64,000 bases of DNA from Bacteroidales bacterium. GTDB taxonomy: Bacteria > Bacteroidota > Bacteroidia > Bacteroidales > Marinilabiliaceae. The stretch spans positions 94,499 through 158,498 of the forward strand of contig QKJP01000029.1 in the NCBI GenBank assembly GCA_003249255.1, given 5' to 3'. This document shows, piece by piece, positions 1 through 64,000 of the stretch. Each line of letters begins with the position of its first letter. The first letter of the stretch is position 1. Under the pieces are notes generated by a model. It saw only the letters and a program-made list of their open reading frames with translations. It was not told where the DNA came from and searched no databases. The position numbers and the translations under genes are program-made.

Positions 1-525
1 AAAGGAGAGAAAGGATTAGGATCCTGCGAAGAGCAAAATGTCATAAACCGGATAGATATTTTGGTTGGAACCATGGGGAAAGCTTTGGCATCAGTTGGTG
101 CCTATGCTGTTTTTAGTCAATTGTTTCGAAAGGTATTAGTCAATAAAGCAAGAACCTTACTGTTTACAACGGCCTTGCCATCCATTAATATGGCTTGGTC
201 TAAGCATGTGATCGAACAAATACCAACATTACATACCCAAAGAAAGAAATTAAATGACTTATCATTATTAATGAGCAAATCATTTACCGAGTTGGGTTAT
301 GACGCACATCATTCTCATATTATACCATTAATTGTAGGAAGTAATGAAGCGGCAGTTCAATTGTCTTTACATTTGCAGCAAAAAGGCTTTTTAGTATTTC
401 CAATTCGTCCACCCACAGTACCGGTGAATACATCAAGATTACGTTTTTCTTTAACCTCCAGTATTAAAGAAGAGTACATTCATCAATTGGTACAAGTTAT
501 TAAAGAGTCTAAAGCAAAGGCGTAG
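1..525 (+). CDS. bioF: 8-amino-7-oxononanoate synthase, C-terminal part (5' end lies outside the window)
   Basis: The frame is open from base 1. The PLP-lysine region GTMGKALASVGAYA is typical of BioF/KBL class-II aminotransferases. It is followed by bioG, bioC and bioD. Confidence 0.75.
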   Translation, partial: KGEKGLGSCEEQNVINRIDILVGTMGKALASVGAYAVFSQLFRKVLVNKARTLLFTTALPSINMAWSKHVIEQIPTLHTQRKKLNDLSLLMSKSFTELGYDAHHSHIIPLIVGSNEAAVQLSLHLQQKGFLVFPIRPPTVPVNTSRLRFSLTSSIKEEYIHQLVQVIKESKAKA

Positions 526-526
526 T

Positions 527-1192
527 ATGAAATTTCAATGGATGCATAAAGCAGGACATGAAAAGTTGATCTTGTTTTTTAATGGGTGGGGCTGTGATGC
601 AGAACCTTTTAAGTTTTTAAATAGTAAAACTTATGATGTTTTAATGTTTTATGATTACCGTGAGGTGCTTTTGCCTGAAGAGCTTTTAAATGAAATTAAG
701 AACTATAAAACCATTGAATTGGTAGCCTGGTCTTATGGTGTATGGGTGGCGCAATACGTATTGCAAGATGCTGAGGTAAGACTAAATCATTGTCTTGCAA
801 TTAATGGAACAGCCATGCCGGTGGATGATGAGTTTGGTATTTCCGAAGCTCTTGTGTTGGCAACTTTGAGGAACTTGTCGGAGCGAAATGTGATGAAATT
901 TCAGCGACGTATGTTTCTTTTAAAAGAAGATTGGCAGCGATTTCAAGATTTTTATCCAAAGAGAGAATTTGTTGATCAAAAAGTGGAACTTGAACGGTTG
1001 GTTGAAAAGTTCAAAGTTGCTACTTTAGCAGCAGATTTTTACGATACAGCTCTCATTGGAATGCAGGATTTAATATTTAATCCGGAAAATCAAATCAATT
1101 ATTGGCATGAGAAAGTAAAAATTATTAAATTGGAAATACCACATTTCTGTTTTTTTCGTTTTGTTTTTTGGGATGAGGTAGTAGCTTTGTAA
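527..1192 (+). CDS. bioG: BioG-like pimeloyl-ACP methyl ester esterase (DUF452)
   Basis: 221 aa with the LILFFNGWG alpha/beta-hydrolase-like motif. It sits between bioF and bioC, as DUF452 proteins do in Bacteroidetes, with a 1-nt gap after bioF. Confidence 0.6.
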   Translation: MKFQWMHKAGHEKLILFFNGWGCDAEPFKFLNSKTYDVLMFYDYREVLLPEELLNEIKNYKTIELVAWSYGVWVAQYVLQDAEVRLNHCLAINGTAMPVDDEFGISEALVLATLRNLSERNVMKFQRRMFLLKEDWQRFQDFYPKREFVDQKVELERLVEKFKVATLAADFYDTALIGMQDLIFNPENQINYWHEKVKIIKLEIPHFCFFRFVFWDEVVAL

Positions 1193-1199
1193 AAAAATA

Positions 1200-2033
1200 A
1201 TGTCGCTAGAAGTATTAGAAAATATAATGGAGAAGAAAAATCTTCAGCAATTAATTGATAAGCAGGTTGTTCGTCATCGATTTCGCAATGCTTCATCGAC
1301 CTATGATGCACATGCAACTGTGCAGGGGGAGATGGCTTATCAGTTGGTGGATATGGCTCATAAGTATGTTTCTAATAATCAAAACAGCATGTTAGAACTT
1401 GGTTGTGGAACAGGAGTTTTAACACGGGAAATCATTAAAAGCTTTACTTCCAATTATTTTATTGTGAATGATCTGGTGCAGGAAGTTTTTCCAACGGTCT
1501 TTCAAATTGTTCTCAATAGTTCCATGCCCCATTCTTTTTTTCTTCCAGGCGATATTGAAAGCATAGCCCTTCCTGATGAGCAAGATGTCATTTGGTCTGG
1601 AGCAACTATTCAATGGATTAATGATCTTGAAATGTTTTTTTCTTATGCCGCCGAGGCATTAACCGAGGAGGGCTTTCTAGTGGTTTCTACTTTTCTCGAA
1701 CATAACTTTCAAGAGGTAAAGACGGCAACCGACCGCGGTATTTCTTACAAAACAAAAGAAGAACTAATTAATTTAGTAAACACAAAGTTTGAAGTATTAG
1801 ATATGAAGGATTGGGAGGAGCAAGTGTGGTTTGATACTCCAATGGAAGTCCTTCGTCACATGCGTTATACAGGCGTAAATGCCTTAACCGGTGGAACATG
1901 GACGCGTGCTGATATCCGTGAGTTTGAATCTAAATACCAAGCCTTTAAAGGCGAAAAAGGTTATCCGTTAACGTATCACCCGGTTCTTTTGGTGTTGCAA
2001 AAAAAATCCATTTATTCCGAAGATGAGGAATAG
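1200..2033 (+). CDS. bioC: malonyl-ACP O-methyltransferase
   Basis: SAM-methyltransferase motif LELGCGTGVLT, in biotin-operon context. Confidence 0.65.
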   Translation: MSLEVLENIMEKKNLQQLIDKQVVRHRFRNASSTYDAHATVQGEMAYQLVDMAHKYVSNNQNSMLELGCGTGVLTREIIKSFTSNYFIVNDLVQEVFPTVFQIVLNSSMPHSFFLPGDIESIALPDEQDVIWSGATIQWINDLEMFFSYAAEALTEEGFLVVSTFLEHNFQEVKTATDRGISYKTKEELINLVNTKFEVLDMKDWEEQVWFDTPMEVLRHMRYTGVNALTGGTWTRADIREFESKYQAFKGEKGYPLTYHPVLLVLQKKSIYSEDEE

Positions 2034-2060
2034 AGTTCTTAAGCAATAGATCAAATTTTC

Positions 2061-2747
2061 ATGTCAACTTATTTTATAACTGCAATCGATACAGATGCAG
2101 GTAAAAGTATTATTACCGGGTATTTAGCCCGTTATTTTAAAGCGTGTCAGAAAGGTATTATTACCATGAAGTTAGCCCAAACCGGGTGCAATCATCTATC
2201 TGAAGATATTGAAACTCACCGAAACATAATGGGTGAAGATTTGAGGGTGGAAGACCTTGAGGGAAAGACATGCTCCTATATTTTTAAGTTTCCGGCTTCC
2301 CCTCATTTAGCCGCCGAAATGGAGGAGAGGGCGATTGATCCTCAAAAGCTAATCAATGATATTTTGCGTATTCAAAAAAGCTACTCCAATGTATTAGTCG
2401 AAGGAGTAGGCGGATTAATGGTGCCCATAACTCGAAAATATTTAGTGGCTGATTTTTTACAGGATAATCCTCTGCCGGTTATATTGGTCACTTCCGGAAG
2501 ATTGGGTTCGATTAATCACACGCTGCTTACGTTGGAAGTTTTAAAAAGTAGAGGGATTGATCTCTATGGCGTGGTTTATAATTGTTTTCCGGTTACAGCT
2601 GAGGAAATTACACACGATTCAAAAAAAGTTATTCGTCAAGCTCTGGATGGCTATTTCCCCCAGTCGCTATGGGCTGAATTTCCCATTGTAGAAGCCGGAA
2701 AAGATGTTGATTTGAAAGCCTGTTTTAAAGGTTGGTTTGAAAAGTAA
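2061..2747 (+). CDS. bioD: dethiobiotin synthetase
   Basis: N-terminal P-loop ITAIDTDAGKS and the conserved EGVGGLMVP motif. Confidence 0.8.
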   Translation: MSTYFITAIDTDAGKSIITGYLARYFKACQKGIITMKLAQTGCNHLSEDIETHRNIMGEDLRVEDLEGKTCSYIFKFPASPHLAAEMEERAIDPQKLINDILRIQKSYSNVLVEGVGGLMVPITRKYLVADFLQDNPLPVILVTSGRLGSINHTLLTLEVLKSRGIDLYGVVYNCFPVTAEEITHDSKKVIRQALDGYFPQSLWAEFPIVEAGKDVDLKACFKGWFEK

Positions 2748-2855
2748 AAATCTACTGTTTTTGTGGAAAAGTTCAGGCCGATTTATTAAATTAAAACTTC
2801 AATGTCTAAACCCTAAGCTGCGAAACAATTTTAAGCATTCAATAAGTCGCATTCG

Positions 2856-3281
2856 TTGCATGAATTGAATGATCGAAGTTTTTATCCGGCTTTCAAAAAT
2901 ATGAAACGTATGAAAGGTGGAAGTATAAATATGGTAGATCTTGACTTTGAGTATAAGATTTGGAAAAACAGATTGGTCTTATTTGAGAATGAAATTGAGA
3001 TTTTAAAAAATCGCAATGATGAAATCAAAACTCTTCCGGGTTTTGCACCATTAAATTCGGTTGAGTTAATGGTGCTGGATGAACACTTAGATCAATTGCA
3101 AAATCTCTTGAATTTAATTAATGGACAAGAGAATGAATTTAAATTCTACAATAAAGATTTTCCGATTACTCGCGAACATCAATATTTTACCGAGCATGAG
3201 AAGTTGCGAAAGAAAATGGAAAGCATTTCGAAAGTACACTTAAATAGGGTTGAGGATTTAATTACTGCTTTAGGAATTTAA
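2856..3281 (+). CDS. hypothetical protein (coiled-coil rich)
   Basis: 141-aa ORF followed by a clean terminator. No recognisable domain. Confidence 0.4.
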   Translation: MHELNDRSFYPAFKNMKRMKGGSINMVDLDFEYKIWKNRLVLFENEIEILKNRNDEIKTLPGFAPLNSVELMVLDEHLDQLQNLLNLINGQENEFKFYNKDFPITREHQYFTEHEKLRKKMESISKVHLNRVEDLITALGI

Positions 3282-3310
3282 TGAAAATTCTAATTTGTTT
3301 TGAATGACTG

Positions 3311-3338
3311 ATCCCCGCTGAAAATCGGGGATTTTTAG
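3311..3338 (+). terminator. rho-independent terminator
   Basis: Hairpin ATCCCCG-N8-CGGGGAT followed by TTTTT, immediately after the 2856..3281 ORF. Confidence 0.6.
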
Positions 3339-3377
3339 TTAGTTTTGCAGCTCATTTAAACATCCAAAAGAATAGGC

Positions 3378-3761
3378 ATGAAAGATTTTAAAACCCGCGT
3401 AAAGATAAAAGCAGAAATGGAAGATGTTTTTGCCGCTTTTACAAACCCATTTACAATAGAATTGTGGAGTGGATACCCGGCAGTAATGTCTTTAGAGCCT
3501 GGCGCTGAGTTTTCACTTTGGGAAGGAGATATCTGTGGCTGCATTCTTGAAGCTGAAGAAAATGTGAAAGTGGTTCAGGAGTGGTTTTTTGGCGAGCAGG
3601 AAGAAGCTTCAATTGTGACCATTAAATTCTTTAAAGATGGCGGGAAAATTCAGGTGGACGTTAATCATACCAATATTCCGGATGAAGCTTATGAAGATAT
3701 TTGCGAAGGATGGGAAGAGTATTTTTTAGGTGCCATTAAAACCTTCCTTGAGATCGAGTAG
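3378..3761 (+). CDS. SRPBCC/AHSA1-like (activator of Hsp90 ATPase homolog) domain protein
   Basis: 127 aa with a typical START/Bet v1-like AHSA1 N-terminal pattern (FTNPFTIELWSG...). Confidence 0.5.
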   Translation: MKDFKTRVKIKAEMEDVFAAFTNPFTIELWSGYPAVMSLEPGAEFSLWEGDICGCILEAEENVKVVQEWFFGEQEEASIVTIKFFKDGGKIQVDVNHTNIPDEAYEDICEGWEEYFLGAIKTFLEIE

Positions 3762-4231
3762 TGTTCCTGTGCTTTTCAGTGGTGTGAATTGGGATTTATA
3801 TTTTTGGGGATCTAAAAATTTAACTTAAATAATATGGTAATAAGGTGTGTGTAATACAACTTATTCAATAACCACTAAGGTGGCTAAAGCCTATAGAAAT
3901 AAGGTTGTTAAAAACCTTACTGAATATCCGCAAATATGCATAATTCAAAAAAACATAAATATTACGCAAAAAAACTCAACACAGGGGCACAGAGGTTTAT
4001 GGAAAAAAATAAAAATCTTTGTGTCTCCGTGTCTCTGTATTGAAATAATTATGAGTATTAACGGATATACGTAAAACCTTATTTCAATTTTTTACCTTAG
4101 TACCCCTCAAAATAAAAAAAAATAACCGTATTGTTTTTTTATTGATCCCCAACTTTTCGGCTTGATCCGTTTAATGTCTCCCCGGTATTTATCGGGGCTA
4201 AAGTCTAAAAATCTCATCCTGAAATAAGAGA

Positions 4232-5077
4232 TTAGTCTTTCCAATACTTTTCTCTTTCTTTCTGCTGTTTTGGTGTGGCTTCGGGTGTTTTTATGTAGGA
4301 AATAGATAAAGGCTTTGGAAAACCTTCTGCTTTCCGTCTCTCAAAATCGCGTTGCCTGTATTGATCAAATGCCGTGCCTGGAGGTAATGGGCGGTTTTTA
4401 TCCATGTACCACACCATGAAAACCCAAAATGCCTCAATATCATTTTCTTCGGGAATGCTTTTTATAGAAATGTGTTTATTGGTGTCAAGGCTTTTAACGA
4501 GGCATCTGAAAGTCTCATATTTATCTGTAATGTATAATTTTAGAACCGTATCACCACCACCATAATCATCCGGAACTCCCATTTTTTTAATGATGGCCTC
4601 TACGTGATTAAATTTTAATGTTCTTGATTTATAATAAAATGTAGCAGGTAGTGTGATCTTGCCATTGAGCCTATCGAGTACAATATTTTTCTTTGAAGAA
4701 AAGAAATATTCATTTGTATAATATACCGTCATTATTGAGGTGAAAGCTGCAATTGAAATTAGCCATATTTTTACAAAAGTATCGCTCGGTTCAGAACTTG
4801 TTAAGTAGTGATAGGAGAAGGTTAAAAAGGCATAACCCAGTGTATAAAAGAAGATGTTTAATAAATAATATCCAAATGACTTTTTCTTGTTGCACTTTAT
4901 GAAAACTTCATCCGATGCAACTTGTATTTCACCTTTTTTATTGGGTTTTATTTTTTCTTTATTAATCTTATCATAATGATATCTGATTTTCTTATCAAGG
5001 AATATTGTAGGTAGCATAGGGGGGTTAAGGGTTGTATTATTAATCAGTGTATTCTTTAGACAGTAGTTTAGGTCCAA
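4232..5077 (-). CDS. hypothetical 2-TM membrane protein with a conserved C-terminal module (paralog of 42733..43464)
   Basis: Two hydrophobic helices. The C-terminal ~40 aa (WYMDKNRPLPPGTAFD.YRQ.DFERRKAEGFP.PL) is nearly identical to that of the protein at 42733..43464. Confidence 0.5.
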   Translation of the reverse strand: MDLNYCLKNTLINNTTLNPPMLPTIFLDKKIRYHYDKINKEKIKPNKKGEIQVASDEVFIKCNKKKSFGYYLLNIFFYTLGYAFLTFSYHYLTSSEPSDTFVKIWLISIAAFTSIMTVYYTNEYFFSSKKNIVLDRLNGKITLPATFYYKSRTLKFNHVEAIIKKMGVPDDYGGGDTVLKLYITDKYETFRCLVKSLDTNKHISIKSIPEENDIEAFWVFMVWYMDKNRPLPPGTAFDQYRQRDFERRKAEGFPKPLSISYIKTPEATPKQQKEREKYWKD

Positions 5078-6266
5078 AAACTTTTATGCCAATCGCTCCA
5101 ATTGGTGCTGTTACAATAATACTTAATACTGCAATGCTTAATATGGTTTCTCCATAAGGTATGTTTAATTGCGGTAAGGTACCTTCTAGAACCATCGTTA
5201 ATGGTATGGCTCCAATTGCAGCTTGAACGGTTGCTTTGGGCAGGTAAGATATAATGCAGAAAATCTTTTCTTTAGTGTTGAGGTGAGAGTTTAATAATGA
5301 AATCCAAACGCCTATGCTTCGGGCAACTAAACCAATGGCTAATATTAATAAACCTATCCCGATGAGGTTAGCGCTGAGGGCTTCAATTCGTACTTCTGTG
5401 CCAATGTATACAAAGAGCAGGATTTCAGAAAGCACCCATACTTTGTTGAATTTTTGAGCTAAACGGTTAGCCAATACATCATACTTTTCAAGAATGACAA
5501 ACCCAATGGACATGATACCCAATAATCCGGCAATTGGAATGATGTCTTTTATCGTTTGAAACTCTGTTAGTTCGTAAAATAAAACGGCAATAATCATGAA
5601 AATGATCACTTTTTTAGTATCTCGAATATGAAATTTTTTGAAGTACGTTACCAGTGCAAAGCCAATGGCAATTCCCAAAGCAGCACCTATAATAATCCCT
5701 GCCGGAACGCTTATGGCTAATTGTGCATAGTTAATCGAATTACCGGCTCCTAAGCTAATGAAGACACCAAAAATAGTAATGGCAAAAATATCATCAACGG
5801 ATGCACCTGCCAAAACAAGAGTAGGGACTTCTTTTTTCTTGCCATAGCCTAAGTCCTTTAGTGCCAACATCGATGGGACTACTACGGCAGGAGATACTGC
5901 TGCTATTATAAAACCGAGCATTCCGGCTTGAATAATTGGAAAATCAAGTAAAAAATGTGCCAATGCCAGCACTGTAAATCCTTCTAAAATGCCGGGAATG
6001 AAACTCATGAAAATAGCTGGCTTTCCCACTTTAGTTAAAGTCTTTTTATTAATGCCCAATCCTGCTCTGATTAAGATCACAATTAGGGCAGCAGTTTTAA
6101 ATTCTCTAAGCAGGTGAATGACCTCTGCATCAACGAGGTTAAGGATTGCCGGACCCAGTATAATCCCTGTCAGAATCATACCCAATATACCGGGCAGATT
6201 GATCTTGGTTAAAGCATAGTTTAATAATAGGGCTAAAAGAACGATAAGAGCAATGCTAGTTAACAT
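5040..6266 (-). CDS. cation:proton (Na+/H+) antiporter
   Basis: 408 aa with ~11-12 TM segments and a glycine-rich NhaP/CPA1-like N-terminus (NLPGILGMILTGIILGP). Confidence 0.7.
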   Translation of the reverse strand: MLTSIALIVLLALLLNYALTKINLPGILGMILTGIILGPAILNLVDAEVIHLLREFKTAALIVILIRAGLGINKKTLTKVGKPAIFMSFIPGILEGFTVLALAHFLLDFPIIQAGMLGFIIAAVSPAVVVPSMLALKDLGYGKKKEVPTLVLAGASVDDIFAITIFGVFISLGAGNSINYAQLAISVPAGIIIGAALGIAIGFALVTYFKKFHIRDTKKVIIFMIIAVLFYELTEFQTIKDIIPIAGLLGIMSIGFVILEKYDVLANRLAQKFNKVWVLSEILLFVYIGTEVRIEALSANLIGIGLLILAIGLVARSIGVWISLLNSHLNTKEKIFCIISYLPKATVQAAIGAIPLTMVLEGTLPQLNIPYGETILSIAVLSIIVTAPIGAIGIKVFGPKLLSKEYTD

Positions 6267-6320
6267 GTTTGTTGGCTTTATTGAATTTAAAATCTTTTAA
6301 AAGTGAATGTTAGGTGAGGT

Positions 6321-6896
6321 TTAAATGTAAAGCTTGTGGTAGTGTATAAAGTTCTGAACCTCAGGAGTCGTAAAGTAGGGTATTTCTTTGTTATTGGCGA
6401 TCCAGTTTCTTAATTGAGTGGATGAGATATCAATCATTGGAGCTTCAGTAATTTTGCAATTTGTTGGATATTCATTGGTGTCAATTTTAAATCCCGGTCT
6501 GGGATAGATCAGAATGCTGAAGTTTTCCAGAATAAAGGCTGCATCTTTCCATTTGTGAATATTTTGAAGATTGTCAGCACCCATGATGATCGAGAACTCG
6601 TGGTTGGGGTATTTTGTTTGCAGAGCTTTTAAGGTGTTGCTGGTGTACGACGGGGCGGGTAGTTCCAGCTCAATATTTTCTGTATGTATGGCGGGATGAT
6701 GCTTCGTCGCAATGGTTGCCATCTGAAGCCGAAGAGAAGCGTCCAATAAATCATCTTTTTTCTTGAAGGGATTTTGAGGACTAACAACAAAACGAACTTC
6801 ATCCAGATTTTCAAATTCAATCATGTAATTGGCCACAGCTAAGTGACCAATGTGAATGGGATTGAAAGATCCGAAAAACAGACCAGTCTTAATCAT
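6321..6896 (-). CDS. nadD: nicotinate-nucleotide adenylyltransferase
   Basis: GLFFGSFNPIHIGHL nucleotidyltransferase (H/T)xGH motif; 191 aa. Confidence 0.8.
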   Translation of the reverse strand: MIKTGLFFGSFNPIHIGHLAVANYMIEFENLDEVRFVVSPQNPFKKKDDLLDASLRLQMATIATKHHPAIHTENIELELPAPSYTSNTLKALQTKYPNHEFSIIMGADNLQNIHKWKDAAFILENFSILIYPRPGFKIDTNEYPTNCKITEAPMIDISSTQLRNWIANNKEIPYFTTPEVQNFIHYHKLYI

Positions 6897-6908
6897 GTGA
6901 ATGGTTCT

Positions 6909-7484
6909 TTATCGATTCAGAAAGTGGGTAAGTTCACTTGCTGTTTGTTCGATGGCATTATCCAATATGTCATTGATGATAATTTTATCGAACTTAGGTG
7001 CAAACGATAATTCGTAATCTGCTTTTTTTAGGCGTTGAATAATTTTTTCAGAACTATCCGTTCCCCGATTGGTCAAGCGTTTCTCTAATTCTTCTATGGA
7101 TGGAGGTTGTATAAATAGCGACAAGGCTTCTTCTCCATACATTTTTTTGATGTTAACACCACCCACAACATCTACGTCAAAAACAATGTTGTTGCCTTTG
7201 CTTGTAATGCGCTCAACCTCACTTTTTAAGGTGCCATAGTAGGTGTCTTGATAGACTTCTTCCCATTCTAAAAAGTTATCCGCATCAATTTCTCGTCTAA
7301 ACTCTTCCGGTGTTAAGAAATAATAATCTTTGCCATATTTTTCTTCACCTCGAGGGGCTCTGCTTGTGGCAGAAATGGAAAATTCAAGGTTGAAATCTCT
7401 TTTCAAAAGTTCCTGAATAATGGTTGATTTCCCGGAGCCGGAAGGGGCTGAGAAGATAATGAGTTTACCTTTTTTATCAGACAT
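6909..7484 (-). CDS. gmk: guanylate kinase
   Basis: P-loop SAPSGSGKST and a guanylate-kinase fold pattern; 191 aa. Confidence 0.85.
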   Translation of the reverse strand: MSDKKGKLIIFSAPSGSGKSTIIQELLKRDFNLEFSISATSRAPRGEEKYGKDYYFLTPEEFRREIDADNFLEWEEVYQDTYYGTLKSEVERITSKGNNIVFDVDVVGGVNIKKMYGEEALSLFIQPPSIEELEKRLTNRGTDSSEKIIQRLKKADYELSFAPKFDKIIINDILDNAIEQTASELTHFLNR

Positions 7485-7495
7485 GTTACTAACGC

Positions 7496-8371
7496 TTAAA
7501 GTACATTTAGATTTTGTTCTTTAATTTTTTCAAGTTCATCCTTCATTTGAATCACAATCTTTTGAAGATTAACATTATTGGCTTTTGAGCCCAGTGTGTT
7601 GATTTCCCGGCCAATTTCTTGAGTGATAAAACCTAGTTTTTTTCCGGCAAACTCAGTTGAATCCATGGTTTCGATAAAGTAGTCCAAGTGGTTTTGTAAA
7701 CGAACTTTTTCTTCAGTAACATCTAGTTTTTCAAGGTAATAGATCAGTTCTTGTTCAAACCTGTTTTCGTCTACCTTATGCTTTTGTCCGGCTTCTTCAA
7801 GATTTTCTCTGATGCGGGTTTTTATTTTATTAATGCGTTCTTCTTCAAACTGAGTGGTTTCTTCCAGTAATGAACCAATGGTGCTTATGCGGCTTTTAAT
7901 ATCTTTTTCTAAAGCAGAACCTTCTTGAGTTCTAAAACTTTCGATATCAGAAATAGCTTCTTTAATGGTATTCATGATGGCTTTCCATTCAGTCTCGTCT
8001 AAGGCAACTGCTTCCACTTTTACGGTATCCGGTAAAGGCATAATGATTTTTAAAAAATCAGTGGATGATTCAATATTTAGGTCCGAAGCTATTTTTTGTA
8101 ACTGGCCATGGTAGTCTTTAATAACGGTCTCATTAATTTTAGTGATTTTATCAGAAGTAGCAGCTTCTACATAAAAGCTCACATCAATTTTTCCTCTCAC
8201 TAAGCGGCTTGCAACCGTATTTCTAATTTCAATGTCTTTTTCGCGGTACAGATTGGGGATGCGTGTATTTAAGTCTAATTGCTTGCTGTTTAGCGACTTA
8301 ATTTCTATGCTAATTTTCTTACTGGGAAGTTCGCATATCGCTTTCCCGTAACCTGTCATTGATTGAATCAT
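7496..8371 (-). CDS. yicC: YicC-family stress-induced protein
   Basis: N-terminal MIQSMTGYGKA is typical of the YicC N-terminal domain; 291 aa. Confidence 0.8.
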   Translation of the reverse strand: MIQSMTGYGKAICELPSKKISIEIKSLNSKQLDLNTRIPNLYREKDIEIRNTVASRLVRGKIDVSFYVEAATSDKITKINETVIKDYHGQLQKIASDLNIESSTDFLKIIMPLPDTVKVEAVALDETEWKAIMNTIKEAISDIESFRTQEGSALEKDIKSRISTIGSLLEETTQFEEERINKIKTRIRENLEEAGQKHKVDENRFEQELIYYLEKLDVTEEKVRLQNHLDYFIETMDSTEFAGKKLGFITQEIGREINTLGSKANNVNLQKIVIQMKDELEKIKEQNLNVL

Positions 8372-8430
8372 GTGCTTAATTTTAAATCAGCTCAAAGATA
8401 ATATTTTTAGTCTAAAGTGTTTGTGTGAGT

Positions 8431-8632
8431 GCTTTAGTGTTTAGGGCTTTCGCTTTTAGCGAAATGATTATTCCCAGTCCACTAAAATCACTTTTTCTCA
8501 ATCACAAAAAAAAAACACGGAAAAATTGAAAATCAGCAAAGCTAAATTAGTCCTCCAATTTTACTTTTCGGGTGTTTTCGTAGTTAAAAATACATTGTTT
8601 TGTTTAAAAGCAATTTCCCTGCTTTAGTGTTA
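8431..8632. mobile_element. Family-2 MITE-like element, copy A (element ~8443..8620 plus flanking direct repeat GCTTTAGTGTT)
   Basis: ~180 bp, ~85% identical to 28473..28668. Imperfect terminal inverted repeats AGGG(A/C)TTTCGC...GCAATTTCCCT, flanked by 11-bp direct repeats. Confidence 0.55.
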
Positions 8633-8741
8633 TTGACATAAGTGAATTATATCGCTTTGTAAAAAAAAAGTTTTTTGAACATTCAATTACGAAAGACTGT
8701 TTACAGAGTAATCTAATTGAGAAAGTTTATTAAACGCAACA

Positions 8742-9626
8742 ATGGCAACTTATTCTATACGAGATCTGGAGAAAATATCTGGCATTAAGGCTCACACCAT
8801 CCGAATTTGGGAACGGCGCTACAAATTAATTGAACCGAGTCGGACATCAACTAATATACGTTATTATTCGGATGATGATTTAAAGCTTATTTTGAATGTT
8901 TCTATTTTGAATCAAAATGGAGTGAAGATTTCTAAGATTGCTGAATTGTCTGATGAACAGATGAGGCAGCGTGTGTTAGATTTGTGTCTTGATACCAAAA
9001 ATTCGGATGTTCAAATCGAGAATTTGTTAGTTGCCATGCTAGAAATGGATGAAGTCAAATATTCGAGTGTAATTTCCAATTCTATCCTAAAACTTGGGTT
9101 TGAAGCAACTTGTGAGCAGATCATATTTCCCTTTTTAGAGCGTGTAGGTATTCTGTGGCAGGCTGGCACAATTACTCCTTCGCAAGAGCACTTTATAAGT
9201 AACCTGATTAGGCAAAAACTTATTGTGGCCATTGATAATGAAATGCAGAATTCAGTAAATCAAACCAATAAATGTATTTTGTTTTTTTTGCCGGAGAATG
9301 AGTGGCACGAGTTAGGCTTGCTTTTTTATAGTCTTATCGCACGGAAATTGGGGTATAAAGTTTTGTATCTGGGAGCTGCAGTTCCGATGGAGGATTTGAA
9401 AACGGTTACAGAAACCCAGGTCATCCATGTTTTATTTACTTCGTATGTAAGTGCATTAGAAAAAGAAAAGCTTGAAGAATCTCTCCAATTTATCTTAAAA
9501 GAAGTGCCCAATTTGCCTTTGTTTATTACAGGGCTACAGTTGCGCATGCTAAACCCAAAGATGCCTCAAGGTACTTATGCCATTTCCAGCATCGGCGTTT
9601 TTAAAGAGAAATTGGCGAACTTGTAA
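8742..9626 (+). CDS. MerR-family transcriptional regulator with a C-terminal B12-binding-like domain (CarH/LitR-like)
   Basis: N-terminal MerR HTH (YSIRDLEKISGIKAHTIRIWERRY). The C-terminal Rossmann-like segment ILFFLPENEWHELGLL...GYKVLYLG resembles the cobalamin-binding DxHxxG region. Confidence 0.65.
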   Translation: MATYSIRDLEKISGIKAHTIRIWERRYKLIEPSRTSTNIRYYSDDDLKLILNVSILNQNGVKISKIAELSDEQMRQRVLDLCLDTKNSDVQIENLLVAMLEMDEVKYSSVISNSILKLGFEATCEQIIFPFLERVGILWQAGTITPSQEHFISNLIRQKLIVAIDNEMQNSVNQTNKCILFFLPENEWHELGLLFYSLIARKLGYKVLYLGAAVPMEDLKTVTETQVIHVLFTSYVSALEKEKLEESLQFILKEVPNLPLFITGLQLRMLNPKMPQGTYAISSIGVFKEKLANL

Positions 9627-9633
9627 ATCGCGT

Positions 9634-10413
9634 TTAAACTCTGAGCTCATTCCTTAATGCTTTGATATTAATTTCAGTGTTTTGTGGAAGAGGTATTGTT
9701 AGGTGTGATCTTCTGTAATGCATAGAACCATCATCATAAAACTTTTTTTCTTTTATGAATTTAAGGCATTTTGTGTTCTGCAAAGTGATTTCTTCAATAT
9801 CAATTAAGTAAAGCGAGTTATTTCTGTTTATGCTTGATCTGTAGGGGTAGTATCTTTCATTGATTGTAAGTCCGTTGAAGAAAATTTTGACAGCGTACCC
9901 TGGTTGGTGTAATTGATTTTTATAATCCTTTATGAATTCTCCCAAAGTAAAAGGAATCATAGGGATTGTATTGATAATAATCAGAGTTGAGCTAATGATA
10001 GATATAATCGGTTCTGCAACATTGTAAAGGATAAGCATGCATGCAATGATTGGAATCCATATTGCAGCGATTGTTAATGCGTATAGAGTCGTTTTTTTGC
10101 GATATTCCTTTGCTTTTGCTTTCTCCCAATAAAACTTGTGGTATGACCAGTGATAAAGCGGAATTGTTTCATGTAATTCCGGTGTGTTATTTATTCTTGT
10201 ATTCAGGATAGCTTGATAAATAAAGAGGATATATGCAAGTGGACTTATGATGAAAACAAAAAGAAAAGTTGGCTCATACTTGTTTCTAAATTCTTCAAGG
10301 CCATTATCAGGTACAAAAAGAATGATTAATGTGAAAAGAAATAATAACTTGGATAAAATGAAAAAGACAGGTAGAAGAGCGATGTAAACCTTGGGCTTTC
10401 TTAAATTAGTCAT
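9634..10413 (-). CDS. hypothetical polytopic membrane protein
   Basis: 259 aa with multiple hydrophobic helices. It overlaps the upstream gene by 8 nt, suggesting an operon. Confidence 0.45.
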   Translation of the reverse strand: MTNLRKPKVYIALLPVFFILSKLLFLFTLIILFVPDNGLEEFRNKYEPTFLFVFIISPLAYILFIYQAILNTRINNTPELHETIPLYHWSYHKFYWEKAKAKEYRKKTTLYALTIAAIWIPIIACMLILYNVAEPIISIISSTLIIINTIPMIPFTLGEFIKDYKNQLHQPGYAVKIFFNGLTINERYYPYRSSINRNNSLYLIDIEEITLQNTKCLKFIKEKKFYDDGSMHYRRSHLTIPLPQNTEINIKALRNELRV

Positions 10414-11299
10414 TTTTGTTAGGGGAGTTAGTCAGATTATTTGATATGGTGATTTTATAAAGAGCTTGTTTCCCTACTTCATTTTCCTCATTGGAAATTA
10501 AAATAGATTCTCCATCGTAGAAAATACTTTCGGTTTGAAGGCCTCTTAATTCCGGAAGTTTTGCTAAAGTGTAAATTTGTTTTCTTGGTTTAGAAAAGTG
10601 ATCAATGGTGACGATAAATGGAAAGAAAACCATGTTTATACTTTTATACCCAATTAAAAATAATTTATCCTCCACTGAGGAGTAATCAGCTCCTGTAATT
10701 AAGCCATTAATAGGAATAGTTCTGATTTTTTTTGCAACTCCAAATTTGTTGATCTTGTATTGGTTTGAATTATTTGACAACCAGTTTTTCGAAAAAAGAA
10801 TCATTTCGTTGTTGACGACTGCAAGTGCTTCGCAATCAAAATCATGAGAATAGGGGACTAGTATTTTCGGCTGGTTTTGATAACGGTATTTTAATTCGAT
10901 GGGGGTTACAGAGCTGGTATTTTGGATTAAATCATTTTTGTAAATGACATAGATGCTGTATGAAGATCGGTTGCCGTAATTATTACCGGTGTCTGAAATG
11001 TAAATGAAATCTTCATCCTGAGCTAAATCTTCCCAGTCAATATTTTTAGCATTGTTAATTTTTAGAGTTTTTAATACTCCTCCTGTCGAATCGCTTATTT
11101 GATAGATTTCATTTGGTTTATCGCTGTCGTTTATTGTCCAAAGGGTATTGTTGAATTTTATTAATCCTGATGTTTCGTTTACCGTATTATCCAGGTGAGT
11201 GATTAATTCGGCCTTAGCCGTTGCATGTACAAATTCAATTGGACGCTCTTTGCAAGCCACAACGATCAAGATCAGACCTATGAGATGAACGTATTTCAC
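10406..11299 (-). CDS. hypothetical lipoprotein (likely beta-propeller)
   Basis: Lipoprotein signal peptide with Cys (LILIVVACKE); 297 aa. Confidence 0.5.
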   Translation of the reverse strand: MKYVHLIGLILIVVACKERPIEFVHATAKAELITHLDNTVNETSGLIKFNNTLWTINDSDKPNEIYQISDSTGGVLKTLKINNAKNIDWEDLAQDEDFIYISDTGNNYGNRSSYSIYVIYKNDLIQNTSSVTPIELKYRYQNQPKILVPYSHDFDCEALAVVNNEMILFSKNWLSNNSNQYKINKFGVAKKIRTIPINGLITGADYSSVEDKLFLIGYKSINMVFFPFIVTIDHFSKPRKQIYTLAKLPELRGLQTESIFYDGESILISNEENEVGKQALYKITISNNLTNSPNKND

Positions 11300-11306
11300 A
11301 ACACAC

Positions 11307-12638
11307 TTATTTGATGATGCTTTTCTTTTTCCATCGACCTAATTTATAATATATATATGAGCCTATCAACCCCATGGACCAACCTATAGGGATGGCCCAC
11401 CAGATTCCGTTTACTCCAAATTTTGACGACAGGTAAGTGGCAAAAGGGATACGAACGATCCATAGCGAAATTAGAGTGATGAACATTGGGATAAGTGTGT
11501 CCCCCGCACCTCTTAGTACGCCGTGGGTAATAAACATGGTGCTAAATACCAAATAAAAAGAGCTCACAATTACCAGGTAGTTGCTGCCATGTTTTAATAC
11601 TTCAGGATCTTGATTAAAGGCAGAGATAATTTCTTCTCCAAAAAGAAAAACTGCCAACATAACAGTTAGTGATATACTCCATGCCATCACTAGTGTTGCT
11701 CTAAAACCTCTTTTGATGCGGTCAATTTTGTTGGCCCCCAGGTTTTGTCCTACAAAAGCAGAGAGAGCACTGGCTAAATTTAATGCCGGCATTGCAGCTA
11801 ATGAGTCAATTCTACTGGCAATGGTAAAGGCTGCTAAAACGTTTGTGTCAAAGTTGTTTACAATCCTGATAAGCGCCATAATACCTAAGGCTACAAAAGT
11901 TTGCTGAAATCCTGTAGGTAATCCTATTTTGATGCTTTGTAGGAAGAGTTCTTGGTTAAACTTTAAGGTGTTGGGCTTGAAAGAAATAAGCTGGTGTCGA
12001 TGCGTCAGGTATATTGCGCCCGCTAAAAATGCGCATCCCTGAGCAATGATAGTGGCATAAGCCGCCCCTTCTACGCCCCATTTAAATACTACAATAAATA
12101 GGAGGTCTAAGCCAATGTTGAGGAGGGTTGATATGATTAAAAACCACAGCGGAGTCATCGAATCTCCCAAGCCTCTTAAAACAGAAGAAGTACCATTAAA
12201 ACCAAAAAAAGCAATCATCCCTAACATGTACACATTGAAGTAGGATGTTGCCATCGGAATAACGTGCTTTTCTACATGAAGTAGGGTGAAAATTTCTTCA
12301 CTAAACAAAATTCCTATAAGTGTAATAACTATTGATGCAAAGAATAAAAAGATGAACATGGTATCGATCGTCTTTTTAACTTTATCTTCATTTTTGGCTC
12401 CAAAGTATTGGCTGATAACAATGGTTCCTCCACTGCCTATTCCAATCACAAAAGCAATGAGGGTGTAAAAGATGGGAAAGGATGCCCCAATAGCAGCTAA
12501 GGCTTCTTTGCCAAGGTAATTTCCCACAATGATACTATCAACCACGTGATAGAGCTGTTGCAACAGATTACCAAATACCATGGGTAATGCAAAGTTGAAT
12601 ATCAGTTTGGCTTCATTCCCCTGGGTTAAATCCTTCAT
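11307..12638 (-). CDS. MATE-family efflux transporter
   Basis: 443 aa with 12 predicted TM segments. The N-terminus FALPMVFGNLLQQLYHVVDSIIVG is a hallmark of MATE/NorM. Confidence 0.8.
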   Translation of the reverse strand: MKDLTQGNEAKLIFNFALPMVFGNLLQQLYHVVDSIIVGNYLGKEALAAIGASFPIFYTLIAFVIGIGSGGTIVISQYFGAKNEDKVKKTIDTMFIFLFFASIVITLIGILFSEEIFTLLHVEKHVIPMATSYFNVYMLGMIAFFGFNGTSSVLRGLGDSMTPLWFLIISTLLNIGLDLLFIVVFKWGVEGAAYATIIAQGCAFLAGAIYLTHRHQLISFKPNTLKFNQELFLQSIKIGLPTGFQQTFVALGIMALIRIVNNFDTNVLAAFTIASRIDSLAAMPALNLASALSAFVGQNLGANKIDRIKRGFRATLVMAWSISLTVMLAVFLFGEEIISAFNQDPEVLKHGSNYLVIVSSFYLVFSTMFITHGVLRGAGDTLIPMFITLISLWIVRIPFATYLSSKFGVNGIWWAIPIGWSMGLIGSYIYYKLGRWKKKSIIK

Positions 12639-12938
12639 TTATGACTTTGATTATCGACTTTGAATAATAGGTAAGCTTGCAAAATGAAAGGTGAATCGTT
12701 TTGGAAGCCGCCACAAAGCAAATCAATTTATCCTTAAAATAAAAGCAAAGACAAGGTGGAATTCATATAGGGGTAAATTGCTTTTTATTTTAGGGATAAA
12801 TTCGTTGACGACCGAAAAAGTGATTAGTGAGTGAAACATATTTAATTTATTACGTACATCTTTACAACAATTATGGTTTGGAGAGGTCTTGTCTCGATGA
12901 GTTTCCTTATGTCAAGAAAATAAAGTGTTTTAGGAAGA

Positions 12939-14339
12939 ATGGTGTGTCGAACATTCAAGTTGTGTAGTTTAATTCTGATTTTGTGGCAATTTTCATGTTT
13001 TACTAGTCTTGCCGGTGTAAAGATTAGCGAATATGGTCATGTCAATGTGTTTCCGGATAATGTTTACAAGTATCAAGTTGGTAATTTAAATGTTAAAGAT
13101 GTGCATTTCCCATTTATTGAAGTGTGCAGATCTGTTTTTAGTACCTCCAAAACACGTAAAGATTTGTATTACCTATTTATTAAACCGCGTAATTATTCAG
13201 TCTTAAAACTTGATCTTTTATATCAAACACCGGAGTATTCCGCGATTTTTTATGAACCAATCAATTGGTCTAAGAAGAATCTCGACAAGTATCAGACTCT
13301 GATGAGCTCCCGAAAATTCTCTCAGAAGTTCAATCAAATTTTTACTGTTGTTGATCCAATTCGAACCGCTCAACGAAAGTTTGTGTTTTATTCTCCGGAA
13401 TTTGTTGTGAATTCATGGGATTCAGTACCCGATGCTCCGGATATTACCCGTAGAGGTTTTTTACGAAAAAAGTCGGCTCATGAAGATTTGGCTAAACAAT
13501 TGAGTAAGTTGTCATTCGAAACGAATCCTACCTTATCCAAATACCAGGAAGTAAAATCTCCCTGGACTTTGGATGGTACTGAACACATCCAGATGTCCCA
13601 GTTGCTTTTGGATAATTGGGCTGTAGGCGGAGAAAGTAGTGTTGCCTTGAGTAGTGATTTGCGTTTAAAGTTGAAATACAACAGATACTTATACGCTTGG
13701 GAAACTTACGTTATTCATAAGCTTGGTGTAATGCGGACAGACGAGGAGCCAAACAAGGTTAATGATGACATGTTTGAGTTTAATACCAAGCTTGGTCGTA
13801 AAGCTTTTGAGGATTGGTTTTATAGCTTTCTCTATAATTTTAAGTCTCAGTTGTTTTATGGGTATGCCAAGGATGATAAAGAACATGATGATCCGGTGTC
13901 GGCTTTTATGTCTCCCGGGTACATGACATTTGCATTGGGTTTGGATTACAAAAAAGGGAAAGATTTTACCTTATTAGTTTCTCCGCTTACATCCAAGCTT
14001 ACGATAGTTGCAGATACGGCAGAGGTTGATGTTTCTAAATATAATATTCCGGAAGGTAAAAAAGTAGATGTGTTGCACGGGATGTCCCTGGTGAATAATT
14101 TTAGTTATGTTATCAATCACCAAATGAAAATAAGTTCTAAGTTGGATGCGTTTTATCAATTGTTTCACACCGGAGCTTCAATGCGGCAGATTCAGATCGA
14201 GTGGGAGATGATTTTCGAGATGAAGATCAATCAGTTTTTTACCACACGTATTTTAGGACATTTACGATACTATACCAATGAGTCTTTACATGTACAAACA
14301 CGAGAGAACTTTAATATTGCCTTTAACTACAATTTTTAG
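12939..14339 (+). CDS. hypothetical secreted/outer-membrane protein
   Basis: 466 aa with an N-terminal signal peptide. The C-terminal alternating-hydrophobic pattern ending ...FNYNF suggests an outer-membrane beta-barrel. Confidence 0.5.
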   Translation: MVCRTFKLCSLILILWQFSCFTSLAGVKISEYGHVNVFPDNVYKYQVGNLNVKDVHFPFIEVCRSVFSTSKTRKDLYYLFIKPRNYSVLKLDLLYQTPEYSAIFYEPINWSKKNLDKYQTLMSSRKFSQKFNQIFTVVDPIRTAQRKFVFYSPEFVVNSWDSVPDAPDITRRGFLRKKSAHEDLAKQLSKLSFETNPTLSKYQEVKSPWTLDGTEHIQMSQLLLDNWAVGGESSVALSSDLRLKLKYNRYLYAWETYVIHKLGVMRTDEEPNKVNDDMFEFNTKLGRKAFEDWFYSFLYNFKSQLFYGYAKDDKEHDDPVSAFMSPGYMTFALGLDYKKGKDFTLLVSPLTSKLTIVADTAEVDVSKYNIPEGKKVDVLHGMSLVNNFSYVINHQMKISSKLDAFYQLFHTGASMRQIQIEWEMIFEMKINQFFTTRILGHLRYYTNESLHVQTRENFNIAFNYNF

Positions 14340-14835
14340 CCGTTAATCAAAAAAAAATGAACGTTCGTGTAAAATATTTTGATTTTTATGGCGAAAAAAT
14401 TTGGAGGGTATTAAAAAAGGTTATACTTTTGCTGAAGTAAAAACAAAGAACATTGAAATAAAAAATCAAAGCGTTCATCAAAAGTAACAAGGAAGTTATA
14501 AGAGCAATTTGATAATAAGATATTGAGTAAGTTTTCTCATAGTTTAGGGTTAGGTTTGGTTAAAAGTGGAAAGTCGTTTCGGAATTTATTCTGAAGCGAC
14601 TTTCTTTTTTGTTAAGTTTGAAATGTTAATATTAATCAATTTATTGTTAATATCGTTAATTTTCTCGTCCTCTTTTTTCATGGTAAATAAAAAGTACCGA
14701 TTCCTCTGTCTGAAATAGTAGAGTTAACGAATTTTCGAATGACTCGTCGAAAGGAAAATGCATTTGATCATAAAATGCTGCATATGCAGATTTGAAGCCT
14801 TGATTTCATAGGCTTTAAGGGGTATATTTATAAAG

Positions 14836-17316
14836 TTGTTTAATGACGTAGATATGCCTTTGAGAGCTTATATAAAGTATCTTAAAATATTACTGCTACT
14901 TATCTTTAGTTTTCTTTTTTGTATTTCTTGCCAAAAGAAACAAGAAGAAATTAAGATCGGTTTTTCTGCACCAAATATAGATGCCGGGTGGAGCGAATTA
15001 TTGTATCAGGAAATGGAGCAAGAACTACAGCTTTACATTGATGATAATATTCGCTTAATAACGAAATGTTCCGGAAATGATGTTCAAAAACAACGGCAGG
15101 ATATACTCGATCTGTTTGATCAAGATGAAGTTGATGTTTTGATCGTATATTCATTCGATAATGAGGTAGTTGTGCCTGTTTTAGAGGAAGTTTATGATAA
15201 AGGATTGCCAATAATTACCTTAGACCGAAAAATTGATACAGACAAATATACTTGCCGGATTGGGTTTTCAAATTATGATTTTGGGCAACAGGTTGCCCGC
15301 TATGCCAATAACCAATTAAAAGATACCATACAGGTCATCGAAATCTTAGGAGAAGCCGGTATGTTGGCTACGGTTTATCGGTCACAAGGTTTTAGAGATG
15401 TTGTAAATTCAAATCCCAGATTTAAAATTATTGACCAGTTTTATGGTGGTTGGGTAGATGGTGTTGTAAAGTATAAATTAGACAGTATTCTATCGTCAGG
15501 TAAGCATCCCGATTTAATTTTTGCCCATAATGATATAATGGCTTACGCTGCAAAGCAGGTTTGTGAGCGTTATTCAATTAATCCTTTTATCATTGGAATT
15601 GATGGTTTGGCCTATCCTGGAGGAGGATTGGAGATGGTGTATAATTCAGGTATTGATGCAACTTTTTACAATCGTCCCGGAGGTGATTTGTGCATTAATA
15701 CTGCTGTACGTATCATAAAGGGTGAAGAGGTGGAGAAAGATGTGTTGATGAAAACCTTTCCAATTGATAAAAATAATGTAGAAGGATTGCGCTATGGCTT
15801 TAAGTTTATTAAACAGCAACGTGAGAAGTTTTCAAATTTATACGGTAAGGTAAGTTCTTTGCAGGAGCGGATATTTTATCAGCGCTTAACCACCTATCTG
15901 ATTTTAGTTTTAGCATTAATTGTTGCTGTGTTTGCCGGGATTGCTTTTTATTTTTTAAAACAAAAGCAACGCTATATAAAAGTTATTCACGATAAGAATG
16001 AGGATATCGAAAATAAAATTGAAGAAGAAAAAGCTTTGTCTGAAGATCTGGCGAGAGCCAATAAGGAGCTAAGAAGGAAACAAGATGAGGTGGGGAGACA
16101 AAATAAAGCATTGATAAAATACCACGAGAACCTTGAGGTAACCGTTAGAGAACGAACGAGAGAATTATCAGTTGCTTTAGAAAAAGCCAATGAGTCGGAT
16201 AAGTTAAAAGAATCTTTTATCCAAAATCTATCCCATGAATTAAGAACTCCAATTAATGCCATTATGGGATTTAGTCCATTTTTGTTTAATTCTGAATTTA
16301 CCGAAGAAGAGCGTCGGGGATTTCAAAAACTGATTGAAAATGCAAGTGAAGAACTATTGCACATAATGGAGAATATATTAGAAATATCCTTGATTTCTTC
16401 CGATCAATATAAAATCACGACTTCAAATTTTAATGTGTTACAGTTCATAAATTCCTTTTACAAGCACGTGATGCAAAAGTATGGAACGCTTTTAAACAAT
16501 GGAAAAAAGAACATCGAAGTCATATTAAATCCATGTCCCAATGCTTATGTTGAAACCGATAAAGCAAAGATTCAACAGGTGCTTGAACAGTTACTTGATA
16601 ATGCTATTAAGTTTACAGAAAAAGGCAAGGTTGAAGTGGGAGTAGAAAGAATGGCAGGCAAAGATACTTTGTTGTTTTATGTGATGGATACGGGGATTGG
16701 AATAGATAGGGTTTATTTTGATATAATATTTGAGCGGTTTCGAAAGATTGAGGATGATCAACGCATTTTACATAGAGGTAATGGCTTAGGTTTAGCCATA
16801 TGTAAAAATGTGATTAAAAAATTAGGAGGAGATATTTGGTTGGAATCAGAACGTGGTCTTGGATCTATATTTTATTTTACAATAAATGTAGGTCAAATAA
16901 GCTTAGATCAAGATGTTGATTTAAATGGGAATGGAAAATCGAGTTTGTCAGGTTGTCAAGTATTAGTAGCTGAAGATGAAGCTTATAATTATTTATTCCT
17001 TAAGGCTGTATTGTCAAAACAAGGCGTGCATACAATTTGGGCGAAGGATGGGCGAGAAGCTGTACAAAAATGTTTAGAGCATAAAAATTTTGATTTGGTT
17101 TTGATGGATATTGAAATGCCTCATTTAGATGGAGAAAGCGCTTTTAAAAAAATTAGAATGATGAAGCCTACCTTGCCTGTCATTGCCTTAACTGCTTTTA
17201 ATCATGAGAAAGATAAAGCGTATTTTCTAAATCTGGGGTTTAATGATTATTTATCAAAGCCTGTAAAATCAGCAACATTGATCGATTCAATTATTTCCAC
17301 CTTAGTTACGCAATAA
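14836..17316 (+). CDS. hybrid sensor histidine kinase/response regulator with N-terminal periplasmic sugar-binding (PBP1-like) domain
   Basis: Signal/TM, PBP-like region and a second TM (~aa 350), then a coiled coil. HisKA H-box SHELRTPINAIMGF, HATPase_c (GIGIDRV...GNGLGLAI), and a C-terminal REC domain (VLVAEDE...LMDIEMPHLDG). Confidence 0.8.
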   Translation: MFNDVDMPLRAYIKYLKILLLLIFSFLFCISCQKKQEEIKIGFSAPNIDAGWSELLYQEMEQELQLYIDDNIRLITKCSGNDVQKQRQDILDLFDQDEVDVLIVYSFDNEVVVPVLEEVYDKGLPIITLDRKIDTDKYTCRIGFSNYDFGQQVARYANNQLKDTIQVIEILGEAGMLATVYRSQGFRDVVNSNPRFKIIDQFYGGWVDGVVKYKLDSILSSGKHPDLIFAHNDIMAYAAKQVCERYSINPFIIGIDGLAYPGGGLEMVYNSGIDATFYNRPGGDLCINTAVRIIKGEEVEKDVLMKTFPIDKNNVEGLRYGFKFIKQQREKFSNLYGKVSSLQERIFYQRLTTYLILVLALIVAVFAGIAFYFLKQKQRYIKVIHDKNEDIENKIEEEKALSEDLARANKELRRKQDEVGRQNKALIKYHENLEVTVRERTRELSVALEKANESDKLKESFIQNLSHELRTPINAIMGFSPFLFNSEFTEEERRGFQKLIENASEELLHIMENILEISLISSDQYKITTSNFNVLQFINSFYKHVMQKYGTLLNNGKKNIEVILNPCPNAYVETDKAKIQQVLEQLLDNAIKFTEKGKVEVGVERMAGKDTLLFYVMDTGIGIDRVYFDIIFERFRKIEDDQRILHRGNGLGLAICKNVIKKLGGDIWLESERGLGSIFYFTINVGQISLDQDVDLNGNGKSSLSGCQVLVAEDEAYNYLFLKAVLSKQGVHTIWAKDGREAVQKCLEHKNFDLVLMDIEMPHLDGESAFKKIRMMKPTLPVIALTAFNHEKDKAYFLNLGFNDYLSKPVKSATLIDSIISTLVTQ

Positions 17317-17416
17317 TACTGAAGGTGTTTGATGTAACACCCAACCTGAGTAAGGCGTATATCCCGAAAATGGTTTAAGGAGAATGGAACTTATCTTATT
17401 TAAAAATAAAAGTTAG

Positions 17417-17590
17417 ATGCAAGTTAAGTGTGAAAAGTGTTATGAAAGTTTTAATAAAGAAGATTTGCAAAGAAGTTGTTCAAATTGTTTTTGCTGTACA
17501 TCTTGTGAAATATATATATGTCCAATGTGCGGAAAGGAGATAGCCGTGAAAGCTCCCGGTAGTGTTATTCGGACTCGGTATGCTCAATAG
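17417..17590 (+). CDS. putative small Cys-rich zinc-ribbon protein (57 aa)
   Basis: Intergenic ORF MQVKCEKCYESFNKEDLQRSCSNCFCCTSCEIYICPMCGKEI... with 11 Cys in CxxC pairs. It falls below the 60-aa ORF-track cutoff. Confidence 0.3.
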   Translation: MQVKCEKCYESFNKEDLQRSCSNCFCCTSCEIYICPMCGKEIAVKAPGSVIRTRYAQ

Positions 17591-17674
17591 TTTTATTTAT
17601 AACTCTTTACATTGAGTATTAATGTTTATAATTTCCATAGATGAAAGAGTATTGTTTAATGAAAAGGAAGAGCT

Positions 17675-18508
17675 ATGAAGAAAGTCTTTTTAATTGTTGG
17701 CGTTATTGTTACAGGATCCTTCTTTGTGGGGTGTGATAAAAAAGAAACCATTGATGAAGTAAAAAATGACATTACTAGCACTTCAGATGCCGTTGCAGCT
17801 TTGCAAGAGTATGTTGAAGTAAACCGAATCTTTCAGGGCGTGTCGAATAGTGCAGAGGAGTCAGTTATTGAAGTTGGTCTGGAATTAGATGAGCTCAAGT
17901 CTTTTAACCTCGCTCCAACTGTTAATATTGAGCCACGAGATTTGCTTACCTGGCCTAAAACGATTACCGTGGACTTTGGATCTGAAGGGATTGAGGGAAA
18001 AGATGGGGTGCTGAGAAAGGGTGTATTAATTGTAAATTCCACCGGACGATATGTTACCGAGGGAAGTGTACATACAACTACTTTTGAGGATTATTATCAA
18101 AATGGTCATAAAATCGCCGGAACGCATATTACAACAAACGGAGGAGTGATGGATAATCTTTTAACCTTTAATGTTAAAGTGAATGATGGCAAGGTGACTA
18201 AACTCAATGGTGATGTGATTCGTTATACTCAAAACACAAGTAGAACTTGGATTACAGGAGATGAGACGCCCTTAAATATTTGGGATGATGAATATGAAAT
18301 GAGTGGAATTCAAACCGGGGTTAGTTCAAAAGGCGTAAATTACAAACTAGAAATAATCAAACCTTTACATTTTGTAGTGCTCACCAGAGAGATTAAAAGT
18401 GGACAATTAAAGGTTATGATTGATGGTATGCAGGATATTACCATTGATTACGAAGCAAGAATTTTATATGTGGCCGGAATGAAATTTCCATTAGGGGCTG
18501 AAAGTTAA
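17675..18508 (+). CDS. hypothetical lipoprotein
   Basis: Lipobox VTGSFFVGC; 277 aa. Confidence 0.5.
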   Translation: MKKVFLIVGVIVTGSFFVGCDKKETIDEVKNDITSTSDAVAALQEYVEVNRIFQGVSNSAEESVIEVGLELDELKSFNLAPTVNIEPRDLLTWPKTITVDFGSEGIEGKDGVLRKGVLIVNSTGRYVTEGSVHTTTFEDYYQNGHKIAGTHITTNGGVMDNLLTFNVKVNDGKVTKLNGDVIRYTQNTSRTWITGDETPLNIWDDEYEMSGIQTGVSSKGVNYKLEIIKPLHFVVLTREIKSGQLKVMIDGMQDITIDYEARILYVAGMKFPLGAES

Positions 18509-18523
18509 TCGGAAAAACAAAAA

Positions 18524-18557
18524 AAAGGCTGTGGTTTTATGACAGCCTTTTCTTTTT
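18524..18557 (+). terminator. rho-independent terminator
   Basis: AAAAGGCTGT-loop-ACAGCCTTTTCTTTTT directly after the 17675..18508 ORF. Confidence 0.65.
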
Positions 18558-18823
18558 ATCATGTAATTCCATTTTTACGCATAAATGTATTAACACTAAA
18601 GCACAAAAGCGCACAGTTTATAAGGAGTAAACAAAAATACTCTGTGTCTCCGCCAGCACCTGGCAAGTCTGCGACTCTGTTTGATAATTTTTTGATGTTA
18701 AATCAATAGTTTTTCATGATGCATAATTGAGAATGTTCAGCTTTTTATTCTCAGGATTTAATGGATCATGTTCGATGTTAGGATAATATCAATTCAAAGA
18801 AATTGAATGTTGTAATATCTTGC

Positions 18824-19558
18824 TTAATGTACAGAAGAATTAACTTCTCTTTTGACAGATGTTCTTATTCTCTTTTTAATTGTTGTATTGGTTGAAGACA
18901 CAAGGGCCTGTATTTGATTATAAATCCCATTGTATTCTTCCGGTTGCGCCTGACTCATGGTTTTGATATAAATAAAGAGTTCTTTATTTAATTGCTCTTT
19001 AATGATTTCGCTTAACTTGGTAGCAGGTAGTTCTGCATCAAATTCAATATCTTGCGAAAAACACTCACCATATGTTAAATCAAAATTTCGCTGGGCTAAA
19101 CTTAGGTTGTCGATAAGGATATGGAATCCTGGTAAATAAGAGGCGGCTTCCATGATGTGATCATTCTTTAAATCTTGAAGGAGTGTCTTTATGTTTGAGC
19201 TTTCCATGTGATACGGCAGTTGTAGGATGTCAACTCCGTAGTTATCTAATAACTCCTTTACCGTATACGCAGCCTTGCAGATTTGATCATCCGGCCAATG
19301 GATTTTGGATTTAACTTCGTAAAATAAGGCTCTTAAAGCATTTCCTCTTTCTTCATCACATTCTATTAGAGAAGTGCATTTCAACGAGCTTTTAGTAGCC
19401 TTTGTTAAGCGCCTTCTATAAGTTTCTATTTTTGATTTTTGTAAAGTTAGAAATGAATCAGGAAGTTCATCTTGCCAGGACTCTAATATTTTTAAAATGG
19501 TTTTGGAAACAGAGTTGATTTCCTTTACCGAACAGTTTGAGTTTATTTTTGGCGTCAT
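18824..19558 (-). CDS. hypothetical protein
   Basis: 244-aa ORF with no recognisable domain. Confidence 0.4.
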   Translation of the reverse strand: MTPKINSNCSVKEINSVSKTILKILESWQDELPDSFLTLQKSKIETYRRRLTKATKSSLKCTSLIECDEERGNALRALFYEVKSKIHWPDDQICKAAYTVKELLDNYGVDILQLPYHMESSNIKTLLQDLKNDHIMEAASYLPGFHILIDNLSLAQRNFDLTYGECFSQDIEFDAELPATKLSEIIKEQLNKELFIYIKTMSQAQPEEYNGIYNQIQALVSSTNTTIKKRIRTSVKREVNSSVH

Positions 19559-19846
19559 AGTGTAGGTTTTCGGTTTGGTGTTTTCAGAAATTGAAAATAA
19601 TTATTGTGTTTACATAATGAAAATCTTTCGCCAATTGCTTGATGATTGGGTGGTTATTTATGGTGAGTGTACTGAAATTTGATGTGAGTGATGTTGATGT
19701 AATTACAATAATGGTGATATTTTCGTCATGAAGTTGTGCAATTGTGTGGTTATTAAGGTAAAAGCCGTTGTGAGATTGGCTTAGTAACCATTTTTTTATT
19801 GTCGTTTGGGTTAAAATATCCTCATGTGTCTGAAAATATTAAAAAT

Positions 19847-20018
19847 CATCAAAATCAGGGAAATCGCTTATAAGACAAGATTAACAGGATTTACAAGGTT
19901 TTTAAAAAAAAAATCATAGCTGTAATCATGTTAATCAGGTAAATCCTGTCAAAAAAAACATGTGGTTAAACACTGTTTCCTACAAGAAATCTTAAAAGCG
20001 AATCCCTGTCATCAAAAT
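19847..20018. mobile_element. Family-2 MITE-like element, diverged copy C (element ~19856..20009, TSD CATCAAAAT)
   Basis: Termini CAGGGAAATCGC...GCGAATCCCTG match the family-2 TIRs. An internal nested inverted repeat AACAGGATTTAC/GTAAATCCTGT is present, and a perfect 9-bp direct repeat CATCAAAAT flanks the element. Confidence 0.45.
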
Positions 20019-20037
20019 GAAGAAGGTTGTCATTTTT

Positions 20038-20679
20038 CTATTCAATTATTATTTTCTCGCCCAGAAATTTAGGTTGTTTGCCAATTAATAAATCCAATAT
20101 CATTTTTACTCGGGCAAACCTTTCACGTACCATTGTTTTAAATCCAAATCTCTGACCTACATCTTTTGCATTAAAACCAATGGCTTCAATATCATTGTGC
20201 TTGGCAATGTAAATGGCACGTTCGTTATGAAACTGTTGAGAGATCACCGTGATTTTTTCCTGACCAAAAATCGCCTTGCAACGAACCGCCGAATCTAAGG
20301 TCCTGAATCCGGCATAATCCAATATGATTTTTTGTGCAGGTATGCCTTTTTGAATCAAATCATCCTTAATGGAAGTAGGCTCATCATAGTCCTTTCGGGA
20401 GTTGTCTCCACTCACTAAAATGTATTCTACCTTTCCGGCTTTGTATAGTGCCACCGCTGCTTCAATGCGATATTTGTAGTAAAAGTTAATTCTGCCGTTT
20501 CGAAGTATTTTTCCGGTTCCCAGAAGAAGTCCTACTTTGTTATAAGGGATATTCTCAGTCGAATGATAAATGTTATCGCGACTTGATTTTTCAACAAGAG
20601 CATTGGCTCCCCATAAACTTAGAAATACACTTGTTACTACAAGAAAGCAAACTGGAACAATTCTTTTTATCATTTTCAT
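20038..20679 (-). CDS. SanA/YdcF (DUF218) family protein
   Basis: N-terminal TM plus a DUF218 pattern (YILVSGDN...ILDYAGFRTLDSAVR). Confidence 0.65.
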   Translation of the reverse strand: MKMIKRIVPVCFLVVTSVFLSLWGANALVEKSSRDNIYHSTENIPYNKVGLLLGTGKILRNGRINFYYKYRIEAAVALYKAGKVEYILVSGDNSRKDYDEPTSIKDDLIQKGIPAQKIILDYAGFRTLDSAVRCKAIFGQEKITVISQQFHNERAIYIAKHNDIEAIGFNAKDVGQRFGFKTMVRERFARVKMILDLLIGKQPKFLGEKIIIE

Positions 20680-20771
20680 TATTCAAACAGCTATGTGTTT
20701 TAAGTTTTGATGTGATAAAGCTAAACCATTTAATGTAGAACTAAATGTGAAAATTGATTGTTTTAATTTAA

Positions 20772-21260
20772 ATGACAGAAGATTTAATGATGAAATTATT
20801 TTTGCTAAGTATATCATTTTTCATAACTTCTCAAGTTTGGTCTCAACAAGTAGAAGTGGTTAAGTATAATAATCTGGAGCAAAGGTGGAAGCTTGAGTCG
20901 GATACGCTTTTTGTCATTAATTTTTGGGCAACCTGGTGTAAGCCTTGTGTTGAAGAATTGCCCGATTTTATAAAGTTGGATAAGCAGATGGAGGGAAAAC
21001 CGTTTAAGATGATTTTGGTTTCATTGGATTTTAGATCCCAAATTACCAAACGAGTAATTCCTTTTCTTAAGAATAAGGATATCAGGCAAGAAGTATTGGT
21101 TTTAGACGATGATCCCAATGTGTGGATCAATCAGGTTTCAAAAGATTGGGATGGAGCTATTCCGGCAACCTTATTTGTGAAAAATGGTCAGCAGGCCTTT
21201 TATGCTAAGCAAATGGATTATTCAGAGTTAATTGAGATAATTAAAAACTTTAATCGTTAA
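20772..21260 (+). CDS. TlpA-like thioredoxin-fold protein
   Basis: Signal peptide and the FWATWCKPCVEELP thioredoxin CxxC motif. Confidence 0.65.
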   Translation: MTEDLMMKLFLLSISFFITSQVWSQQVEVVKYNNLEQRWKLESDTLFVINFWATWCKPCVEELPDFIKLDKQMEGKPFKMILVSLDFRSQITKRVIPFLKNKDIRQEVLVLDDDPNVWINQVSKDWDGAIPATLFVKNGQQAFYAKQMDYSELIEIIKNFNR

Positions 21261-21268
21261 AATATTAA

Positions 21269-21874
21269 ATGATGAAGAAAATAGTTCTTATAATTAGTTT
21301 GCTAATAAGTCTTTCGACTTTTCTTTATTCCCAAGGTTATAATGTTGGAGATGAAGTAGCCGGTTTTTCTTTGATGAACATAGATGATACTAAGGTCTCA
21401 TTAAGTGACTATTCCGCTCAAAAAGGGGTGGTTGTTATTTTTACCTGCAATCATTGTCCGTACTCGGTTGCTTACGAAGATCGCATCATAGCTCTTGATC
21501 AAAAATATAAAAGCAAAGGCTATCCTGTAGTAGCGATCAATCCCAATGATCCCGAATTGTATCCGGCCGATTCTTTTGATGCCATGAAGGCGAGAGCTAA
21601 AGAAAAAGGCTTTAGTTTTCCTTATTTGTTTGATGAAGAGCAAAGTGTTTATCCTGTTTTTGGAGCGACTAAAACACCGCATGTTTACTTATTGAATAAT
21701 ACTTCTGGGAAGTTTTCTGTCGAGTACATTGGTGCTATTGATGATAATACTCAGGATGCATCGAAGGTTTCAGAAAGTTATTTAAGCAATGCAATTGAGG
21801 CTTTATTAAAAGGAGAAAAGCCAAAAGTAACCTTAACAAAGGCAATAGGCTGTAGTATTAAAACAAAGAAATAA
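21269..21874 (+). CDS. thioredoxin-family (redoxin/AhpC-TSA-like) protein
   Basis: Signal peptide; CNHCPYSV motif in a thioredoxin fold; 201 aa. Confidence 0.6.
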   Translation: MMKKIVLIISLLISLSTFLYSQGYNVGDEVAGFSLMNIDDTKVSLSDYSAQKGVVVIFTCNHCPYSVAYEDRIIALDQKYKSKGYPVVAINPNDPELYPADSFDAMKARAKEKGFSFPYLFDEEQSVYPVFGATKTPHVYLLNNTSGKFSVEYIGAIDDNTQDASKVSESYLSNAIEALLKGEKPKVTLTKAIGCSIKTKK

Positions 21875-22010
21875 GGGTTGATATGCATCGAGTTAACCGT
21901 GAAATACCCTAAAAGCCACCAAAGAAAGTGTATCTTTTACTGTAAACGCTACTGATTCTGTGTAATTTACTGCTTTTCGTAGTTATTTATTTCGGTTGAA
22001 GAAGTCTAAA

Positions 22011-23078
22011 TTAATCAAAATCGAAAGTCAATTGTATAGCATCTATGCCTTCATCTGAAGGGAAATTAGAAACGCTTAAGCCCATTAAGCGAATTGGTTT
22101 TTCGATGGGTGCTTCACTTAAAAGTGCAAAGGCCGTGTCTGCAATTTTATCGAATGAAAGAATTGGAGAGGTATAGGATTTTGAGCGGGTAATTTGTTCA
22201 AAGTCATTGAATTTCAATTTTAATGTAAGCGTTTTTCCTTTTTGGTTTTGTTTATCCATTCGGCGTTTTAATTCTTTAGTAACTGCTTCTAGTTCAGTAG
22301 CTAGTTGCTCAAGAGTTTCGATGTCGCGCGAAAAAGTGTGTTCAACTCCTATTGATTTTCGAATTCGATTGGGGTTTACGGGTCTGTCGTCGATTCCTCT
22401 GGCAATGTTGTAGAAGTACAGGCCCGCTTTACCAAAATATTGAGTAAAGGATGGTAGGCTGTATTTAAGCAGGTCTTTTCCGGTATGAATATTTAGACGA
22501 TGCATTTTTTCGGCTGTTTTTTCACCTACGCCAAAAAACTTTTCAATTTTTAATGCTTGAATAAAAGCCTCCACATCATCCGGTTTAATCAAAAATATGC
22601 CATCCGGTTTGCGTTGGTCACTGGCTACTTTCGCTAAAAATTTATTTACACTAATGCCTGCCGAAGCTGTAAGTCCTGTAGTTTCCAGGATTTCCTTTTT
22701 TATGGCTTGAGCAATTAAAGTTGCCGAAGGAAGGCCTTTTTTATTGCTGGTTACATCCAGGAAAGCTTCATCTAACGAAAGCGGTTCCACAAGATCAGTA
22801 TACGAACGAAAAATCTCCATGATCTGGGCTGAAACACTTTTATAAACCTCAAATCTTGATTTTGCAAAGATAAGATGTGGGCATTTGCGCTTTGCTGTTA
22901 CAGAAGGCATTGCAGAATGAATGCCAAACTTTCGGGCTTCATAGCTGGCAGCGGCTATCACCCCGCGTTCTTTGCTGCCACCAACTACAAGTGGTCTGTT
23001 TCGATATTCAGGATGATCGCGTTGTTCGATGGATGCAAAAAAAGCATCCATGTCTACGTGTATTATTTTGCGAACCAT
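22011..23078 (-). CDS. dinB: DNA polymerase IV
   Basis: N-terminal IIHVDMDAFFASIEQRD Y-family polymerase motif; 355 aa. Confidence 0.85.
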   Translation of the reverse strand: MVRKIIHVDMDAFFASIEQRDHPEYRNRPLVVGGSKERGVIAAASYEARKFGIHSAMPSVTAKRKCPHLIFAKSRFEVYKSVSAQIMEIFRSYTDLVEPLSLDEAFLDVTSNKKGLPSATLIAQAIKKEILETTGLTASAGISVNKFLAKVASDQRKPDGIFLIKPDDVEAFIQALKIEKFFGVGEKTAEKMHRLNIHTGKDLLKYSLPSFTQYFGKAGLYFYNIARGIDDRPVNPNRIRKSIGVEHTFSRDIETLEQLATELEAVTKELKRRMDKQNQKGKTLTLKLKFNDFEQITRSKSYTSPILSFDKIADTAFALLSEAPIEKPIRLMGLSVSNFPSDEGIDAIQLTFDFD

Positions 23079-23209
23079 GCTGCAAAATTACAAATTCAAA
23101 TGGATGATGAAATAGAAATAAATCTACTTGCAAGTTATTTTGGTTGCTACGAGTTGAAGCATGAAGAAAAAAAGGAGACTACAATTTTTGCAGCCTCCGG
23201 ATATCGGGA

Positions 23210-24133
23210 TTAGTTTGGTATAATGAAGCGTTGCAGATAGGGTTGTTGGCCACTTTGTGTGTTATGGGGTTGATATTCAATGTATACATCAATGGGTTCA
23301 TCCATGGTGTAACCTATTGTTTCACCAATGATTGGTTCTTTAAATAATAAGGTTTCATTCTTTGTTTTGATTGTCCATCCATAAGTGTCGGTATTTTTAT
23401 CGGGGTTAAATGCTGTTACCTGAGCGTTCGCTTCTAGTTTATTCAGATCAGCAATTGTAATTTTTATCATAAATTTTTCTTTATCGCAGTTTTCTTCTAA
23501 ATCCGGATAAGGCCAAAGGGAATTTAGGCAAATGTTAAAGTTGTTGGTGTTTGTTCCGGTTACCGGGTTGTTATCCGTTCTTAGTTCTATCGCTTGTTCG
23601 TCAGAATTATCTGTTGAGATGCTGATTTGTACTGTTGCCCAGCCGGCCTGAACGCATTCTGCACCTTTGGGACATCGGTTGTCTTCCACTATGTTCTTGA
23701 AGCAAACTTCGCTTTCTCCAAAAACTGTTTTGCATTCATTGAGCTTAATCGCAATTTCAGTGTTAAATTTCGAGCCATTGAATTTTACATAATGGGTCAT
23801 GTAAATTGGGATGTGTTCGAGGGTTGAATCCTGAGTATAGCAAGCGTTAAACTCATCTTCTTTTGCTAATCTAAACCGTACGTTTAATAATTGGCCAATT
23901 TCAAATTCATCCTTTTTAAGATTAACAGCATTGTATGTGAACGAATTGCTTTCACCCAAAAGTGCAGCTGTTTCAATCGAATCATTGGGGAATTGCAATA
24001 AGCAAGTAGAACATTCGGTGTTGTATCCAATCACCTCGGCCAGATAGGTTTGGCTTGTTTTATTGCAAGGGCAGTTTTCTTCGCATGCAATAACTGTGAG
24101 TAGAATTAAGGTTGTGGTTAAAAGTTTCTTCAT
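23210..24133 (-). CDS. hypothetical lipoprotein (Cys-rich)
   Basis: Lipobox LLTVIACEE; 307 aa. Confidence 0.45.
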   Translation of the reverse strand: MKKLLTTTLILLTVIACEENCPCNKTSQTYLAEVIGYNTECSTCLLQFPNDSIETAALLGESNSFTYNAVNLKKDEFEIGQLLNVRFRLAKEDEFNACYTQDSTLEHIPIYMTHYVKFNGSKFNTEIAIKLNECKTVFGESEVCFKNIVEDNRCPKGAECVQAGWATVQISISTDNSDEQAIELRTDNNPVTGTNTNNFNICLNSLWPYPDLEENCDKEKFMIKITIADLNKLEANAQVTAFNPDKNTDTYGWTIKTKNETLLFKEPIIGETIGYTMDEPIDVYIEYQPHNTQSGQQPYLQRFIIPN

Positions 24134-24350
24134 TAGTTTAAGTTTTGAAATTAGATCAATGAAAAGAAGGTATAGAGAAGTGCCTTAAAAGTCTATGTTA
24201 CTTTTATAGAACGGTTAAAAATTTAAGGGAGTAATACTATGAGAGGGATTAAAGCAATATTCCTTGATGTGAGATGTAGGGTATGTGCTTTGGCACATGT
24301 CTCAATTCGAAAATGATCATATTTAATGCTTAAATAACATAATTTATCAA

Positions 24351-24992
24351 ATGAAAATTCAACATCTTTTTCTTGTTAGTTTGCCTTTATTGCTAATGTT
24401 TAATTCCTGTAAAAAAGAAAGTTACCGGGTACCCACGAGGTATGATGATGGTATTCAGGAAGGTGAAGTGTTTGTGGTGAACGACGGGCAAATTGGGTAC
24501 TCTGTCAACGTGGAAGGAGGTATGGTAGAGATTAATGGAAATACTAAAGTGTCTGCCGATATTAATGTTACCGATAGCAGAAGTGATGTTATTATTAAAG
24601 GGCATGCCGAAGTTCACCGGATAAATATGGAGGATGGCACCAATGGTGAGATTTATTTAAGTGGTTCTCCGGTGATCAAAACCGATTTTAATGTGAATCA
24701 AGGAAGTGTCATCGTTGGAGATGTGAATTTTCCTCATTTAACCGATACGGTAAGGATTCTGAATAATTTAAATTTATATGGAACTTTACATGTGAATGCC
24801 GGGGTTTTGATTGTTGAGAATGACCTTAATCATTTTGGAGATATTTTTATAGCTGATGGAGCTGAGTTGATTATTGGGCATCAATGGAATCAAAATGGCG
24901 ATGTTTATGGATCTAAAAATCTTACTTCGAACGGACACTATAATTATAATTCAGGAGAGAAATACGCAGAACCCTTTGTTGATCAAGAATAA
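24351..24992 (+). CDS. hypothetical secreted protein / lipoprotein
   Basis: Signal peptide with lipobox MFNSC; 213 aa. Confidence 0.45.
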   Translation: MKIQHLFLVSLPLLLMFNSCKKESYRVPTRYDDGIQEGEVFVVNDGQIGYSVNVEGGMVEINGNTKVSADINVTDSRSDVIIKGHAEVHRINMEDGTNGEIYLSGSPVIKTDFNVNQGSVIVGDVNFPHLTDTVRILNNLNLYGTLHVNAGVLIVENDLNHFGDIFIADGAELIIGHQWNQNGDVYGSKNLTSNGHYNYNSGEKYAEPFVDQE

Positions 24993-25149
24993 GATAGGAT
25001 TACGGGGTAGTATAAAAAAAGGTGAGCAAGCTGCGAAAGTGCTTTTAATCAAATAAGTAAAAACAAGATGGTATTTATTTTGTTTTTTCATGTGTTGCTT
25101 TTTGATCCTTTTCTACAAATATTGAATGCTGATCGAATAAAAAAATATA

Positions 25150-25423
25150 GAGGTAAGTAGTTAAATACTTATCAATCGTAAGCTAACGTTAGCATCAAAG
25201 ATGCGGTGGTATAAAGCATAGTCTGAAGGGCTATGGATATTGTGGCATGAGATTGTTAGCACAAATATAGGTGCGTAGTCGTGTGATTAGACTACGCACC
25301 TATAGGGCTTAAATAAAACACCTAATTAGTATTCTGGCACTTACTGGCTAGGCTTTTGGATATCGCCCATTTTAGGGCTTTTTTAGATTTATGCAGAAAG
25401 GTATGTACTTATCTACTGACCTC
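25150..25423 (+). mobile_element. Family-1 ~275-bp interspersed repeat (MITE-like), copy 1
   Basis: ~85% identical to 57425..57701. Terminal inverted repeats GAGGTAAGTAG...CTACTGACCTC. Internal hairpins GTGCGTAGTC-N12-GACTACGCAC and CATAGCC-TGAAG-GGCTATG. Confidence 0.55.
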
Positions 25424-25556
25424 AACGCATATTTACCAATTGCACGAACTTCCTATATCTCAGATTTTTAAAGGAGTTATATCTAGTCTTTGCACTGCAA
25501 GTTATTTACGAACAAAAGCGTATTTTACACTCAAAGTATCTTAGTAACTTTGCAAC

Positions 25557-26495
25557 ATGGAATTAAAAATAGCACTCATATTATCTGCTGTATTGCAACT
25601 TATAGCCTTTGTGATAGCTATTAGTCTTATTCCTAAAACCCGATTCAATGTTGCTTGGATTAGTATTTCAATTGGTTTCTTGTTGATGGGTTTACGACGG
25701 GTTTTTGAAGTAGTTTATTATGTAAAAGCAGCAACGGATGATAGCATTTCAGTGCTTAATAGTTGGATAGCCATAGTTATTTCAATGGCCATGTTGGTTT
25801 CGTCAATTTATATTCGCAAGATTTTTGAAGTTCTTAGCCGAATCCATCAATTGCGTAAGGAAAATGAAGCAAAGCTTTTATCGGCAATTATCTCAACAGA
25901 AGAAAAAGAACGGAAATATTTTGCCAAAGAAATTCACGATGGCTTAGGACCCGTCTTATCATCGGCAAAAATGACTCTTACCGCCATTAAGCGCGATAGT
26001 CTTTCTGATTATGATTCCGAAAAGCTTGATCAAGTTGAAAGCCTTGTAGATAATGCTATTGTTGGGATGAGAGAGATTTCTAATCGACTTACACCGCATG
26101 TGCTAGAGCGTTATGGGCTGAAAAAGGCAATTGAAGCTTTTATTCGTAATACCATAAGTAGTGAAAGTATTGAGGTGAATTTAAGTACCAATATTGATAA
26201 AAATCGATTTGAATATAATGTTGAAGTTATCTTATACCGTATTTGCTGCGAGTTGGTGAATAATTCGCTTAAATATGCACAGGCTAACAGGATAAATATC
26301 ATGCTAACAGAATTTAACAACAAGCTTGATTTTAAATATGACGATAACGGCATTGGTTTTTGTCTGGAGAAAGTTGAAAACAAAGGAATGGGATTAACTA
26401 ATATCAAATCGCGTGTTACATCATTAAATGGATCTGTGATCCTTGAAAGTTCACCATTAAAAGGGTTTTATGCTCACATTAATTTGCCAAAATGA
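25557..26495 (+). CDS. sensor histidine kinase (NarL/LuxR-type partner, HisKA_3)
   Basis: Three N-terminal TM helices. H-box EKERKYFAKEIHDGLGP and a HATPase_c region. An 4-nt overlap with the downstream response regulator suggests translational coupling. Confidence 0.75.
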   Translation: MELKIALILSAVLQLIAFVIAISLIPKTRFNVAWISISIGFLLMGLRRVFEVVYYVKAATDDSISVLNSWIAIVISMAMLVSSIYIRKIFEVLSRIHQLRKENEAKLLSAIISTEEKERKYFAKEIHDGLGPVLSSAKMTLTAIKRDSLSDYDSEKLDQVESLVDNAIVGMREISNRLTPHVLERYGLKKAIEAFIRNTISSESIEVNLSTNIDKNRFEYNVEVILYRICCELVNNSLKYAQANRINIMLTEFNNKLDFKYDDNGIGFCLEKVENKGMGLTNIKSRVTSLNGSVILESSPLKGFYAHINLPK

Positions 26496-27133
26496 AAAAA
26501 CTCAAAGTACATATTGTCGATGACCATACCCTATTTAGAGAGGGCTTAATGTTTCTCTTAAAAAATAGCGAATATGTCTCTGAAATTAAAGGTGCTGAAA
26601 ATGGCAAAGAATTCCTTAGTCAGTTAACTGATTTTAAGTCGGATGTGGTTTTGATGGATATTGAAATGCCTGAATTAAATGGTGTTGAAGCTACCAAAGA
26701 AGCGTTAAAGCGTTGTCCTGAACTGAAAGTGGTGGCCCTTTCCATGTATTCTGACGAGAGCTTTTATTCAGAAATGATAGAAGCCGGGGCTAAAGGTTTT
26801 TTATTAAAGAATTCACAGTTTGAAGATGTTGAGAATGCCATTCTTGAAGCTCATAATGGTAGAAATTTTTTTTCACCCGAAATACTCACATCCATCATTG
26901 CTGGATTGAACCGAAAACCTCAGCCGATAAAAAGCGGTGAACTGACCAAAAGAGAGGTTGAAGTTTTACTAAACATTTGTCAGGGGTTATCAAATCAGGA
27001 AATTGCAGACGCACTAATTCTTAGCAAACGTACCGTAGATAAACATCGTGAAAATATTCTGTTAAAGACTGGCTCTAAAAATACAGCCGAAATGGTGGTA
27101 TATGCCATTAAGAAAGGGTATTTTGAAGTGTAG
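26492..27133 (+). CDS. response regulator, NarL/LuxR family
   Basis: REC domain (VLMDIEMPELNG) plus a C-terminal LuxR HTH (LSNQEIADALILSKRTVDKHRENILLK). Confidence 0.85.
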   Translation: MKKLKVHIVDDHTLFREGLMFLLKNSEYVSEIKGAENGKEFLSQLTDFKSDVVLMDIEMPELNGVEATKEALKRCPELKVVALSMYSDESFYSEMIEAGAKGFLLKNSQFEDVENAILEAHNGRNFFSPEILTSIIAGLNRKPQPIKSGELTKREVEVLLNICQGLSNQEIADALILSKRTVDKHRENILLKTGSKNTAEMVVYAIKKGYFEV

Positions 27134-27225
27134 CCCAATAGCTTAAAAAAGCAAATGCGCTTAAAGACGTAAATTTTAAATACGGTTTTAACAGGTGAAA
27201 TTCAGCGTGTTAATAGGATAGTTTT

Positions 27226-28278
27226 GTGGCATGTATTAATATCAAATATTTTATCATGGTCACAATTTTTATTATTCCTTTTGTTATCGCAATGTTTCTT
27301 GCTGTAAATATGGGTGGTTCAGGAACTGCCCCTGCTTTTTCAGCAGTCTATGGCGCTGATATTCTCAAAAAAAGTCTTATTCCAGGATTATTTGGAATTG
27401 CGGTTTTTCTAGGTGCAATTATTGGTGGTGAAGAAACTGCCAAAACAATCGGTAAGGGCTTGCTAGCCCCTGAACTGTTTACTTTTACAACTGTTTCAAT
27501 TATCCTGCTTTCTGTTTCAATCTCGCTGTTAATGGCCAATGTTGCTGGAATTCCACAATCTACAAGTCAGGCTACCGTATTAGCAGTTATTGGTCCTGCA
27601 GTGTATTTCAATGCGTTAAATGCTAATAAGCTGTTTTATGAAATTCTGCCTACTTGGATAATTATGCCCATAGCCTCATTTGTTGTTTCATTCATCATTG
27701 GAAAGTATATTTATAAGCCGATGAGAAAAATGGGTTACACGTTTTCCAGACGCTTAAATGAGAGCTATGTGCTAAAAGGTGTCATTATTTTCATGTCTAT
27801 TTATGTAGCTTTTTCTATTGGGACAAACAATGTTGCAAATGCAGTTGGTCCAATTGCAAGTCTTTCATTTAATGTGTTGGATATACCTGCCAACAACTAT
27901 CCTGAAGTTTTAATATTGGCCACCTTAATTATTGCACCATGTTTTGGGATTGGAAGTTCAATTTTTGGACATAAATTAGTTAAAAACACAGGTAAAGAAA
28001 TTGTTCTTTTCGGAAAGATTGAGGCAGTTATCATAGCTTTTGTTTCCTCAAGTTTATTGCTTACGGCTTCGTTAATAAAAGGTATTCCAGCTTCATTGGT
28101 GCAGTTAAATGTAAGTGCAATAATCGGTATTGGTGTTGCAAAGCTAGGCTTCAAAAATATCTTTAGAAAAACCGAAGTGAATAAGTTTTTTGTAATGTGG
28201 TTCATTGCTCCATTCCTTGCTTTTGGGCTATCACTTTTATTTACCTATCTATCTGATATATGTAATCTGTTAGAGTAG
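27226..28278 (+). CDS. PiT/PHO4-like anion (phosphate) permease family membrane protein
   Basis: ~10 TM helices. The C-terminal repeat carries a GTNNVANAVGPIA motif resembling the PHO4 GANDVANA signature; the N-terminal repeat is degenerate. Confidence 0.45.
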   Translation: MACINIKYFIMVTIFIIPFVIAMFLAVNMGGSGTAPAFSAVYGADILKKSLIPGLFGIAVFLGAIIGGEETAKTIGKGLLAPELFTFTTVSIILLSVSISLLMANVAGIPQSTSQATVLAVIGPAVYFNALNANKLFYEILPTWIIMPIASFVVSFIIGKYIYKPMRKMGYTFSRRLNESYVLKGVIIFMSIYVAFSIGTNNVANAVGPIASLSFNVLDIPANNYPEVLILATLIIAPCFGIGSSIFGHKLVKNTGKEIVLFGKIEAVIIAFVSSSLLLTASLIKGIPASLVQLNVSAIIGIGVAKLGFKNIFRKTEVNKFFVMWFIAPFLAFGLSLLFTYLSDICNLLE

Positions 28279-28461
28279 CTCAAGCAAGTTGATCTTAATT
28301 TAGATCTTTGCTCTTGAATGATTTGATAGAAGTAGCTCATGATCTTGAAAATAACTCTGATGCAGAAGTGTTATTAAATTTCTGAAAGAAAATAATACAC
28401 TAGGCGGTTTTGATTCCAACTTTCAGTATGGAAAACTTATTTGAGAAAAACCGTTATTTCC

Positions 28462-28678
28462 TAACTACCCCTAGGGATTTCGCTTTTAGCGAAATGTTTA
28501 TTCCCTGACCACTAAAATCATTTTTTATCAACCACGAAAGTCACTAAAAACCACGAAAAAATTGAAAATCAACGAAGCTAAATTAGTACCCTGATTTTAG
28601 TTTTCGTGTGTTTTTGTGTTTTTCGTAGTTAAAAATAAATTGTTTTGTTTAAAAGCAATTTCCCTGTGTAACTACCCC
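28462..28678. mobile_element. Family-2 MITE-like element, copy B (element ~28473..28668, TSD TAACTACCCC)
   Basis: Aligns end-to-end with 8443..8620. Flanked by a 10-bp direct repeat TAACTACCCC. Confidence 0.55.
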
Positions 28679-28773
28679 AAAGCAGTATTTTTGGTCAAAC
28701 ATTTTTACCCTTTGATTCTCATAAAGAGAGATCTTTGTTTTAAAACGAAATACCAACTTCGGGGTAGTGTATT

Positions 28774-29760
28774 TTAATTTAATCTGTTAGCAACGTCTTC
28801 AATCAGATCAACTTCTCTTCTTAATTCATTAACGAGACTAGCATAATTGTTGGTTACATCAGATATTTCTATTTTGCCAATTTCTAATTTGTTAGAGGTT
28901 GATTTTATGCCTTCAACGATCTGATAAATTTCGTGAGCGTGGTCTTTGGTCTCGTTAGACATTTTTACAATTTCTCCTGAAATCACTCTAAAACCTTCGC
29001 CAAGTTTACCTACAGCCTGAGCTTCTATCGAAGCATTAAGGCCCATCAATCGAATTTTATCTGATATTTCACGAATTACTTTCACAATTAGATCGGCCTG
29101 TTCTGCTTTTGTGGTTGATTCATGAACGCTATCCATTAGTTTGTCAGTCAATGAGGTTAGTTCTGTTTGTCTTAAAGCTAATTGATTGATTTTATTGGTT
29201 AGCACTGTGATTCTTTCGACTAAATCATCGCCTGCACCTTTACGTCTGCTAATGTCAGAATCGATTGTGGCCAAATAAATCAAATCTCCATTTTTATTTA
29301 AGATCGGATTTAGTGAAGTCTCTGTCCATATTTCTTTGCCCGATAAAGTGATGTTTAAAGCTTCGTAATTGACCGGCTTTTTACTTGTCATGCACCTGTT
29401 TAGTCTTTCTTTTATAGCCGGGTCAAAGCTGGTTTGAAGGATGTTACTTCCTTTTGCTTGAATGAACTCCTCATAGGTATATTCGTACATCCGTGTAAAG
29501 CCATCGTTAATCCATTCAATGTTTCCTTTGGGATCCATGATCATAATGGCATTGTCGGTTTGAGTCGCCACTATGGATAATAGCTCCATTTCCTTTTGTT
29601 GAGCAAGGTTCAGTTGTATGGTCTTGTTTTGGGCTATTTCGATTTTAAGTTCTTTCTGCAAGTCTTGGTTTAGGGCTTGGTACTCTTTTCTTTTTAGCCT
29701 TTGAAAATAGGCACACAGCGACAATGCAACAATTGCCGCGCTTAACATCACGTTAATCAT
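28774..29760 (-). CDS. PAS-domain protein with methyl-accepting-chemotaxis-like signalling domain
   Basis: N-terminal TM, a PAS-like segment (IMIMDPKGNIEWINDGFTRMYEYTYEEF), and a C-terminal MCP signalling region (LMGLNASIEAQAVGKLGEGFRVISGEI). Confidence 0.55.
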   Translation of the reverse strand: MINVMLSAAIVALSLCAYFQRLKRKEYQALNQDLQKELKIEIAQNKTIQLNLAQQKEMELLSIVATQTDNAIMIMDPKGNIEWINDGFTRMYEYTYEEFIQAKGSNILQTSFDPAIKERLNRCMTSKKPVNYEALNITLSGKEIWTETSLNPILNKNGDLIYLATIDSDISRRKGAGDDLVERITVLTNKINQLALRQTELTSLTDKLMDSVHESTTKAEQADLIVKVIREISDKIRLMGLNASIEAQAVGKLGEGFRVISGEIVKMSNETKDHAHEIYQIVEGIKSTSNKLEIGKIEISDVTNNYASLVNELRREVDLIEDVANRLN

Positions 29761-30306
29761 TCTACCTCTATTTTTTTATAACAACGCTGCAAAAGTAGTT
29801 AAAAATTGCGAGATGGGTTGGTGGTTGTGAGGGAGCTATTTAATAATACTACTAAAATGCTGTTTGTGCTCCCTCCTATAAGGTGGGGGTTGTTTATATT
29901 TAGGTATTGTAGGGTGTATTAGTCCTCTAAGTGAAAATAGGTTTTTATTTAGTAAGGCTGTTTTGCATAGTTTTTTCTGTCGGTCGAATAAAAAAATGAG
30001 AACTCCTGATCCTATTTAACGGCTGACAACCTCTGATGTTTTTTATATCGGCTCTGTAGAATAATGGTTAATCGATTCAATGTTGAAAAATTGCTAATGA
30101 TCTAAAAATTATTTTAAACGGATTCTTTTTTAGTATCTAAATAATTGGGAGGATAATTTTTAACTACATAGTACATTGGTTTAAGTAGGGTAAAATGAGC
30201 TCGTTGTTAAGAAAATCTCACATTTCCCCTCCTTTGTTGAGTTTCAGCAATTACTTTTTTCACTATATTGCCAACCCTTAATTAAACTGAAATCTTTTAT
30301 AACCCA

Positions 30307-30939
30307 ATGCAAGAAGTAATTAGTGCCTCTTTTTCGACCATCAACCTGATTCCAACAGTTCTTTTATTACTCGTTTTAGTTTATTGGTTAACTGTTATTG
30401 TTGGTGTTTTTAACATCGATACATTTGATTTTGAAACATCTGCCGATGGGGATGTAGACATTGAATTTGGCGAATCTTTTATTTGGCTGAATTCAGCACT
30501 GTCTTTTTTTAATCTAGGCCGGGTTCCTATCATGATTATCCTTAGCTTTTTTGCGTTATCGCTTTGGTTTTGTTCCATTCTGGTTAATCATTATTTAGGC
30601 ATAACCTCCATGGGTTTTGCATTGGTGTTATTAATTCCTGAGATAATTATTAGTGCTTTTGTATCTAAGTTTTTCTCCACTCCTTTTGTAAAGCTTTTTA
30701 AGAAAGATTTAAGTGTGATTGAGAGTAATGAGCATCTAACCGGTAAGATGTGCACCGTAACCTTAGAAGCCGATGCTAAAAACTTTGGTCAAGCTGAGAT
30801 TAAAATTGATGGTACGTCTTTAATCATTAATGTATTAGCTACTGAAGAGGGCATGGTTTTACCCAAAGGGGAAAGTTGCTTGGTGATCGATTACCTTCCT
30901 GAAAGAAAGTTATATTTAATAGAATCCTATAAAAATTAG
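30307..30939 (+). CDS. NfeD/YqiJ-like (DUF1449) inner-membrane protein
   Basis: 210 aa with four TM helices and a C-terminal beta-rich OB-like segment. It lies 8 bp upstream of a flotillin gene, the same arrangement as E. coli yqiJ-yqiK. Confidence 0.55.
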   Translation: MQEVISASFSTINLIPTVLLLLVLVYWLTVIVGVFNIDTFDFETSADGDVDIEFGESFIWLNSALSFFNLGRVPIMIILSFFALSLWFCSILVNHYLGITSMGFALVLLIPEIIISAFVSKFFSTPFVKLFKKDLSVIESNEHLTGKMCTVTLEADAKNFGQAEIKIDGTSLIINVLATEEGMVLPKGESCLVIDYLPERKLYLIESYKN

Positions 30940-30946
30940 TTACCCT

Positions 30947-33055
30947 ATGTTAGAAAATGTAATTCAAACCTCCATTATTATTGGAGTAATTTTATTCGTT
31001 GGAATCATCATCTTGGTGGTTAAAACTTATCGCAAAACCACCCAAGGACAAGCTCTGGTTCGTACCGGACAAGGTGGATCTAAAGTAACCTTCGACGGTT
31101 TTTTTGTTATTCCTGTGCTTCATCGCATGGAAGTGATGGATATTACCTTAAAAACTGTAACCATTGCGCGTGAAGGTAAAGAGGGATTGATTTGTAAAGA
31201 CAACCTTCGTGCAGACATCCGGGTGAATTTCTTTGTGCGTGTGAATAAAACATCTGAAGATGTAATTCAGGTAGCGCAGGCGATTGGTTGTAACCGTGCA
31301 TCTGATATTACAGCTTTGGTTGATTTATTTGATGCGAAGTTCTCAGAAGCTTTAAAAACAGTTGGTAAGCAATTTGAATTTGTGGAATTATATAATTCAC
31401 GTGAGAAATTTAAATTAGAAATTCTTCGTACAATTGGTACCGACTTAAATGGTTATGTGCTGGATGACTGTGCCATTGATTTCTTAGAGCAAACTCCGGT
31501 TGAGCAACTTTCTCCGGATAATATTTTAGATGTGGAAGGGATCAAGAAGATTACTAAAATCACGTCTGAACAACAAATCTTATCTAATCAGATTAGACGA
31601 GATAAAGAGAAAACGATTACTAAGCAGGATGTTGAAGCCAAAGAGACGGTGCTTCAATTAGAAAAACAGTTGGCTGAGACTCAGGAAAAGCAAAAACGTG
31701 AAATCGCCAATGTGAGAGCACGTGAGCAAGCAGAAATTGCCAAAGTGGGTCAGGAGCAAGCTTTAATTAGTGAGAATGCACGCATTGCTACCGAAGAAGA
31801 AATTATGGTAGCTGAAGAAAATAAAGAGCGCCAGATTATTGTGGCACGTAAAAATAAAGAACGTACTGAAGCTTTAGAGAACGAATCAGTTTTAAAAGAT
31901 CAACAGTTAGAAGCTAACGAACGCGAGAAGATTGTTTCTTTGGCTCGAATGGAAAAAGATAAGCTTTTAGAAGCTGAGCAAAAGAAAATGCAAGAGGTCG
32001 TTCGTGAGCGCATTGAGGTTGAAAAATCAGTTGTTGCCGAGCAGGAGAAAATCAAGGATACTCAGGCTCATGCAGAGGCAGAGCGGAATAAGTTAGTAGC
32101 GATCAAAGAAGCCGAAAAAGAAGCTGAGACGAACTTAGTAACTGAAATTAAGAGTGCCGAAGCAGCTCGTAAAGCAGCTGAGTTTAAAACGGAACAACGC
32201 ATTATGGAAGCCAAGGCTGCTCAGGAAGCTGCTGATAAAGAAGCAACAGCCATGAAGATTTTAGCTGAGGCAAAAGCTGCAGAAGCGGCTGCTGTTGGTA
32301 TTTCAGAAGCACAGGTGATTGAAGCGAAAGCTGCCGCCAAAGAAAAAGAAGGAATTGCTCAGGCAAATATCATTTTATCAACCTCTAAAGCAGAAGCCGA
32401 AGCAATTCAGAAAAAAGGATTGGCTGAAGCTACCGTTAAGCAGGCCTTAGCCAAAGCATCTGAAGAAGAAGGTATGGCTGAAAACCGTGTGGCGAGCGAG
32501 AAATTCTCAATCGAAGCAAAAGGTATTGAAGAAAAAGCTGCTGCCATGAAAAAATTAGATGGTGTCGGTAAGGAACATGAAGAATTCAAACTGCGCCTTA
32601 ACAAAGACAAAGAAATTGAATTGGCTAAAATCAACATCCAAAAAGAAATTGCAGGTGCTCAGGCTAAAGTGATCAGCGAAGCGCTTAGAGCTGCAAATAT
32701 CGATATTGTTGGTGGTGAAACCATGTTCTTTAATCAAATTATGGGTGCCATCACTAATGGAAAAGCTGTAGATCGCATGGTAGGCAGTAGCAATGTGTTA
32801 GCCGATGTAAAAGACACCTTTTTCTCCACTGATGATGGAAAGAGTTTCAAGGTGAACTTACAACAGTTTATCGATCAGTTTGGAATGAGTTCTGAAGATT
32901 TAAAGAACTTAAGCTTAACAAACCTTCTGTACAAGATGGGGAACCAAACGAATAAAGAAACCGATAAAAACTCCATCCTTGGCTTATTAGATACCGTTAA
33001 GAGCTTAGGCTTATCTAATAAAACAGCTCAAGAAGTTGGCATTGAGCCATTTTAG
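30947..33055 (+). CDS. flotillin-like SPFH/Band-7 protein (YqiK/FloT-like) with extended Ala/Glu/Lys-rich coiled coil
   Basis: N-terminal TM then an SPFH domain (GQALVRTGQGGSKVTF...). The 702-aa length includes a long EA/KA-repeat coiled-coil region. Confidence 0.8.
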   Translation: MLENVIQTSIIIGVILFVGIIILVVKTYRKTTQGQALVRTGQGGSKVTFDGFFVIPVLHRMEVMDITLKTVTIAREGKEGLICKDNLRADIRVNFFVRVNKTSEDVIQVAQAIGCNRASDITALVDLFDAKFSEALKTVGKQFEFVELYNSREKFKLEILRTIGTDLNGYVLDDCAIDFLEQTPVEQLSPDNILDVEGIKKITKITSEQQILSNQIRRDKEKTITKQDVEAKETVLQLEKQLAETQEKQKREIANVRAREQAEIAKVGQEQALISENARIATEEEIMVAEENKERQIIVARKNKERTEALENESVLKDQQLEANEREKIVSLARMEKDKLLEAEQKKMQEVVRERIEVEKSVVAEQEKIKDTQAHAEAERNKLVAIKEAEKEAETNLVTEIKSAEAARKAAEFKTEQRIMEAKAAQEAADKEATAMKILAEAKAAEAAAVGISEAQVIEAKAAAKEKEGIAQANIILSTSKAEAEAIQKKGLAEATVKQALAKASEEEGMAENRVASEKFSIEAKGIEEKAAAMKKLDGVGKEHEEFKLRLNKDKEIELAKINIQKEIAGAQAKVISEALRAANIDIVGGETMFFNQIMGAITNGKAVDRMVGSSNVLADVKDTFFSTDDGKSFKVNLQQFIDQFGMSSEDLKNLSLTNLLYKMGNQTNKETDKNSILGLLDTVKSLGLSNKTAQEVGIEPF

Positions 33056-33329
33056 AAAAAGATAAATAGATTGTTAGATGATAGATGTTAGACTTATTTT
33101 TATAGTCTAATATCTATCCGTCTATAATTTTTCAAATTTCCCCAACGCTCACTCTTCGATTCCCTATAGGGATCAACGCGCGATCGCTTCCCCTTTAGGG
33201 ATTAGGGGTAAATGTGTTGGCATATTTAATTTGTAATATTTTTCGTATGGTCAATTCTATCAATCTATTATCTAATGTCTATTAGTCTATCATCTAATAA
33301 TCTATCCAAAATTTGTCCATTCGTAACTT

Positions 33330-36300
33330 ATGACTGAAGAAACAAAACCCACCGAGACACAATTAGAACAAGGCACTTACGAAATAATCCAGAACCGTTT
33401 AGTTCAGAATGGTAAAGATTTACAAAATCGGCTGAAAACCTTAAACGATGAGCGAAAAAAAGTTTTTGGTTCCATTGAGACGGCTTTGATTGGTAATGAG
33501 CGAATATCTACTGAAAATAATTGTATTGCTGTAGATATGATCACCATAGGCCAGTGTTTTATATTTGGATACAATGTGGTGATTGGCCTTAAAACGGAGG
33601 TTGAAATTTCGGATGTTTTTAGTGTTTATAAGTATAGTTGCAAAGATCATAATTTTCAATCAGAAAGTCTTAATCTGATTTATTCCAAAGAATTTGAAAA
33701 CGATTTCAAAAACCTTTATAAATACTACAAAGAAGCCCAGTTTACAAAATTTGCAAAAATTGGCACTTCACTTTTCATGGTGTTTAAAACCGGAAAAGGC
33801 AAGTACGATATTAAAACCTTAAAATTTGCCATTAATGGCGATACCATTCATTATCTGGATAACCGTAGTGACCATGAATTTGTGTTTCCAAACCAGCACG
33901 AATTTCAGTGGAAGAAAACAACCCGCGATCAGCATGTCAAAGGTGAACATCCGCATATCTCCATCGAAGACCGCGTGTTTGTTGAAACAGTAGGCGGTGA
34001 TTTAACCATCAAAATTGAAAATAACACCGATTCCGGAGAAGGAATTTACGAAGAAGACGTTGATCACAAAACTCAAACTTTAGATGATGGTGAATACTAC
34101 TATGCCATCATTGATAACCTGATCGTATTAAAGATCAAACCCTACCAGGAAGAGAAATTCCGTTACATTGTTTATAACGATAAGATAAAACAAGCCGTTC
34201 GCATTGATTCCCTTGAAGGTTCGTGCGTGTTGCTTCCGGATAACCATGGTTTAATATTTGCCAATGGTTATTATTTACAAACCGGTGAGACGAAGATTTT
34301 TGATAATCAACTCTCCGATATGCTCTATCAGCAACGCATTGCTTCGCCTAACGGGGAAGATTTTTTATATGTTTTCTTCAATCAATCCAGCGGAGAATAC
34401 ATATTACTTTCTTATAACCTGATTGCACAAGAGGTTGAAACGCCTATCATCTGCAATGGTTACTCCTTGTTTGAAAATGGGGAGATGTGCTATTTTAAAT
34501 CTGATGGTGAGCCTAAAAAGCACCATACCCTTCAGATTTGGAAAACGCCTTATTTGGATAGTAATTATCAATCTACAGATAACGCTTATCAGGATTCATT
34601 CCTGTATAAAATAGGTAATAAAGACATCGTTCGTGGGATGTCGGAATGTAGTGAGGTTTTAAAGCTCATCAACAAAGAGGATAGCTACGAAAACCTTTAC
34701 ATCGACATCCTTAAAAAGTCCAACGACATCATTGATGCCTATTATTGGGTGGGCAAGGAAGAGGCTGCCAATCTGTTAGTGCCTTTAGCAGAAATTAAAG
34801 AAACGGCCGGCAATGCCATCGAGGAGTTCGAGAAGGTCGTAACCATGAAAAAGAATACCCGCGATGAAGTGAACCGGGTAAAGCTACTGATCGAAACGCT
34901 TGTGCAAAAGATCAAAGATTCTTCTTTCTCTAACATCAACGAATACGTGAATGTGTTGGCCGATTTAAGAGGCTTACGTGGAGAAACCATTTCATTAAAA
35001 GAACTAAGGTATGTAGACCTTGATTACGTTCAGGAAGAGGAAGGAAAATTAGAGACTTTCAACTCAGAAATTTCTAACAACTGTGTAAAGTTTCTTTTAA
35101 AAGAAGAAGCCCTTCAGCCTTATTACGACAAGGTTGAAGAATTAAAAACAAAAATTACCGAAGTATCAAAAGTAGTTGATGCGAACAAAATAGAAAACGA
35201 GCTCACTCAAACATCTTCAGAGTTGGAGATGCTGATCGAAATCATCAGTAATCTTAAAATTGAAGATGCCACAGAGACCACTCGTATCATCGATGCCATA
35301 TCGAGCATTTATTCTAGCTTTAACCAGGTAAACGCAGCACTGAAAAGGAAGCGAAAAGAGTTGTTAAGCCTGGAAGGAACCGCAGAGTTTAATGCTCAAA
35401 TTAAACTGATTAGCCAAGGATTAACCAACTATTTGGAGCTAGCCGATGCACCGGAAAAGTGTGTGGAGTTTCAAACCAAGTTAATGGTTCAGATTGAAGA
35501 ATTGGAAGGTAAATTCTCTGATTTTGATGAGTTTATCGAAAAGATTAACACCAAGCGTGAAGAGATTTACAATTCTTTTGAGTCGAAGAAAATAAGTTTA
35601 GTAGAAGCTCGTAATAAGCGGGCGAATAGCTTAATGCAATCCTCAGAGCGCATCCTCAAAGCCATTCGCAACCGTGTAACGAAGTTTAAAGAGGTGAGCG
35701 AAATTAACGGTTACTATGCTTCCGATTTGATTATTGAAAAGTTGCGTAACCTTGTTAATGAATTGGTTGAGTTGGAAGATCCGGTAAAAGCTGATGCCAT
35801 CCAGAGCCAGTTAAAGACCATTAAAGAAGAAGCCATTCGCCAGTTAAAAGACAAGAATGAGCTTTTTGTGGATGGCCAGAATATCATCAAGTTTGGTACG
35901 CATCATTTCTCGGTAAACACTCAGGCTTGTGAGCTAACCATGGTGTTTAAAGATGGCGATATGTATTTTCACCTGACCGGAACCAGCTTCTATGAGAAAG
36001 TTGTTAACGATGATTTTTATAGCTATAAAGACCTTTGGGATCAGAGCATTCCATCTGAAAACAAAGAAGTATACCGCGCAGAATATTTAGCTTATCAAAT
36101 TTTAGAAGCCAACATTGGAAACCCAACCCGCGACTTCTCAAAGATGACGGATGAAGAGTTACTGGGCTACATTCGCGAATTTATGAGTCAGCGTTATAAC
36201 GAAGGCTATGTAAAAGGCGTTCACGATCAGGATGCGCTTATCATTGTAAAAGAATTACTGGCCTTGGTACAAACTGCCGGACTGTTAAAATATTCCACCA

Positions 36301-38219
36301 AAGCGCGTGCTTGCGCGAATTTGTATTGGAGCTGTTTTGCCTCAGATAGCATAAAAAACAGTTACCGCAAACAAATGAAAGGCATCGGTGCCTTGCTTGA
36401 GGTTTTTCCTGATGCACAGGAGTTTCAATACATCATTGAAGGCATTGAAAAAGAGTTAGCCGAGTTTATCTTGGAAACAAAACTATTTGATCCGCTTTAC
36501 ATTCCCGAAGCTGCCGATTATTTATTTCATGAGGTCGTAAGTGGCGATGATTTTGTGGTTGATTATCAGGCATCCACATTGTATGAAGCCTTTCATCGAT
36601 TTTTAAAAGATAAAAAGGCTCAAGATAAATTTAGCCACTCCAAAGCTGAGTTGGTAGATAGTCCTTTGGCTCAATACCAATTAATTACCAAATGGTTGAA
36701 GGCCTTTATGATGACATCCGGCGTTACAAACAAAGATCATTACATCAATGAAGTTTCGGTGTTATTAATGCTGGATAATTTTGATAATAAGAATGTCATC
36801 AAGGTAAGTCTGAGTAAGGAATTGGATGGTTTGCAAGGAACTCATTCCACATTGGAAGGAGGAAAGTATCAGTTTGATTACAATAATTTCATATTTAAGT
36901 TAAAGAACTACCAGGAAAAGGTAGCTCAGCGTTTTGATGTGTTGAGTGGATTAAAGAAAAACTTGATTCAGCAATTTGAAGAAGATTTAAGGTTGAATGA
37001 GTTTAAGCCTCGTGTCATGTCTTCCTTTGTTAGAAATAAGCTCATCGATAAAGTTTACCTGCCATTGGTAGGAGATAACCTGGCAAAACAAATGGGGACA
37101 GCCGGAGAAGGTAAACGTACCGATTTAATGGGGATGTTACTCCTAATTTCACCTCCGGGATATGGTAAAACGACCTTGATGGAATACATAGCCAGTCGTT
37201 TAGGTATCATCTTTATGAAGATTAACGGGCCGGCCATTGGACATGAAGTAACCTCTCTGGACCCTGCCGAAGCAGGTAATGCCGGGGCTCGTGAAGAGTT
37301 GAAAAAGCTAAACCTATCCTTTGAGATGGGCGATAATGTGATGATCTACCTGGATGATATTCAGCACTGTAATCCCGAATTTTTGCAGAAGTTTATTTCC
37401 CTTTGTGATGCTCAGCGTAAGATCGAAGGTGTGTATAAAGGCAAGAGTAAGACTTATGATTTTCGTGGTCGAAAAGTATGCGTAGTAATGGCCGGTAACC
37501 CCTACACCGAAAGTGGAGATAAATTCCAGATACCGGATATGTTAGCGAACCGTGCGGATATTTATAACCTGGGTGATATTTTAGGAGATACAGCAGATAT
37601 CTTTAACATGAGTTACATCGAGAATACACTAACATCTAATAAAGTATTGAACCAATTGGCTGCCAAAAGTCACAACGATATTTATCCCTTGTTGCGCCTA
37701 GCTGAAACTGGTGATAAGGATGGCTTAGAGTTTGAAGCAAGCCATACACCAACTCAGATAAACGATTATGTAAATGTGCTGAAAAAACTAATCGTCATTC
37801 GGGATGTGATTTCGAAGGTTAACCAGCACTATATTTCATCAGCAGCACAAGCCGAAGAATACAGAACTGAACCACCATTTAAGCTTCAGGGATCGTACCG
37901 AAACATGAATAAAATTACCGAAAAGGTAATGCCTATCATGAATCATGAAGAGTTAGAGACCTTAATACTTTCGCACTACGAAGGAGAGTCTCAAACACTA
38001 ACATCAGGGGCAGAGGCCAACATGTTGAAGTTTAAAGAGATCTTTGGTAAGATGAATGAAAAAGATGTGGCCAGATGGGAAGAAATCAAGCAAACCTTCC
38101 GCAAAAATCAAAAATTAAAAGGCGGTGGTGCCAATAATCAGGCTGCACAAGTAGTTGCCGGAATGGATAACATTACCGAGAGTATTTTGGAGCTGAAAAA
38201 GGCTTTGATGAAGAATTAA
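33330..38219 (+). CDS. giant (1629 aa) protein with C-terminal AAA+ ATPase domain (MoxR/AAA_5-like); function unknown
   Basis: Single uninterrupted 4.9-kb ORF. Walker A LLLISPPGYGKTTLMEY, Walker B VMIYLDDIQH, sensor VCVVMAGNPYT, and a downstream R-finger-like IPDMLANRADIYNLG near aa 1240-1400. The N-terminal ~1200 aa are beta-rich then long alpha-helical, with no domain I can name. Confidence 0.7.
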   Translation: MTEETKPTETQLEQGTYEIIQNRLVQNGKDLQNRLKTLNDERKKVFGSIETALIGNERISTENNCIAVDMITIGQCFIFGYNVVIGLKTEVEISDVFSVYKYSCKDHNFQSESLNLIYSKEFENDFKNLYKYYKEAQFTKFAKIGTSLFMVFKTGKGKYDIKTLKFAINGDTIHYLDNRSDHEFVFPNQHEFQWKKTTRDQHVKGEHPHISIEDRVFVETVGGDLTIKIENNTDSGEGIYEEDVDHKTQTLDDGEYYYAIIDNLIVLKIKPYQEEKFRYIVYNDKIKQAVRIDSLEGSCVLLPDNHGLIFANGYYLQTGETKIFDNQLSDMLYQQRIASPNGEDFLYVFFNQSSGEYILLSYNLIAQEVETPIICNGYSLFENGEMCYFKSDGEPKKHHTLQIWKTPYLDSNYQSTDNAYQDSFLYKIGNKDIVRGMSECSEVLKLINKEDSYENLYIDILKKSNDIIDAYYWVGKEEAANLLVPLAEIKETAGNAIEEFEKVVTMKKNTRDEVNRVKLLIETLVQKIKDSSFSNINEYVNVLADLRGLRGETISLKELRYVDLDYVQEEEGKLETFNSEISNNCVKFLLKEEALQPYYDKVEELKTKITEVSKVVDANKIENELTQTSSELEMLIEIISNLKIEDATETTRIIDAISSIYSSFNQVNAALKRKRKELLSLEGTAEFNAQIKLISQGLTNYLELADAPEKCVEFQTKLMVQIEELEGKFSDFDEFIEKINTKREEIYNSFESKKISLVEARNKRANSLMQSSERILKAIRNRVTKFKEVSEINGYYASDLIIEKLRNLVNELVELEDPVKADAIQSQLKTIKEEAIRQLKDKNELFVDGQNIIKFGTHHFSVNTQACELTMVFKDGDMYFHLTGTSFYEKVVNDDFYSYKDLWDQSIPSENKEVYRAEYLAYQILEANIGNPTRDFSKMTDEELLGYIREFMSQRYNEGYVKGVHDQDALIIVKELLALVQTAGLLKYSTKARACANLYWSCFASDSIKNSYRKQMKGIGALLEVFPDAQEFQYIIEGIEKELAEFILETKLFDPLYIPEAADYLFHEVVSGDDFVVDYQASTLYEAFHRFLKDKKAQDKFSHSKAELVDSPLAQYQLITKWLKAFMMTSGVTNKDHYINEVSVLLMLDNFDNKNVIKVSLSKELDGLQGTHSTLEGGKYQFDYNNFIFKLKNYQEKVAQRFDVLSGLKKNLIQQFEEDLRLNEFKPRVMSSFVRNKLIDKVYLPLVGDNLAKQMGTAGEGKRTDLMGMLLLISPPGYGKTTLMEYIASRLGIIFMKINGPAIGHEVTSLDPAEAGNAGAREELKKLNLSFEMGDNVMIYLDDIQHCNPEFLQKFISLCDAQRKIEGVYKGKSKTYDFRGRKVCVVMAGNPYTESGDKFQIPDMLANRADIYNLGDILGDTADIFNMSYIENTLTSNKVLNQLAAKSHNDIYPLLRLAETGDKDGLEFEASHTPTQINDYVNVLKKLIVIRDVISKVNQHYISSAAQAEEYRTEPPFKLQGSYRNMNKITEKVMPIMNHEELETLILSHYEGESQTLTSGAEANMLKFKEIFGKMNEKDVARWEEIKQTFRKNQKLKGGGANNQAAQVVAGMDNITESILELKKALMKN

Positions 38220-38226
38220 AAAAAAA

Positions 38227-38345
38227 GGCAGAAGGCAGTAGGCAGAAGACAGAAGTGAAAATGTGCAAATTAGGAAATGTGCAAATTAAATATGTGCTAA
38301 TTATTTGTTCGGATAAAAACGGACTTTCGGACTAAGTACCTCGGA
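38227..38345. repeat. ~115-bp direct repeat, arm 1 (partner at 38521..38640)
   Basis: GGCAGAAG...AATGTGCAAATTAGGAAATGTG...TGTGCTAATTATTTGTTCGGATA(A/G)AAACGGACTTTCGGACTAAGTAC(C/T)TCGGACTA is shared at ~85% identity. Confidence 0.6.
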
Positions 38346-38347
38346 CT

Positions 38348-38369
38348 AAAAAAAAAGCTCCAACGGAGC
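38348..38369 (-). terminator. orphan rho-independent terminator on the minus strand
   Basis: The minus strand reads GCTCCGTTGGAGC followed by a T9 run. No annotated minus-strand gene lies upstream of it. Confidence 0.5.
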
Positions 38370-38520
38370 GTTGTCTTCTAGCCTAGTGCGTAGCGCTAGG
38401 AGGTAATGTGAATGAAATCATGTAAATCAATGTCGCAACCGCAAAGGAGGATTGTGAGCTAAAGTTGAATGCGACATCTTGCACAATGGAAAATTAGTTA
38501 ACAGAAGCATTAATCAAAAA

Positions 38521-38640
38521 GGCAGAAGTGTGCAAATTAGGAAATGTGAGAAAGTAAAAATTAAATAATGTGCTGATGTGCTAATTATTTGTTCGGATAG
38601 AAACGGACTTTCGGACTAAGTACTTCGGACTATTAAAAAA
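38521..38640. repeat. ~115-bp direct repeat, arm 2
   Basis: See arm 1. It ends 10 bp before the TerB-like gene start. Confidence 0.6.
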
Positions 38641-38649
38641 CAATATAAA

Positions 38650-39057
38650 ATGAGCATAATAAATAGCAATTCAAGTCAGGCAAAAGGTGAATTAGCAGCT
38701 TTTGTAAGAATGGCAAAGGCCGATGGTATCATCAAAAAATCCGAGGATATGTTGCTGCGTCTTTTGGCCAAAAAATTAAATGTAGCGGAATCTGATTTAG
38801 ATGCGATCTGTGATAATCCGGATAACTTTCCATTAGAGCCGCCAATCAATACAGAAGATCGAAATGTATTGTTTTACAAGTTGATTCAAATGATGAAAGT
38901 GGATTTATCTGTAGAGGTGGATGAAATTGAATTTTGTAAAAACATAGGACTTGATTTAGGCATTAGTCCCGCTAAGATTGATGACATTATTAAAATATCA
39001 ATTCTTAAAAATAAAGAAGTGGTTGATTACGATACCATTCGAAAGTTGTTGGTGTAA
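38650..39057 (+). CDS. TerB-like (tellurite-resistance TerB / DjlA-N-like) domain protein
   Basis: 135 aa with two helix-pair units matching the TerB pattern (AKADGIIKKSEDMLLRLLAKKLNV and VDLSVEVDEIEFCKNIGLDLGIS). Confidence 0.5.
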   Translation: MSIINSNSSQAKGELAAFVRMAKADGIIKKSEDMLLRLLAKKLNVAESDLDAICDNPDNFPLEPPINTEDRNVLFYKLIQMMKVDLSVEVDEIEFCKNIGLDLGISPAKIDDIIKISILKNKEVVDYDTIRKLLV

Positions 39058-39084
39058 TAGTCAACCAATTGAAATAACTAAAAT

Positions 39085-39118
39085 GCAGTTAAGATGTTAT
39101 GCTTAACTGCTTTTTTAT
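39085..39118 (+). terminator. rho-independent terminator
   Basis: GCAGTTAAG-loop-CTTAACTGC followed by TTTTTT after the TerB-like gene. Confidence 0.65.
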
Positions 39119-39147
39119 TTGTTTGAAATGATTAATAAAACCTGATC

Positions 39148-39942
39148 TTGAATACAAAAGTGGAAAAAAATAAATCCGGATTTACCATTAACTCCTGCAT
39201 CTCAAGTGGTATTGTCCTCCTTATGCTATTAGTGGGCGTCTTTCAAGTGTATGAAATGCATAAGCGATCGAAGCGTTTAGAAACTAAAAATCAAGTGCGA
39301 AAAGAGCTGTCCAAAATAAGTGCTAAAGAATCAGAGTTGAGAGACCATCTTCAGGCAATTGCACAAAAGTTGCAGCCGGTTCACTTATATACCAATAGTA
39401 CATCCGATTTTGAGTTGTATCTAAGTCCAAATATTTATTACAACAACGATTTAACTGGTGATGATGCAATATTGGAAGACTATGTCATTAAAATTGATGC
39501 TTTCCTAAAGCAAAATGGATCTGCGGGGTATACCGTGAAATATGTTCGTGATGATGTAGAAATCTATGTGATGAATTTGGATAATAACTCTAAGCTTCAT
39601 CCTGATTCTAATTATTATGCGCTTAAAATGTGGAAAGAATTTGATGAAGATAGCACTGGATATAAAAAACTGCCTGAAATATCTGTACTTTATTTACTCT
39701 TGAGCGAATCGGAATTAAAACAAGGAAAGGCTAACAGCTTATCTGATTTTTATTGGAAGAAAAAGATGAAGGAAATCAATTCAGAGAACAGATTTTGCTT
39801 CTCACCTTATAACCGAAGAGTAAGTCAGGAAAAGTTTGATTCAATTGTAGACTACTTTAAAGCGATGTATTTAGATGGGATGGATCTAAACAGGATAAAA
39901 AAATATAGTAAAGAAGTCTCTGTTAGTAGTTCTTATTTTTAA
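39148..39942 (+). CDS. hypothetical membrane-anchored protein
   Basis: N-terminal TM (GIVLLMLLVGVFQVY) then a coiled coil; 264 aa. Confidence 0.45.
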   Translation: MNTKVEKNKSGFTINSCISSGIVLLMLLVGVFQVYEMHKRSKRLETKNQVRKELSKISAKESELRDHLQAIAQKLQPVHLYTNSTSDFELYLSPNIYYNNDLTGDDAILEDYVIKIDAFLKQNGSAGYTVKYVRDDVEIYVMNLDNNSKLHPDSNYYALKMWKEFDEDSTGYKKLPEISVLYLLLSESELKQGKANSLSDFYWKKKMKEINSENRFCFSPYNRRVSQEKFDSIVDYFKAMYLDGMDLNRIKKYSKEVSVSSSYF

Positions 39943-39969
39943 ATAATTAGTTGAAAGAATTTTACATCA

Positions 39970-40788
39970 ATGACAAAATACAATCTAATCTTTCAACTTC
40001 TTTTTATTCCCTTCTTAATTTATTCTCAGAACGATAATGAATTCATCTGGGAAAATGCCATTGACCTTTATTTACAAGGAGATTATACAAATAGTATCAA
40101 TGAAATCAATCAAATTGATTCGTTATCCTTAACCTGCGAAATGATTGAGTTAAAACTAGAATGCTATCATCATCTAAGGAAATATGATGTGTGTATCGAT
40201 TACATTGAAAAGGCCAAGGAAATATGTTCTCTTAATTCGGTCACATTTACCAATCTGGGCGATAGTTATTTTAAGCAAAACCAAGTGGACAGTGCTATTG
40301 TTAACTTTTATATAGCTAATAAAATTGATCCTGAAAACCCAATTGTAAATTGGAATTTAGGACTCTGTAATTACCTGTTGTCCGATCTTAATAAAGCAAA
40401 GTTTTATTTAAAAGAATCGATTCGTAATCAAAATCCGGATTTAGATCCCTATGATTTGTTAATGCAGATTTATAATGAAACAAATTGTTCCGATAGTACT
40501 TTCTTATTGTTGAAGTCGCTCGAAAACCATGAGGATGTGGCTAGGGTAACATTAATGAAGGCATACGCTTATGGTAATCAACATAAGTATCGGAAGAGCC
40601 TGAAGATAATTGATAAAGTATTAGCAATGAATACAACTGATTATGCAACCAGATATAATTGTTATTTAAACAAATACTTAGCTTACACTCACATGAAGAA
40701 AGAAAGTAAGGCCTGTGAAATATATAAAATGATGCTTAGCTTATACCTAACGGCTGAAATACCAAAGTATTTTGAATGTGAAGAATGA
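39970..40788 (+). CDS. TPR-repeat protein (secreted)
   Basis: Signal peptide plus TPR-like 34-aa repeats (NLGDSYFKQNQVDSAIVNFYIANKIDPEN). Confidence 0.5.
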   Translation: MTKYNLIFQLLFIPFLIYSQNDNEFIWENAIDLYLQGDYTNSINEINQIDSLSLTCEMIELKLECYHHLRKYDVCIDYIEKAKEICSLNSVTFTNLGDSYFKQNQVDSAIVNFYIANKIDPENPIVNWNLGLCNYLLSDLNKAKFYLKESIRNQNPDLDPYDLLMQIYNETNCSDSTFLLLKSLENHEDVARVTLMKAYAYGNQHKYRKSLKIIDKVLAMNTTDYATRYNCYLNKYLAYTHMKKESKACEIYKMMLSLYLTAEIPKYFECEE

Positions 40789-40800
40789 TTTACAATTTTT

Positions 40801-41010
40801 GAGGTCAGTAAATAAGTACATTCCTGTATAAATCTATAAAAGCCCCTAAGTGGGCGATATCCCAAAGCCTTGCCTGTAAGGGCTAGGATATTAATCAGGT
40901 ATTATATTTAAGCGCCAATATATTCCTAGCCCTTCAGGCTAGGCTTAATGACACAGCATCTTTGATGCTAACGTATGCTTACTAATGATAAGTATTTAAA
41001 TACTTACCTC
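40801..41010 (-). mobile_element. Family-1 repeat, copy 2 (short variant lacking the central hairpin)
   Basis: Reverse-complement orientation with both TIRs present. The central ~70 bp are deleted relative to copies 1 and 4. Flanks are ACAATTTTT and TACATTTTT. Confidence 0.55.
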
Positions 41011-41091
41011 TATACATTTTTTTTATAACCCATCTATGTTAAGGATTAGTGTTATATTTACACTTTTAAAAAATGAGTATACATTTTCACC

Positions 41092-42021
41092 ATGAAGAAA
41101 ATTTTATTTGCCTTACTTCCAATACTTTTTGGGGCATGTGATAAAGATGAAGACGTACAACTTAAAAATCGTTCAGTACCTCAGTTTTCTATTGATAATA
41201 AATACTTGATAGAAAAAAAACAATATGGATCCGGTGTTCCCAATAGTGGACTTGATTATTATTATAATTCAGATAGACAGTTTGTAAAGAAAGTTCCATT
41301 TAAAATAAATCCCAAAGACGTAAAGATAAGCTTACCTGGTACCGACAGCGTTATTTATACTAATGGTTATCCTATGGAAGCTTTTTATCGATATTCTTTA
41401 GGTAATGGAATATATGGAAACAATAGTTTTTTCAACAAGCGATACATTGAAGTAGGACTTGATGATTACGAGGTTTCCTGGAGTGGGCATGAAGATTATT
41501 TAAGACATGAGAAATTCTCCTTTTCCGGATCCAGGCTTGATAGCATCAATTATTCCATTTATGACATAAAAAGAAATGAGTTGCTGTCAACAGGAGTGGT
41601 TAAATATGCTTATCGCAATAATAAAATTGTTTCATCAGAAACTATTGGAGAAGGGGAGAAGTTCAAAAACTATGCTTTTACCGAGTATCAATACGATGAT
41701 GATAACCTGTCTGAAATTAAAGAGAAGTTTTGGACTGAGGCTGTGGACGGAACAATGGTAGTTGATACCTTATATTCGACCGAGGAGTTTTTAGAATATA
41801 GTGAAAATATCAACCCTTATAAAGGAATGTTTCTTTCATTAGAAGTACGGGAAAAATCTTTTTCTAAAAATACATTTGCTTTGTATAAGGCCAATGTCGT
41901 ATCGTCAAAAGGAACTACCAATTATATGATATCTACCGATAAGATTTATTTCGATTTTTACGATTTTAAATACCCTGGAAAAGATCATAAAGGGTTAAAC
42001 TTTTATTTTAAGCCGGATTAA
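41092..42021 (+). CDS. hypothetical lipoprotein
   Basis: Lipobox ILFGACDKD; 309 aa. Confidence 0.5.
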   Translation: MKKILFALLPILFGACDKDEDVQLKNRSVPQFSIDNKYLIEKKQYGSGVPNSGLDYYYNSDRQFVKKVPFKINPKDVKISLPGTDSVIYTNGYPMEAFYRYSLGNGIYGNNSFFNKRYIEVGLDDYEVSWSGHEDYLRHEKFSFSGSRLDSINYSIYDIKRNELLSTGVVKYAYRNNKIVSSETIGEGEKFKNYAFTEYQYDDDNLSEIKEKFWTEAVDGTMVVDTLYSTEEFLEYSENINPYKGMFLSLEVREKSFSKNTFALYKANVVSSKGTTNYMISTDKIYFDFYDFKYPGKDHKGLNFYFKPD

Positions 42022-42033
42022 ATCTATTGTAAA

Positions 42034-42477
42034 ATGGAAACATTTATAAAAGCCATCAGCTATTTCATTATCCTTATTGGCATCATATTCTTATTGTTTA
42101 CTTTTAATAATCTGTGGGAATCGCTTGTAGAGTATCAGGATTCAACCCACACAACAGGTGAAGTGTTGAGAGTAGAAACAACGAATGAAACAGATGCTTA
42201 CGGAAGCATGCAGACTTATTATACCCCTGTGGTGAAATTTGAAGATCAAATGGGCTTAGTTCATCAACTAAAGGTTATACGTGGTGCAAGTATTCCTGTT
42301 TATTCAGCTGGAGAGATGATTGATATAATGTATCCTCAGCGAGATTATTCAAAGGTTGAAGTCATTGATTTTGCACAATATTGGGGATCTAAACTATTTA
42401 TGTTTTTCTTAAGTTTTGGTGTCTTTTCTTTTGGGTTTTTACCCTTGTGGCTGATGAAAAGAAGTTCTAGGAAGTAG
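42034..42477 (+). CDS. DUF3592-like small membrane protein
   Basis: TM, beta-rich core, then TM topology; 147 aa. Confidence 0.45.
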   Translation: METFIKAISYFIILIGIIFLLFTFNNLWESLVEYQDSTHTTGEVLRVETTNETDAYGSMQTYYTPVVKFEDQMGLVHQLKVIRGASIPVYSAGEMIDIMYPQRDYSKVEVIDFAQYWGSKLFMFFLSFGVFSFGFLPLWLMKRSSRK

Positions 42478-42732
42478 GTAGAGGTATCCAATGTGCTGGT
42501 GAGCTAATGAGAAAATGTGCTAATTAAGTCTTTAGTTGTTTGAAGTTTAGTGATTGCAAAAAAAAACAATGTAGACTAATACCATTTTAACTATAGCATG
42601 AACACTTGGTAAAATGCCGCTCGACTAATGGCAGCGTTAAATGCGTAGCGGATTTAACGCTCATGACATTAGCATAGCGGTATAAGTTAATTTGCAAATT
42701 TGCACATTTATTAATTCTCACCTGTAAGACTT

Positions 42733-43464
42733 TTATAGCATTCCGCAATACTTTTCCCGTACAGCGAGATGTCTCGGATTGGCCTCAGGAGTAGGTACGG
42801 TACTGTTGTGCAAGGGTGGAGGAAAGCCTTCAGCTTTTCGGCGTTCAAAATCTACCTGGCGAAATTTATCAAAAGCTGTGCCAGGAGGTAATGGCCTATT
42901 TTTATCCATATACCATAAGATAAAGGCCAGATTATCGTCTGGATCATACCCCGGAACTTGAAGAATAGAACTGTTGGCAGCTACATAACTGGTTTTAGAG
43001 TTTGGCCCTTCCATTTTGTAGTGATGGCTGGTCTCAATTCTGAGTTGAGTATCTTTTAAAATTATCCGTTTAGATGTATTGTTTTTTAATCCGGATGCAA
43101 TTATTTCCCCACTTAACCTATTTAAATGGATTCGGTGCATTTTTTTGTTTTTAGTCCTTTTGTAAAACCAACGAGTAAGTAGACCAAAAGGTAAGGTTAT
43201 CGTTAAAAAAATAATGATCTGAACAAAGTCGAGCCTAAATGAGAAATGTAGACCTATGCCAAGCAAAAATACAAAAGCAAAGGTGCCTAGTATAATTTGA
43301 TTGCTTCCTCGATCATAAGTATCAAAGATGATTTCTTTATCTGATAAAGAGATGATTGTGGGCGGATATTTTTTATTGTTTAGATCTTCCTCGTTTATGG
43401 CAGGAGGTGTCCTGTAGATAGTTTGAATAATTGAGGGTTTTCGACTCATGTCGTTTTTGTACAT
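42733..43464 (-). CDS. hypothetical 2-TM membrane protein, paralog of 4232..5077
   Basis: Shares the C-terminal WYMDKNRPLPPGTAFDKFRQVDFERRKAEGFPPPL module. It directly abuts the upstream lipoprotein gene with a 0-nt gap. Confidence 0.5.
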   Translation of the reverse strand: MYKNDMSRKPSIIQTIYRTPPAINEEDLNNKKYPPTIISLSDKEIIFDTYDRGSNQIILGTFAFVFLLGIGLHFSFRLDFVQIIIFLTITLPFGLLTRWFYKRTKNKKMHRIHLNRLSGEIIASGLKNNTSKRIILKDTQLRIETSHHYKMEGPNSKTSYVAANSSILQVPGYDPDDNLAFILWYMDKNRPLPPGTAFDKFRQVDFERRKAEGFPPPLHNSTVPTPEANPRHLAVREKYCGML

Positions 43465-44571
43465 TTATTTAAAGTCTCTAAATTTAACAATTCCAAAGTC
43501 CTTTTGAGTTTTTAAGCTATGATGAACTTTCACTTCATCATTACCCATATCATTACAAGAGTAGTCATCTGTACCTATTTTATACAAGAAGTAGTCCTTT
43601 TTATCTTCATCGTATTTAAATGTGGTTACGACAAAGGATTTGTCACAAGCTCCATAAAGTTCTTCAATTGAAAAGTAACCATTCTTAATGGTGATTCCCT
43701 GAAATGGATCTCCCACTCCTGCACCTCCACAATCAGAGCACCCAACCAGATGATTATTTCTACCGGCAAATCTAAAATAAGGAAATCCTCCCCGCGTTTC
43801 TAATAGTACCACTTCCCGGTCAAAAGCATCCTCGATTGGAGTGAGTGCTTCGTTGCTAACTGTGTTTTCTAGTACCGCAATAAAATCATCAAAACCATCT
43901 TTGTTCAGATCACCTTTGGTCCAATACATCAGTTTGTAGCTTGAAGATGAGGCAATCAGGTAGGTGGAAATAACTTGTGCCGTGTCAATTGTTGTAGAAT
44001 TTTCGTGTTGAAAAAATAGGTATTTATTGCAGCCTTCAGCAATCTTTACAAAGTAAGTCATTGAGTTACCATAATTCTGAATAACAAAGTTTTCTTTCAC
44101 CGGATCGTAAAAAGCTTCAGTCTCCGTAGGCAAAGGTAGGGGCTCTTTTTCTTGAATGAGAGAGTCCGGAATATCATCACCATACTCAAGGCCTAATTCG
44201 CCCTCGTTTGCATGCCATTCAAAGTTTTTAAATCTGAAGAAAGGCTTGTTTTTCGAGTTGTAAATGATATCTAAGGAGTCAGAATGTGTTCTTTTGGGAG
44301 ATTGAAATTTATAAAAGAGCTGATTGTTTTTTAAGCTTATCTCAAACGAAAGCTTACATTCGGTATTTATCCAATTGCCAATAATTTGCTCCTTGTCAAC
44401 TTCGTAGTTTTTTTCCTCTTTAACCAAGCTAAGTGTGTCTACTTCGCTTTTTTTATCTATTAGATTCTTTTTCTTAACGACGATGCTATCGTTCTGATCT
44501 TGGCTTATTTTGCTTGGTTTTTGAGAACAAGAAATGAAAAGAATCAATGAAAAGAATAGAGTAGGTTTCAT
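43465..44571 (-). CDS. hypothetical lipoprotein
   Basis: Lipobox LILFISCSQ; 368 aa; forms an operon with 42733..43464. Confidence 0.5.
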   Translation of the reverse strand: MKPTLFFSLILFISCSQKPSKISQDQNDSIVVKKKNLIDKKSEVDTLSLVKEEKNYEVDKEQIIGNWINTECKLSFEISLKNNQLFYKFQSPKRTHSDSLDIIYNSKNKPFFRFKNFEWHANEGELGLEYGDDIPDSLIQEKEPLPLPTETEAFYDPVKENFVIQNYGNSMTYFVKIAEGCNKYLFFQHENSTTIDTAQVISTYLIASSSSYKLMYWTKGDLNKDGFDDFIAVLENTVSNEALTPIEDAFDREVVLLETRGGFPYFRFAGRNNHLVGCSDCGGAGVGDPFQGITIKNGYFSIEELYGACDKSFVVTTFKYDEDKKDYFLYKIGTDDYSCNDMGNDEVKVHHSLKTQKDFGIVKFRDFK

Positions 44572-44753
44572 GAATGAGATTTAGTTTTGGGTTAAGTTAC
44601 ATTTTCTAACTGTGATTGTGATTCCGGATTTAAACAAAACAATATATTTTCAACCACTAAAAACGCGAAATACACGAAAAGTAAAATCTGCTTGCTAATT
44701 TGTTTTTGTGGTTAGTGGCTTTATGTAGAGGACAGTCTATTGTCGGATTAGGG

Positions 44754-45677
44754 CTAATCAATCTCTAACACTTTTTTTATCCATAAAATACAATCCACTT
44801 CTTCTATTACCGACCAGGAGTGAGGATGACGAAAACCATGACTTCTTTTAGCCGGTCTGTCTGCGATGATTAATTCGGCTCTGTTGTTTCCTTGCAATAA
44901 AAGCTTGTTTATCATGGCTGAAGCGCATAGGATGTTCATGTCGAATAAATCTCTTCTTCTGTTTTTTAATTGCCACACAATATCCGGGTCATGGTGTAAT
45001 CTTACAGCCGTATTAAGTAAGTATTTCATATTTCCACCATCATCAGCGCCATTATAAAAAGGGGAGTGCTTGATGTAGTTTTCTAAATTGGTTTCAGGAG
45101 TTCCTTTTAAATCTCTTTCTAACCTTTTGAGGTAGAACCTCGCTTCTGTCATTGCAGCATCTGAATAATTCTTTTTCAATTCCCGTTTAAACGTGTAGTA
45201 GATATCTATCAGGTCAACCGGAGAATCAGCTGTAAAGACTGCCTGAGGATCAATCACTGCCTTTTGAGGATACTGTTTGCAATATTCTGTGAAACTTAAG
45301 GACATCACACCGCCGGCAGAGAAACCTCCAATGGCAAATTTATCTTTAGAAACCTTATAACGTTTGATAACATCTTCCAGCACTAAATTCATTTCGTTAA
45401 TAATGCTATCGTTTAAGTATATCGTTTCTTGACCATAAGACATGGCCACTACCAATAAATTATGTAAGTAGGCTACGTTGTGTAATTTGCTGTCCGGAAA
45501 GATGGTTTCGGGTTCTTGTGTGCCTCCGGGTAATAATACAAGTACCCCTTTGATTTCATCTTTAGGTTCCACAACAAAGTAGCTTTCATGGGCTTTGTTA
45601 AAAGTTATTTCTTTTACAGATTGACTAAATAGAATTGTAGATGAACAAATAAGTAGTAGAGTTAAAATAGATTTCAT
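44754..45677 (-). CDS. alpha/beta-hydrolase (esterase/lipase) family protein, secreted
   Basis: Signal peptide and a GGFSAGG nucleophile elbow (GxSxG). Confidence 0.65.
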   Translation of the reverse strand: MKSILTLLLICSSTILFSQSVKEITFNKAHESYFVVEPKDEIKGVLVLLPGGTQEPETIFPDSKLHNVAYLHNLLVVAMSYGQETIYLNDSIINEMNLVLEDVIKRYKVSKDKFAIGGFSAGGVMSLSFTEYCKQYPQKAVIDPQAVFTADSPVDLIDIYYTFKRELKKNYSDAAMTEARFYLKRLERDLKGTPETNLENYIKHSPFYNGADDGGNMKYLLNTAVRLHHDPDIVWQLKNRRRDLFDMNILCASAMINKLLLQGNNRAELIIADRPAKRSHGFRHPHSWSVIEEVDCILWIKKVLEID

Positions 45678-45681
45678 GGTC

Positions 45682-46083
45682 TTATGCTTTAGATGTTACC
45701 TGATTTTTTACCGGGATTAATTTGAATTTATCCATTACAAAGATTAAAAACACGCCAAGCGTATAGGCGATCATATCATTCCAATCAAAAGAGTGACCAA
45801 TGGTTAAATCTAAAAAAGTGCTCCTGTTGAAACCAAGTAATTGGGTAATGTTTATCATTTGTAAAATCTCAACCAGGTATGCAAAAAGTAAAACTCCAAC
45901 ACTAAGTTGAAGCGCTTTAAAATTGAATAAACCTTTTACAAGGGCATAGATGAGTATCACTACCAAAAAATCACCAAAGACAGGTCGTAGAATGGTGTTT
46001 TTAAACAAAGTGGCAATGAATACTTCAAGGATAAAAATGATTAATGCCAGAATGAGGTAAGTTTTTTGCGTGTTGAATTTCAT
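45682..46083 (-). CDS. DUF2809-like small membrane protein
   Basis: 133 aa with 3-4 TM helices, 4 bp downstream of the hydrolase gene. Confidence 0.4.
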   Translation of the reverse strand: MKFNTQKTYLILALIIFILEVFIATLFKNTILRPVFGDFLVVILIYALVKGLFNFKALQLSVGVLLFAYLVEILQMINITQLLGFNRSTFLDLTIGHSFDWNDMIAYTLGVFLIFVMDKFKLIPVKNQVTSKA

Positions 46084-46088
46084 GTTGG

Positions 46089-46892
46089 TTATTTACAGTA
46101 ATTAGAGATGGCAGAAGAATCCACTACATTATATTCGTACGCTTTTTGAATGTTCACACAAGCATTGATGCTATCACCTGAAAGCAGGTAGGCATCCGCC
46201 AAATCTTTGTAAATTTCATAACTGTCGCTCATTTCAAGCGCTCTTTCGTAATCAGCAATTGCATCTTTAGCGTTGCCAACATTAAAATTACATACACCTC
46301 TGTTCCAATAGAGGTTTTCGGTAGCGACACAGCCTTTATGAGCCTTTCGGTCAATCACAATGTTATAAGCTTTCAAAGCATTTTCGTAGTCATAATCGGC
46401 AAAATAAGAACTGGCAATTTTTGAATAGATGGTTGAATCTTGTTCCAGCTTTAGATACATATAAAAGTCGTTAACAGCTTCCTGGTACAAAGAAATATTC
46501 ATGTAGCATAAGCCTCTGTTTTTATAAGCCAAGCCATTGTCTTTAACAAGTTTGATGTATTCCTCAAAGCACTCAAGAGCTCTGCCATAATTCATGATTT
46601 CCAGGTTGCTGGTGCCATTTTTAAACCAGTTGTCGTAATCATTAGGATCTATTTCGATGAGCTGCTCATAGGTATAGATGGCACTGTCTTGAATGTCGTT
46701 TAATGTATATTGTAAGGCTTTCGCCTTTAAGTAATAATAGTCATTATGGTCGAGTTGAAGCAGTTTGTTTAAATAGCATTGAGTTTTTTTGTCGTTTGAT
46801 AGATTGTGGGCAAACTCCGCTTTTTTATAATAGGTAAAGGGTGAGCATCCCATAAGGATAAGGACGATAATGATGTTAATTGCAATTCTCAT
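46089..46892 (-). CDS. TPR-repeat lipoprotein
   Basis: Lipobox LILMGCSP plus TPR repeats. Confidence 0.55.
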   Translation of the reverse strand: MRIAINIIIVLILMGCSPFTYYKKAEFAHNLSNDKKTQCYLNKLLQLDHNDYYYLKAKALQYTLNDIQDSAIYTYEQLIEIDPNDYDNWFKNGTSNLEIMNYGRALECFEEYIKLVKDNGLAYKNRGLCYMNISLYQEAVNDFYMYLKLEQDSTIYSKIASSYFADYDYENALKAYNIVIDRKAHKGCVATENLYWNRGVCNFNVGNAKDAIADYERALEMSDSYEIYKDLADAYLLSGDSINACVNIQKAYEYNVVDSSAISNYCK

Positions 46893-47067
46893 AAATGAAT
46901 GGTTGGTAATAAGTTTTTGAAGAAAAACTCGCTCAAATATACTTATTTATACATAAGCACATGGTATGGTGTTCCAATTAATCGTTTGAAATCAGTTAAG
47001 TCAATCTTGATTTTTTATCATATTTTATTAAAATTGACATGGTCATAACTCTTAAAAGATAATCATC

Positions 47068-47484
47068 ATGGCAGCAGATGTTGATTTTAACCTAGAATTA
47101 AATGCCGGTAAGCTTAGCGTTCCTTCTGAAATTGGGTTTTTGTTTAAATACTTGCAAAAGTTAATCGAGATATCACCGGATGATATTTCTTTTAAAGAAG
47201 CCAAAACATTGAATTTATTTTTTGTTTCCCGCAAAAAGGTGAAAACCCTCAAATCCTTTTTGTGGCATTTTAAAGTAGAAAAGATTAAGGTGTTAAAAAA
47301 GACCTCCTTAACAAGCGCTGATATCGCACAAAATAAAGGTGGGTGTTTAGATCAGATTTTATTCTTTAGTTTTCATAAGGCTGCATGGATCATAAAGGGT
47401 GGGCCGGATTCTTTTCACGAATTGAATGGTCAAAAAATAACAAAAACGAAACTTGGAAGGCTCATCAAGCACAAGTTTTTATAA
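47068..47484 (+). CDS. hypothetical protein
   Basis: 138-aa basic ORF with no domain. It overlaps a 66-aa antisense ORF. Confidence 0.3.
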   Translation: MAADVDFNLELNAGKLSVPSEIGFLFKYLQKLIEISPDDISFKEAKTLNLFFVSRKKVKTLKSFLWHFKVEKIKVLKKTSLTSADIAQNKGGCLDQILFFSFHKAAWIIKGGPDSFHELNGQKITKTKLGRLIKHKFL

Positions 47485-47622
47485 CAGTTTAAAAATGAAG
47501 AACGCTTTCTTCTTGTATTTTAAATCGATCTCACAAGCATGGTAGATGGTTGGAAAGAGTTTAACTGAGCATCACAAGTGAAAGAGTAAATTGGCACATT
47601 CTCACATTTTTAAATATGCATT

Positions 47623-47847
47623 TTAAACACTTTCATCATTTTTAGAATGGTTTTTTAATTCGATGGCAGTATTAATCATAGCCCATGCCGTATTGCTTTT
47701 TACACCCAATTCGCGGCCTACCTGATAAGTGGTTATGTTTTCACCATTACCAAATAATTCAAGTGCTTTAAAACAAAGGTCTTCACCGTAAATTTGAATC
47801 ATTCGCTGAGCGTTCCTACTTAATTTTTTCTTAGTTTTTTTTTCCAT
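47623..47847 (-). CDS. small hypothetical protein
   Basis: 74-aa Lys-rich ORF. Confidence 0.3.
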   Translation of the reverse strand: MEKKTKKKLSRNAQRMIQIYGEDLCFKALELFGNGENITTYQVGRELGVKSNTAWAMINTAIELKNHSKNDESV

Positions 47848-48003
47848 GTTACTTTGTTATTTGATGTTAGGTTTTTACTTCAATAAAAATACCTTTCTAT
47901 TTAGATAAGTATTGTTTGTTTTTTCGAAATTGTGCTTTTGGAGACAGCTAAATGGCAAACAAGAATCCTTACTAATTAGCACATTCAAGACTTTTATCCA
48001 TTG

Positions 48004-48594
48004 TTATTCTGTCATAAAATTAAGGCTATAAATAATTCCCACTTTTATTCCCCATGAAAAGGTAATGAGTTTATCTTCAATTTCATAATCAGACGAATGA
48101 AGTAAGCGGGTGGTGTGGGCTACACAAAATGAAAAGTTAGACCAGCGATGTCTGTACTCTATTTCAGCTAAACCTGAAGCTCCAAATTTAGAGTCATTGT
48201 TATCTGGGTGGGTCAATAAAGCTCCCGTGAATAAGCCGTTTACAAAGAGTGATTTATTGCCTAAATATAAAACCGGATAACCATAGCCGATGCCTATGTC
48301 CATCATCACATTTTTGTTAAGTGGATGGTAAATGGCATATTGTCCACTGGCTATAATTTTTCCCCAGTTTGAGTTTTCATATTCAGTGCGAAAGGATGGG
48401 CCAATCTCGGAGCCGCCAACAAGATGTGCGCCTATGTTGATAGATTTCTGAACAGGTTCTTCGTTTTTGGGTTTATTGTTTTTTGCTGAGGCACACCATG
48501 AAAAAAGTCCTCCTAAAAGAAGTGTGAAGTAAAATGGTTTAAGCATTGATGTTTGGTGTTTTGTATTGTTGTGATTTAGTCTAGCTGACTGCAA
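48004..48594 (-). CDS. hypothetical secreted / outer-membrane beta-barrel-like protein
   Basis: An internal Met (MLKPFYFTLLLGG) gives a signal peptide. Alternating Gly/aromatic beta pattern. Confidence 0.45.
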   Translation of the reverse strand: MQSARLNHNNTKHQTSMLKPFYFTLLLGGLFSWCASAKNNKPKNEEPVQKSINIGAHLVGGSEIGPSFRTEYENSNWGKIIASGQYAIYHPLNKNVMMDIGIGYGYPVLYLGNKSLFVNGLFTGALLTHPDNNDSKFGASGLAEIEYRHRWSNFSFCVAHTTRLLHSSDYEIEDKLITFSWGIKVGIIYSLNFMTE

Positions 48595-48630
48595 AGATAC
48601 TATCTCAAAAGTATTTTAACTTAATGTGAA

Positions 48631-49329
48631 CTAATGATTTTGTTTTAGAATGGAAATGCTCCGATTGATTTCGGATAAAATTCGACTATCCGGGAGTGCC
48701 TGTTTCTCTGTTTCTAACCAGGCTAAACTTTCAGGGAATGCACTATAGGCTTGTGTGATTTTCCATTTGATAAGTTCGTTCGATGAGTGTTTTTGATAGC
48801 AACAATTTAATGCATGAAAAGCCTCTTGATCCGGTTTGTAAAAACATATAAACCCAATGGCATCAATGGCCTCAGAGAGTTGTATTTCTTCAGCATCTTC
48901 AATAAATACGATTAATTCAATCAGAGCAGGATGCCCCATTCGACTTAATATACGGGCCGCCAGATCTCTTGGAAGAGGATAACTCTTTTTCTGAAATTGT
49001 TTATTCGGTATTTGTTTGTGTTGGTTATTGCCAATTTTGCCTAATTGTTTGATAAGTGCTTTGATGGCTGGTTGGCCACAGGAGCAGAGGAGCTCTGAAA
49101 GTTCAATTTTTGGGTAAAGTTTTTTCTCTGTCTTTAAAGCTTGAACTAATGTTTCGATATGATCGGTACAATCCCGATGTTTTAATAAGCGGGCAGCTAA
49201 AGTACGTTCTTGAGCTGTTTTGCTTTTTAGCAGGTTTAATAATTCTGAAATCGAATGATTGTAAGTTGATAAAGGATGATTTTCAGGTAAATATCCTCGG
49301 TTATTTAGTTGAGAGTTGGTGCTTTTCAT
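48631..49329 (-). CDS. HEAT-repeat (PBS-lyase-like) protein
   Basis: Repeating ~30-aa helical units (LAARLLKHRD..., LAARILSRMGHPALIELI). Confidence 0.45.
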   Translation of the reverse strand: MKSTNSQLNNRGYLPENHPLSTYNHSISELLNLLKSKTAQERTLAARLLKHRDCTDHIETLVQALKTEKKLYPKIELSELLCSCGQPAIKALIKQLGKIGNNQHKQIPNKQFQKKSYPLPRDLAARILSRMGHPALIELIVFIEDAEEIQLSEAIDAIGFICFYKPDQEAFHALNCCYQKHSSNELIKWKITQAYSAFPESLAWLETEKQALPDSRILSEINRSISILKQNH

Positions 49330-49590
49330 AACAAAATCGATTCAAAATAAAATGCCGAAAAAACTGATTTTTCGGCATTTGTAATAGGATGAATGTTTTT
49401 TATAAATAACTCTGTCACAATAAAAGGTTGGCAAGTTTCGTAGAAAATCGAACTTTCTGACACATAGACCGATGTCCGAAGCCTGTTTTTATTATAGAAA
49501 AACTCTTTCAATTGCTTTAGTTAGCTAGAAGCTAAGGGCTAGAAGCTAGAGGCTTTTGATGGTAATTCAATCCTATACGGTGATTTAGAC

Positions 49591-50232
49591 TTAAAAATTA
49601 TATCTGGCACCAATGCCTCCATTTACATCTGTGGCAAAGAAATCATCGTAGATCTCAATAAATAGAGTGGCATCTAAGAAAAATGAAATTGGCGTATTCT
49701 CTAAAAAATACTCTAAACCAATGGTTGCATCAGCTCCAAAGTCAATGTTGGTTACTTCTTCTTGTATATTGCTGTACCATCTCGAATTATCAAAGTATGT
49801 ATAGTAATATGTGTATTTTTGATGACTGATCATCCCTCCAAAACCATAGTACCAATAGAATCCTTTTGCGCCATCCAGATTGATCGATTTATGAATCAGG
49901 TAATGTACTTGCAGCGCAATTGGAGTTGTTGCATCATAGCCTTGGTATGAGTATGAAGTGTATTTGTACTTGTCTTTGTACCAATTGTAAAAATTATCTT
50001 CGAAATACTTTTTATCCCGGTTAAAATTCGTTTTACCCAAGTTTATTTCAAGGGCAGAATTATTACCAAGGTATTTTTTTGCGGTAAAGCCTGCCGGATC
50101 TCCTAATCTTAAACCAAGTCCCCAATTGTATTTTCCGGTTGTGTTACTGTATGAGTTTCCGTTCTTTTGAGCAAAGGAATTTTGAACGCACACTGATATT
50201 AAAAACAATAGAATAAATCCTAACTTTTTCAT
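49591..50232 (-). CDS. outer-membrane beta-barrel protein
   Basis: Signal peptide, Tyr/Gly-rich alternating strands, and a C-terminal ...RYNF. Confidence 0.55.
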   Translation of the reverse strand: MKKLGFILLFLISVCVQNSFAQKNGNSYSNTTGKYNWGLGLRLGDPAGFTAKKYLGNNSALEINLGKTNFNRDKKYFEDNFYNWYKDKYKYTSYSYQGYDATTPIALQVHYLIHKSINLDGAKGFYWYYGFGGMISHQKYTYYYTYFDNSRWYSNIQEEVTNIDFGADATIGLEYFLENTPISFFLDATLFIEIYDDFFATDVNGGIGARYNF

Positions 50233-50360
50233 GTTTATTGCAATTTTTGATTGTGGTGGCGAAGATAGTTTTTTTTAATAAATTCGACTTCGTAAGTAGG
50301 TATAAAAGAAAAGCCTGCTAATTTCAAAAAGTTAGCAGGCTTTTATAATAGAACTGAATA

Positions 50361-50635
50361 TGTCTAAAAGTACATACAATTCTGGTTTAATCTAAAAAAA
50401 AGCCCCAAAGGGGGCGATATCCTAAAGCCTTGCCTGTCAGGGCAAGGATGTTAATTATGTATCTTATATAAGGGCCAAAGGTGCGTAGTCTTAATCACAA
50501 GACTACGCACCTATATTTGTGCTACAATATCCATTTGCCATTATATTCATAGCCCTTCGGACTATGCTTTAGGACACCGCATCTTTGATGCTATGATATG
50601 CTTTTTGTTGATAAGTATATAACAACTGACTTCTG
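50361..50635 (-). mobile_element. Family-1 repeat, copy 3 (reverse orientation, diverged termini)
   Basis: Contains the GTGCGTAGTC...GACTACGCAC hairpin and the GGGCGATATCC core. Its ends are degraded. Confidence 0.5.
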
Positions 50636-50636
50636 A

Positions 50637-52133
50637 TTATTTTTTTATGATGATGGTCTCTTCGTAAATGGACTCGTTCTCATTGAATACTTTTAGTATA
50701 TACATGCCAGATTCTGCATTAAATGAAATGGCAGAACTGTTTATCTCTTGCGAGTCTACTTCTTTCCCGGTCATGTCAAATAACTGGTACCAAACGTTTG
50801 AGAAATCTGTTAATCCTGAGATAGTTATTTCTCCCGGGTTTGGATTTGGATAACAGGCTACTTTAATTTGTTGGGCATCCTTTGTGCCAACAGAAATAAG
50901 AGGAATGTTGTTAACGTCAATATCTTTCATCATGCTTCTTATGCATAAACCGTTATCGACAATTAATGTAAGGGGTAAGTAGAAAAAAGCACTAGGTTCA
51001 CATTCGACACAGGGAAGAACGATTCCCTCAGTGTGCAGGTTGGAAATATCTGAAATTATTAGGGATTCTTCTGTTCCAAGAACGATGTCTGTTTGTTCAT
51101 CTTTAGATTTTGCAATCCATTGATAGCTTATCGCACCTTTGTCTTTTGCTTCAACTTCAACATAGGTTTGGTTGGCAGATTCCGGAGTAACTTCAAATTC
51201 AGCAGAAAGTGTGCAATCATCATAAAATCCGATTTTCTTTAAACTCTCTTCATGATTTTTATCACATACGATATGGTATCTTACGCCGGTAGGGCAAGTA
51301 CATTCTTGGCAACTTGCATCTTGAGGCATGGCTTGTGATGTCCACTCTAATGAGTAAAACTCAATGCCTTTATCGCTTAAATAGGAAGCCAAAATGGCCA
51401 TTTTATCATCTACACTTGGGGCTTTAATGAAATTGATACCTTCCATCCAAGGACCGGCACAATAGGTTTCACCGTATATCAGGTATGTATAAGGGCTAGT
51501 GCTTGTAATGGTATCTTTACTCCAGTTAAAGTTATAGTTAAAAATAAGGTTGCTTTCCTGATAATCATCTACTTTAGCGTATACTCTGCTGCCTGTTAAA
51601 CAAGTGCAAGCTTTACATAACTCACGCTGTTGGTAAACGTTAGAATACTCAGAGTTTAAGATTTCGATACCTTTAGCTTTAAAAAATCCTTCCATAGTAG
51701 TGTTCATCATATACCAAGGATCTGAGCAACTGGTGTTGTTGTATTCACACACAACCGTTTTGTAATCTGTTACCTTAAATACGATTTCAAAAATGGTAGA
51801 TGTTGGTTCTGGAGCATCAGTTGTTATATATTTAGGGAGATCCATATCTACTAATTCATTTGTCATTCTTAATTTAAGTGTATCGGTACCAATAAAATAT
51901 TTTGATGGTTTGTACTGGTAGGTGTACTGTTCTTTGCCTGAAACAAAGAGTTTACTTAATTCATGGTGACGGGTTTGTTGGAGTACGCTCAATGAGAATC
52001 CATTAGGAACAGGAAAGTCTTTTTCAACAAGTGTGTTCTTCGATACGAGAGTATCTACTTTAGTGTTTTGCTCAATAGCAAATAAGGCTTGGGAAAAGTA
52101 TCCAAGCAAAAAGATCAAAATTAGGTTTTGCAT
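50637..52133 (-). CDS. T9SS C-terminal-target-domain cargo protein (Cys-rich repeats)
   Basis: Signal peptide, repeated CxxCxCxxG modules, and a C-terminal ~75-aa Por/T9SS sorting domain (...GMYILKVFNENESIYEETIIIKK). Confidence 0.65.
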   Translation of the reverse strand: MQNLILIFLLGYFSQALFAIEQNTKVDTLVSKNTLVEKDFPVPNGFSLSVLQQTRHHELSKLFVSGKEQYTYQYKPSKYFIGTDTLKLRMTNELVDMDLPKYITTDAPEPTSTIFEIVFKVTDYKTVVCEYNNTSCSDPWYMMNTTMEGFFKAKGIEILNSEYSNVYQQRELCKACTCLTGSRVYAKVDDYQESNLIFNYNFNWSKDTITSTSPYTYLIYGETYCAGPWMEGINFIKAPSVDDKMAILASYLSDKGIEFYSLEWTSQAMPQDASCQECTCPTGVRYHIVCDKNHEESLKKIGFYDDCTLSAEFEVTPESANQTYVEVEAKDKGAISYQWIAKSKDEQTDIVLGTEESLIISDISNLHTEGIVLPCVECEPSAFFYLPLTLIVDNGLCIRSMMKDIDVNNIPLISVGTKDAQQIKVACYPNPNPGEITISGLTDFSNVWYQLFDMTGKEVDSQEINSSAISFNAESGMYILKVFNENESIYEETIIIKK

Positions 52134-52473
52134 ACTGTGTTTAATTTTGTGATTGAATATCAGCTAGTAAGTGTAGAGTTCCCGCAAAAATAGAAAATGA
52201 ATTTGAATTTTCAACACTATAAATTATTGTTAATAATAACCCTTGGATAAAAGTATTAAATTTAAGATGGTTAGTCTGATGTCTATGGTCTAATGGTCTA
52301 TTATCGAGCGTGATTAGGAGTGTACTAATACATTAAGGTTAAAAACTGTTAATGATGTAACTTTTAGTCGCCATACAATGTATATGTATTTGAAGTTTTC
52401 TTCATAAGTTAGGGTTAAGGTTAGGTTAGAAAGAGGCAGCTATCAATAGTTGCCTCTTTCTTTTTTAATGGGA

Positions 52474-53948
52474 TTACTCAATGATAATTTTTTCCTGTAT
52501 GATAATCTTTTTTCCGTTGTGCGCTTTTATAAAGTAGATACCCGGCTTCACATCAAGTCTTATCGGTTTTTCACTGCAATTTCCCTGAGTAACTTTGGCT
52601 CCCAGTAAATTGTACACCTCGTATTTCATTGTTTGCATCCTTTCGGCTCCTTCAAAATGAATTGTACCTTTTGATGGATTTGGGAATATTTTTATTGAAT
52701 TACCACGAGTATTTTCTATTGAAGTCGGGTTATCTATAATAATAAACCTTGAGGTAGAATGTCTGCACCACATGTTTGATGAAATTTGCTCGATGGTGAT
52801 TCCGGTCTGAGAAGGAGGGCATGGAGTTGTGAAACAATAGATGGTATTGGTTTCTTGCTTTAATCGATCAATGTCGGGAACAATAATTTGATCTCCATAT
52901 CCAATAATTGTATCGTTATCTGTATAGGCTGATTTTGCTTTCCAGATTATGTCGTATCCTGCTGTGTTTATGTTGGATAATTTAAGCTGTGTTGGTGTGG
53001 TATAAATAAATTCATACTTAAAGAAATCCAATGGTTCACATTGGGTGTTAAATCCAATTTCTCTTAATTGATCAACAAATTCATTTTTTACAATAATATC
53101 AAATTGGTAACCTGTACCACAATCACATGCCTCGCAGAATCCGGTATTTTTTAAGTCAACCGTTAAGAAGTACTCTAAACTCTCTATGGAAATACCTTGT
53201 TTATTTAAATACTCAACAACTAAACCAAGGTAATAGTCTCTTCCCGGATCAGTGATAAACCAATGTCACTTTTCCATGGATCGCTACATTGAGTTTCCAT
53301 GTAACTCATGCGTGTATAGCCTTCTTGGTGGTAAAGCGGTGCATAAGTTGAGAAATTATAACCCTTAATGCTTTCTTCGTAATAATCTGCAGTTCTTAAA
53401 TAAATGCGATTACCTGATAGGCATCCACAAGATTCGCAATCTTGGTACAAGTTATAAACTGATGAATAGTCTACAGAATCGACTAAGATGCCATTGTTAT
53501 CAAAGAATTGTTTAATGTAGGCTTTGATTTCGAAAATATCAGTCGAAGGATATGGCTGTAAAAAGCTTGAGCATTTGGGTTCATCGTAATAATACAAGAC
53601 TTTTTCATGAGCTGTGACCTTTATGTAGAACTCTTCAATGACCGGTGTGTTTTTTTCAGGAGTTGTTCCGCACCCGGTTTGAAACCGAACCGTATCAATA
53701 CCCACAAAATCTTGCTTTGGAACATAAGTATAGGTTGCATTTACCAGTGAGTTGTCATAAATGAGCTCGCTTAGTTGGGCATTGTCGGGATGCTCTAGGA
53801 TATTAATACCACATTCGTGTGTTTCAAACTGAAAGTTAAGTTCTAATTGGCTGTTTATGCTAATGATGGTATCGCTTTTTTCAAGTAGGTTTGCAGAAGC
53901 ATTAAATGCTATAATCAAGATAAATACTGCTAGTGTAAAAGTCTTCAT
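52474..53948 (-). pseudogene. frameshifted paralog of the T9SS cargo gene 50637..52133 (ORFs 53220..53948 and 52474..53031 in different frames)
   Basis: Both pieces align colinearly to the paralog. Translating 53031..53265 in the downstream frame gives HWFITDPGRDYYLGLVVEYLNKQGISIESLEYF...CEACDCGTGYQFD, homologous to the paralog. The shift lies near 53238..53262. The C-terminal T9SS domain is present. Confidence 0.5.
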
Positions 53949-54558
53949 GTTTTTGTTATTAGATGATATTTATTTTGCACCTAATATACAATTGACTAGA
54001 GAGCTGCACCTATAATAATTTTTGAAAATAAAGTTAAAGGATGTTTGGGGAGTGGGCTAATGAGGTTCGTTTTCACAAAATATTACTGCTGCGTTGATAA
54101 AGAGCTAAGTTGTAGAGTTGTTGAATTGCTAAACTGTGGATTTGCTTAATTGATGATTCAGTCCATCGCAAAAAAACATCTTGGCAAATGAGCAAATTAA
54201 CAACTATTCAACTCAGTAACTATGCATAAGGTGTTATTATCTTAATAAATGTTAAAGCCGTAACCTTTAAGCCTTAATTCAGTAATAGTACTTGAAGTTT
54301 TCTTCATAAGTTAGGGTTAAGGTTAGGTTGAAGAAGGAGAATCCGTTGGGTGTTCCTTTTTTTATTGCTTGTATAATTGGCCAATTGATAAACTTTTAAT
54401 CCAAGTTCGCAACAAAATCATTTAACAACTCTACAGCTCATCAGTTTAGCACCCCGGCAGTTCGGCAATAAAACAATTAAGCAGTTTATCAACTCAACAG
54501 TTCAGCAAATAGACAATTAAGCAACTCGGCAACTGACCAGTTCGGCAAATAAACCTTG

Positions 54559-54843
54559 TTAATAATAAGTATTATTATTTTTTCGTTGCGATTGTGGTAA
54601 CGAGCTAAATCTGTCGAACTTCACAGTTCCTGCCTGCGTCGAATACTGTTCACAAATCATGACTCCGTCGTGGTAAAAAGGAATTTCAATACTATCGCCA
54701 TATTTTTCGCGATACTCTAAAGCCAATTCATCAAAATCCACTTGATTTAAGTAAATGGTATCGTTTTCAGTGATGTTATGTTCTGCGATAATTTCACTAA
54801 GAGAGTTTAATGTAATGTAGATGGGGTATAGAGTAGTTTTCAT
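54559..54843 (-). CDS. hypothetical protein
   Basis: 94-aa ORF with no domain and weak support. Confidence 0.3.
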   Translation of the reverse strand: MKTTLYPIYITLNSLSEIIAEHNITENDTIYLNQVDFDELALEYREKYGDSIEIPFYHDGVMICEQYSTQAGTVKFDRFSSLPQSQRKNNNTYY

Positions 54844-54982
54844 TTGTTTTCTTTTATTTGGATAAAAGTCATTAATGTGCTAATTAGCTGATGTGCCTAT
54901 TTGTCAATTAATTTATTTACTATTCGATAGCATCGATCCATGAACGTTAGATTGCTAGATAGAAGTAAAAATTATTGGAAAC

Positions 54983-55014
54983 AAAAAAGCCGTTCAAAAA
55001 ATGAACGGCTTTTT
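54983..55014 (-). terminator. rho-independent terminator downstream of tRNA-Arg
   Basis: AGCCGTTCA-loop-TGAACGGCT flanked by A6 and T4 runs. On the minus strand it follows the tRNA 3' end. Confidence 0.6.
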
Positions 55015-55019
55015 AATAA

Positions 55020-55096
55020 TGGTGATCCGGGCGGGATTCGAACCCACGACCCACAGCTTAGAAGGCTGTTGCTCTATCCGACTGAGCTACCGGACC
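55020..55096 (-). tRNA. tRNA-Arg (anticodon TCT)
   Basis: The reverse complement folds as a cloverleaf: acceptor GGTCCGG/CCGGATC, D-stem GCTC/GAGC, anticodon stem ACAGC/GCTGT with loop CTTCTAA, T-arm GTGGG-TTCGAAT-CCCGC, discriminator A, encoded CCA. Confidence 0.85.
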
Positions 55097-55410
55097 ATCC
55101 TTGTGCTTTTCCTCAAAAGCGATGCAAAGATAGGTATTAGTTTTGAGTTTGCAAGTTGTTTCCGCTAAAAAATATGCAATGATGGGGCTGTTGGGTTCTA
55201 AGGTGCTTTATATCACTAAATAATAGGTCTTAAAAATGTTTGGTTTGTAAGGATGGACGATAAAAGTTGGAGGTTTTTGAGAGCAAGACCCTGCTAAAGG
55301 CTAAGAGCCAGTGACTAATAGCTGATCATTAACTTGTATTATTTCGATTAAGAACAATGTGATAGACAAAGATAATCTTTACCTTTGATCCGATTTTTAA
55401 ACCAATTAGC

Positions 55411-55854
55411 GTGAAGAAGTTTATACTGCCCATAATGATTTTAATGGCAATGGTAGCGTGCAATTGCCCAAAAGAAAAGACTCCAAGTCTTTGTTGTTCA
55501 AAAGAAGAAAAAGCCATATCGAAATGTTGCGAAACTAAAAAAGAATCGGTTTTACGTCATGTAGTTCTTTTTGAGTGGAACGATAGTACTTCTCAAGAAA
55601 AAAGAGAAGAATTGATCAATCATTTCGCGTCATTAAAGGAGAAGATTGATGTGATTCAGGATTTTGAATATGGTTCAGATGTCAGTGTGGAAGGATTAAC
55701 GAAAGGTTATAACCACTGTTTTATCGTCACGTTTAAAGATACAGTGGGGCGAAATACTTATTTACCACACCCCGATCATAAGGTATTTGGAGATTCAGTC
55801 GTGCCGCATTTAAAGAATGTTCTTGTGGTAGATTATCTCTCACAAAAAGAATAA
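55411..55854 (+). CDS. Dabb (stress-responsive alpha/beta barrel) domain lipoprotein
   Basis: Lipobox MAMVACNC and a Cys-rich linker, then a Dabb domain (RHVVLFEW...GYNHCFIVTFKD...YLPHPDH). Confidence 0.6.
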   Translation: MKKFILPIMILMAMVACNCPKEKTPSLCCSKEEKAISKCCETKKESVLRHVVLFEWNDSTSQEKREELINHFASLKEKIDVIQDFEYGSDVSVEGLTKGYNHCFIVTFKDTVGRNTYLPHPDHKVFGDSVVPHLKNVLVVDYLSQKE

Positions 55855-56027
55855 AGTTTAGATGTATATCTAATAACCCTAAAGAGGCTTTATTCGTAAA
55901 GTCTCTTTTTTTATAGTCAATTTAGAGGTTTTAGGTTTATTTCAATAATCGTAATTGAATTCATTTCGATTAAACTTCGGACTACGGACTTCCCCCGATA
56001 GCTATCGGGGCTTTCAATATTTAAACT

Positions 56028-57413
56028 ATGACAAAAGCAGCAAAAAATGTACGTGAATTAGAATTTGAATCCATTTCAAAACTCATGTGGAAATATTTCT
56101 TACCGGCATTGGTAGGCGTAATGATGAGTTCTTTGTATAATGTGGTCGATCGTATTTTTATTGGTCAAGGTGTTGGTGCTGAAGCTTTATCGGCGCTGAG
56201 TGCAGTATTTCCCATCATGATAATTATAGTGGCTTTTGGAATGCTTATTGGTGTAGGTGCCGGAGTAAGGGTTTCTATAAATTTGGGTAAGAAAGATTTT
56301 AACCGGGCAGAACTTGTTTTGGGTAATGCCTTTGTAATGATGCTAATTATTTCGGTTTTGATCACCGGCATTGGTTTAGGTTTGAAGGAGCCTTTGTTGC
56401 GGTTTTTTGGAGTCGGACAAGCGACTTTTGATTATGCCGTGGAATATATCGATATTATTCTTTGGAGTGCTGTTTTTCAGGTGGTTGGTTATTCGTTAAA
56501 CAACATTATTCGTTCTGAGGGAAATGCCAAGGTAGCCATGTTTTCCATGATCATCACATCGGTATTAAATATGCTTTTAGACCCATTATTTATATTTGTG
56601 TTCGATATGGGGGTTGCCGGAGCTGCTTATGCTACAGTATTGTCGCAAGTGGCTTTATGCGTGTGGACCATTTATCATTTTAGAAGTAAAAAATCTGTTA
56701 TTAAGCTCGATATCGCAAAGTTTAAACTAAGCGGGGAGATCATATGGTACATTGTAACCATTGGGTTTTCTTCCTTTATGATGCAGTTAGCTTCATCATT
56801 GGTTTTTGGCACATTTAACGTGCAATTGGTTAAGTATGGTGGAGATATTGCTGTTGGAGCGCTCGGTATTTTAATGAGTGTGGCCATGATAATAATATTT
56901 ACATGTATTGCAATTAATTTGGCCGGACAGCCAATTATTAGTTTTAATCATGGTGCCAATTTACCTGCTCGAGTAAAGCAAACTCTGTTAACCGGGATGT
57001 GGTGGGCAACTGTAGTATGTGTAGTCGGATTTGTACTTACGCAAATCTTTCCACATGCTATTATCAAGGCATTTAATAAGGATAATAAAGAATTGTTAGA
57101 AGTAGGAGAGAGAGGTATGCGGTTATTGATGTTTGGATTTCCGGTAGTAGGTTTTCAAATTGTAGTGGCTAATTATTTCCAATCTACTGCTAAAGCCGGA
57201 TTAGCTACTGTTTTATCCTTGTTGAGGCAAGTTATTTTTTTAGTGCCACTTCTTTGGATCTTTCCAAAGTATTATGGAATAGATGGCGTGTGGTTGGCAG
57301 GTCCCTTCTCCGATTATATGTCAGCAATAGTTATTTCTGTATTTTTAGTGAGGGAAGTAAAAAAGCTTAATACGCTTATTGATTATAAGGAAGCTGGCAC
57401 AGTCAAGTTATAG
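56028..57413 (+). CDS. MATE-family efflux transporter
   Basis: 461 aa with 12 TM helices and MATE N-terminal pattern (KYFLPALVGVMMSSLYNVVDRIFIG). Confidence 0.8.
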   Translation: MTKAAKNVRELEFESISKLMWKYFLPALVGVMMSSLYNVVDRIFIGQGVGAEALSALSAVFPIMIIIVAFGMLIGVGAGVRVSINLGKKDFNRAELVLGNAFVMMLIISVLITGIGLGLKEPLLRFFGVGQATFDYAVEYIDIILWSAVFQVVGYSLNNIIRSEGNAKVAMFSMIITSVLNMLLDPLFIFVFDMGVAGAAYATVLSQVALCVWTIYHFRSKKSVIKLDIAKFKLSGEIIWYIVTIGFSSFMMQLASSLVFGTFNVQLVKYGGDIAVGALGILMSVAMIIIFTCIAINLAGQPIISFNHGANLPARVKQTLLTGMWWATVVCVVGFVLTQIFPHAIIKAFNKDNKELLEVGERGMRLLMFGFPVVGFQIVVANYFQSTAKAGLATVLSLLRQVIFLVPLLWIFPKYYGIDGVWLAGPFSDYMSAIVISVFLVREVKKLNTLIDYKEAGTVKL

Positions 57414-57424
57414 TTACATTTTTT

Positions 57425-57701
57425 GAGGTAAGTAGTTAAATACTTATCAATAGTAAGCTTACGTTAGTATCAAAGATGCGGTGTCATTAAGCATAGCCTG
57501 AAGGGCTATGAATATCATGGCATGATATTGTTAGTGCCAAAAGTGTGTAGTCGTGTAATATAAGACTACGCACCTATGTTTGGCATTTAAATAAAATACC
57601 TGATTAATATCCTAGCCTTTACTGGCTAGGCTTTGGGATATCGCCCACTTTGGGGCTTTTTTAGATTTATGTAGAGATGTATGTACTTATCTACTGACCT
57701 C
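57425..57701 (+). mobile_element. Family-1 repeat, copy 4
   Basis: Full-length copy with TIRs GAGGTAAGTAG...CTACTGACCTC, flanked by ACATTTTTT and TACATTTTT. Confidence 0.55.
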
Positions 57702-57721
57702 AATACATTTTTAAAAAATTG

Positions 57722-57752
57722 AAGCGCAGTTTTATTAAGCTGCGCTTTTTTA
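57722..57752 (+). terminator. rho-independent terminator
   Basis: AAGCGCAG-loop-CTGCGCTTTTTT. Confidence 0.65.
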
Positions 57753-58008
57753 TTGGTAATAACCAGTTTAGCTTGATCAAATAATCTGAATAAGAAAGAT
57801 TTATATGTGTGAGAGTAGTTAGTGTAGATTAATTATTAAAGAATAGCTTAAGAAAAATTTATTGTAGACGCTAAATCACGCTCAAATATTATTACTATCT
57901 TCAATTAAACATAAATGGTTTTACACTGTTTTACCTGTCGTGTAAAAGTTTTATATGATGGGTTTTTTAATTCTAAACTAAACCTATAAATATCTATAAA
58001 AGATTGGT

Positions 58009-59547
58009 ATGATTGATAATAGGAAAGCTTACAAGGAGTTTGTGGCGCGAAAAGAGAAGCTGAAAGAACAATACTCTGGAGATTATTCTGAACGACAACA
58101 TAAAAAAGGAAAATTAACTGCCCGTGAACGTATTGAGATTCTCTTGGATGAAGGCAGTTTTCATGAAATTGATGCATTTGTAAAATCAGCCGGTGGTAAA
58201 GGTGATAAATATGGCGATGGTGTCATAACCGGGTACGGTACTGTAAATGGCCGCCAGGTTATGCTTTTTGCACAGGACTTTAATATAATGGGCGGATCAT
58301 TGGGCTATGTACATGCTCAAAAAATCCAGAAAGTACAAGGAATGGCTCTTAAGATGGGTCACCCAATTATCGGATTAATTGATTCAGGCGGTGCTCGTAT
58401 TCAAGAGGGGGTAGCCAGTTTAGCAGGTTACGCCGGTATTTTTCATCACAATGTAAAAGCGTCCGGCATTATCCCTCAAATCTCTGTGATTCTGGGTCCG
58501 GCAGCTGGTGGAGCCGTTTATTCACCGGCCTTAACAGATTTTCGTTTCATGGTGAAAAGTACCTCACACATGTTTGTAACAGGACCTTCTGTTGTAAAAG
58601 AAGTGTTAAATGAAGACGTATCCTTTGAAGAGTTAGGAGGCGCACAAGTACATGCTTCCAAATCCGGAGTTGCTGATTTTATTTACAACGATGAAGAGCA
58701 TTGTTTGCTCGGGGTTAAAAAGCTACTTTCGTATTTGCCATCCAATCATTTAGAGCATGCACCTAAGAAAAAACAGAATGTAGAAGATCCTAGTTTTCAG
58801 GAGAAAATTTCCTACATTCTTCCTGAAGATCCCAGTAAGCCTTATGATATGAACGATATCGTCAATTGTATCGTAGATCATGGCAGTTACTTTGAGGTAG
58901 GCGAAAATTTTGCAGGAAACATCATTACCGGATTTGGTCGATTAGATGGAGCTACGATTGGTATCATTGCCAATCAGCCAAAAATTATGGCAGGTACTCT
59001 AGATATAAGTGCTTCGCGCAAAGCAGCTCGTTTTGTGCGTTTTTGTGATGCGTTTAACATTCCTGTTTTAGTATTAGAAGATGTGCCCGGTTTTATTCCG
59101 GGAACGAATCAAGAGCATGACGCCATTATTTTACATGGTGCAAAGTTATTGTATGCTTTTGCTGAAGCAACAGTTCCTAAAATCACTGTGATCATTCGTA
59201 AAGCTTATGGTGGCGCTTACATTGTAATGAACAGTAAAAATATGGGAGGCGACTTTAATTTTGCCTGGCCAACAGCCGAAGTGGCTGTGATGGGACCCGA
59301 TGGCGCCATCAAAATTTTAAACCATAAAGAACTGCAAGCTGCGGAAGATCCTGAAGCTCTTAAAAAGGAATTGGTAGCCAAATACAAAGACGAGATTGCC
59401 AATCCGTTTATCGCCGAAGAAAAAGGATTTATCGATGAGGTAATTGAGCCGGAGAAAACCCGGGAGGTTTTAATAGGAGCCTTTAACCTGCTCAAGCATA
59501 AGACAGAACAAAGCTTACCACGTAAACACGGAAATATTCCCTTATAA
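58009..59547 (+). CDS. acyl-CoA carboxylase carboxyltransferase subunit (propionyl-CoA carboxylase beta / methylmalonyl-CoA carboxyltransferase family)
   Basis: 512 aa with two crotonase-like carboxyltransferase halves (GGARIQEG..., IIRKAYGGAYIVMN). Confidence 0.85.
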   Translation: MIDNRKAYKEFVARKEKLKEQYSGDYSERQHKKGKLTARERIEILLDEGSFHEIDAFVKSAGGKGDKYGDGVITGYGTVNGRQVMLFAQDFNIMGGSLGYVHAQKIQKVQGMALKMGHPIIGLIDSGGARIQEGVASLAGYAGIFHHNVKASGIIPQISVILGPAAGGAVYSPALTDFRFMVKSTSHMFVTGPSVVKEVLNEDVSFEELGGAQVHASKSGVADFIYNDEEHCLLGVKKLLSYLPSNHLEHAPKKKQNVEDPSFQEKISYILPEDPSKPYDMNDIVNCIVDHGSYFEVGENFAGNIITGFGRLDGATIGIIANQPKIMAGTLDISASRKAARFVRFCDAFNIPVLVLEDVPGFIPGTNQEHDAIILHGAKLLYAFAEATVPKITVIIRKAYGGAYIVMNSKNMGGDFNFAWPTAEVAVMGPDGAIKILNHKELQAAEDPEALKKELVAKYKDEIANPFIAEEKGFIDEVIEPEKTREVLIGAFNLLKHKTEQSLPRKHGNIPL

Positions 59548-59559
59548 TTCTTAGGACTA

Positions 59560-61044
59560 ATGATAAAGTCAATATTAATTGCAAATAGAAGCGAGATAGC
59601 CATACGTATTTCGAAAACGGCTAAGCGATTGGGAATTAAAACCTACATGTTTTTAACCCATCAGGAACCCAATGCGCTTTATCTGGAACATGCCGATGAA
59701 GTAATTGATGTTTCAGCAGACACATTTACTAACATCTTTATGGATGTTGAAAAAATAGTTAATTACGCCTCCGAATATAAAATAGATGCAGTGCATCCCG
59801 GTTATGGATTTTTATCAGAAAATCCTTATCTGGCAAAATCTTGTGAAGATAAAGGGATTACGTTCATTGGCCCTTCTTATCTGAATATCGAAAAGATGGG
59901 TAATAAAGGAATTGCTCGTCAATTGGCCATTCAATCAAAAGTACCCGTAGTACCTGGTAGTGATGGGATTGTCGCATCCTTTAAAGAAGCTAAAGAATTT
60001 GTTGATTCTATTGGTTATCCGGTTATCGTAAAGGCTGTTGCAGGTGGTGGAGGAAAAGGAATGCGTATTGTTCAAAAAGCTAGTGAATTGCAAAAAATGT
60101 ACAATGCTGCATCTAACGAAGCTCAAACCATATTTGGTAACGGGGCTGTTTTTATCGAACGGTACATCCAAAAGCCGCGTCACATTGAGGTGCAGGTATT
60201 AGGTGATCAGCACGGAAATGTGGTTCATCTTTTCGATCGTGAGTGTAGTATTCAGCGGAAACATCAAAAATTAATGGAGGAAGCACCTTCTCCAGGTGTT
60301 TCTGATGAGTTACGTGCAGAACTCTGTAAAGATGCCGTTAACCTTTGTCATGCAACAGGTTATTACAGTGCGGGTACTGTTGAGTTCCTTGTGGACGAGA
60401 ACAATCATCATTATTTTATGGAGATGAATACACGTATCCAGGTCGAGCATCCGGTTACAGAAGCAATCACCGGTGTCGATTTAGTTGAACAGCAAATTAA
60501 AGTCGCGAATGGTGAAAAGCTGAGTATTTGTCAGGACGACATTAAAATACAAGGAAGTGCCATTGAGTTTCGTGTAAATGCCGAGGATGTTCAGGCAGGA
60601 TTTATTCCTTCGTCTGGGATTATCCAGTATTTAGAAGCTCCTGCTGATGAATCACTTCGCTTTGATAGTGGTTTTGTAAGTGGTAAGATCGTACCGGCTT
60701 GTTACGATTCATTGATCGCAAAAGCCATTGTGTTTGCTCCTACACGAGACGAAGTAATTGCAAAGAGTAAAAAAATCTTGAATGCCATTACCGTTAGAGG
60801 TATCAAAACAACCATTCCATTCTTTAAAGAAGTATTAACAACACCTTCATTCTTAAAAGGTCATTATTATACCAACTTCATCGAGAAGGATATGAAACAG
60901 CTTTACTTTAAGGAAGATGGAGAATATGAAGCAGCTGCTTGCATTGCCCTGGAAGCTTATTTGGAAGAACGAGCAAAACTTGAAACCGTTGAAGAAGGAC
61001 AAGCTGAAACAAGTCCTTGGATTATGAAAAGCATCTTAAAGTAG
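59560..61044 (+). CDS. accC: biotin carboxylase subunit of acetyl/propionyl-CoA carboxylase
   Basis: ATP-grasp biotin carboxylase motifs (GGGGKGMRIV, EMNTRIQVEHPVTE); 494 aa. Confidence 0.85.
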   Translation: MIKSILIANRSEIAIRISKTAKRLGIKTYMFLTHQEPNALYLEHADEVIDVSADTFTNIFMDVEKIVNYASEYKIDAVHPGYGFLSENPYLAKSCEDKGITFIGPSYLNIEKMGNKGIARQLAIQSKVPVVPGSDGIVASFKEAKEFVDSIGYPVIVKAVAGGGGKGMRIVQKASELQKMYNAASNEAQTIFGNGAVFIERYIQKPRHIEVQVLGDQHGNVVHLFDRECSIQRKHQKLMEEAPSPGVSDELRAELCKDAVNLCHATGYYSAGTVEFLVDENNHHYFMEMNTRIQVEHPVTEAITGVDLVEQQIKVANGEKLSICQDDIKIQGSAIEFRVNAEDVQAGFIPSSGIIQYLEAPADESLRFDSGFVSGKIVPACYDSLIAKAIVFAPTRDEVIAKSKKILNAITVRGIKTTIPFFKEVLTTPSFLKGHYYTNFIEKDMKQLYFKEDGEYEAAACIALEAYLEERAKLETVEEGQAETSPWIMKSILK

Positions 61045-61571
61045 ACATTGGTAGTATGGTAAAAGAAATTAAAATAGAACAGGCTTTATATGTGGTTGAT
61101 GAAAATAAACCTGTTGTAAAACTCGATAATTATCAGGTAGTTGATGCTAATGATAATACACTTCAGTTGGAAAGCTTGAAGCATTCTCCAAGCGAATACG
61201 AATTAACCCTAAACGGGAAAAAGTACACAGGTGAAGTTCTTAGCTTAAAGCAAAATGTGTGCACCGTTGTGGTAAATGGCAATACCTATAAATTTAATAT
61301 TGAAACTGAAAAATCATTTTCTCGGCAGAAGTTTTTGGCTACAGTAAATAGTCAGTTAAGCATGAATGTAAGTGCTCCACTTCCGGGAACAATCACTTCG
61401 GTTTTAGTTGATAAAGGGCAGAAGGTTGAAAAGGGAGAACCTTTGATGGAACTGGAAGCCATGAAAATGCAAAATGAAATTTTGTGTCCTATATCCGGTG
61501 AAGTTAGAGATATAAAGGTAAAAGAAGGAGATAGTGTGCTAAAGGATCAGATTTTGATTGAAGTGAAGTAA
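61017..61571 (+). CDS. biotin carboxyl carrier protein (biotinyl domain); the true start may be the internal Met at 61055
   Basis: C-terminal biotinyl-lysine motif LEAMKMQNEI. The 28-nt overlap with accC disappears if the start is at 61055. Confidence 0.75.
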   Translation: MDYEKHLKVDIGSMVKEIKIEQALYVVDENKPVVKLDNYQVVDANDNTLQLESLKHSPSEYELTLNGKKYTGEVLSLKQNVCTVVVNGNTYKFNIETEKSFSRQKFLATVNSQLSMNVSAPLPGTITSVLVDKGQKVEKGEPLMELEAMKMQNEILCPISGEVRDIKVKEGDSVLKDQILIEVK

Positions 61572-61765
61572 GCTGGTTTTTCTTGATGATACATACCCAC
61601 AAAAGCTCAACAATTGACTTTTGTGGGTTTTTTTTGAAGAAAAAGCGTGTGTTTAAATAACTTTAAAACATAATGTTAGCTTTGTGTTCTAAAGTTTTCT
61701 TCATTTTTCTTTACGTGTATTTGGGGCAATGGATGTCATACTGTTAAATAAAACCTTAGCAGTTT

Positions 61766-62911
61766 ATGAAAGTATTAAGCACATTCCTTTTTCTAGTTTT
61801 AAGCATTCATGTTTTTTCTCAGGGTACCGGAAGTTTTGTTATCCATACAGAACCAAGTGGAGCCGATATTAAGATCAAAGGCTTACCCGACATTAAAAAG
61901 CAATCTCCCTACTCGTTCACTGATTATTTACCCAATAAGTATTTGGTGCAAATTTCAAAAAATGGTTGTGAACCTTTGGATACTCTAATTTCATGCGAAA
62001 TTGGTCAAACCAAAGTATACGATCTTAAGCTCAATAAAATACAAGGTTTATTAAACGTATACACTTTACCACAAGGGGCCGATGTTTATATCGATGATGT
62101 ACTTGTAGGGCAAAGCCCCATTGATAGTCTAAAAGTTGAGGCCGGTGCCAGATCTGTTAAAATTCAGCACGCGGATTACAAGAGTTATCAGCAGGTTTAT
62201 CATGTAATAGCCGGTAATTCCTTCGATGTAATGCACGACTTTACCATGGCAGAGCAGGTGAGTACAACTAATTTAGCTTACAGTCAGCCATCTTATTCAG
62301 GTATGAAAATGTATCACGATGAAGAAGTTAATTTAACTTCAACTTCATCATCATCGTCAGAGAAAGACACCACCAAAACGAGCGGTTCAGATTTAGCAGA
62401 TGGTTTTGGTACGGTAGGTTTCTTTTGGATGACCGGAAAAATTGGACTCGAAGGGAGAACCACTCGTTTTGGAATGGATGTGTACCATATTTTACGTTTA
62501 AACATTGAGCAAAATAAGGAAGCTGATTTAAGTGGTTTTGGACTATCCTTTATCTTGCCTATCGATTTAGGTGGCGTTGGTATTTATGGAGGGATAGGTT
62601 TTATGATGCGCAGTTATTCTTATGATGTGACTTATCAGGAAACTTCAAATTACAGTAGCTCTTACGGTTACGATGAAAATTATACAACTACATCTCAATC
62701 AAATAGCGAGAGAGAAAAGGCCAGTATAACCATGGCCACTTTGACTTTGGGACTTTCCATACGGCCATGTAAACATTTTCAGTTATTTGGAGAGATAGAA
62801 TTGGCTACTTATGATGAGGATGAAGAAGAAGAAAATATTGAAGTTTATGAATCTAATGGACCAAAAATTAGTAATGCTTCAGCCTGGGCCGGAGTGAGAA
62901 TTGCTTTTTAG
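61766..62911 (+). CDS. PEGA-domain secreted protein with C-terminal beta-barrel-like region
   Basis: Signal peptide and two PEGA-like modules (GADIKIKG..., GADVYIDDVLVGQSP). Confidence 0.5.
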   Translation: MKVLSTFLFLVLSIHVFSQGTGSFVIHTEPSGADIKIKGLPDIKKQSPYSFTDYLPNKYLVQISKNGCEPLDTLISCEIGQTKVYDLKLNKIQGLLNVYTLPQGADVYIDDVLVGQSPIDSLKVEAGARSVKIQHADYKSYQQVYHVIAGNSFDVMHDFTMAEQVSTTNLAYSQPSYSGMKMYHDEEVNLTSTSSSSSEKDTTKTSGSDLADGFGTVGFFWMTGKIGLEGRTTRFGMDVYHILRLNIEQNKEADLSGFGLSFILPIDLGGVGIYGGIGFMMRSYSYDVTYQETSNYSSSYGYDENYTTTSQSNSEREKASITMATLTLGLSIRPCKHFQLFGEIELATYDEDEEEENIEVYESNGPKISNASAWAGVRIAF

Positions 62912-62950
62912 ATGAGTTTATTGAAGTAGGTTTAGTAATATTTTAGATTA

Positions 62951-63433
62951 GTGAAAATGATAAAATACATAAATCAAAGCATTCGAATATTAGCTGCATT
63001 AGTTTTTTGTTTAATTGGATTTGCCTGCGATAAAACAGATGGAAGTGGAAGCGGAGAAGTCGTTATTCAAATGATAGAGTTTGAAGAAACGAGAAGTAGA
63101 AAGTATTTAGATTTTCCGGATAATGGAACCATTCGAATTGATAATCCATATTTTGATTTTCATAATCCCGATACATGGACCGGGAACATTGAAAAATATG
63201 TAAAAGAGAGCTATACCTACAATGTGGATTATGCGGTTCGAAACGTTGGTGATGGAAAAGCTTACGATGTGATATTAAAACTCAACTATGTGTTCGATAA
63301 TGGAGAAGAGGAAGATAGAGAAATAACGATCGGAGCAATTGGAGCCAATAGCAGTTTTAATAATTCTTCAATGTTTTTTTGTCAAAATAAACAATTGGTT
63401 AAATGTCGGGGAAAGGTTTATTGGGGAGATTAA
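62951..63433 (+). CDS. hypothetical lipoprotein
   Basis: Lipobox LIGFACDK; 160 aa. Confidence 0.4.
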   Translation: MKMIKYINQSIRILAALVFCLIGFACDKTDGSGSGEVVIQMIEFEETRSRKYLDFPDNGTIRIDNPYFDFHNPDTWTGNIEKYVKESYTYNVDYAVRNVGDGKAYDVILKLNYVFDNGEEEDREITIGAIGANSSFNNSSMFFCQNKQLVKCRGKVYWGD

Positions 63434-63574
63434 GCATCCCAAGAAGTACTGTGGATTCATTGATGACTTAAACAACAAGAGGGTAATTTGCATAGCATTA
63501 TGTGCTAATGTTTCAATATGTAAATTAGGGCTGCGTTCTTGTGTCTCATGTTATAATATTAATACATAAAAAAC

Positions 63575-63612
63575 AAAAAACCGGATCAACTGATTGCTGA
63601 ATCCGGTTTTTA
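63575..63612. terminator. bidirectional rho-independent terminator between convergent genes
   Basis: A6-CCGGAT-loop-ATCCGG-T5. Confidence 0.6.
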
Positions 63613-63618
63613 TTCAAA

Positions 63619-64000
63619 CTATTCACCTAAAATATCCTTGAGTCGTTGATGCCTCACATCTTTACCTTCCAAAGAATAAATAGAAGCTTCAGCAATGTTA
63701 GTGGCGTGATCTGCAATGCGTTCGATGTTTGATAGAATAGTTCTTACATCGATATAAGAAAGAATGCTTTCTTTTACATTTTTCGATAATTCTTTTTCCT
63801 TTAATGATTGATTAAGCAATTTTTTATCCATTGCATCCACTAATTCATCACTCTTTAAAATGTCGAACGCAATTTCGATTTCATCATTTATAAACGAGAA
63901 AAGTGCATCTTCTACCATTTTGTGCGTTGTGTCAAAAATCTCTTTTAATAGAGTTGTTAATTCAGGCGTGATAGCTCTTTTTTCAATTGCGGTAATGCAT
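63619..64000 (-). CDS. phoU: phosphate-transport regulator PhoU (N-terminus lies outside the window)
   Basis: PhoU repeat motif ERIADHATNIAEASIY. The frame stays open to the window edge. Confidence 0.7.
   Translation of the reverse strand, partial: CITAIEKRAITPELTTLLKEIFDTTHKMVEDALFSFINDEIEIAFDILKSDELVDAMDKKLLNQSLKEKELSKNVKESILSYIDVRTILSNIERIADHATNIAEASIYSLEGKDVRHQRLKDILGE

Follow-up and report, generated by a model that had tools for sequence, protein, structure and literature searches.

A probable lineage-restricted MITE family with a strand-specific conserved fold in marine Bacteroidales

Repeat copies and their genomic setting

The window, that is the whole stretch of 64,000 nucleotides of Bacteroidales DNA analysed here, carries four intergenic copies of a repeat of ~275 bp in both orientations, all of them found at the positions given by a first-pass annotation. 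The copies, their terminal inverted repeats (TIRs), the target-site duplications (TSDs) and the adjoining gene features are the following:

25148..25425, plus strand: copy 1, full length; TIRs 25150-25168 and 25405-25423; no TSD
25270-25300, plus strand: central hairpin of copy 1
25330-25384, plus strand: 3' two-hairpin module and T-run of copy 1
39970-40788: TPR gene, ending in TGA, beside the left TSD of copy 2
40791..40798: left TSD of copy 2 in plus-strand letters, TACAATTT, 2 nt past the TGA stop of the TPR gene
40799..41012, minus strand: copy 2, internal-deletion derivative; TIRs 40992-41010 and 40801-40819; 3' module 40836-40891
41013..41020: right TSD of copy 2 in plus-strand letters, TACATTTT, matching the left one at 7/8 positions
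50304-50344: native terminator of the T9SS-tail gene, with copy 3 upstream of it
50361..50636, minus strand: copy 3, which has diverged furthest (78-81% identical to the rest); 5' TIR 50615-50633 with 3 mismatches
50480-50511, minus strand: central hairpin of copy 3
50394-50451, minus strand: 3' module of copy 3
50362-50373, minus strand: last alignable 3'-end bases of copy 3
50637-50639: TAA stop of the T9SS-tail protein gene, abutted by copy 3
56028-57413: MatE gene, ending in TAG, upstream of copy 4
57415..57422: left TSD of copy 4, TACATTTT, 1 nt past the TAG stop of the MatE gene
57423..57703, plus strand: copy 4, full length; TIRs 57425-57443 and 57683-57701
57467-57479, plus strand: hairpin H2 of copy 4
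57492-57510, plus strand: hairpin HA of copy 4
57512-57528, plus strand: hairpin H4 of copy 4
57533-57587, plus strand: hairpins H5 and HB of copy 4
57611-57630, plus strand: hairpin HC of copy 4
57643-57662, plus strand: hairpin HT and T-run of copy 4
57704..57711: right TSD of copy 4, TACATTTT, matching the left one at 8/8 positions, or 9/9 in a shifted register
57721..57748, plus strand: intrinsic terminator native to the MatE gene, with a 12-bp stem of -17 kcal/mol; lies outside the element

The copies are 78-91% identical in pairwise blastn comparisons (E from 1e-21 to 1e-90), which maintains the repeat relation proposed earlier and slightly widens its range of 80-88%; the mean column identity in a MAFFT alignment of the copies is 80%. 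Two conserved cores, GGATATCGCCC and CATCAAAGATGC, occur in the window exactly four times and four times, respectively, versus 0.22 and 0.5 occurrences expected. The element is 214-281 bp long and the ORFs inside the copies span 21-62 aa; none of these is conserved, so that the repeat is non-coding and a protein-coding repeat is ruled out. The clean deletion of ~70 bp described in copy 2 is present (~68 alignment columns, corresponding to 65-68 nt of the other copies), but it eliminates more than the single hairpin first supposed: the central hairpin and both adjoining helices, three helices in all, are gone. Its junction lies at 40912-40925 and, as read from the alignment, falls between short TATTG-like repeats. 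It is proposed that copy 2, with its internal deletion, and copy 3, with a decayed 3' TIR, are immobilised relics.

A fifth copy, 78-86% identical to the others, was found in the Bacteroidales MAG SZUA-582 (locus L037, 1436-1722) downstream of an unrelated alkD-like gene, whose best protein homologue, in a collection without that MAG, is 57% identical. The scan of one-genome-per-species contigs with GGCTTTNGGATATCGCCC that revealed it gave 86 matches; among the loci returned only L037 aligns, the others being single chance matches in unrelated phyla. A search of metagenomes with a 19-base pattern yielded 2 chance matches and no true copy, and the viral contigs, plasmids and phages scanned contained no true copy either. 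In relatives at 74-80% protein identity, no copy was present in ~80 kb from five loci, and the three relatives sampled had neither a copy nor synteny at the copy 4 site. The window encodes T9SS sorting domains and a carboxyltransferase whose closest homologue is 80% identical (73-75% in Anaerophaga and Plebeiibacterium), which points to a poorly sampled Marinilabiliales-like lineage; the family is best taken to be restricted to a single marine Bacteroidota lineage of which few members have been sampled.

Logan contigs from two sequencing runs of the same species encode proteins 100% identical to those of the window and carry the element at all four loci. Contig ends fall inside all four copies (25147, 40901, 50570, 57454, 57646, and 57655), and the four copies have no exact 31-mer in common, the longest shared word being 27 nt. 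From the breaks in every copy and the lack of a common 31-mer we infer further, closer copies elsewhere in the genome; the family thus explains the fragmentation of short-read assemblies of this organism at these loci.

In agreement with the gene context first described, copy 1 is found upstream of a HisKA_3 kinase gene, at a distance of 134 nt, and copy 4 lies 11 nt downstream of MatE. Copies 2, 3, and 4 start 0-10 nt past stop codons; in particular, copies 3 and 4 separate the stop codon from a strong native terminator (-17 kcal/mol), and copy 4 has pushed that of the MatE gene ~290 nt downstream. Judging from this position, copies 3 and 4 would form part of the transcript of the upstream gene and be read in sense. 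Copy 2 runs antisense to the genes beside it. The element has the orientation of the upstream gene in four of the five copies, a proportion that is not significant. A cis-regulatory leader was rejected, the downstream gene not being consistent.

Other repeats and gene groups were observed in the window. A second intergenic family, at 8442-8621 and 28472-28666, consists of ~180-195 nt in three adjoining blocks that are 85-98% identical; it has no Rfam match, and a same-species Logan contig ends in its second copy at 28501. The 42-nt GTAYTTGAAGTTTTCTTCATAAGTTAGGGTTAAGGTTAGGTT is present at 52386-52427 and 54288-54329 (98% identical), with a Logan contig ending in the first copy (52418), and also in the MAG that holds the fifth copy (L037, 1870-1912); on the minus strand it shows a conserved leader followed by ATGAAGAAAAC. 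A 41-nt repeat at 17092-17132 and 26642-26682 (90% identical) is part of two genes with receiver domains, one for a hybrid kinase (14836-17316) and the other for a LuxR-type response regulator (26492-27133), and was rejected as mobile, being paralogous coding similarity. The cluster at 30307-39942, which may be a defence or stress island, encodes a 1629-aa DUF3686/DUF7902/AAA ATPase ('ATPase involved in DNA repair'), a TerB-like protein, and two large ORFs (210 and 702 aa) without a Pfam match.

Termini, target sites, and fold

The TIRs first described as GAGGT(A/C)AGTA...TACT(G/T)ACCTC are present and extend further, to ~19 nt (GAGGTMAGTAGWTAARTAC). This sequence is found with 0-3 mismatches at seven of the eight copy ends and nowhere else in the window, where 0.08 occurrences are expected; the end without a match is the 3' end of copy 3, a degenerate TIR.

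The (T)ACA(A/T)TTTTT flanks noted at copies 2 and 4 are real, and the shared target or TSD suspected there was recovered, since both copies are flanked by 8-9-bp direct repeats of the target TACAWTTT. When the element boundaries are set at TWGAGG...CCTCAA, identical for copies 2 and 4, the flanks of copy 4 (TACATTTT/TACATTTT) match at 8/8 positions and those of copy 2 (AAAATGTA/AAATTGTA) at 7/8, or 9/10 in a shifted register; at random window positions a flank match of at least 7/8 in any of 25 registers is reached in 1.3% of cases per copy. The flanks of copy 1 and of the MAG copy match at 3/8 and 1/8, respectively, which means no TSD, and copy 3 was left out of the scoring; TSDs are therefore present in only two of the four copies having both ends intact. 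Ectopic recombination between copies could, as a speculation, account for the TSD-less copy 1 and MAG copy, the flanks of which are also rich in T/A tracts. The absence of TSDs had been named beforehand as an argument against mobility, whereas they occur at two copies.

The duplications at copies 2 and 4 are the same 8-mer, inverted relative to the element, and the repeat therefore belongs to the target. The same inversion between copy 2 and copy 4 argues against a site-specific integrating element of the att type, which was rejected. The right flanks of copies 1 and 4 are alike over ~19 nt, which leaves some uncertainty about where exactly the 3' boundary lies.

The element is a quasi-palindrome that aligns with its own reverse complement, and both of its strands fold far better than shuffled sequences (z = -5.3 and -6.0). 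MFE and RNAalifold predictions give one long hairpin; this was rejected as the main structure, since the compensatory changes in HA and HC fit local hairpins and not an HA-HC pairing. In fact, HA is CAUAGCC/GGCUAUG in most copies and CCUAGCC/GGCUAGG in copy 2 (A-U to C-G), HC is CCUAGCC/GGCUAGG in copy 4 and CCUUGCC/GGCAAGG in copy 3 (A-U to U-A), and H5 changes from C-G to U-A in copy 4. The hairpins named in the first-pass annotation all exist, with the correction that the loop of the central one is 9-11 nt and not 12.

The folding and covariation analysis proposed there as a check was run on a hand-written structure that combines eight local helices with the TIR stem and was scored over five sequences. 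In this structure 92% of the pair cells are paired, versus 32-37% when the partners are slid, and four pairs are changed on both sides, a number reached in 15 of 500 shuffles; the covariation score is 0.097 versus 0.070 in shuffles, five of 500 reaching that value. Substitutions per column are similar in stems (0.31) and loops (0.37). With only five sequences the covariation is modest and the conservation of pairing supportive, not conclusive, and template switching within a quasi-palindrome could mimic compensation without selection.

The two strands can be told apart by their mismatches. A transition in a stem leaves a G·U pair on one strand and an A·C mismatch on the other, and a neutral palindrome is expected to accumulate them in equal numbers. 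In the element, stem mismatches are G·U rather than A·C in a ratio of 15:2 by cells (p=0.002) and 13:2 by columns (p=0.007), and the ratio is 15:4 on a structure derived with G·U forbidden. No matching mutation bias is seen in unpaired columns, where changes of the type C>T or A>G number 9 versus 13 in reverse. The GGGGCTTTTTT-bearing strand has a more stable fold than its complement in each of the five copies, by 1.6-19 kcal/mol, and the excess of G·U over A·C indicates that the fold is constrained on this strand. The constrained strand would most likely act at the RNA level, within 3' UTRs; the bias could alternatively arise from a single-stranded DNA intermediate, which fits poorly with TIRs and TSDs. 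Counting G·U versus A·C is cheap evidence, requiring only sequences, of a fold constraint on one strand.

Readings of the family

The repeats are best read as a non-autonomous MITE family of ~275 bp, with a probability of roughly 0.6. Of the two identities offered at first, a MITE or a small-RNA family, the former gains from the TIRs, the TSDs at two copies, the deletion derivative, the decayed copy, the restriction to one lineage, the copy at an unrelated locus, and the assembly breaks, and the latter, as a gene family, loses from the lack of a conserved promoter. Under the MITE reading, the TIRs and flanking repeats suggest a transposase that would be encoded elsewhere in the genome and would recognise the ~19-nt TIRs, inserting the element in either orientation into an A/T-rich TACAWTTT-like target, of which 8-9 bp would be duplicated. 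Many insertions would survive between a stop codon and the gene terminator, and the element would be carried into the 3' UTR of the upstream mRNA, as the position of copies 3 and 4 suggests. The interior would fold into eight local hairpins closed by the TIR stem and would end in the two-hairpin module followed by a U-run; the element would most likely be a structured RNA appendage, either a 3'-end stabiliser or a weak extra terminator of the kind reported for REP, ERIC, and Correia elements, and not a free-standing gene. We infer mobilisation in trans by a DDE transposase, co-transcription, and an RNA role.

A Pfam search of the 58 window ORFs gave no transposase, Y1/RAYT, TnpB, or integrase, and an autonomous IS with the TIRs of the family was found neither in the window nor in the other loci fetched (99 in number) nor in viral contigs; the TIR sequence itself is likewise absent from the other loci and the viral contigs. 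One relative with 77% carboxyltransferase identity (locus L097) has a DDE_Tnp_1 transposase of the IS4/IS5 type at 5471-6376, which together with a HipBA module immediately precedes the carboxylase operon; the TIR sequence of the family does not occur in the L097 locus.

The alternative that survives best, although unlikely, is that of dispersed independent small-RNA genes, each with its own promoter and ending at the GCCC...GGGC hairpin and U-run, the termini of the repeat being the closing stem of the RNA. The strand-specific conservation of pairing agrees with this, as does the resemblance of the 3' module to the Rfam sRNA motif Acido-Lenti-1; the conserved sequence, however, continues for ~40 nt past the U-run and includes the 3' TIR, a stretch that would be superfluous in an sRNA gene ending at the U-run. 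All five copies keep a GC stem with 4-8 U after it, but the stem has only 4-5 bp (-7.4 to -9.9 kcal/mol) and falls below the criteria of a terminator scan that did call the native terminator 60 nt downstream; the portable-terminator role first suggested is possible but weak, the more so as the native terminators downstream of copies 3 and 4 are much stronger and copy 2 has the antisense orientation. A TAnnTTTG box occurs ~10 nt before an AU-rich leader in copy 4 and the MAG copy, but the motif is not conserved in or next to the five copies, being present in the sense strand of at most two of the five and in the antisense strand of three; no TTTG (-33-type) element lies within 30 nt upstream of these boxes. 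No Rfam family reaches its gathering score in the window, so that a known RNA family is rejected, and the 8-9-bp direct repeats, the two orientations, and the insertion after stop codons are features of transposons.

Even less probable is an element of the REP/REPIN or IS200/IS605-PATE type, mobilised in single-stranded form by an HUH (Y1) transposase with hairpins of one strand as its recognition sites. The tolerance of G·T and avoidance of A·C on one strand only fits such an intermediate too, and the whole element is quasi-palindromic; to our knowledge, however, the REP/REPIN and IS200/IS605-PATE families are without TIRs and make no TSDs, and here 19-nt TIRs and 8-9-bp flanking duplications are present. 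TCAA forms the end of four of the five copies and TATA precedes three of them, but the tetranucleotide at the 5' flank varies (TATA, TATA, ATCA, TTTT, and TATA). The GTAG/CTAC of the central stem is inside the stem and not an end tag, 275 bp greatly exceeds a REP/REPIN, and no RAYT, TnpA, or TnpB gene is in the window.

A non-mobile regulatory or terminator structure, anciently duplicated and fixed at its loci, is very improbable: the element is indeed present at all four loci in the two other same-species samples, with no empty site among the contigs, but their proteins, 100% identical to those of the window, denote the same strain or species, so that this presence says little, and against it stand the TIRs and TSDs, the functionally unrelated neighbour genes, the two orientations, the absence of the family from relatives at 74-80% protein identity, and the location of the MAG copy at a different gene.

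Accepted as a MITE, the element adds one more lineage-specific family to the catalogue; this family is new and lineage-restricted, its strand-specific fold is unusually well preserved, and its 3' module is reminiscent of an orphan RNA motif.

Relation to known RNA motifs and repeat elements

The 3' module scores 31.5 bits in copy 3 and 27.5 bits in copy 4 against Acido-Lenti-1 (RF01687), whose gathering score is 37; in a permissive search of the whole window against all Rfam families this corresponds to E=0.003, and no match at E<=1 is listed for copies 1 and 2 or for the MAG copy. The likeness is one of architecture and of conserved unpaired bases: the CCUAGCC-loop-GGCUAGG hairpin of the element, the CU, the AU..CG linker, the short GC hairpin, and the final CU reproduce the 46-nt consensus, that is two hairpins separated by a ~12-nt linker, with GGCU after the first hairpin, AU..CG before the second, and CU at the 3' side. 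When written explicitly as CTAGGCT-N8-14-CG-N10-16-CTTTTT, the pattern matches copies 1 and 4 and one unrelated locus, with 0 matches expected. This locus, 38348-38400 on the minus strand, is intergenic and scores 23.6 bits against Acido-Lenti-1.

The surroundings of the latter deserve a description of their own. Between the gene of the 1629-aa DUF3686 ATPase and the TerB-like gene, the intergenic region 38210-38640 contains a direct duplication of ~140 nt (38210-38356 and 38504-38640, 88-94% identical) that flanks a unique segment of ~150 nt, and the minus strand of this segment holds the free-standing Acido-Lenti-1-like two-hairpin module, followed by nine T. This site may represent an sRNA gene or a further carrier of the module.

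Acido-Lenti-1 comprises 89 instances in Acidobacteria, Lentisphaerae, and environmental sequences, with many copies per genome, often in tandem (PMC2864571); it is sometimes near group II introns and no function was assigned to it (Weinberg et al. 2010, PMC2864571). In Tannerella forsythia, a species of the Bacteroidales, it has been annotated downstream of protease genes (2026 preprint). In the supplementary alignment of Weinberg 2010, the motif is arranged head-to-tail with regular spacing in Lentisphaera araneosa (NZ_ABCK01000001.1, 416513-416780, and other arrays); the spacings are 74, 69, 110-115, and 192-200 nt, and each unit of ~192 nt holds a second partial motif. Given the regularity of these arrays, the motif looks like part of a larger repeated unit and not like a lone sRNA. 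A profile of the repeat family was run against six Acido-Lenti-1 loci taken from PMC2864571 (five from Lentisphaera and one from Koribacter) and was significant at two Lentisphaera loci, the best alignment covering ~80 nt, of which ~40 nt lie 5' of the Rfam motif, with E=4e-6 in a targeted search of 5 kb.

The element and Acido-Lenti-1 are both multi-copy within a genome and differ as follows: the U-run after the second hairpin of the element is absent in the Lentisphaera and Koribacter examples inspected, and the element embeds the motif in a 275-bp unit bounded by TIRs, which are not described for Acido-Lenti-1. The score falls short of the family threshold, and the resemblance may be taken as a lead. 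A bolder proposal, tentative and rather doubtful at present, is that the 3' module is a true relative of Acido-Lenti-1 and that the motif is a portable RNA 3'-end module, not a conventional sRNA, spread across Bacteroidota, Lentisphaerota, and Acidobacteriota by mobile repeats. If this were true, the module would be a protein-binding or stabiliser/terminator unit and the MITE its first visible vehicle with TIRs and TSDs; the element would then offer a testable idea and a tractable place for the study of a motif orphaned since 2010.

Among palindromic repeats, REP/BIME/REPIN sequences are likewise extragenic, hairpin-forming, and located downstream of genes (PMC3733652), and a role in the stabilisation of mRNA 3' ends or in transcription termination is attributed to them (PMC3733652). 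A REP, however, has 20-40 nt, a GTAG or CGTC end tag, and no TSD, whereas the element has 275 bp, TIRs, and TSDs and is devoid of an end tag; the RAYT gene, the REP partner, was not found in the window. PATEs derived from IS200/IS605 are characterized by subterminal hairpins and by insertion 3' of a fixed target of 4-5 nt, a description that the element does not match. With intrinsic terminators the element shares a GC stem followed by 4-8 U, but its stem is of only 4-5 bp.

Correia/CREE of Neisseria, the enterobacterial ERIC/IRU, and the pneumococcal RUP are small non-coding intergenic MITEs with TIRs and target duplications. Found in both orientations and restricted to particular lineages, they comprise deletion derivatives as well and fold end to end into a long hairpin; their usual location is the 3' UTR, from which they can influence the stability of the mRNA or its termination. 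BrickBuilt of Porphyromonas gingivalis is the same kind of small, TIR-bounded MITE in Bacteroidota, with the TIR GAGACCTTTGCA in place of the GAGGTMAGTAG... of the element (PMC4596501). None of the four has sequence similarity to the element, which is also larger (275 bp), contains eight conserved internal hairpins, and shows a strand bias in its stem wobbles; moreover, the TSD of Correia and RUP is TA, in contrast to the 8-9 bp found here. In behaviour, Correia, ERIC, RUP, and the MITEs of P. gingivalis are nonetheless its closest counterparts, that is, co-transcribed MITEs that fold as RNA.

Follow-up and report, generated by a model that had tools for sequence, protein, structure and literature searches.

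Gene content and layout of the locus

Within the window, the whole 64,000-nucleotide stretch of DNA that was analysed, four open reading frames lie together on the + strand, with coordinates, strand and lengths exactly as in the initial annotation of a four-gene, co-oriented cluster. The features are as follows.

30307–30939, + strand: yqiJ/short-NfeD-like gene (210-aa ORF)
30947–33055, + strand: flotillin (YqiK-type SPFH) gene (702-aa ORF)
33056–33329, + strand: structured flotillin–giant spacer (274 nt)
33330–38219, + strand: giant DUF3686-family gene (1629-aa ORF)
33477–34544, + strand: beta-propeller of the giant protein, residues ~50–405 (AlphaFold2)
34599–36779, + strand: helical/coiled-coil bundles, small beta domain and all-helical domain of the giant protein (AlphaFold2)
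37038–38216, + strand: MoxR-class AAA+ module, lid and C-terminal helical extension of the giant protein
38220–38649: giant–TerB spacer with a direct duplication (430 nt)
38650–39057, + strand: TerB-like gene (135-aa ORF; partial Pfam TerB match)
39085–39110, + strand: terminator-like hairpin and T-run (consensus scan, pattern match only)

Upstream of the yqiJ-like gene lie PAS-MCP and PHO4 genes and a two-component pair. The terminator-like hairpin, 28 nt past the TerB-like stop codon and a pattern match only, likely marks the 3′ end of the unit.

The membrane-anchored partners

As a single sequence, the 210-aa protein matches Pfam YqiJ_N below the cut-off (E = 7e-4; 20.1 bits against 23). 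A profile of 59 orthologues aligns with E. coli YqiJ (short NfeD, DUF1449) over 182 columns (hhalign probability 97.3%, E = 2e-11), and this homology extends from the N-terminal TM region into the soluble domain at the C-terminus; the match to the soluble domain of YuaF (2k14) is weak (E = 0.42). Hydropathy places three TM-like segments (residues 14–32, 75–93 and 101–119) ahead of the soluble domain and, together with the YqiJ alignment, upholds the earlier reading of this protein as YqiJ/NfeD-like and membrane-bound.

A gap of 7 nt separates the yqiJ-like stop codon from the flotillin gene. Its 702-aa product has no Pfam match even at E ≤ 10, and Band_7 matches two of 61 orthologues, the window protein not among them. 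The profile built from these 61 sequences has a 405-column hhalign alignment with E. coli YqiK (probability 100%, E = 4e-40) and matches the QmcA coiled coil (8z5g, E = 3e-4), so that its description as an SPFH/flotillin of unusual length (YqiK has 553 aa) proved correct. A single N-terminal TM segment (by hydropathy) is followed by the SPFH domain, a long Ala/Glu/Lys-rich coiled coil and, at the C-terminus, a tail of ~160 aa specific to this family. This tail has no detectable similarity to that of YqiK, which makes it a candidate docking site. The pair thus resembles yqiJ–yqiK of E. coli and yuaF–floT of B. subtilis in having homologous proteins, the same order and tight spacing, but the E. 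coli locus, unlike the window, has no giant ATPase.

The giant AAA+ protein

The initial annotation had found nothing recognizable in the 1629-aa protein apart from its ATPase, which does not hold, as the N-terminal 680 residues fall in named DUF families. The protein is a full-length member of a family combining DUF3686 (PF12458, E = 6e-190, residues 30–472, profile positions 1–448 of 448), DUF7902 (PF25472, E = 2e-28, residues 593–677, profile positions 1–85 of 85) and a C-terminal AAA+ module (Pfam AAA/AAA_5 match at residues 1270–1393). More than 5000 homologues (941 representatives when clustered at 50%) share a uniform architecture and a uniform length of ~1600–1900 aa, and identity across phyla is 50–77% over 1600 residues. 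Hydropathy finds no TM segment in the giant protein, whereas its partners are membrane-anchored. The literature searched does not mention DUF3686.

Structural modelling of the N-terminal part, a check suggested at the outset, gave a beta-propeller followed by coiled-coil and helical regions. AlphaFold2 predicts a long N-terminal helix (residues 12–46) and then the propeller (~50–405, pLDDT about 85–90), whose Foldseek matches are generic WD40-like only (for example DCAF1, Elp1, CyRPA and Vps18). There follow helical/coiled-coil bundles that include DUF7902 (424–845), a small beta domain (852–890) and an all-helical domain (916–1150), with pLDDT of 60–93; Foldseek returned no specific structural match for residues 424–1150. 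The model has a pTM of 0.49 and moderate confidence, and its relative domain arrangement is unreliable.

The AAA+ core occupies residues ~1237–1420, with the lid and C-terminal helical extension at 1421–1629. Walker A (GYGKTT, 1277–1282), Walker B (1342–1343, Asp-Asp and not Asp-Glu), sensor 1 (N1390), a candidate Arg finger (R1408) and a candidate sensor 2 (R1524) are intact, and these positions are invariant across the family. Among solved structures, the MoxR ATPases CbbQ and NorQ have the most similar folds, in agreement, together with the AAA_5 match, with the earlier MoxR/AAA_5-like assignment. The helix 2 insert is a characteristic feature of the MoxR clade, the group of MoxR, chelatase and midasin/dynein (PMC7159879); in the model, a conserved loop or short helix of 18 residues separates strand 2 from helix 2 without a resolved beta-hairpin insert, and a clear hairpin precedes sensor 1. 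As modelled, the module is MoxR-like by fold and AAA_5 profile and a candidate member of the MoxR subfamily proper.

Nearly every MoxR-clade ATPase comes with a vWA partner (PMC7159879). No such partner recurs in the genome-derived neighbourhoods of the giant gene or directly downstream of it in either locus set, and a general scan, run without a dedicated vWA profile, gave no vWA match among the proteins scanned. The window family therefore differs from the CbbQ–CbbO, NorQ–NorD and RavA–ViaA pairs, each of which includes a vWA co-chaperone, and its ATPase differs from CbbQ, NorQ and RavA in its Asp-Asp Walker B and in being fused to ~1200 N-terminal residues of propeller and coiled coils.

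Conservation of the triad across phyla

In 121 loci (64 from genomes and 57 from metagenomes) the sequence extends at least 3.5 kb upstream of the giant gene. In 113 of these (58 of the 64 and 55 of the 57, respectively) the giant gene is immediately preceded by the yqiJ-like and flotillin genes in the same orientation. The triad is found in at least eight phyla (Bacteroidota, Planctomycetota, Verrucomicrobiota, Desulfobacterota, Calditrichia, Hydrogenedentota, Fibrobacter and Chlorobi), and also with family members just 26–35% identical to the N-terminal 690 residues of the window protein. Replicons in the plasmid collection carry homologues of 34–41% identity in Pseudomonas, Vibrio, Deinococcus and Streptomyces. 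The giant gene lacks an adjacent flotillin gene in ~7% of loci (L015, L034, L040, L063, L078, L118 and L141). Across ~160 neighbourhoods only YqiJ and flotillin are near-universal partners, and this very strong linkage supports the reading of the three genes as one conserved membrane-associated unit.

Other neighbours vary. PspA occurs in 48 of the 121 loci (~40%), frequently together with a gene resembling CesT/Tir and a divergently oriented, LexA-like (HTH-S24) repressor, and the slot right after the giant gene is taken in other lineages by rhomboid, DUF4178, PLD or PspA genes. On pQBR103 the triad is joined to a PspA–DUF2491–DUF350–DUF1190–glutathionylspermidine synthase operon. The PspA, CesT, HTH and PLD genes of relatives have no tblastn match anywhere in the 64-kb window.

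The initial annotation knew of no link between the nfeD–flotillin pair and a giant AAA+ protein. For the triad this claim to novelty fails, since Ravi, Anantharaman, Aravind, Gennaro et al. (mSystems 2024; PMC11237479) describe the order CesT_Tir, YqiJ-YuaF, Band-7 with coiled coil and flotillin, and beta-propeller with coiled coil and AAA-ATPase, with Dokdonia donghaensis as an example; they also note abbreviated operons without PspA, and from purely computational work draw an inference similar to ours. The three core genes of the window agree with that operon in order, orientation and the domain make-up of the giant protein. The window fits the abbreviated form (co-oriented YqiJ/YuaF, Band-7/flotillin and propeller/coiled-coil/AAA+ genes) and differs from the full form in having no CesT/Tir, PspA or LexA-like regulator within 64 kb. 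It further differs in its extra TerB-like gene, the term 'TerB' being absent from one supplementary file of the paper. The triad was thus already described in 2024, and only the TerB-like fourth gene is a local addition.

The spacer between the flotillin and giant genes

The GC-rich palindromes pointed out in this spacer are real. Its 274 nt contain an inverted repeat (33066–33085/33286–33305), an inner hairpin (33080–33094/33104–33118) and a GC-rich palindromic centre (33160–33205), and fold with z = -6.3 relative to shuffled sequences; the core occurs once in the window, and no Rfam family matches the spacer. The sequence is not shared by relatives, but a structured junction is typical of the whole family, with a median folding z of -3.2 as against -0.6 for coding controls. 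About half of the flotillin–giant spacers look terminator-like, so co-transcription of the two genes is not assured; in a number of loci the flotillin gene ends within 0–9 nt of the giant start codon or overlaps it.

A clade-specific TerB-like gene

The small, soluble 135-aa protein scores 28 bits against Pfam TerB (PF05099, cut-off 24.4) over profile positions 78–115 of 118 (38 positions) only. Precomputed PF05099 matches of its homologues are graded 'weak' or 'faint', and its family profile found no solved TerB structure in the PDB. Only eight homologues were found (53–59% identical), all confined to the Labilibacter/Saccharicrinis clade and, where the contig includes the upstream DNA, always encoded directly downstream of the giant gene. 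The TerB-like gene is best read as a clade-specific accessory, a local addition to the triad, and not the general component first proposed, being absent from ~160 other giant-gene loci. The idea of an uncharacterized membrane-associated system stands for the conserved NfeD–flotillin–giant unit and falls for TerB outside this one clade; likewise, the giant gene is repeatedly syntenic with NfeD and flotillin genes in other genomes and, in the ~160 loci beyond the clade, never with TerB.

It is quite possible, if on the whole somewhat doubtful, that the TerB-like gene stands outside the system altogether, as a mere neighbour inherited within one young clade whose giant proteins are 71–77% identical. 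Such an origin would suit the absence from other loci, the partial Pfam match with no PDB support, and the 430-nt spacer with duplicated DNA that parts the two genes in the window, where a direct duplication of ~115 nt (~38226–38356 and ~38504–38640) flanks a unique core with a hairpin, GCTCCAACGGAGC, at 38357–38369. In relatives the same junction measures 10 nt (L004), 96 nt (L085) or ~500 nt with small inserted ORFs (L086 and L088). Against mere adjacency, the four-gene block is kept in six genomes while both outer flanks differ, every TerB-like homologue with upstream DNA on its contig sits in a giant-gene locus, the same slot is filled by envelope-related genes in other lineages, and the terminator-like hairpin comes after the TerB-like gene and not after the giant gene.

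Alternative functions

TerB domains are regarded as metal-binding, and the nearest folds to the AAA+ module are those of CbbQ and NorQ, whose targets are Rubisco and nitric-oxide reductase. Both points would suit a MoxR-type maturation chaperone, for which flotillin would be a platform for cofactor or metal insertion, or for assembly of another membrane complex, and would not itself be remodelled. A yqiK-family knockout in Shewanella upsets iron handling and peroxide tolerance (PMC1468410), and flotillin–NfeD of S. aureus stabilizes unfolded client proteins (PMC11222466). We consider this function unlikely, as ~160 neighbourhoods contain neither a recurrent client or enzyme gene nor a vWA gene, and as the Shewanella locus is judged to lack the giant gene because a terminator is reported after SO1377 (PMC1468410).

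A defence role, floated in the initial annotation, fared worse. An anti-phage or conflict system, in which a TerB-like sensor together with the giant AAA+ protein would set off an abortive response directed at the membrane, with a PLD effector and a LexA/S24 switch in related loci, would account for the TerB-like gene itself, for the PLDc_2 genes that adjoin the operon in ~16 loci and for the divergent HTH-S24 repressor of the long operon form, and MoxR ATPases do serve in known conflict systems (PMC7159879). We nevertheless think it improbable: eight proteins gave no meaningful match in PADLOC-DB v2 (best IetA, E = 0.006, Walker A region only, and PDC-S48, E = 0.003), 50,697 phage records hold no copy, and just 13 plasmid records do, mostly megaplasmids, chromids or mislabelled chromosomes. 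Defence genes are fast-evolving and patchy, whereas this family keeps 50–77% identity across phyla with a uniform architecture; nor does it have a vWA partner or a hypervariable effector, and TerB is missing outside one clade.

That the giant protein is a DNA-repair ATPase sharing only regulation with flotillin, for example through an SOS-type LexA-like repressor, is very improbable: the Pfam description ('ATPase involved in DNA repair'), the NCBI product name ('DNA repair ATPase'), the LexA-family/S24 repressor that adjoins the long form of the operon and the Walker B sequence LDDIQH, which we take to resemble that of DnaA, are outweighed by the failure to detect a DNA-binding, nuclease or helicase domain, by structural neighbours that are protein remodellers, by conserved neighbours that are all membrane proteins, and by the lack of any literature found behind the name.

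A putative membrane-remodelling unit

We weighed the membrane-stress reading on both sides. Counted in its favour were YqiJ/YqiK homology, synteny, envelope-stress neighbours, invariant motifs, localization, structured spacers and the literature; counted against it were the missing vWA partner, the Asp-Asp Walker B, the ~7% of loci without flotillin, the lack of PspA and CesT in the window, terminator-like spacers in about half of the loci and models of moderate confidence.

Partnerships between SPFH proteins and AAA+ ATPases are an established theme, as in HflK/C–FtsH (PMC13220708). HflK/C–FtsH and the prohibitin–m-AAA protease couple a membrane-bound SPFH scaffold with an AAA+ enzyme that works as a hexamer, and the window, by genetic linkage, pairs its flotillin with a presumably hexameric AAA+ protein. 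FtsH, however, is a membrane-anchored, classical-clade AAA+ protease inside a cage, whereas the window ATPase is soluble, MoxR-class and without a protease domain. A second parallel comes from ESCRT-III/PspA systems with Vps4-type or PspF AAA+ partners: PspA is a relative of ESCRT-III, and its presence in ~40% of the loci makes an ATPase that recycles a membrane-bound polymer a natural analogy.

We propose, with a probability of about 0.6, that the locus is a PspA-less, abbreviated form of a widespread membrane-stress or membrane-remodelling operon, whose motor remodels flotillin assemblies and, where present, those of PspA. Gene identities, topology, synteny across phyla, the intact ATPase motifs and the MoxR-like fold are observed, whereas contact between the proteins, the substrate, the direction in which it is remodelled, the link to stress and the part played by TerB are inferred. 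At the inner membrane, the YqiJ/NfeD-like protein with its three TM segments would join the single-pass flotillin of the YqiK type in building a large SPFH scaffold on the cytoplasmic side. The DUF3686 protein, soluble and 1629 residues long, would form an oligomer, presumably a hexamer, by means of the MoxR-class AAA+ module at its C-terminus, with its N-terminal beta-propeller and long coiled-coil arms as a built-in adaptor that replaces the vWA partner of ordinary MoxR ATPases. Propeller and arms would dock on the flotillin assembly, and in longer operons on PspA too. Because of the structured hairpin spacer past the flotillin gene, the motor is probably expressed at a lower level than the scaffold. 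Within the clade of the window, a small, soluble TerB-like protein would have been added behind the motor gene, perhaps with an accessory role, in the slot filled elsewhere by PLD, DUF4178, rhomboid or PspA genes. Hydrolysis of ATP by the motor would then let the flotillin assembly be built, taken apart or reshaped when the envelope comes under stress.

The gene cluster and its membrane components

The four same-strand open reading frames (ORFs) of the cluster were found at exactly the coordinates proposed in the initial annotation and are real genes, the only antisense ORF of more than 80 aa inside them being a single 82-aa shadow ORF.

Genes of the cluster
30307-30939, + strand: yqiJ-like ORF, 210 aa; sub-threshold Pfam YqiJ_N match
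30947-33055, + strand: flotillin ORF, 702 aa; no Pfam match even at E<=10
33330-38219, + strand: giant ORF, 1629 aa; PF12458 DUF3686 (E=6e-190, whole profile), PF25472 DUF7902 and AAA/AAA_5
38650-39057, + strand: TerB-like ORF, 135 aa; partial TerB match

The ATPase had been taken for the sole recognisable part of the giant protein, which the DUF3686 and DUF7902 matches show to be wrong; beyond Pfam, NCBIfam and PADLOC searches of the cluster proteins gave nothing significant. The G+C content of the giant gene is 0.38-0.395, against about 0.35 in its surroundings. By hydropathy the YqiJ-like protein has three transmembrane-like segments, the flotillin a single one at its N-terminus, and the giant and TerB-like proteins none.

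The identity of the flotillin was settled by profile-profile comparison with E. coli YqiK where no other search sufficed (single-sequence searches of Pfam, NCBIfam and PDB gave no match). Family alignments of orthologues from related loci, compared with the E. coli K-12 yqiJ-yqiK products (NC_000913.3), matched YqiK with an hhalign probability of 100% (E=4e-40, 405 columns) and YqiJ with one of 97.3% (E=2e-11). The window flotillin exceeds YqiK in length by 149 residues, and its final ~160 residues, about 540-702, are conserved within the family, yet have no detectable similarity to the YqiK tail except for one 14-residue motif.

Conservation of the operon

The neighbourhood of the giant gene picked out in the initial annotation is conserved well beyond the window. 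A first scan, with one genome per species, ORF calling and iterated profile searches, yielded 80 loci spread over at least eight phyla, of which 64 were testable, with 3.5 kb or more of DNA 5' of the giant gene; the flotillin lies directly upstream on the same strand in 59 of these 64, the yqiJ-like gene is also present in 58 and PspA in 22. A second scan, of distant family members against metagenome contigs, added 80 further loci, where the yqiJ-flotillin-giant triad is kept in 55 of 57 testable cases and the neighbours include PspA (26 loci) and a PLD-family gene (10 loci). Overall, about 93% of the loci examined, from many phyla, have a flotillin partner beside the giant gene, and all-against-all clustering of ORFs around the first 80 loci revealed no other widely shared neighbour family. 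Seven loci (L015, L034, L040, L063, L078, L118, L141; L numbers denote homologous loci of the giant gene) lack the flotillin and yqiJ-like genes in the available upstream DNA (6.6-10 kb). At another, L136 (1-6045), the flotillin end and the whole giant gene share one open frame, but the linking stretch is a GC-rich spacer translating to low-complexity, noise-like sequence, so we rejected a gene fusion; the open frame is probably a read-through or sequencing frameshift.

The usual long order of the operon is a divergent LexA-like HTH-S24 repressor, CesT/Tir-like, PspA, yqiJ-like, flotillin and giant genes, and it was also recovered from precomputed Pfam labels in Adhaeribacter, Hymenobacter and Carboxylicivirga and on a RefSeq-annotated Hymenobacter plasmid. 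Ravi et al. (mSystems 2024; PMC11237479) described CesT/Tir-PspA with three further genes, one encoding a YqiJ/YuaF-type 3TM protein, noted a PLD hydrolase in some Proteobacteria and listed in their supplementary table a Dokdonia example with a divergent cHTH+protease regulator. This example is a gene-for-gene match to our loci; the association of the triad, thought undescribed in the initial annotation, was therefore already published, as a computational inference, and the triad of the window is a further case of that operon family. What the window adds is thus an example and two minor novelties: a TerB-like clade-specific accessory and a structured flotillin-motor junction that is family-wide.

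The repressor, with its HTH and S24-peptidase (LexA-family) parts, precedes CesT/PspA divergently in L001, L002, L007-L014, L172 and others, and in some cases has a PLD-family gene as its neighbour; this arrangement suggests cleavage-controlled, possibly SOS-linked induction of the long form.

The giant gene has no copy in phage records and only 13 in plasmid records, mostly on very large replicons. Replicons of culturable bacteria with the operon include pQBR103 and others from Proteus mirabilis, Vibrio campbellii and Hymenobacter. On pQBR103, a megaplasmid of Pseudomonas fluorescens SBW25 (L171, 85112-97641), the triad follows, head to tail, genes for PspA, rhomboid, DUF2491, DUF350, DUF1190 and glutathionylspermidine synthase, an arrangement that connects it with a further type of PspA-linked operon.

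The giant DUF3686 protein

More than 5000 homologues of the giant protein were found at E<=1e-10 among the candidates examined, and its N-terminal 690 residues alone have 941 representatives at 50% clustering; full-length members are nearly all 1600-1900 aa. Identity over the full sequence is 55-77% within Bacteroidota; to homologues in Planctomycetota and other phyla it is 50-54%. The term 'DUF3686' was not found in any paper of the literature searched. AlphaFold2 models, built on a 56-sequence alignment of database proteins from two homologue searches, predict a multi-part architecture (mean pLDDT 81, pTM 0.49 for residues 1-1190).

Predicted architecture of the giant protein (AlphaFold2; all but the last entry from the 1-1190 model)
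Residues 12-46: N-terminal helix
Residues about 50-405: beta-propeller
Residues 424-845: very long helices
Residues 852-890: small beta unit
Residues 916-1150: helical domain
Residues 1181-1629: AAA+ module, lid and extra C-terminal helices (pLDDT 80.7)

A fold search with the N-terminal model returned generic propeller matches only; long matches to coat, nucleoporin and dynein chains had TM scores of ~0.1 and were given no weight.

Invariant in the family are the Walker A GYGKTT, the Walker B DD, the sensor-1 Asn of AGNPYT and the Arg residues of ANRAD and GSYRNM, and this invariance holds in a set whose identity to the N-terminal region of the window protein is only 26-35%, so that the enzyme is predicted from its motifs to be active. 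MoxR-clade ATPases, dynein excepted, are accompanied by a vWA partner (PMC7159879). No such partner was seen directly 3' of the giant gene in either set of loci or among the neighbouring proteins scanned, which sets the family truly apart from ordinary MoxR systems, and its Walker B Asp-Asp is a second departure. The AAA+ module would work like MoxR ATPases, to which its model is structurally closest; given these two departures, we do not file it as a member of a MoxR subfamily.

The TerB-like gene and the variable downstream slot

TerB-like homologues are rare, only eight (53-59% identity) being found in a collection of 5.8 billion proteins, and they share contigs with the closest homologues of the giant protein. 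The gene lies directly 3' of the giant gene in six Labilibacter/Saccharicrinis genomes (the window, L004, L085, L086, L088 and L090), while the genes past it and those upstream of the yqiJ-like gene differ; one further contig begins at the TerB-like gene and gives no upstream context. Carboxylicivirga, the nearest outgroup examined (giant protein 57% identical), carries the operon in its PspA form and lacks TerB. Kept behind the giant gene in one clade while the flanks differ, the TerB-like gene is therefore a clade-specific accessory retained with the block and not a general component. Of the earlier view of TerB as part of the cluster, this retention stands; its generality does not, TerB being absent from the metagenome loci of the second scan. 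That the gene is merely a neighbour of the system has, we estimate, about one chance in three. The TerB assignment itself is putative, based on a partial profile match (28 bits, 38/118 positions), and the family profile found no meaningful match in PDB.

The slot directly 3' of the giant gene varies by lineage, holding PLDc_2 (L094, L098, L108, L110, L119, L129, L159), DUF4178 (L008, L016, L073, L145, L162), rhomboid (L094, L119, L142) or PspA genes (L074, L077). The TerB-like gene of the window sits in this slot, whose fillers are otherwise envelope-related.

Structured junctions and flanking repeats

The flotillin-giant spacer (33056-33329, 274 nt) folds far better than its shuffles (z=-6.3) through inverted repeats, and close relatives do not share its sequence. 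Across 83 such spacers the median z is -3.2, versus -0.6 in equal-length coding controls, and a terminator-like pattern, hairpin plus T-rich tail, occurs in 59 of 114 spacers versus 16 of 114 controls; with coding sequence and mononucleotide shuffles as the controls, both comparisons are indicative only. Strong structure, without conservation of sequence, recurs at this junction across phyla, in L002, L021, L024, L150, L163 and about 80 other loci. The junction may plausibly serve in attenuation or in differential mRNA stability, so that scaffold would be made in plenty and motor sparingly. The spacer core was also considered as a repeated element and rejected, being unique in the window. Rfam searches of the spacers gave no match better than E=0.09; shuffled sequence has sigma-70-like promoter sites at least as often as they do, and none of the four contains TAnnTTTG, the Bacteroidota -7 motif.

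The giant-TerB spacer (38220-38649, 430 nt) carries a direct duplication of ~115 nt (38226-38356, 38504-38640) flanking a unique ~150-nt core with a short GC hairpin. In relatives this junction is as short as 10 nt or as long as about 500 nt, at times with small inserted ORFs, and it looks like a hot spot for insertions; that of L086 holds a 23S_rRNA_IVP-family gene. A terminator-like hairpin (39085-39110) lies 3' of the TerB-like gene. Three ORFs downstream of the cluster (39148-39942, 41092-42477), encoding proteins of 264 aa (one TM), 309 aa and 147 aa (two TM-like segments), belong to no Pfam or NCBIfam family, and the 264-aa protein has no relative in the genome-derived loci searched.

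Two intergenic repeat families also occur in the window. One, of ~100-300 nt in both orientations (25132-25435, 40799-41024, 50396-50651, 57418-57713; 77-90% identity), looks like a miniature mobile element and has a copy just 3' of the TPR gene downstream of the cluster. The other (8442-8621, 28472-28666, 44629-44708; 85-98% identity, one copy inverted) has a copy upstream of the PAS-MCP gene flanking the cluster.

A putative ATP-driven partner for flotillin

The best-supported reading of the triad is a membrane-stress or remodelling module, in which a soluble MoxR-class motor, its propeller/coiled-coil part serving as an intrinsic adaptor, would act on the YqiJ-flotillin scaffold and, in operons that have PspA, on PspA too. 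The cluster noticed in the initial annotation is confirmed, and of its interpretation the conserved, membrane-associated triad and the MoxR-like ATPase hold up, while the novelty of the triad and TerB as a general component do not. Less support attaches to a maturation chaperone serving another client, and likewise to a defence system, which finds none in PADLOC or phage records. A true DNA-repair enzyme is also less supported. NCBI names the homologues 'DNA repair ATPase', a label that probably misleads and may originate from the HTH-S24 repressor.

A more specific form of the membrane-module reading goes beyond the statements of PMC11237479, and we give it only about one chance in four. The DUF3686 protein would be a self-contained, vWA-independent, flotillin-dedicated MoxR-class motor whose propeller/coiled-coil arms grip the family-specific flotillin C-terminal tail and whose ATP hydrolysis opens or recycles the cage (a 'Vps4 for flotillin'), the TerB-like protein having replaced CesT-PspA as stress-sensing adaptor in Labilibacter/Saccharicrinis.

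Bacterial SPFH mutants have mostly weak phenotypes (e.g. PMC13086221). The operon supplies a very large, highly conserved and putatively ATP-driven flotillin partner, and with it a concrete experimental handle.

Follow-up and report, generated by a model that had tools for sequence, protein, structure and literature searches.

The 1629-aa ATPase that forms the subject of this analysis, encoded in a 64,000-nucleotide stretch of Bacteroidales DNA (hereafter the window), is an orthologue of the 'beta-propeller + coiled-coil + AAA+' DUF3686 family and is encoded third in a conserved module, behind the genes of an NfeD/YqiJ-like protein with three transmembrane segments and a flotillin-like SPFH protein. 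On balance, the evidence assembled below suggests that it is probably an ATP-driven remodeller of a sub-membrane flotillin/PspA scaffold acting in envelope stress, and not in DNA repair. Both the family and the operon are already described by comparative genomics, and the gene of the window is an orthologue that differs from them in nothing of substance.

The ATPase gene (gene 3 of the module, positions 33330-38219, plus strand, as are the other two genes of the module) starts with ATG, contains no internal stops and is the longest open reading frame of the window, the runner-up coding for 826 aa, which agrees with the original prediction of a largest, 4.9-kb ORF. Homologues of 1627-1660 aa align over its full length (coverage 99-100%, best identity 77%), the nearest public proteins being those of Labilibacter with 77% identity at 100% coverage. 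As these homologues are collinear with it from end to end, truncation is not indicated, and there is no sign of the frameshift that the original prediction had considered.

The N-terminal part, described in that prediction as carrying no assignable motif, belongs in fact to catalogued Pfam families, the outcome which that prediction had itself named as refuting it; both are domains of unknown function. DUF3686 (PF12458) was matched by aa 30-472 (33417-34745) with an E-value of 5.9e-190 and 632 bits over the complete profile (positions 1-448 of 448), against a gathering cut-off of 25 bits, and DUF7902 (PF25472) by aa 593-677 (35106-35360) with 98.7 bits. The combination of PF12458, PF00004 and PF25472 was present in all 120 homologues aligned at 99-100% query coverage. 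More than 5000 clusters at 90% identity possess the complete DUF3686, DUF7902 and AAA architecture, while the N-terminal domain alone was matched by 738 representatives at 50% identity, mostly of 1600-1900 aa. The family occurs in at least 585 species genomes and extends over Bacteroidota, the Planctomycetota-Verrucomicrobiota group, Desulfobacterota, Clostridia, Pseudomonadota, Actinomycetota and Deinococcota, so that the view of the protein as unlike canonical bacterial AAA+ proteins has to be given up in favour of a widespread bacterial family. The domain order, length and operon partners of this family, known to the databases as 'DNA repair ATPase', are all the same as those of the window ATPase.

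AlphaFold models of the ATPase (pLDDT about 86-87) place a helix at the N-terminus (aa 14-46), followed by a domain of about 26 strands at aa 52-405 (33483-34544; pLDDT about 90). The top PDB matches in Foldseek had E-values of 1e-6 to 1e-4 and TM scores of at most 0.35; most of them, among which are Elp1, CyRPA, the clathrin terminal domain, Ski8 and paraoxonase, we take to be beta-propeller-containing proteins. Judging from the model, the domain is thus likely to adopt a distant beta-propeller-like fold. The modelled chain continues into a spectrin-like helical-bundle or coiled-coil arm of about 430 aa (aa 424-850, 34599-35879), in which DUF7902 is embedded, and into a middle region (aa 852-1230, 35883-37019), delimited by the model, the invariant columns and the conservation profile and without any Pfam match. 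It comprises a small beta domain (aa 852-890), a conserved helical part in which G963, H965 and D968 ('GVHDxDA') are invariant, and a helical part of variable sequence (aa 1001-1200). Helices span aa 424-830 and most of 916-1260 in the models, which apart from the small beta domain bears out the composition anticipated earlier, with roughly 350 aa rich in beta structure and 850 aa of helix. The AAA+ alpha/beta core (aa 1265-1420, 37122-37589) is defined by its motifs, its invariant columns, the model and the profile match, and is followed by the lid and a C-terminal helical region (aa 1421-1629, 37590-38216), delimited by the model and by conservation. In the latter, the 'YRTEPPFKLQGSYRNM' segment (aa 1511-1526) is highly conserved and its residues R1512 and R1524 are invariant, making them candidate sensor-2 residues. 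The hydropathy scan revealed no window reaching 1.6 and hence no transmembrane segment; the protein is soluble, and we infer that it is cytoplasmic. The Pfam search detected no nuclease, TIR, protease, pore-forming or VWA domain in it.

The four AAA+ motifs expected at about aa 1240-1400 were all found, at the nearby positions aa 1277-1412: Walker A GYGKTT (aa 1277-1282, 37158-37175), Walker B IYLDDIQH of the form hhhhDD (aa 1339-1346, 37344-37367), sensor 1 VVMAGNP (aa 1385-1391, 37482-37502) and the Arg-finger helix ANRADIY (aa 1406-1412, 37545-37565). The core is the best-conserved stretch of the ATPase (mean top-residue frequency 0.76), and residues K1280 of Walker A, D1342/D1343 of Walker B, N1390 of sensor 1 and R1408 show no variation across 25 homologues with 29-46% identity to the window ATPase, an invariance that was counted in favour of predicted ATPase competence. 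A single Walker A/B pair and a single AAA match occur in the whole 1629-aa chain, in support of the proposed single C-terminal AAA+ module on a long beta and helical scaffold.

The predicted assignment of this module to the AAA_5/MoxR type found support as well. Pfam AAA_5 was matched with 26-30 bits (cut-off 22, profile positions 2-125 of 139), although PF00004, likewise above its cut-off, scored equally at 28.5-31.5 bits, so that the profile match cannot separate AAA from AAA_5. In the model, two strands (aa 1364-1369 and 1372-1377; pLDDT about 82-90) form a beta-hairpin (37419-37460) just ahead of the sensor-1 strand (aa 1383-1389), and a structure search returned the MoxR chaperones CbbQ and NorQ as the closest solved structures. 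As modelled, the AAA+ module is nearest to the MoxR/dynein class. It departs from the MoxR chaperones (CbbQ, NorQ, RavA) in several respects. Their helix-2 beta-hairpin may be missing from the window ATPase, as the model draws the 18 residues between strand 2 (aa 1294-1299) and helix 2 (aa 1318-1333) as a short helical turn and coil, and they carry little or no N-terminal extension compared with 1260 aa here. Their Walker B reads DE, whereas DD is found across the whole DUF3686 family, and ATP turnover may for this reason be slow or switch-like. The loop behind strand beta-2 lacks an aromatic pore-loop residue and thus gives no hint of polypeptide threading. MoxR systems usually have a VWA/MIDAS protein as partner; of the domains proposed for a profile search, AAA_5 was recovered and VWA was not, the Pfam scan finding no VWA/MIDAS domain in the ATPase or in the scanned flanking genes, and the partner is instead a flotillin.

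The likeness to dynein and midasin (Rea1/Mdn1) suggested by the original prediction does not hold, since those proteins concatenate six AAA modules in one chain compared with one in the window ATPase, which furthermore is bacterial and probably membrane-linked and lacks their linker, stalk and MIDAS architecture. Nor was the suggested resemblance to McrB-like GTPase motors upheld, as the combination of McrB as closest fold and an McrC nuclease partner was not found.

The two genes upstream complete the module. Gene 1 (30307-30939) encodes a small membrane protein of 210 aa, designated NfeD/YqiJ/YuaF-like on the basis of a weak match to Pfam YqiJ_N (E-value 7e-4, 20 bits, under the cut-off of 23), of three hydrophobic segments seen as hydropathy peaks, and of synteny; by eye, the sequence pattern of its C-terminal region resembles the NfeD OB domain. 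Gene 2 (30947-33055, 702 aa) combines a single N-terminal transmembrane helix, an SPFH-like region, a long coiled coil rich in Glu, Ala and Lys and a conserved C-terminal domain. Pfam, NCBIfam and PDB-profile searches with gene 2 itself gave no match, the flotillin family profile retrieved nothing from PDB sequences, and only one of 28 flotillin-family members was matched by Pfam. Its designation as flotillin-like, also in keeping with synteny, is due to the orthologue at locus L081 (47% identity over 669 aa), which matches Pfam Band_7 at 1.3e-8, and to the names 'flotillin family protein' or YqiK given to its homologues by NCBI and JGI. Genes 1 and 2 have their counterparts in the yqiJ-yqiK and yuaF-floT operons. 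This conserved flotillin/NfeD operon upstream, the decisive clue, had been missed by the original prediction. The window holds the short form of the operon, in which pspA is absent: no pspA, CesT-like or XRE-protease gene was detected in the entire 64 kb. A TerB-like ORF downstream of the ATPase gene (38650-39057) was rejected as a fourth member, none of the 80 loci compared having a homologue. A sigma-70 promoter scan performed no better than on shuffled sequences, the sigma-70 model being unsuited to Bacteroidota, and Rfam gave no significant match over 29700-39200.

Comparison across genomes showed that, among the 63 loci whose upstream DNA extends to at least 3 kb, the ATPase gene is immediately preceded by a flotillin-like gene of the same orientation in 60 (median gap 125 nt in the ORF-based analysis), whereas L017, L025 and L031 lack the flotillin gene. 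Ahead of the flotillin gene, an NfeD/YqiJ-like gene was present in 48 of 62, with its position and strand conserved. The loci come from Bacteroidota, Planctomycetota, Verrucomicrobiota, Desulfobacterales, Clostridia and Lentisphaeria, and the same gene order recurs at 34-41% identity in the Pseudomonas plasmid pQBR103, Streptomyces and Deinococcus. Within the module, a PspA/IM30 gene was present in 22 of 80 loci, as well as at L081 and on pQBR103, a CesT/YbjN-like gene in 18 of 80 and a divergent XRE-plus-protease regulator in 20 of 80. Together with the NfeD/YqiJ- and flotillin-like genes, these were the only recurrent neighbour clusters. The three module proteins have diverged in step with one another (correlation of pairwise identities 0.78; 0 of 999 permutations in the Mantel test). 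As the ATPase gene nearly always follows the flotillin and NfeD/YqiJ-like genes, its product most likely works at the membrane; physical contact between ATPase and flotillin we infer from gene order only.

Ravi et al. 2024 (PMC11237479) reported an operon of this composition, CesT-PspA-YqiJ/YuaF-Band-7/flotillin with a 'beta-propeller + coiled-coil + AAA+ ATPase'; they also mentioned an abbreviated form lacking PspA and proposed sub-membrane assembly and remodelling, with a general 'assembly/chaperone' role. To this the present analysis adds the placement of the AAA+ module nearest to the MoxR/dynein class and a model of the N-terminal fold. In B. subtilis, an SPFH protein is needed for recruitment of PspA to the membrane (PMC8581546). 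No experimental study came to light in a literature search on DUF3686, on 'DNA repair ATPase' with flotillin and on SPFH with MoxR. By analogy with other MoxR/dynein-class modules, the C-terminal ATPase would assemble into a ring, most likely a hexamer, and from each protomer a helical arm of roughly 800 residues, capped by the beta-propeller-like head, would reach outwards. Head or arm would dock on the sub-membrane scaffold formed by flotillin and its NfeD/YqiJ partner, and ATP hydrolysis would remodel this scaffold, whether by building it, dismantling it or turning it over. Where the operon is longer, the ATPase may also act on ESCRT-III-like PspA polymers recruited to the scaffold or on membrane proteins bound there as clients, and the likely setting would be a response to envelope or membrane stress. 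A more specific version, in which the protein would be specialised in remodelling or disassembling bacterial flotillin (SPFH) cages at the expense of ATP, with a MoxR/dynein-class ring, spectrin-like arms and propeller heads that grip the cage, is offered tentatively, as the less probable elaboration of the general role.

HflK/C with FtsH, and FloT/FloA with FtsH in B. subtilis, are pairs of SPFH and AAA+ proteins. With these pairs and the YqiJ-YqiK and YuaF-FloT operons taken together, the present module has in common an SPFH scaffold that is encoded beside its NfeD-type partner and would work with an AAA+ machine. FtsH is however a membrane-anchored AAA protease of the classical clade, whereas the window ATPase is soluble, MoxR-like and without a protease domain. 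The existence of such partnerships, HflK/C-FtsH being mentioned in PMC13086221, lends some weight to a client-directed chaperone or quality-control motor, for which the flotillin/NfeD cage would be a platform only: the ATPase would act on other membrane or sub-membrane proteins held there, in the manner of FtsH inside HflK/C cages or of MoxR chaperones maturing specific complexes, and leave flotillin itself unremodelled. The AAA+ module is nearest to CbbQ and NorQ, remodellers of specific client complexes, and the modelled beta-propeller-like head could bind clients. No conserved fourth gene presents itself as the client, though, recurrence being confined to PspA, the CesT-like gene and the regulator, and the ATPase has neither a protease or other effector domain nor a VWA adaptor. 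We consider this explanation rather unlikely, yet the most serious of the alternatives.

An anti-phage or conflict system, in which the MoxR-like NTPase and its membrane partners would sense infection and trigger membrane-directed abortive infection, appears improbable. Conflict systems often hold MoxR-class NTPases (PMC7159879), the module is found on megaplasmids (pQBR103 and plasmids of Streptomyces and Deinococcus), and the identity to the window ATPase is higher in Planctomycetota (54%) than in Flavobacteriia (50%), which suggests some horizontal transfer. PADLOC nevertheless returned nothing apart from IetA at 14 bits over the P-loop, nuclease, TIR, protease, pore-forming and VWA effectors are absent, and the adjoining genes are housekeeping or signalling genes that are not conserved between loci. 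A mean pairwise identity of 50% across phyla is also high for a defence gene, and the recurrent partner PspA is an envelope-stress protein. Least probable is a genuine DNA-repair or recombination ATPase, to which the database names 'DNA repair ATPase' and 'ATPase involved in DNA repair' point together with weak RuvB_N/RuvB matches of 21-23 bits over the P-loop. No RuvB profile above threshold within a DNA-binding or repair context was found; the NCBIfam search gave sub-threshold RuvB only and no family model, and PDB sequence searches with the single protein and with the family profile yielded P-loop-level matches only, to p97 and RuvB, and no solved relative. The 'DNA repair ATPase' label is probably a historical mislabel.

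Remodelling of the flotillin/PspA scaffold, the reading we prefer, has a parallel in the Vps4-ESCRT-III system, PspA and Vipp1 being ESCRT-III homologues: in the loci with PspA, the gene of an AAA+ protein is linked to that of a polymer which remodels membranes. The assembly and turnover of bacterial flotillin scaffolds are poorly understood, and a genetically hard-wired AAA+ partner offers a direct handle on them; moreover, the databases probably give a wrong function to a large family spanning many phyla. If the more specific reading of a cage disassemblase is true, bacterial flotillin microdomains would have in the ATPase their first energy-dependent regulator, one that serves them as Vps4 serves ESCRT-III.

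The longest open reading frame (ORF) of the window (33330-38219, forward strand) has an ATG start and 1629 codons with zero internal stops, the runner-up encoding 826 aa, and so many open codons in DNA with a G+C content of 35-39% rule out a chance origin. Alignments to homologues 1627-1660 aa in length spanned the whole protein (99-100% coverage) and gave no hint of a frameshift or truncation. In agreement with the original prediction, the ORF is intact and carries all of the proposed Walker A, Walker B, sensor-1 and Arg-finger-like motifs: GYGKTT (aa 1277-1282), IYLDDIQH (aa 1339-1346, nt 37344-37367), VVMAGNP (aa 1385-1391) and ANRADIY (aa 1406-1412). Residues K1280, D1342, D1343, N1390 and R1408 do not vary across 25 aligned relatives, whose identity to the window protein is only 29-46%. 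The Walker B motif has the form hhhhDD throughout the family instead of the usual DE, with both aspartates retained, a possible sign that ATP is turned over slowly or in a switch-like manner. Hydropathy in 19-residue windows stayed below 1.6 throughout, so the ATPase has no transmembrane segment.

Pfam searches placed DUF3686 (PF12458) on aa 30-472 with the entire profile covered (E 5.9e-190), DUF7902 (PF25472) on aa 593-677 (E 2e-28) and AAA (28.5 bits) and AAA_5 (26.1 bits) on aa 1270-1393. The N-terminal region, previously considered unassignable, thus falls in a catalogued family, an outcome that the original prediction had itself named as refuting it. The same architecture is found in more than 5000 clusters of 90% identity, the nearest relatives being Labilibacter and Saccharicrinis proteins (74-77% identity), which places the source of the window in a Marinilabiliaceae-like member of Bacteroidota. 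When residues 1-480 served as the query of an exhaustive search, 738 proteins were recovered, each representing a cluster at 50% identity; the majority measure 1600-1900 aa and carry the domain N-terminally.

Two AlphaFold models, each built from alignments of 97 sequences, were confident (pLDDT 86.6 for aa 1-830 and 85.9 for aa 800-1629). They comprise an N-terminal helix (aa 14-46), a beta domain of about 26 strands (aa 52-405), helical bundles (aa 424-830), a small beta domain (aa 852-890), a helical region (aa 916-1150), a long helix (aa 1184-1220), the AAA+ core (aa 1265-1420) and a helical lid with the C-terminal region (aa 1421-1629), the latter including a very conserved YRTEPPFKLQGSYRNM segment (aa 1511-1526). 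The middle domain, which had no Pfam match, carries within its helical region (around aa 955-970) a GVHDxDA motif (aa 963-969, nt 36216-36236) with invariant G963, H965 and D968 that could be a binding or catalytic site. A beta-hairpin (aa 1364-1377) directly precedes the sensor-1 strand, as in the MoxR/dynein superclade; the helix-2 insert lacks a hairpin in the model, and an aromatic residue is absent from the loop after strand 2 family-wide. Domain order, conservation of the catalytic residues and a MoxR/dynein-class fold of the ATPase can be taken as established. The suggested AAA_5/MoxR, dynein/midasin-like class gained structural support, whereas the likeness to dynein and midasin fails at the level of architecture, as does the analogy with McrB.

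The informative feature lies beyond this ORF, in a flotillin operon. Two genes immediately precede the ATPase gene on the same strand: an NfeD/YqiJ-like gene (30307-30939; 210 aa, three hydrophobic segments, weak YqiJ_N match) and a flotillin-like gene (30947-33055; 702 aa, a single TM helix at the N-terminus and an extended coiled coil rich in Glu, Ala and Lys). The 702-aa protein had no match among Pfam, NCBIfam or PDB profiles; databases label homologous proteins 'flotillin family protein' or YqiK, and its orthologue in the metagenomic locus L081 (47% identity over 669 residues) matches Band_7 at 1.3e-8. The spacer between the flotillin-like and ATPase genes is 275 nt long, whereas related loci have a median of 125 nt at this place. 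Of the spacer, 200 nt are flanked by a 20-nt inverted repeat (33066-33085 / 33286-33305, 95% complementary) with no further copies in the window.

A scan of species genomes confirmed at least 585 stretches, from Bacteroidota, Planctomycetota, Verrucomicrobiota, Desulfobacterales, Clostridia and Lentisphaeria, and 80 loci encoding relatives were fetched from such genomes. Of 63 loci for which 3 kb or more of upstream DNA was available, 60 have a flotillin-like gene directly upstream on the same strand, and an NfeD/YqiJ-like gene lies ahead of it in 48 of 62, establishing a near-obligatory operon of the ATPase with a flotillin-like protein and an NfeD/YqiJ-like membrane protein. Core gene order is kept, at 34-41% identity, in Pseudomonas fluorescens plasmid pQBR103, Streptomyces and Deinococcus. 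It also holds in L081, a Band_7 - DUF3686 - PspA - AAA locus. Divergence is correlated among the three proteins (r = 0.78; Mantel 0/999 permutations), which shows co-inheritance as a unit, with shared phylogeny also contributing to the correlation. Clustering of all ORFs from the 80 loci revealed no conserved downstream gene. A subset of loci has an extended upstream form: 22 carry a PspA/IM30-like gene, 18 a CesT/YbjN-like gene and 20 an XRE-HTH plus protease-like regulator on the divergent strand, none of which occurs in the window; in pQBR103 the module comes after a PspA-polyamine operon. In L081 (13453-16026) a PspA_IM30 gene and another AAA gene (588 aa) come after the ATPase gene, so PspA can lie downstream as well as upstream. 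The PspA link is recurrent but optional. A small ORF of about 146 aa immediately precedes the ATPase gene in loci L004 (818-1258), L006 (9527-9949) and L009 (9356-9913), in the last two between the flotillin and ATPase genes, and by eye resembles the DUF559 endonuclease-like family.

Other features surround the module. A 135-aa ORF (38650-39057, forward strand) matched TerB over aa 15-52 only (28 bits, cut-off 24.4) and was rejected as a conserved partner, since none of the 80 loci has it beside the module. L081 does have a TerB gene at a distance of 5 kb upstream, and the Streptomyces locus L085 has a TerD gene at 4 kb downstream. Past the end of the ATPase gene, the spacer contains two direct copies of a repeat of roughly 130-150 nt (38210-38356 and 38504-38640; 65-nt core 94% identical), with no third copy in the window and no Rfam family match. 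A HisKA_3 histidine kinase and LuxR/NarL-type response regulator (25557-27133, forward strand) lie 3 kb upstream and are not among the conserved neighbours; LiaSR, of the same class, controls PspA-like genes in Firmicutes. The reverse-strand gene at 28774-29760, divergent from the module and 546 nt from the NfeD-like gene, encodes 328 aa with PAS domains plus an MCP signalling domain and lacks any evident TM region. Five successive ORFs at 41092-45677 (309, 147, 243, 368 and 307 aa) had no Pfam match at E <= 0.001.

The soluble ATPase would assemble into a ring via its AAA+ module and, with extended helical arms and propeller-like heads, reach a membrane-anchored flotillin/NfeD scaffold; its use of ATP may remodel the scaffold, recruited PspA polymers or scaffold-held clients under envelope stress. 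In B. subtilis, the SPFH protein YdjI has been shown experimentally to be needed for bringing PspA to the membrane (PMC8581546). A close variant, which the same data fit, is a chaperone that acts on clients from a flotillin platform. Pfam describes PF12458 as 'ATPase involved in DNA repair' and NCBI names homologues 'DNA repair ATPase' or 'AAA family ATPase'; the sole basis for a repair function is sub-threshold P-loop similarity to RuvB, and genomic context contradicts it. PDB sequence searches found no solved structure of any relative, p97 and RuvB being matched only over about 40 residues surrounding the P-loop. The 'DNA repair ATPase' family is probably mis-named. A defence system is unlikely, since PADLOC gave no match, an effector domain is absent, sequence conservation is high and the neighbours are ordinary.

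The operon has been described by comparative genomics (Ravi et al. 2024, mSystems, PMC11237479; preprint 2020), including more widely distributed PspA-less 'abbreviated operons', a Dokdonia donghaensis operon in a supplementary table with the gene order recovered here, and a proposed chaperone-like role in assembly of sub-membrane complexes. Novelty is therefore low, both the family to which this gene is orthologous and its operon having been published before. Our literature search found no experimental paper on the DUF3686 ATPase family, and for a family so widespread and probably mis-named this is where the remaining interest lies.
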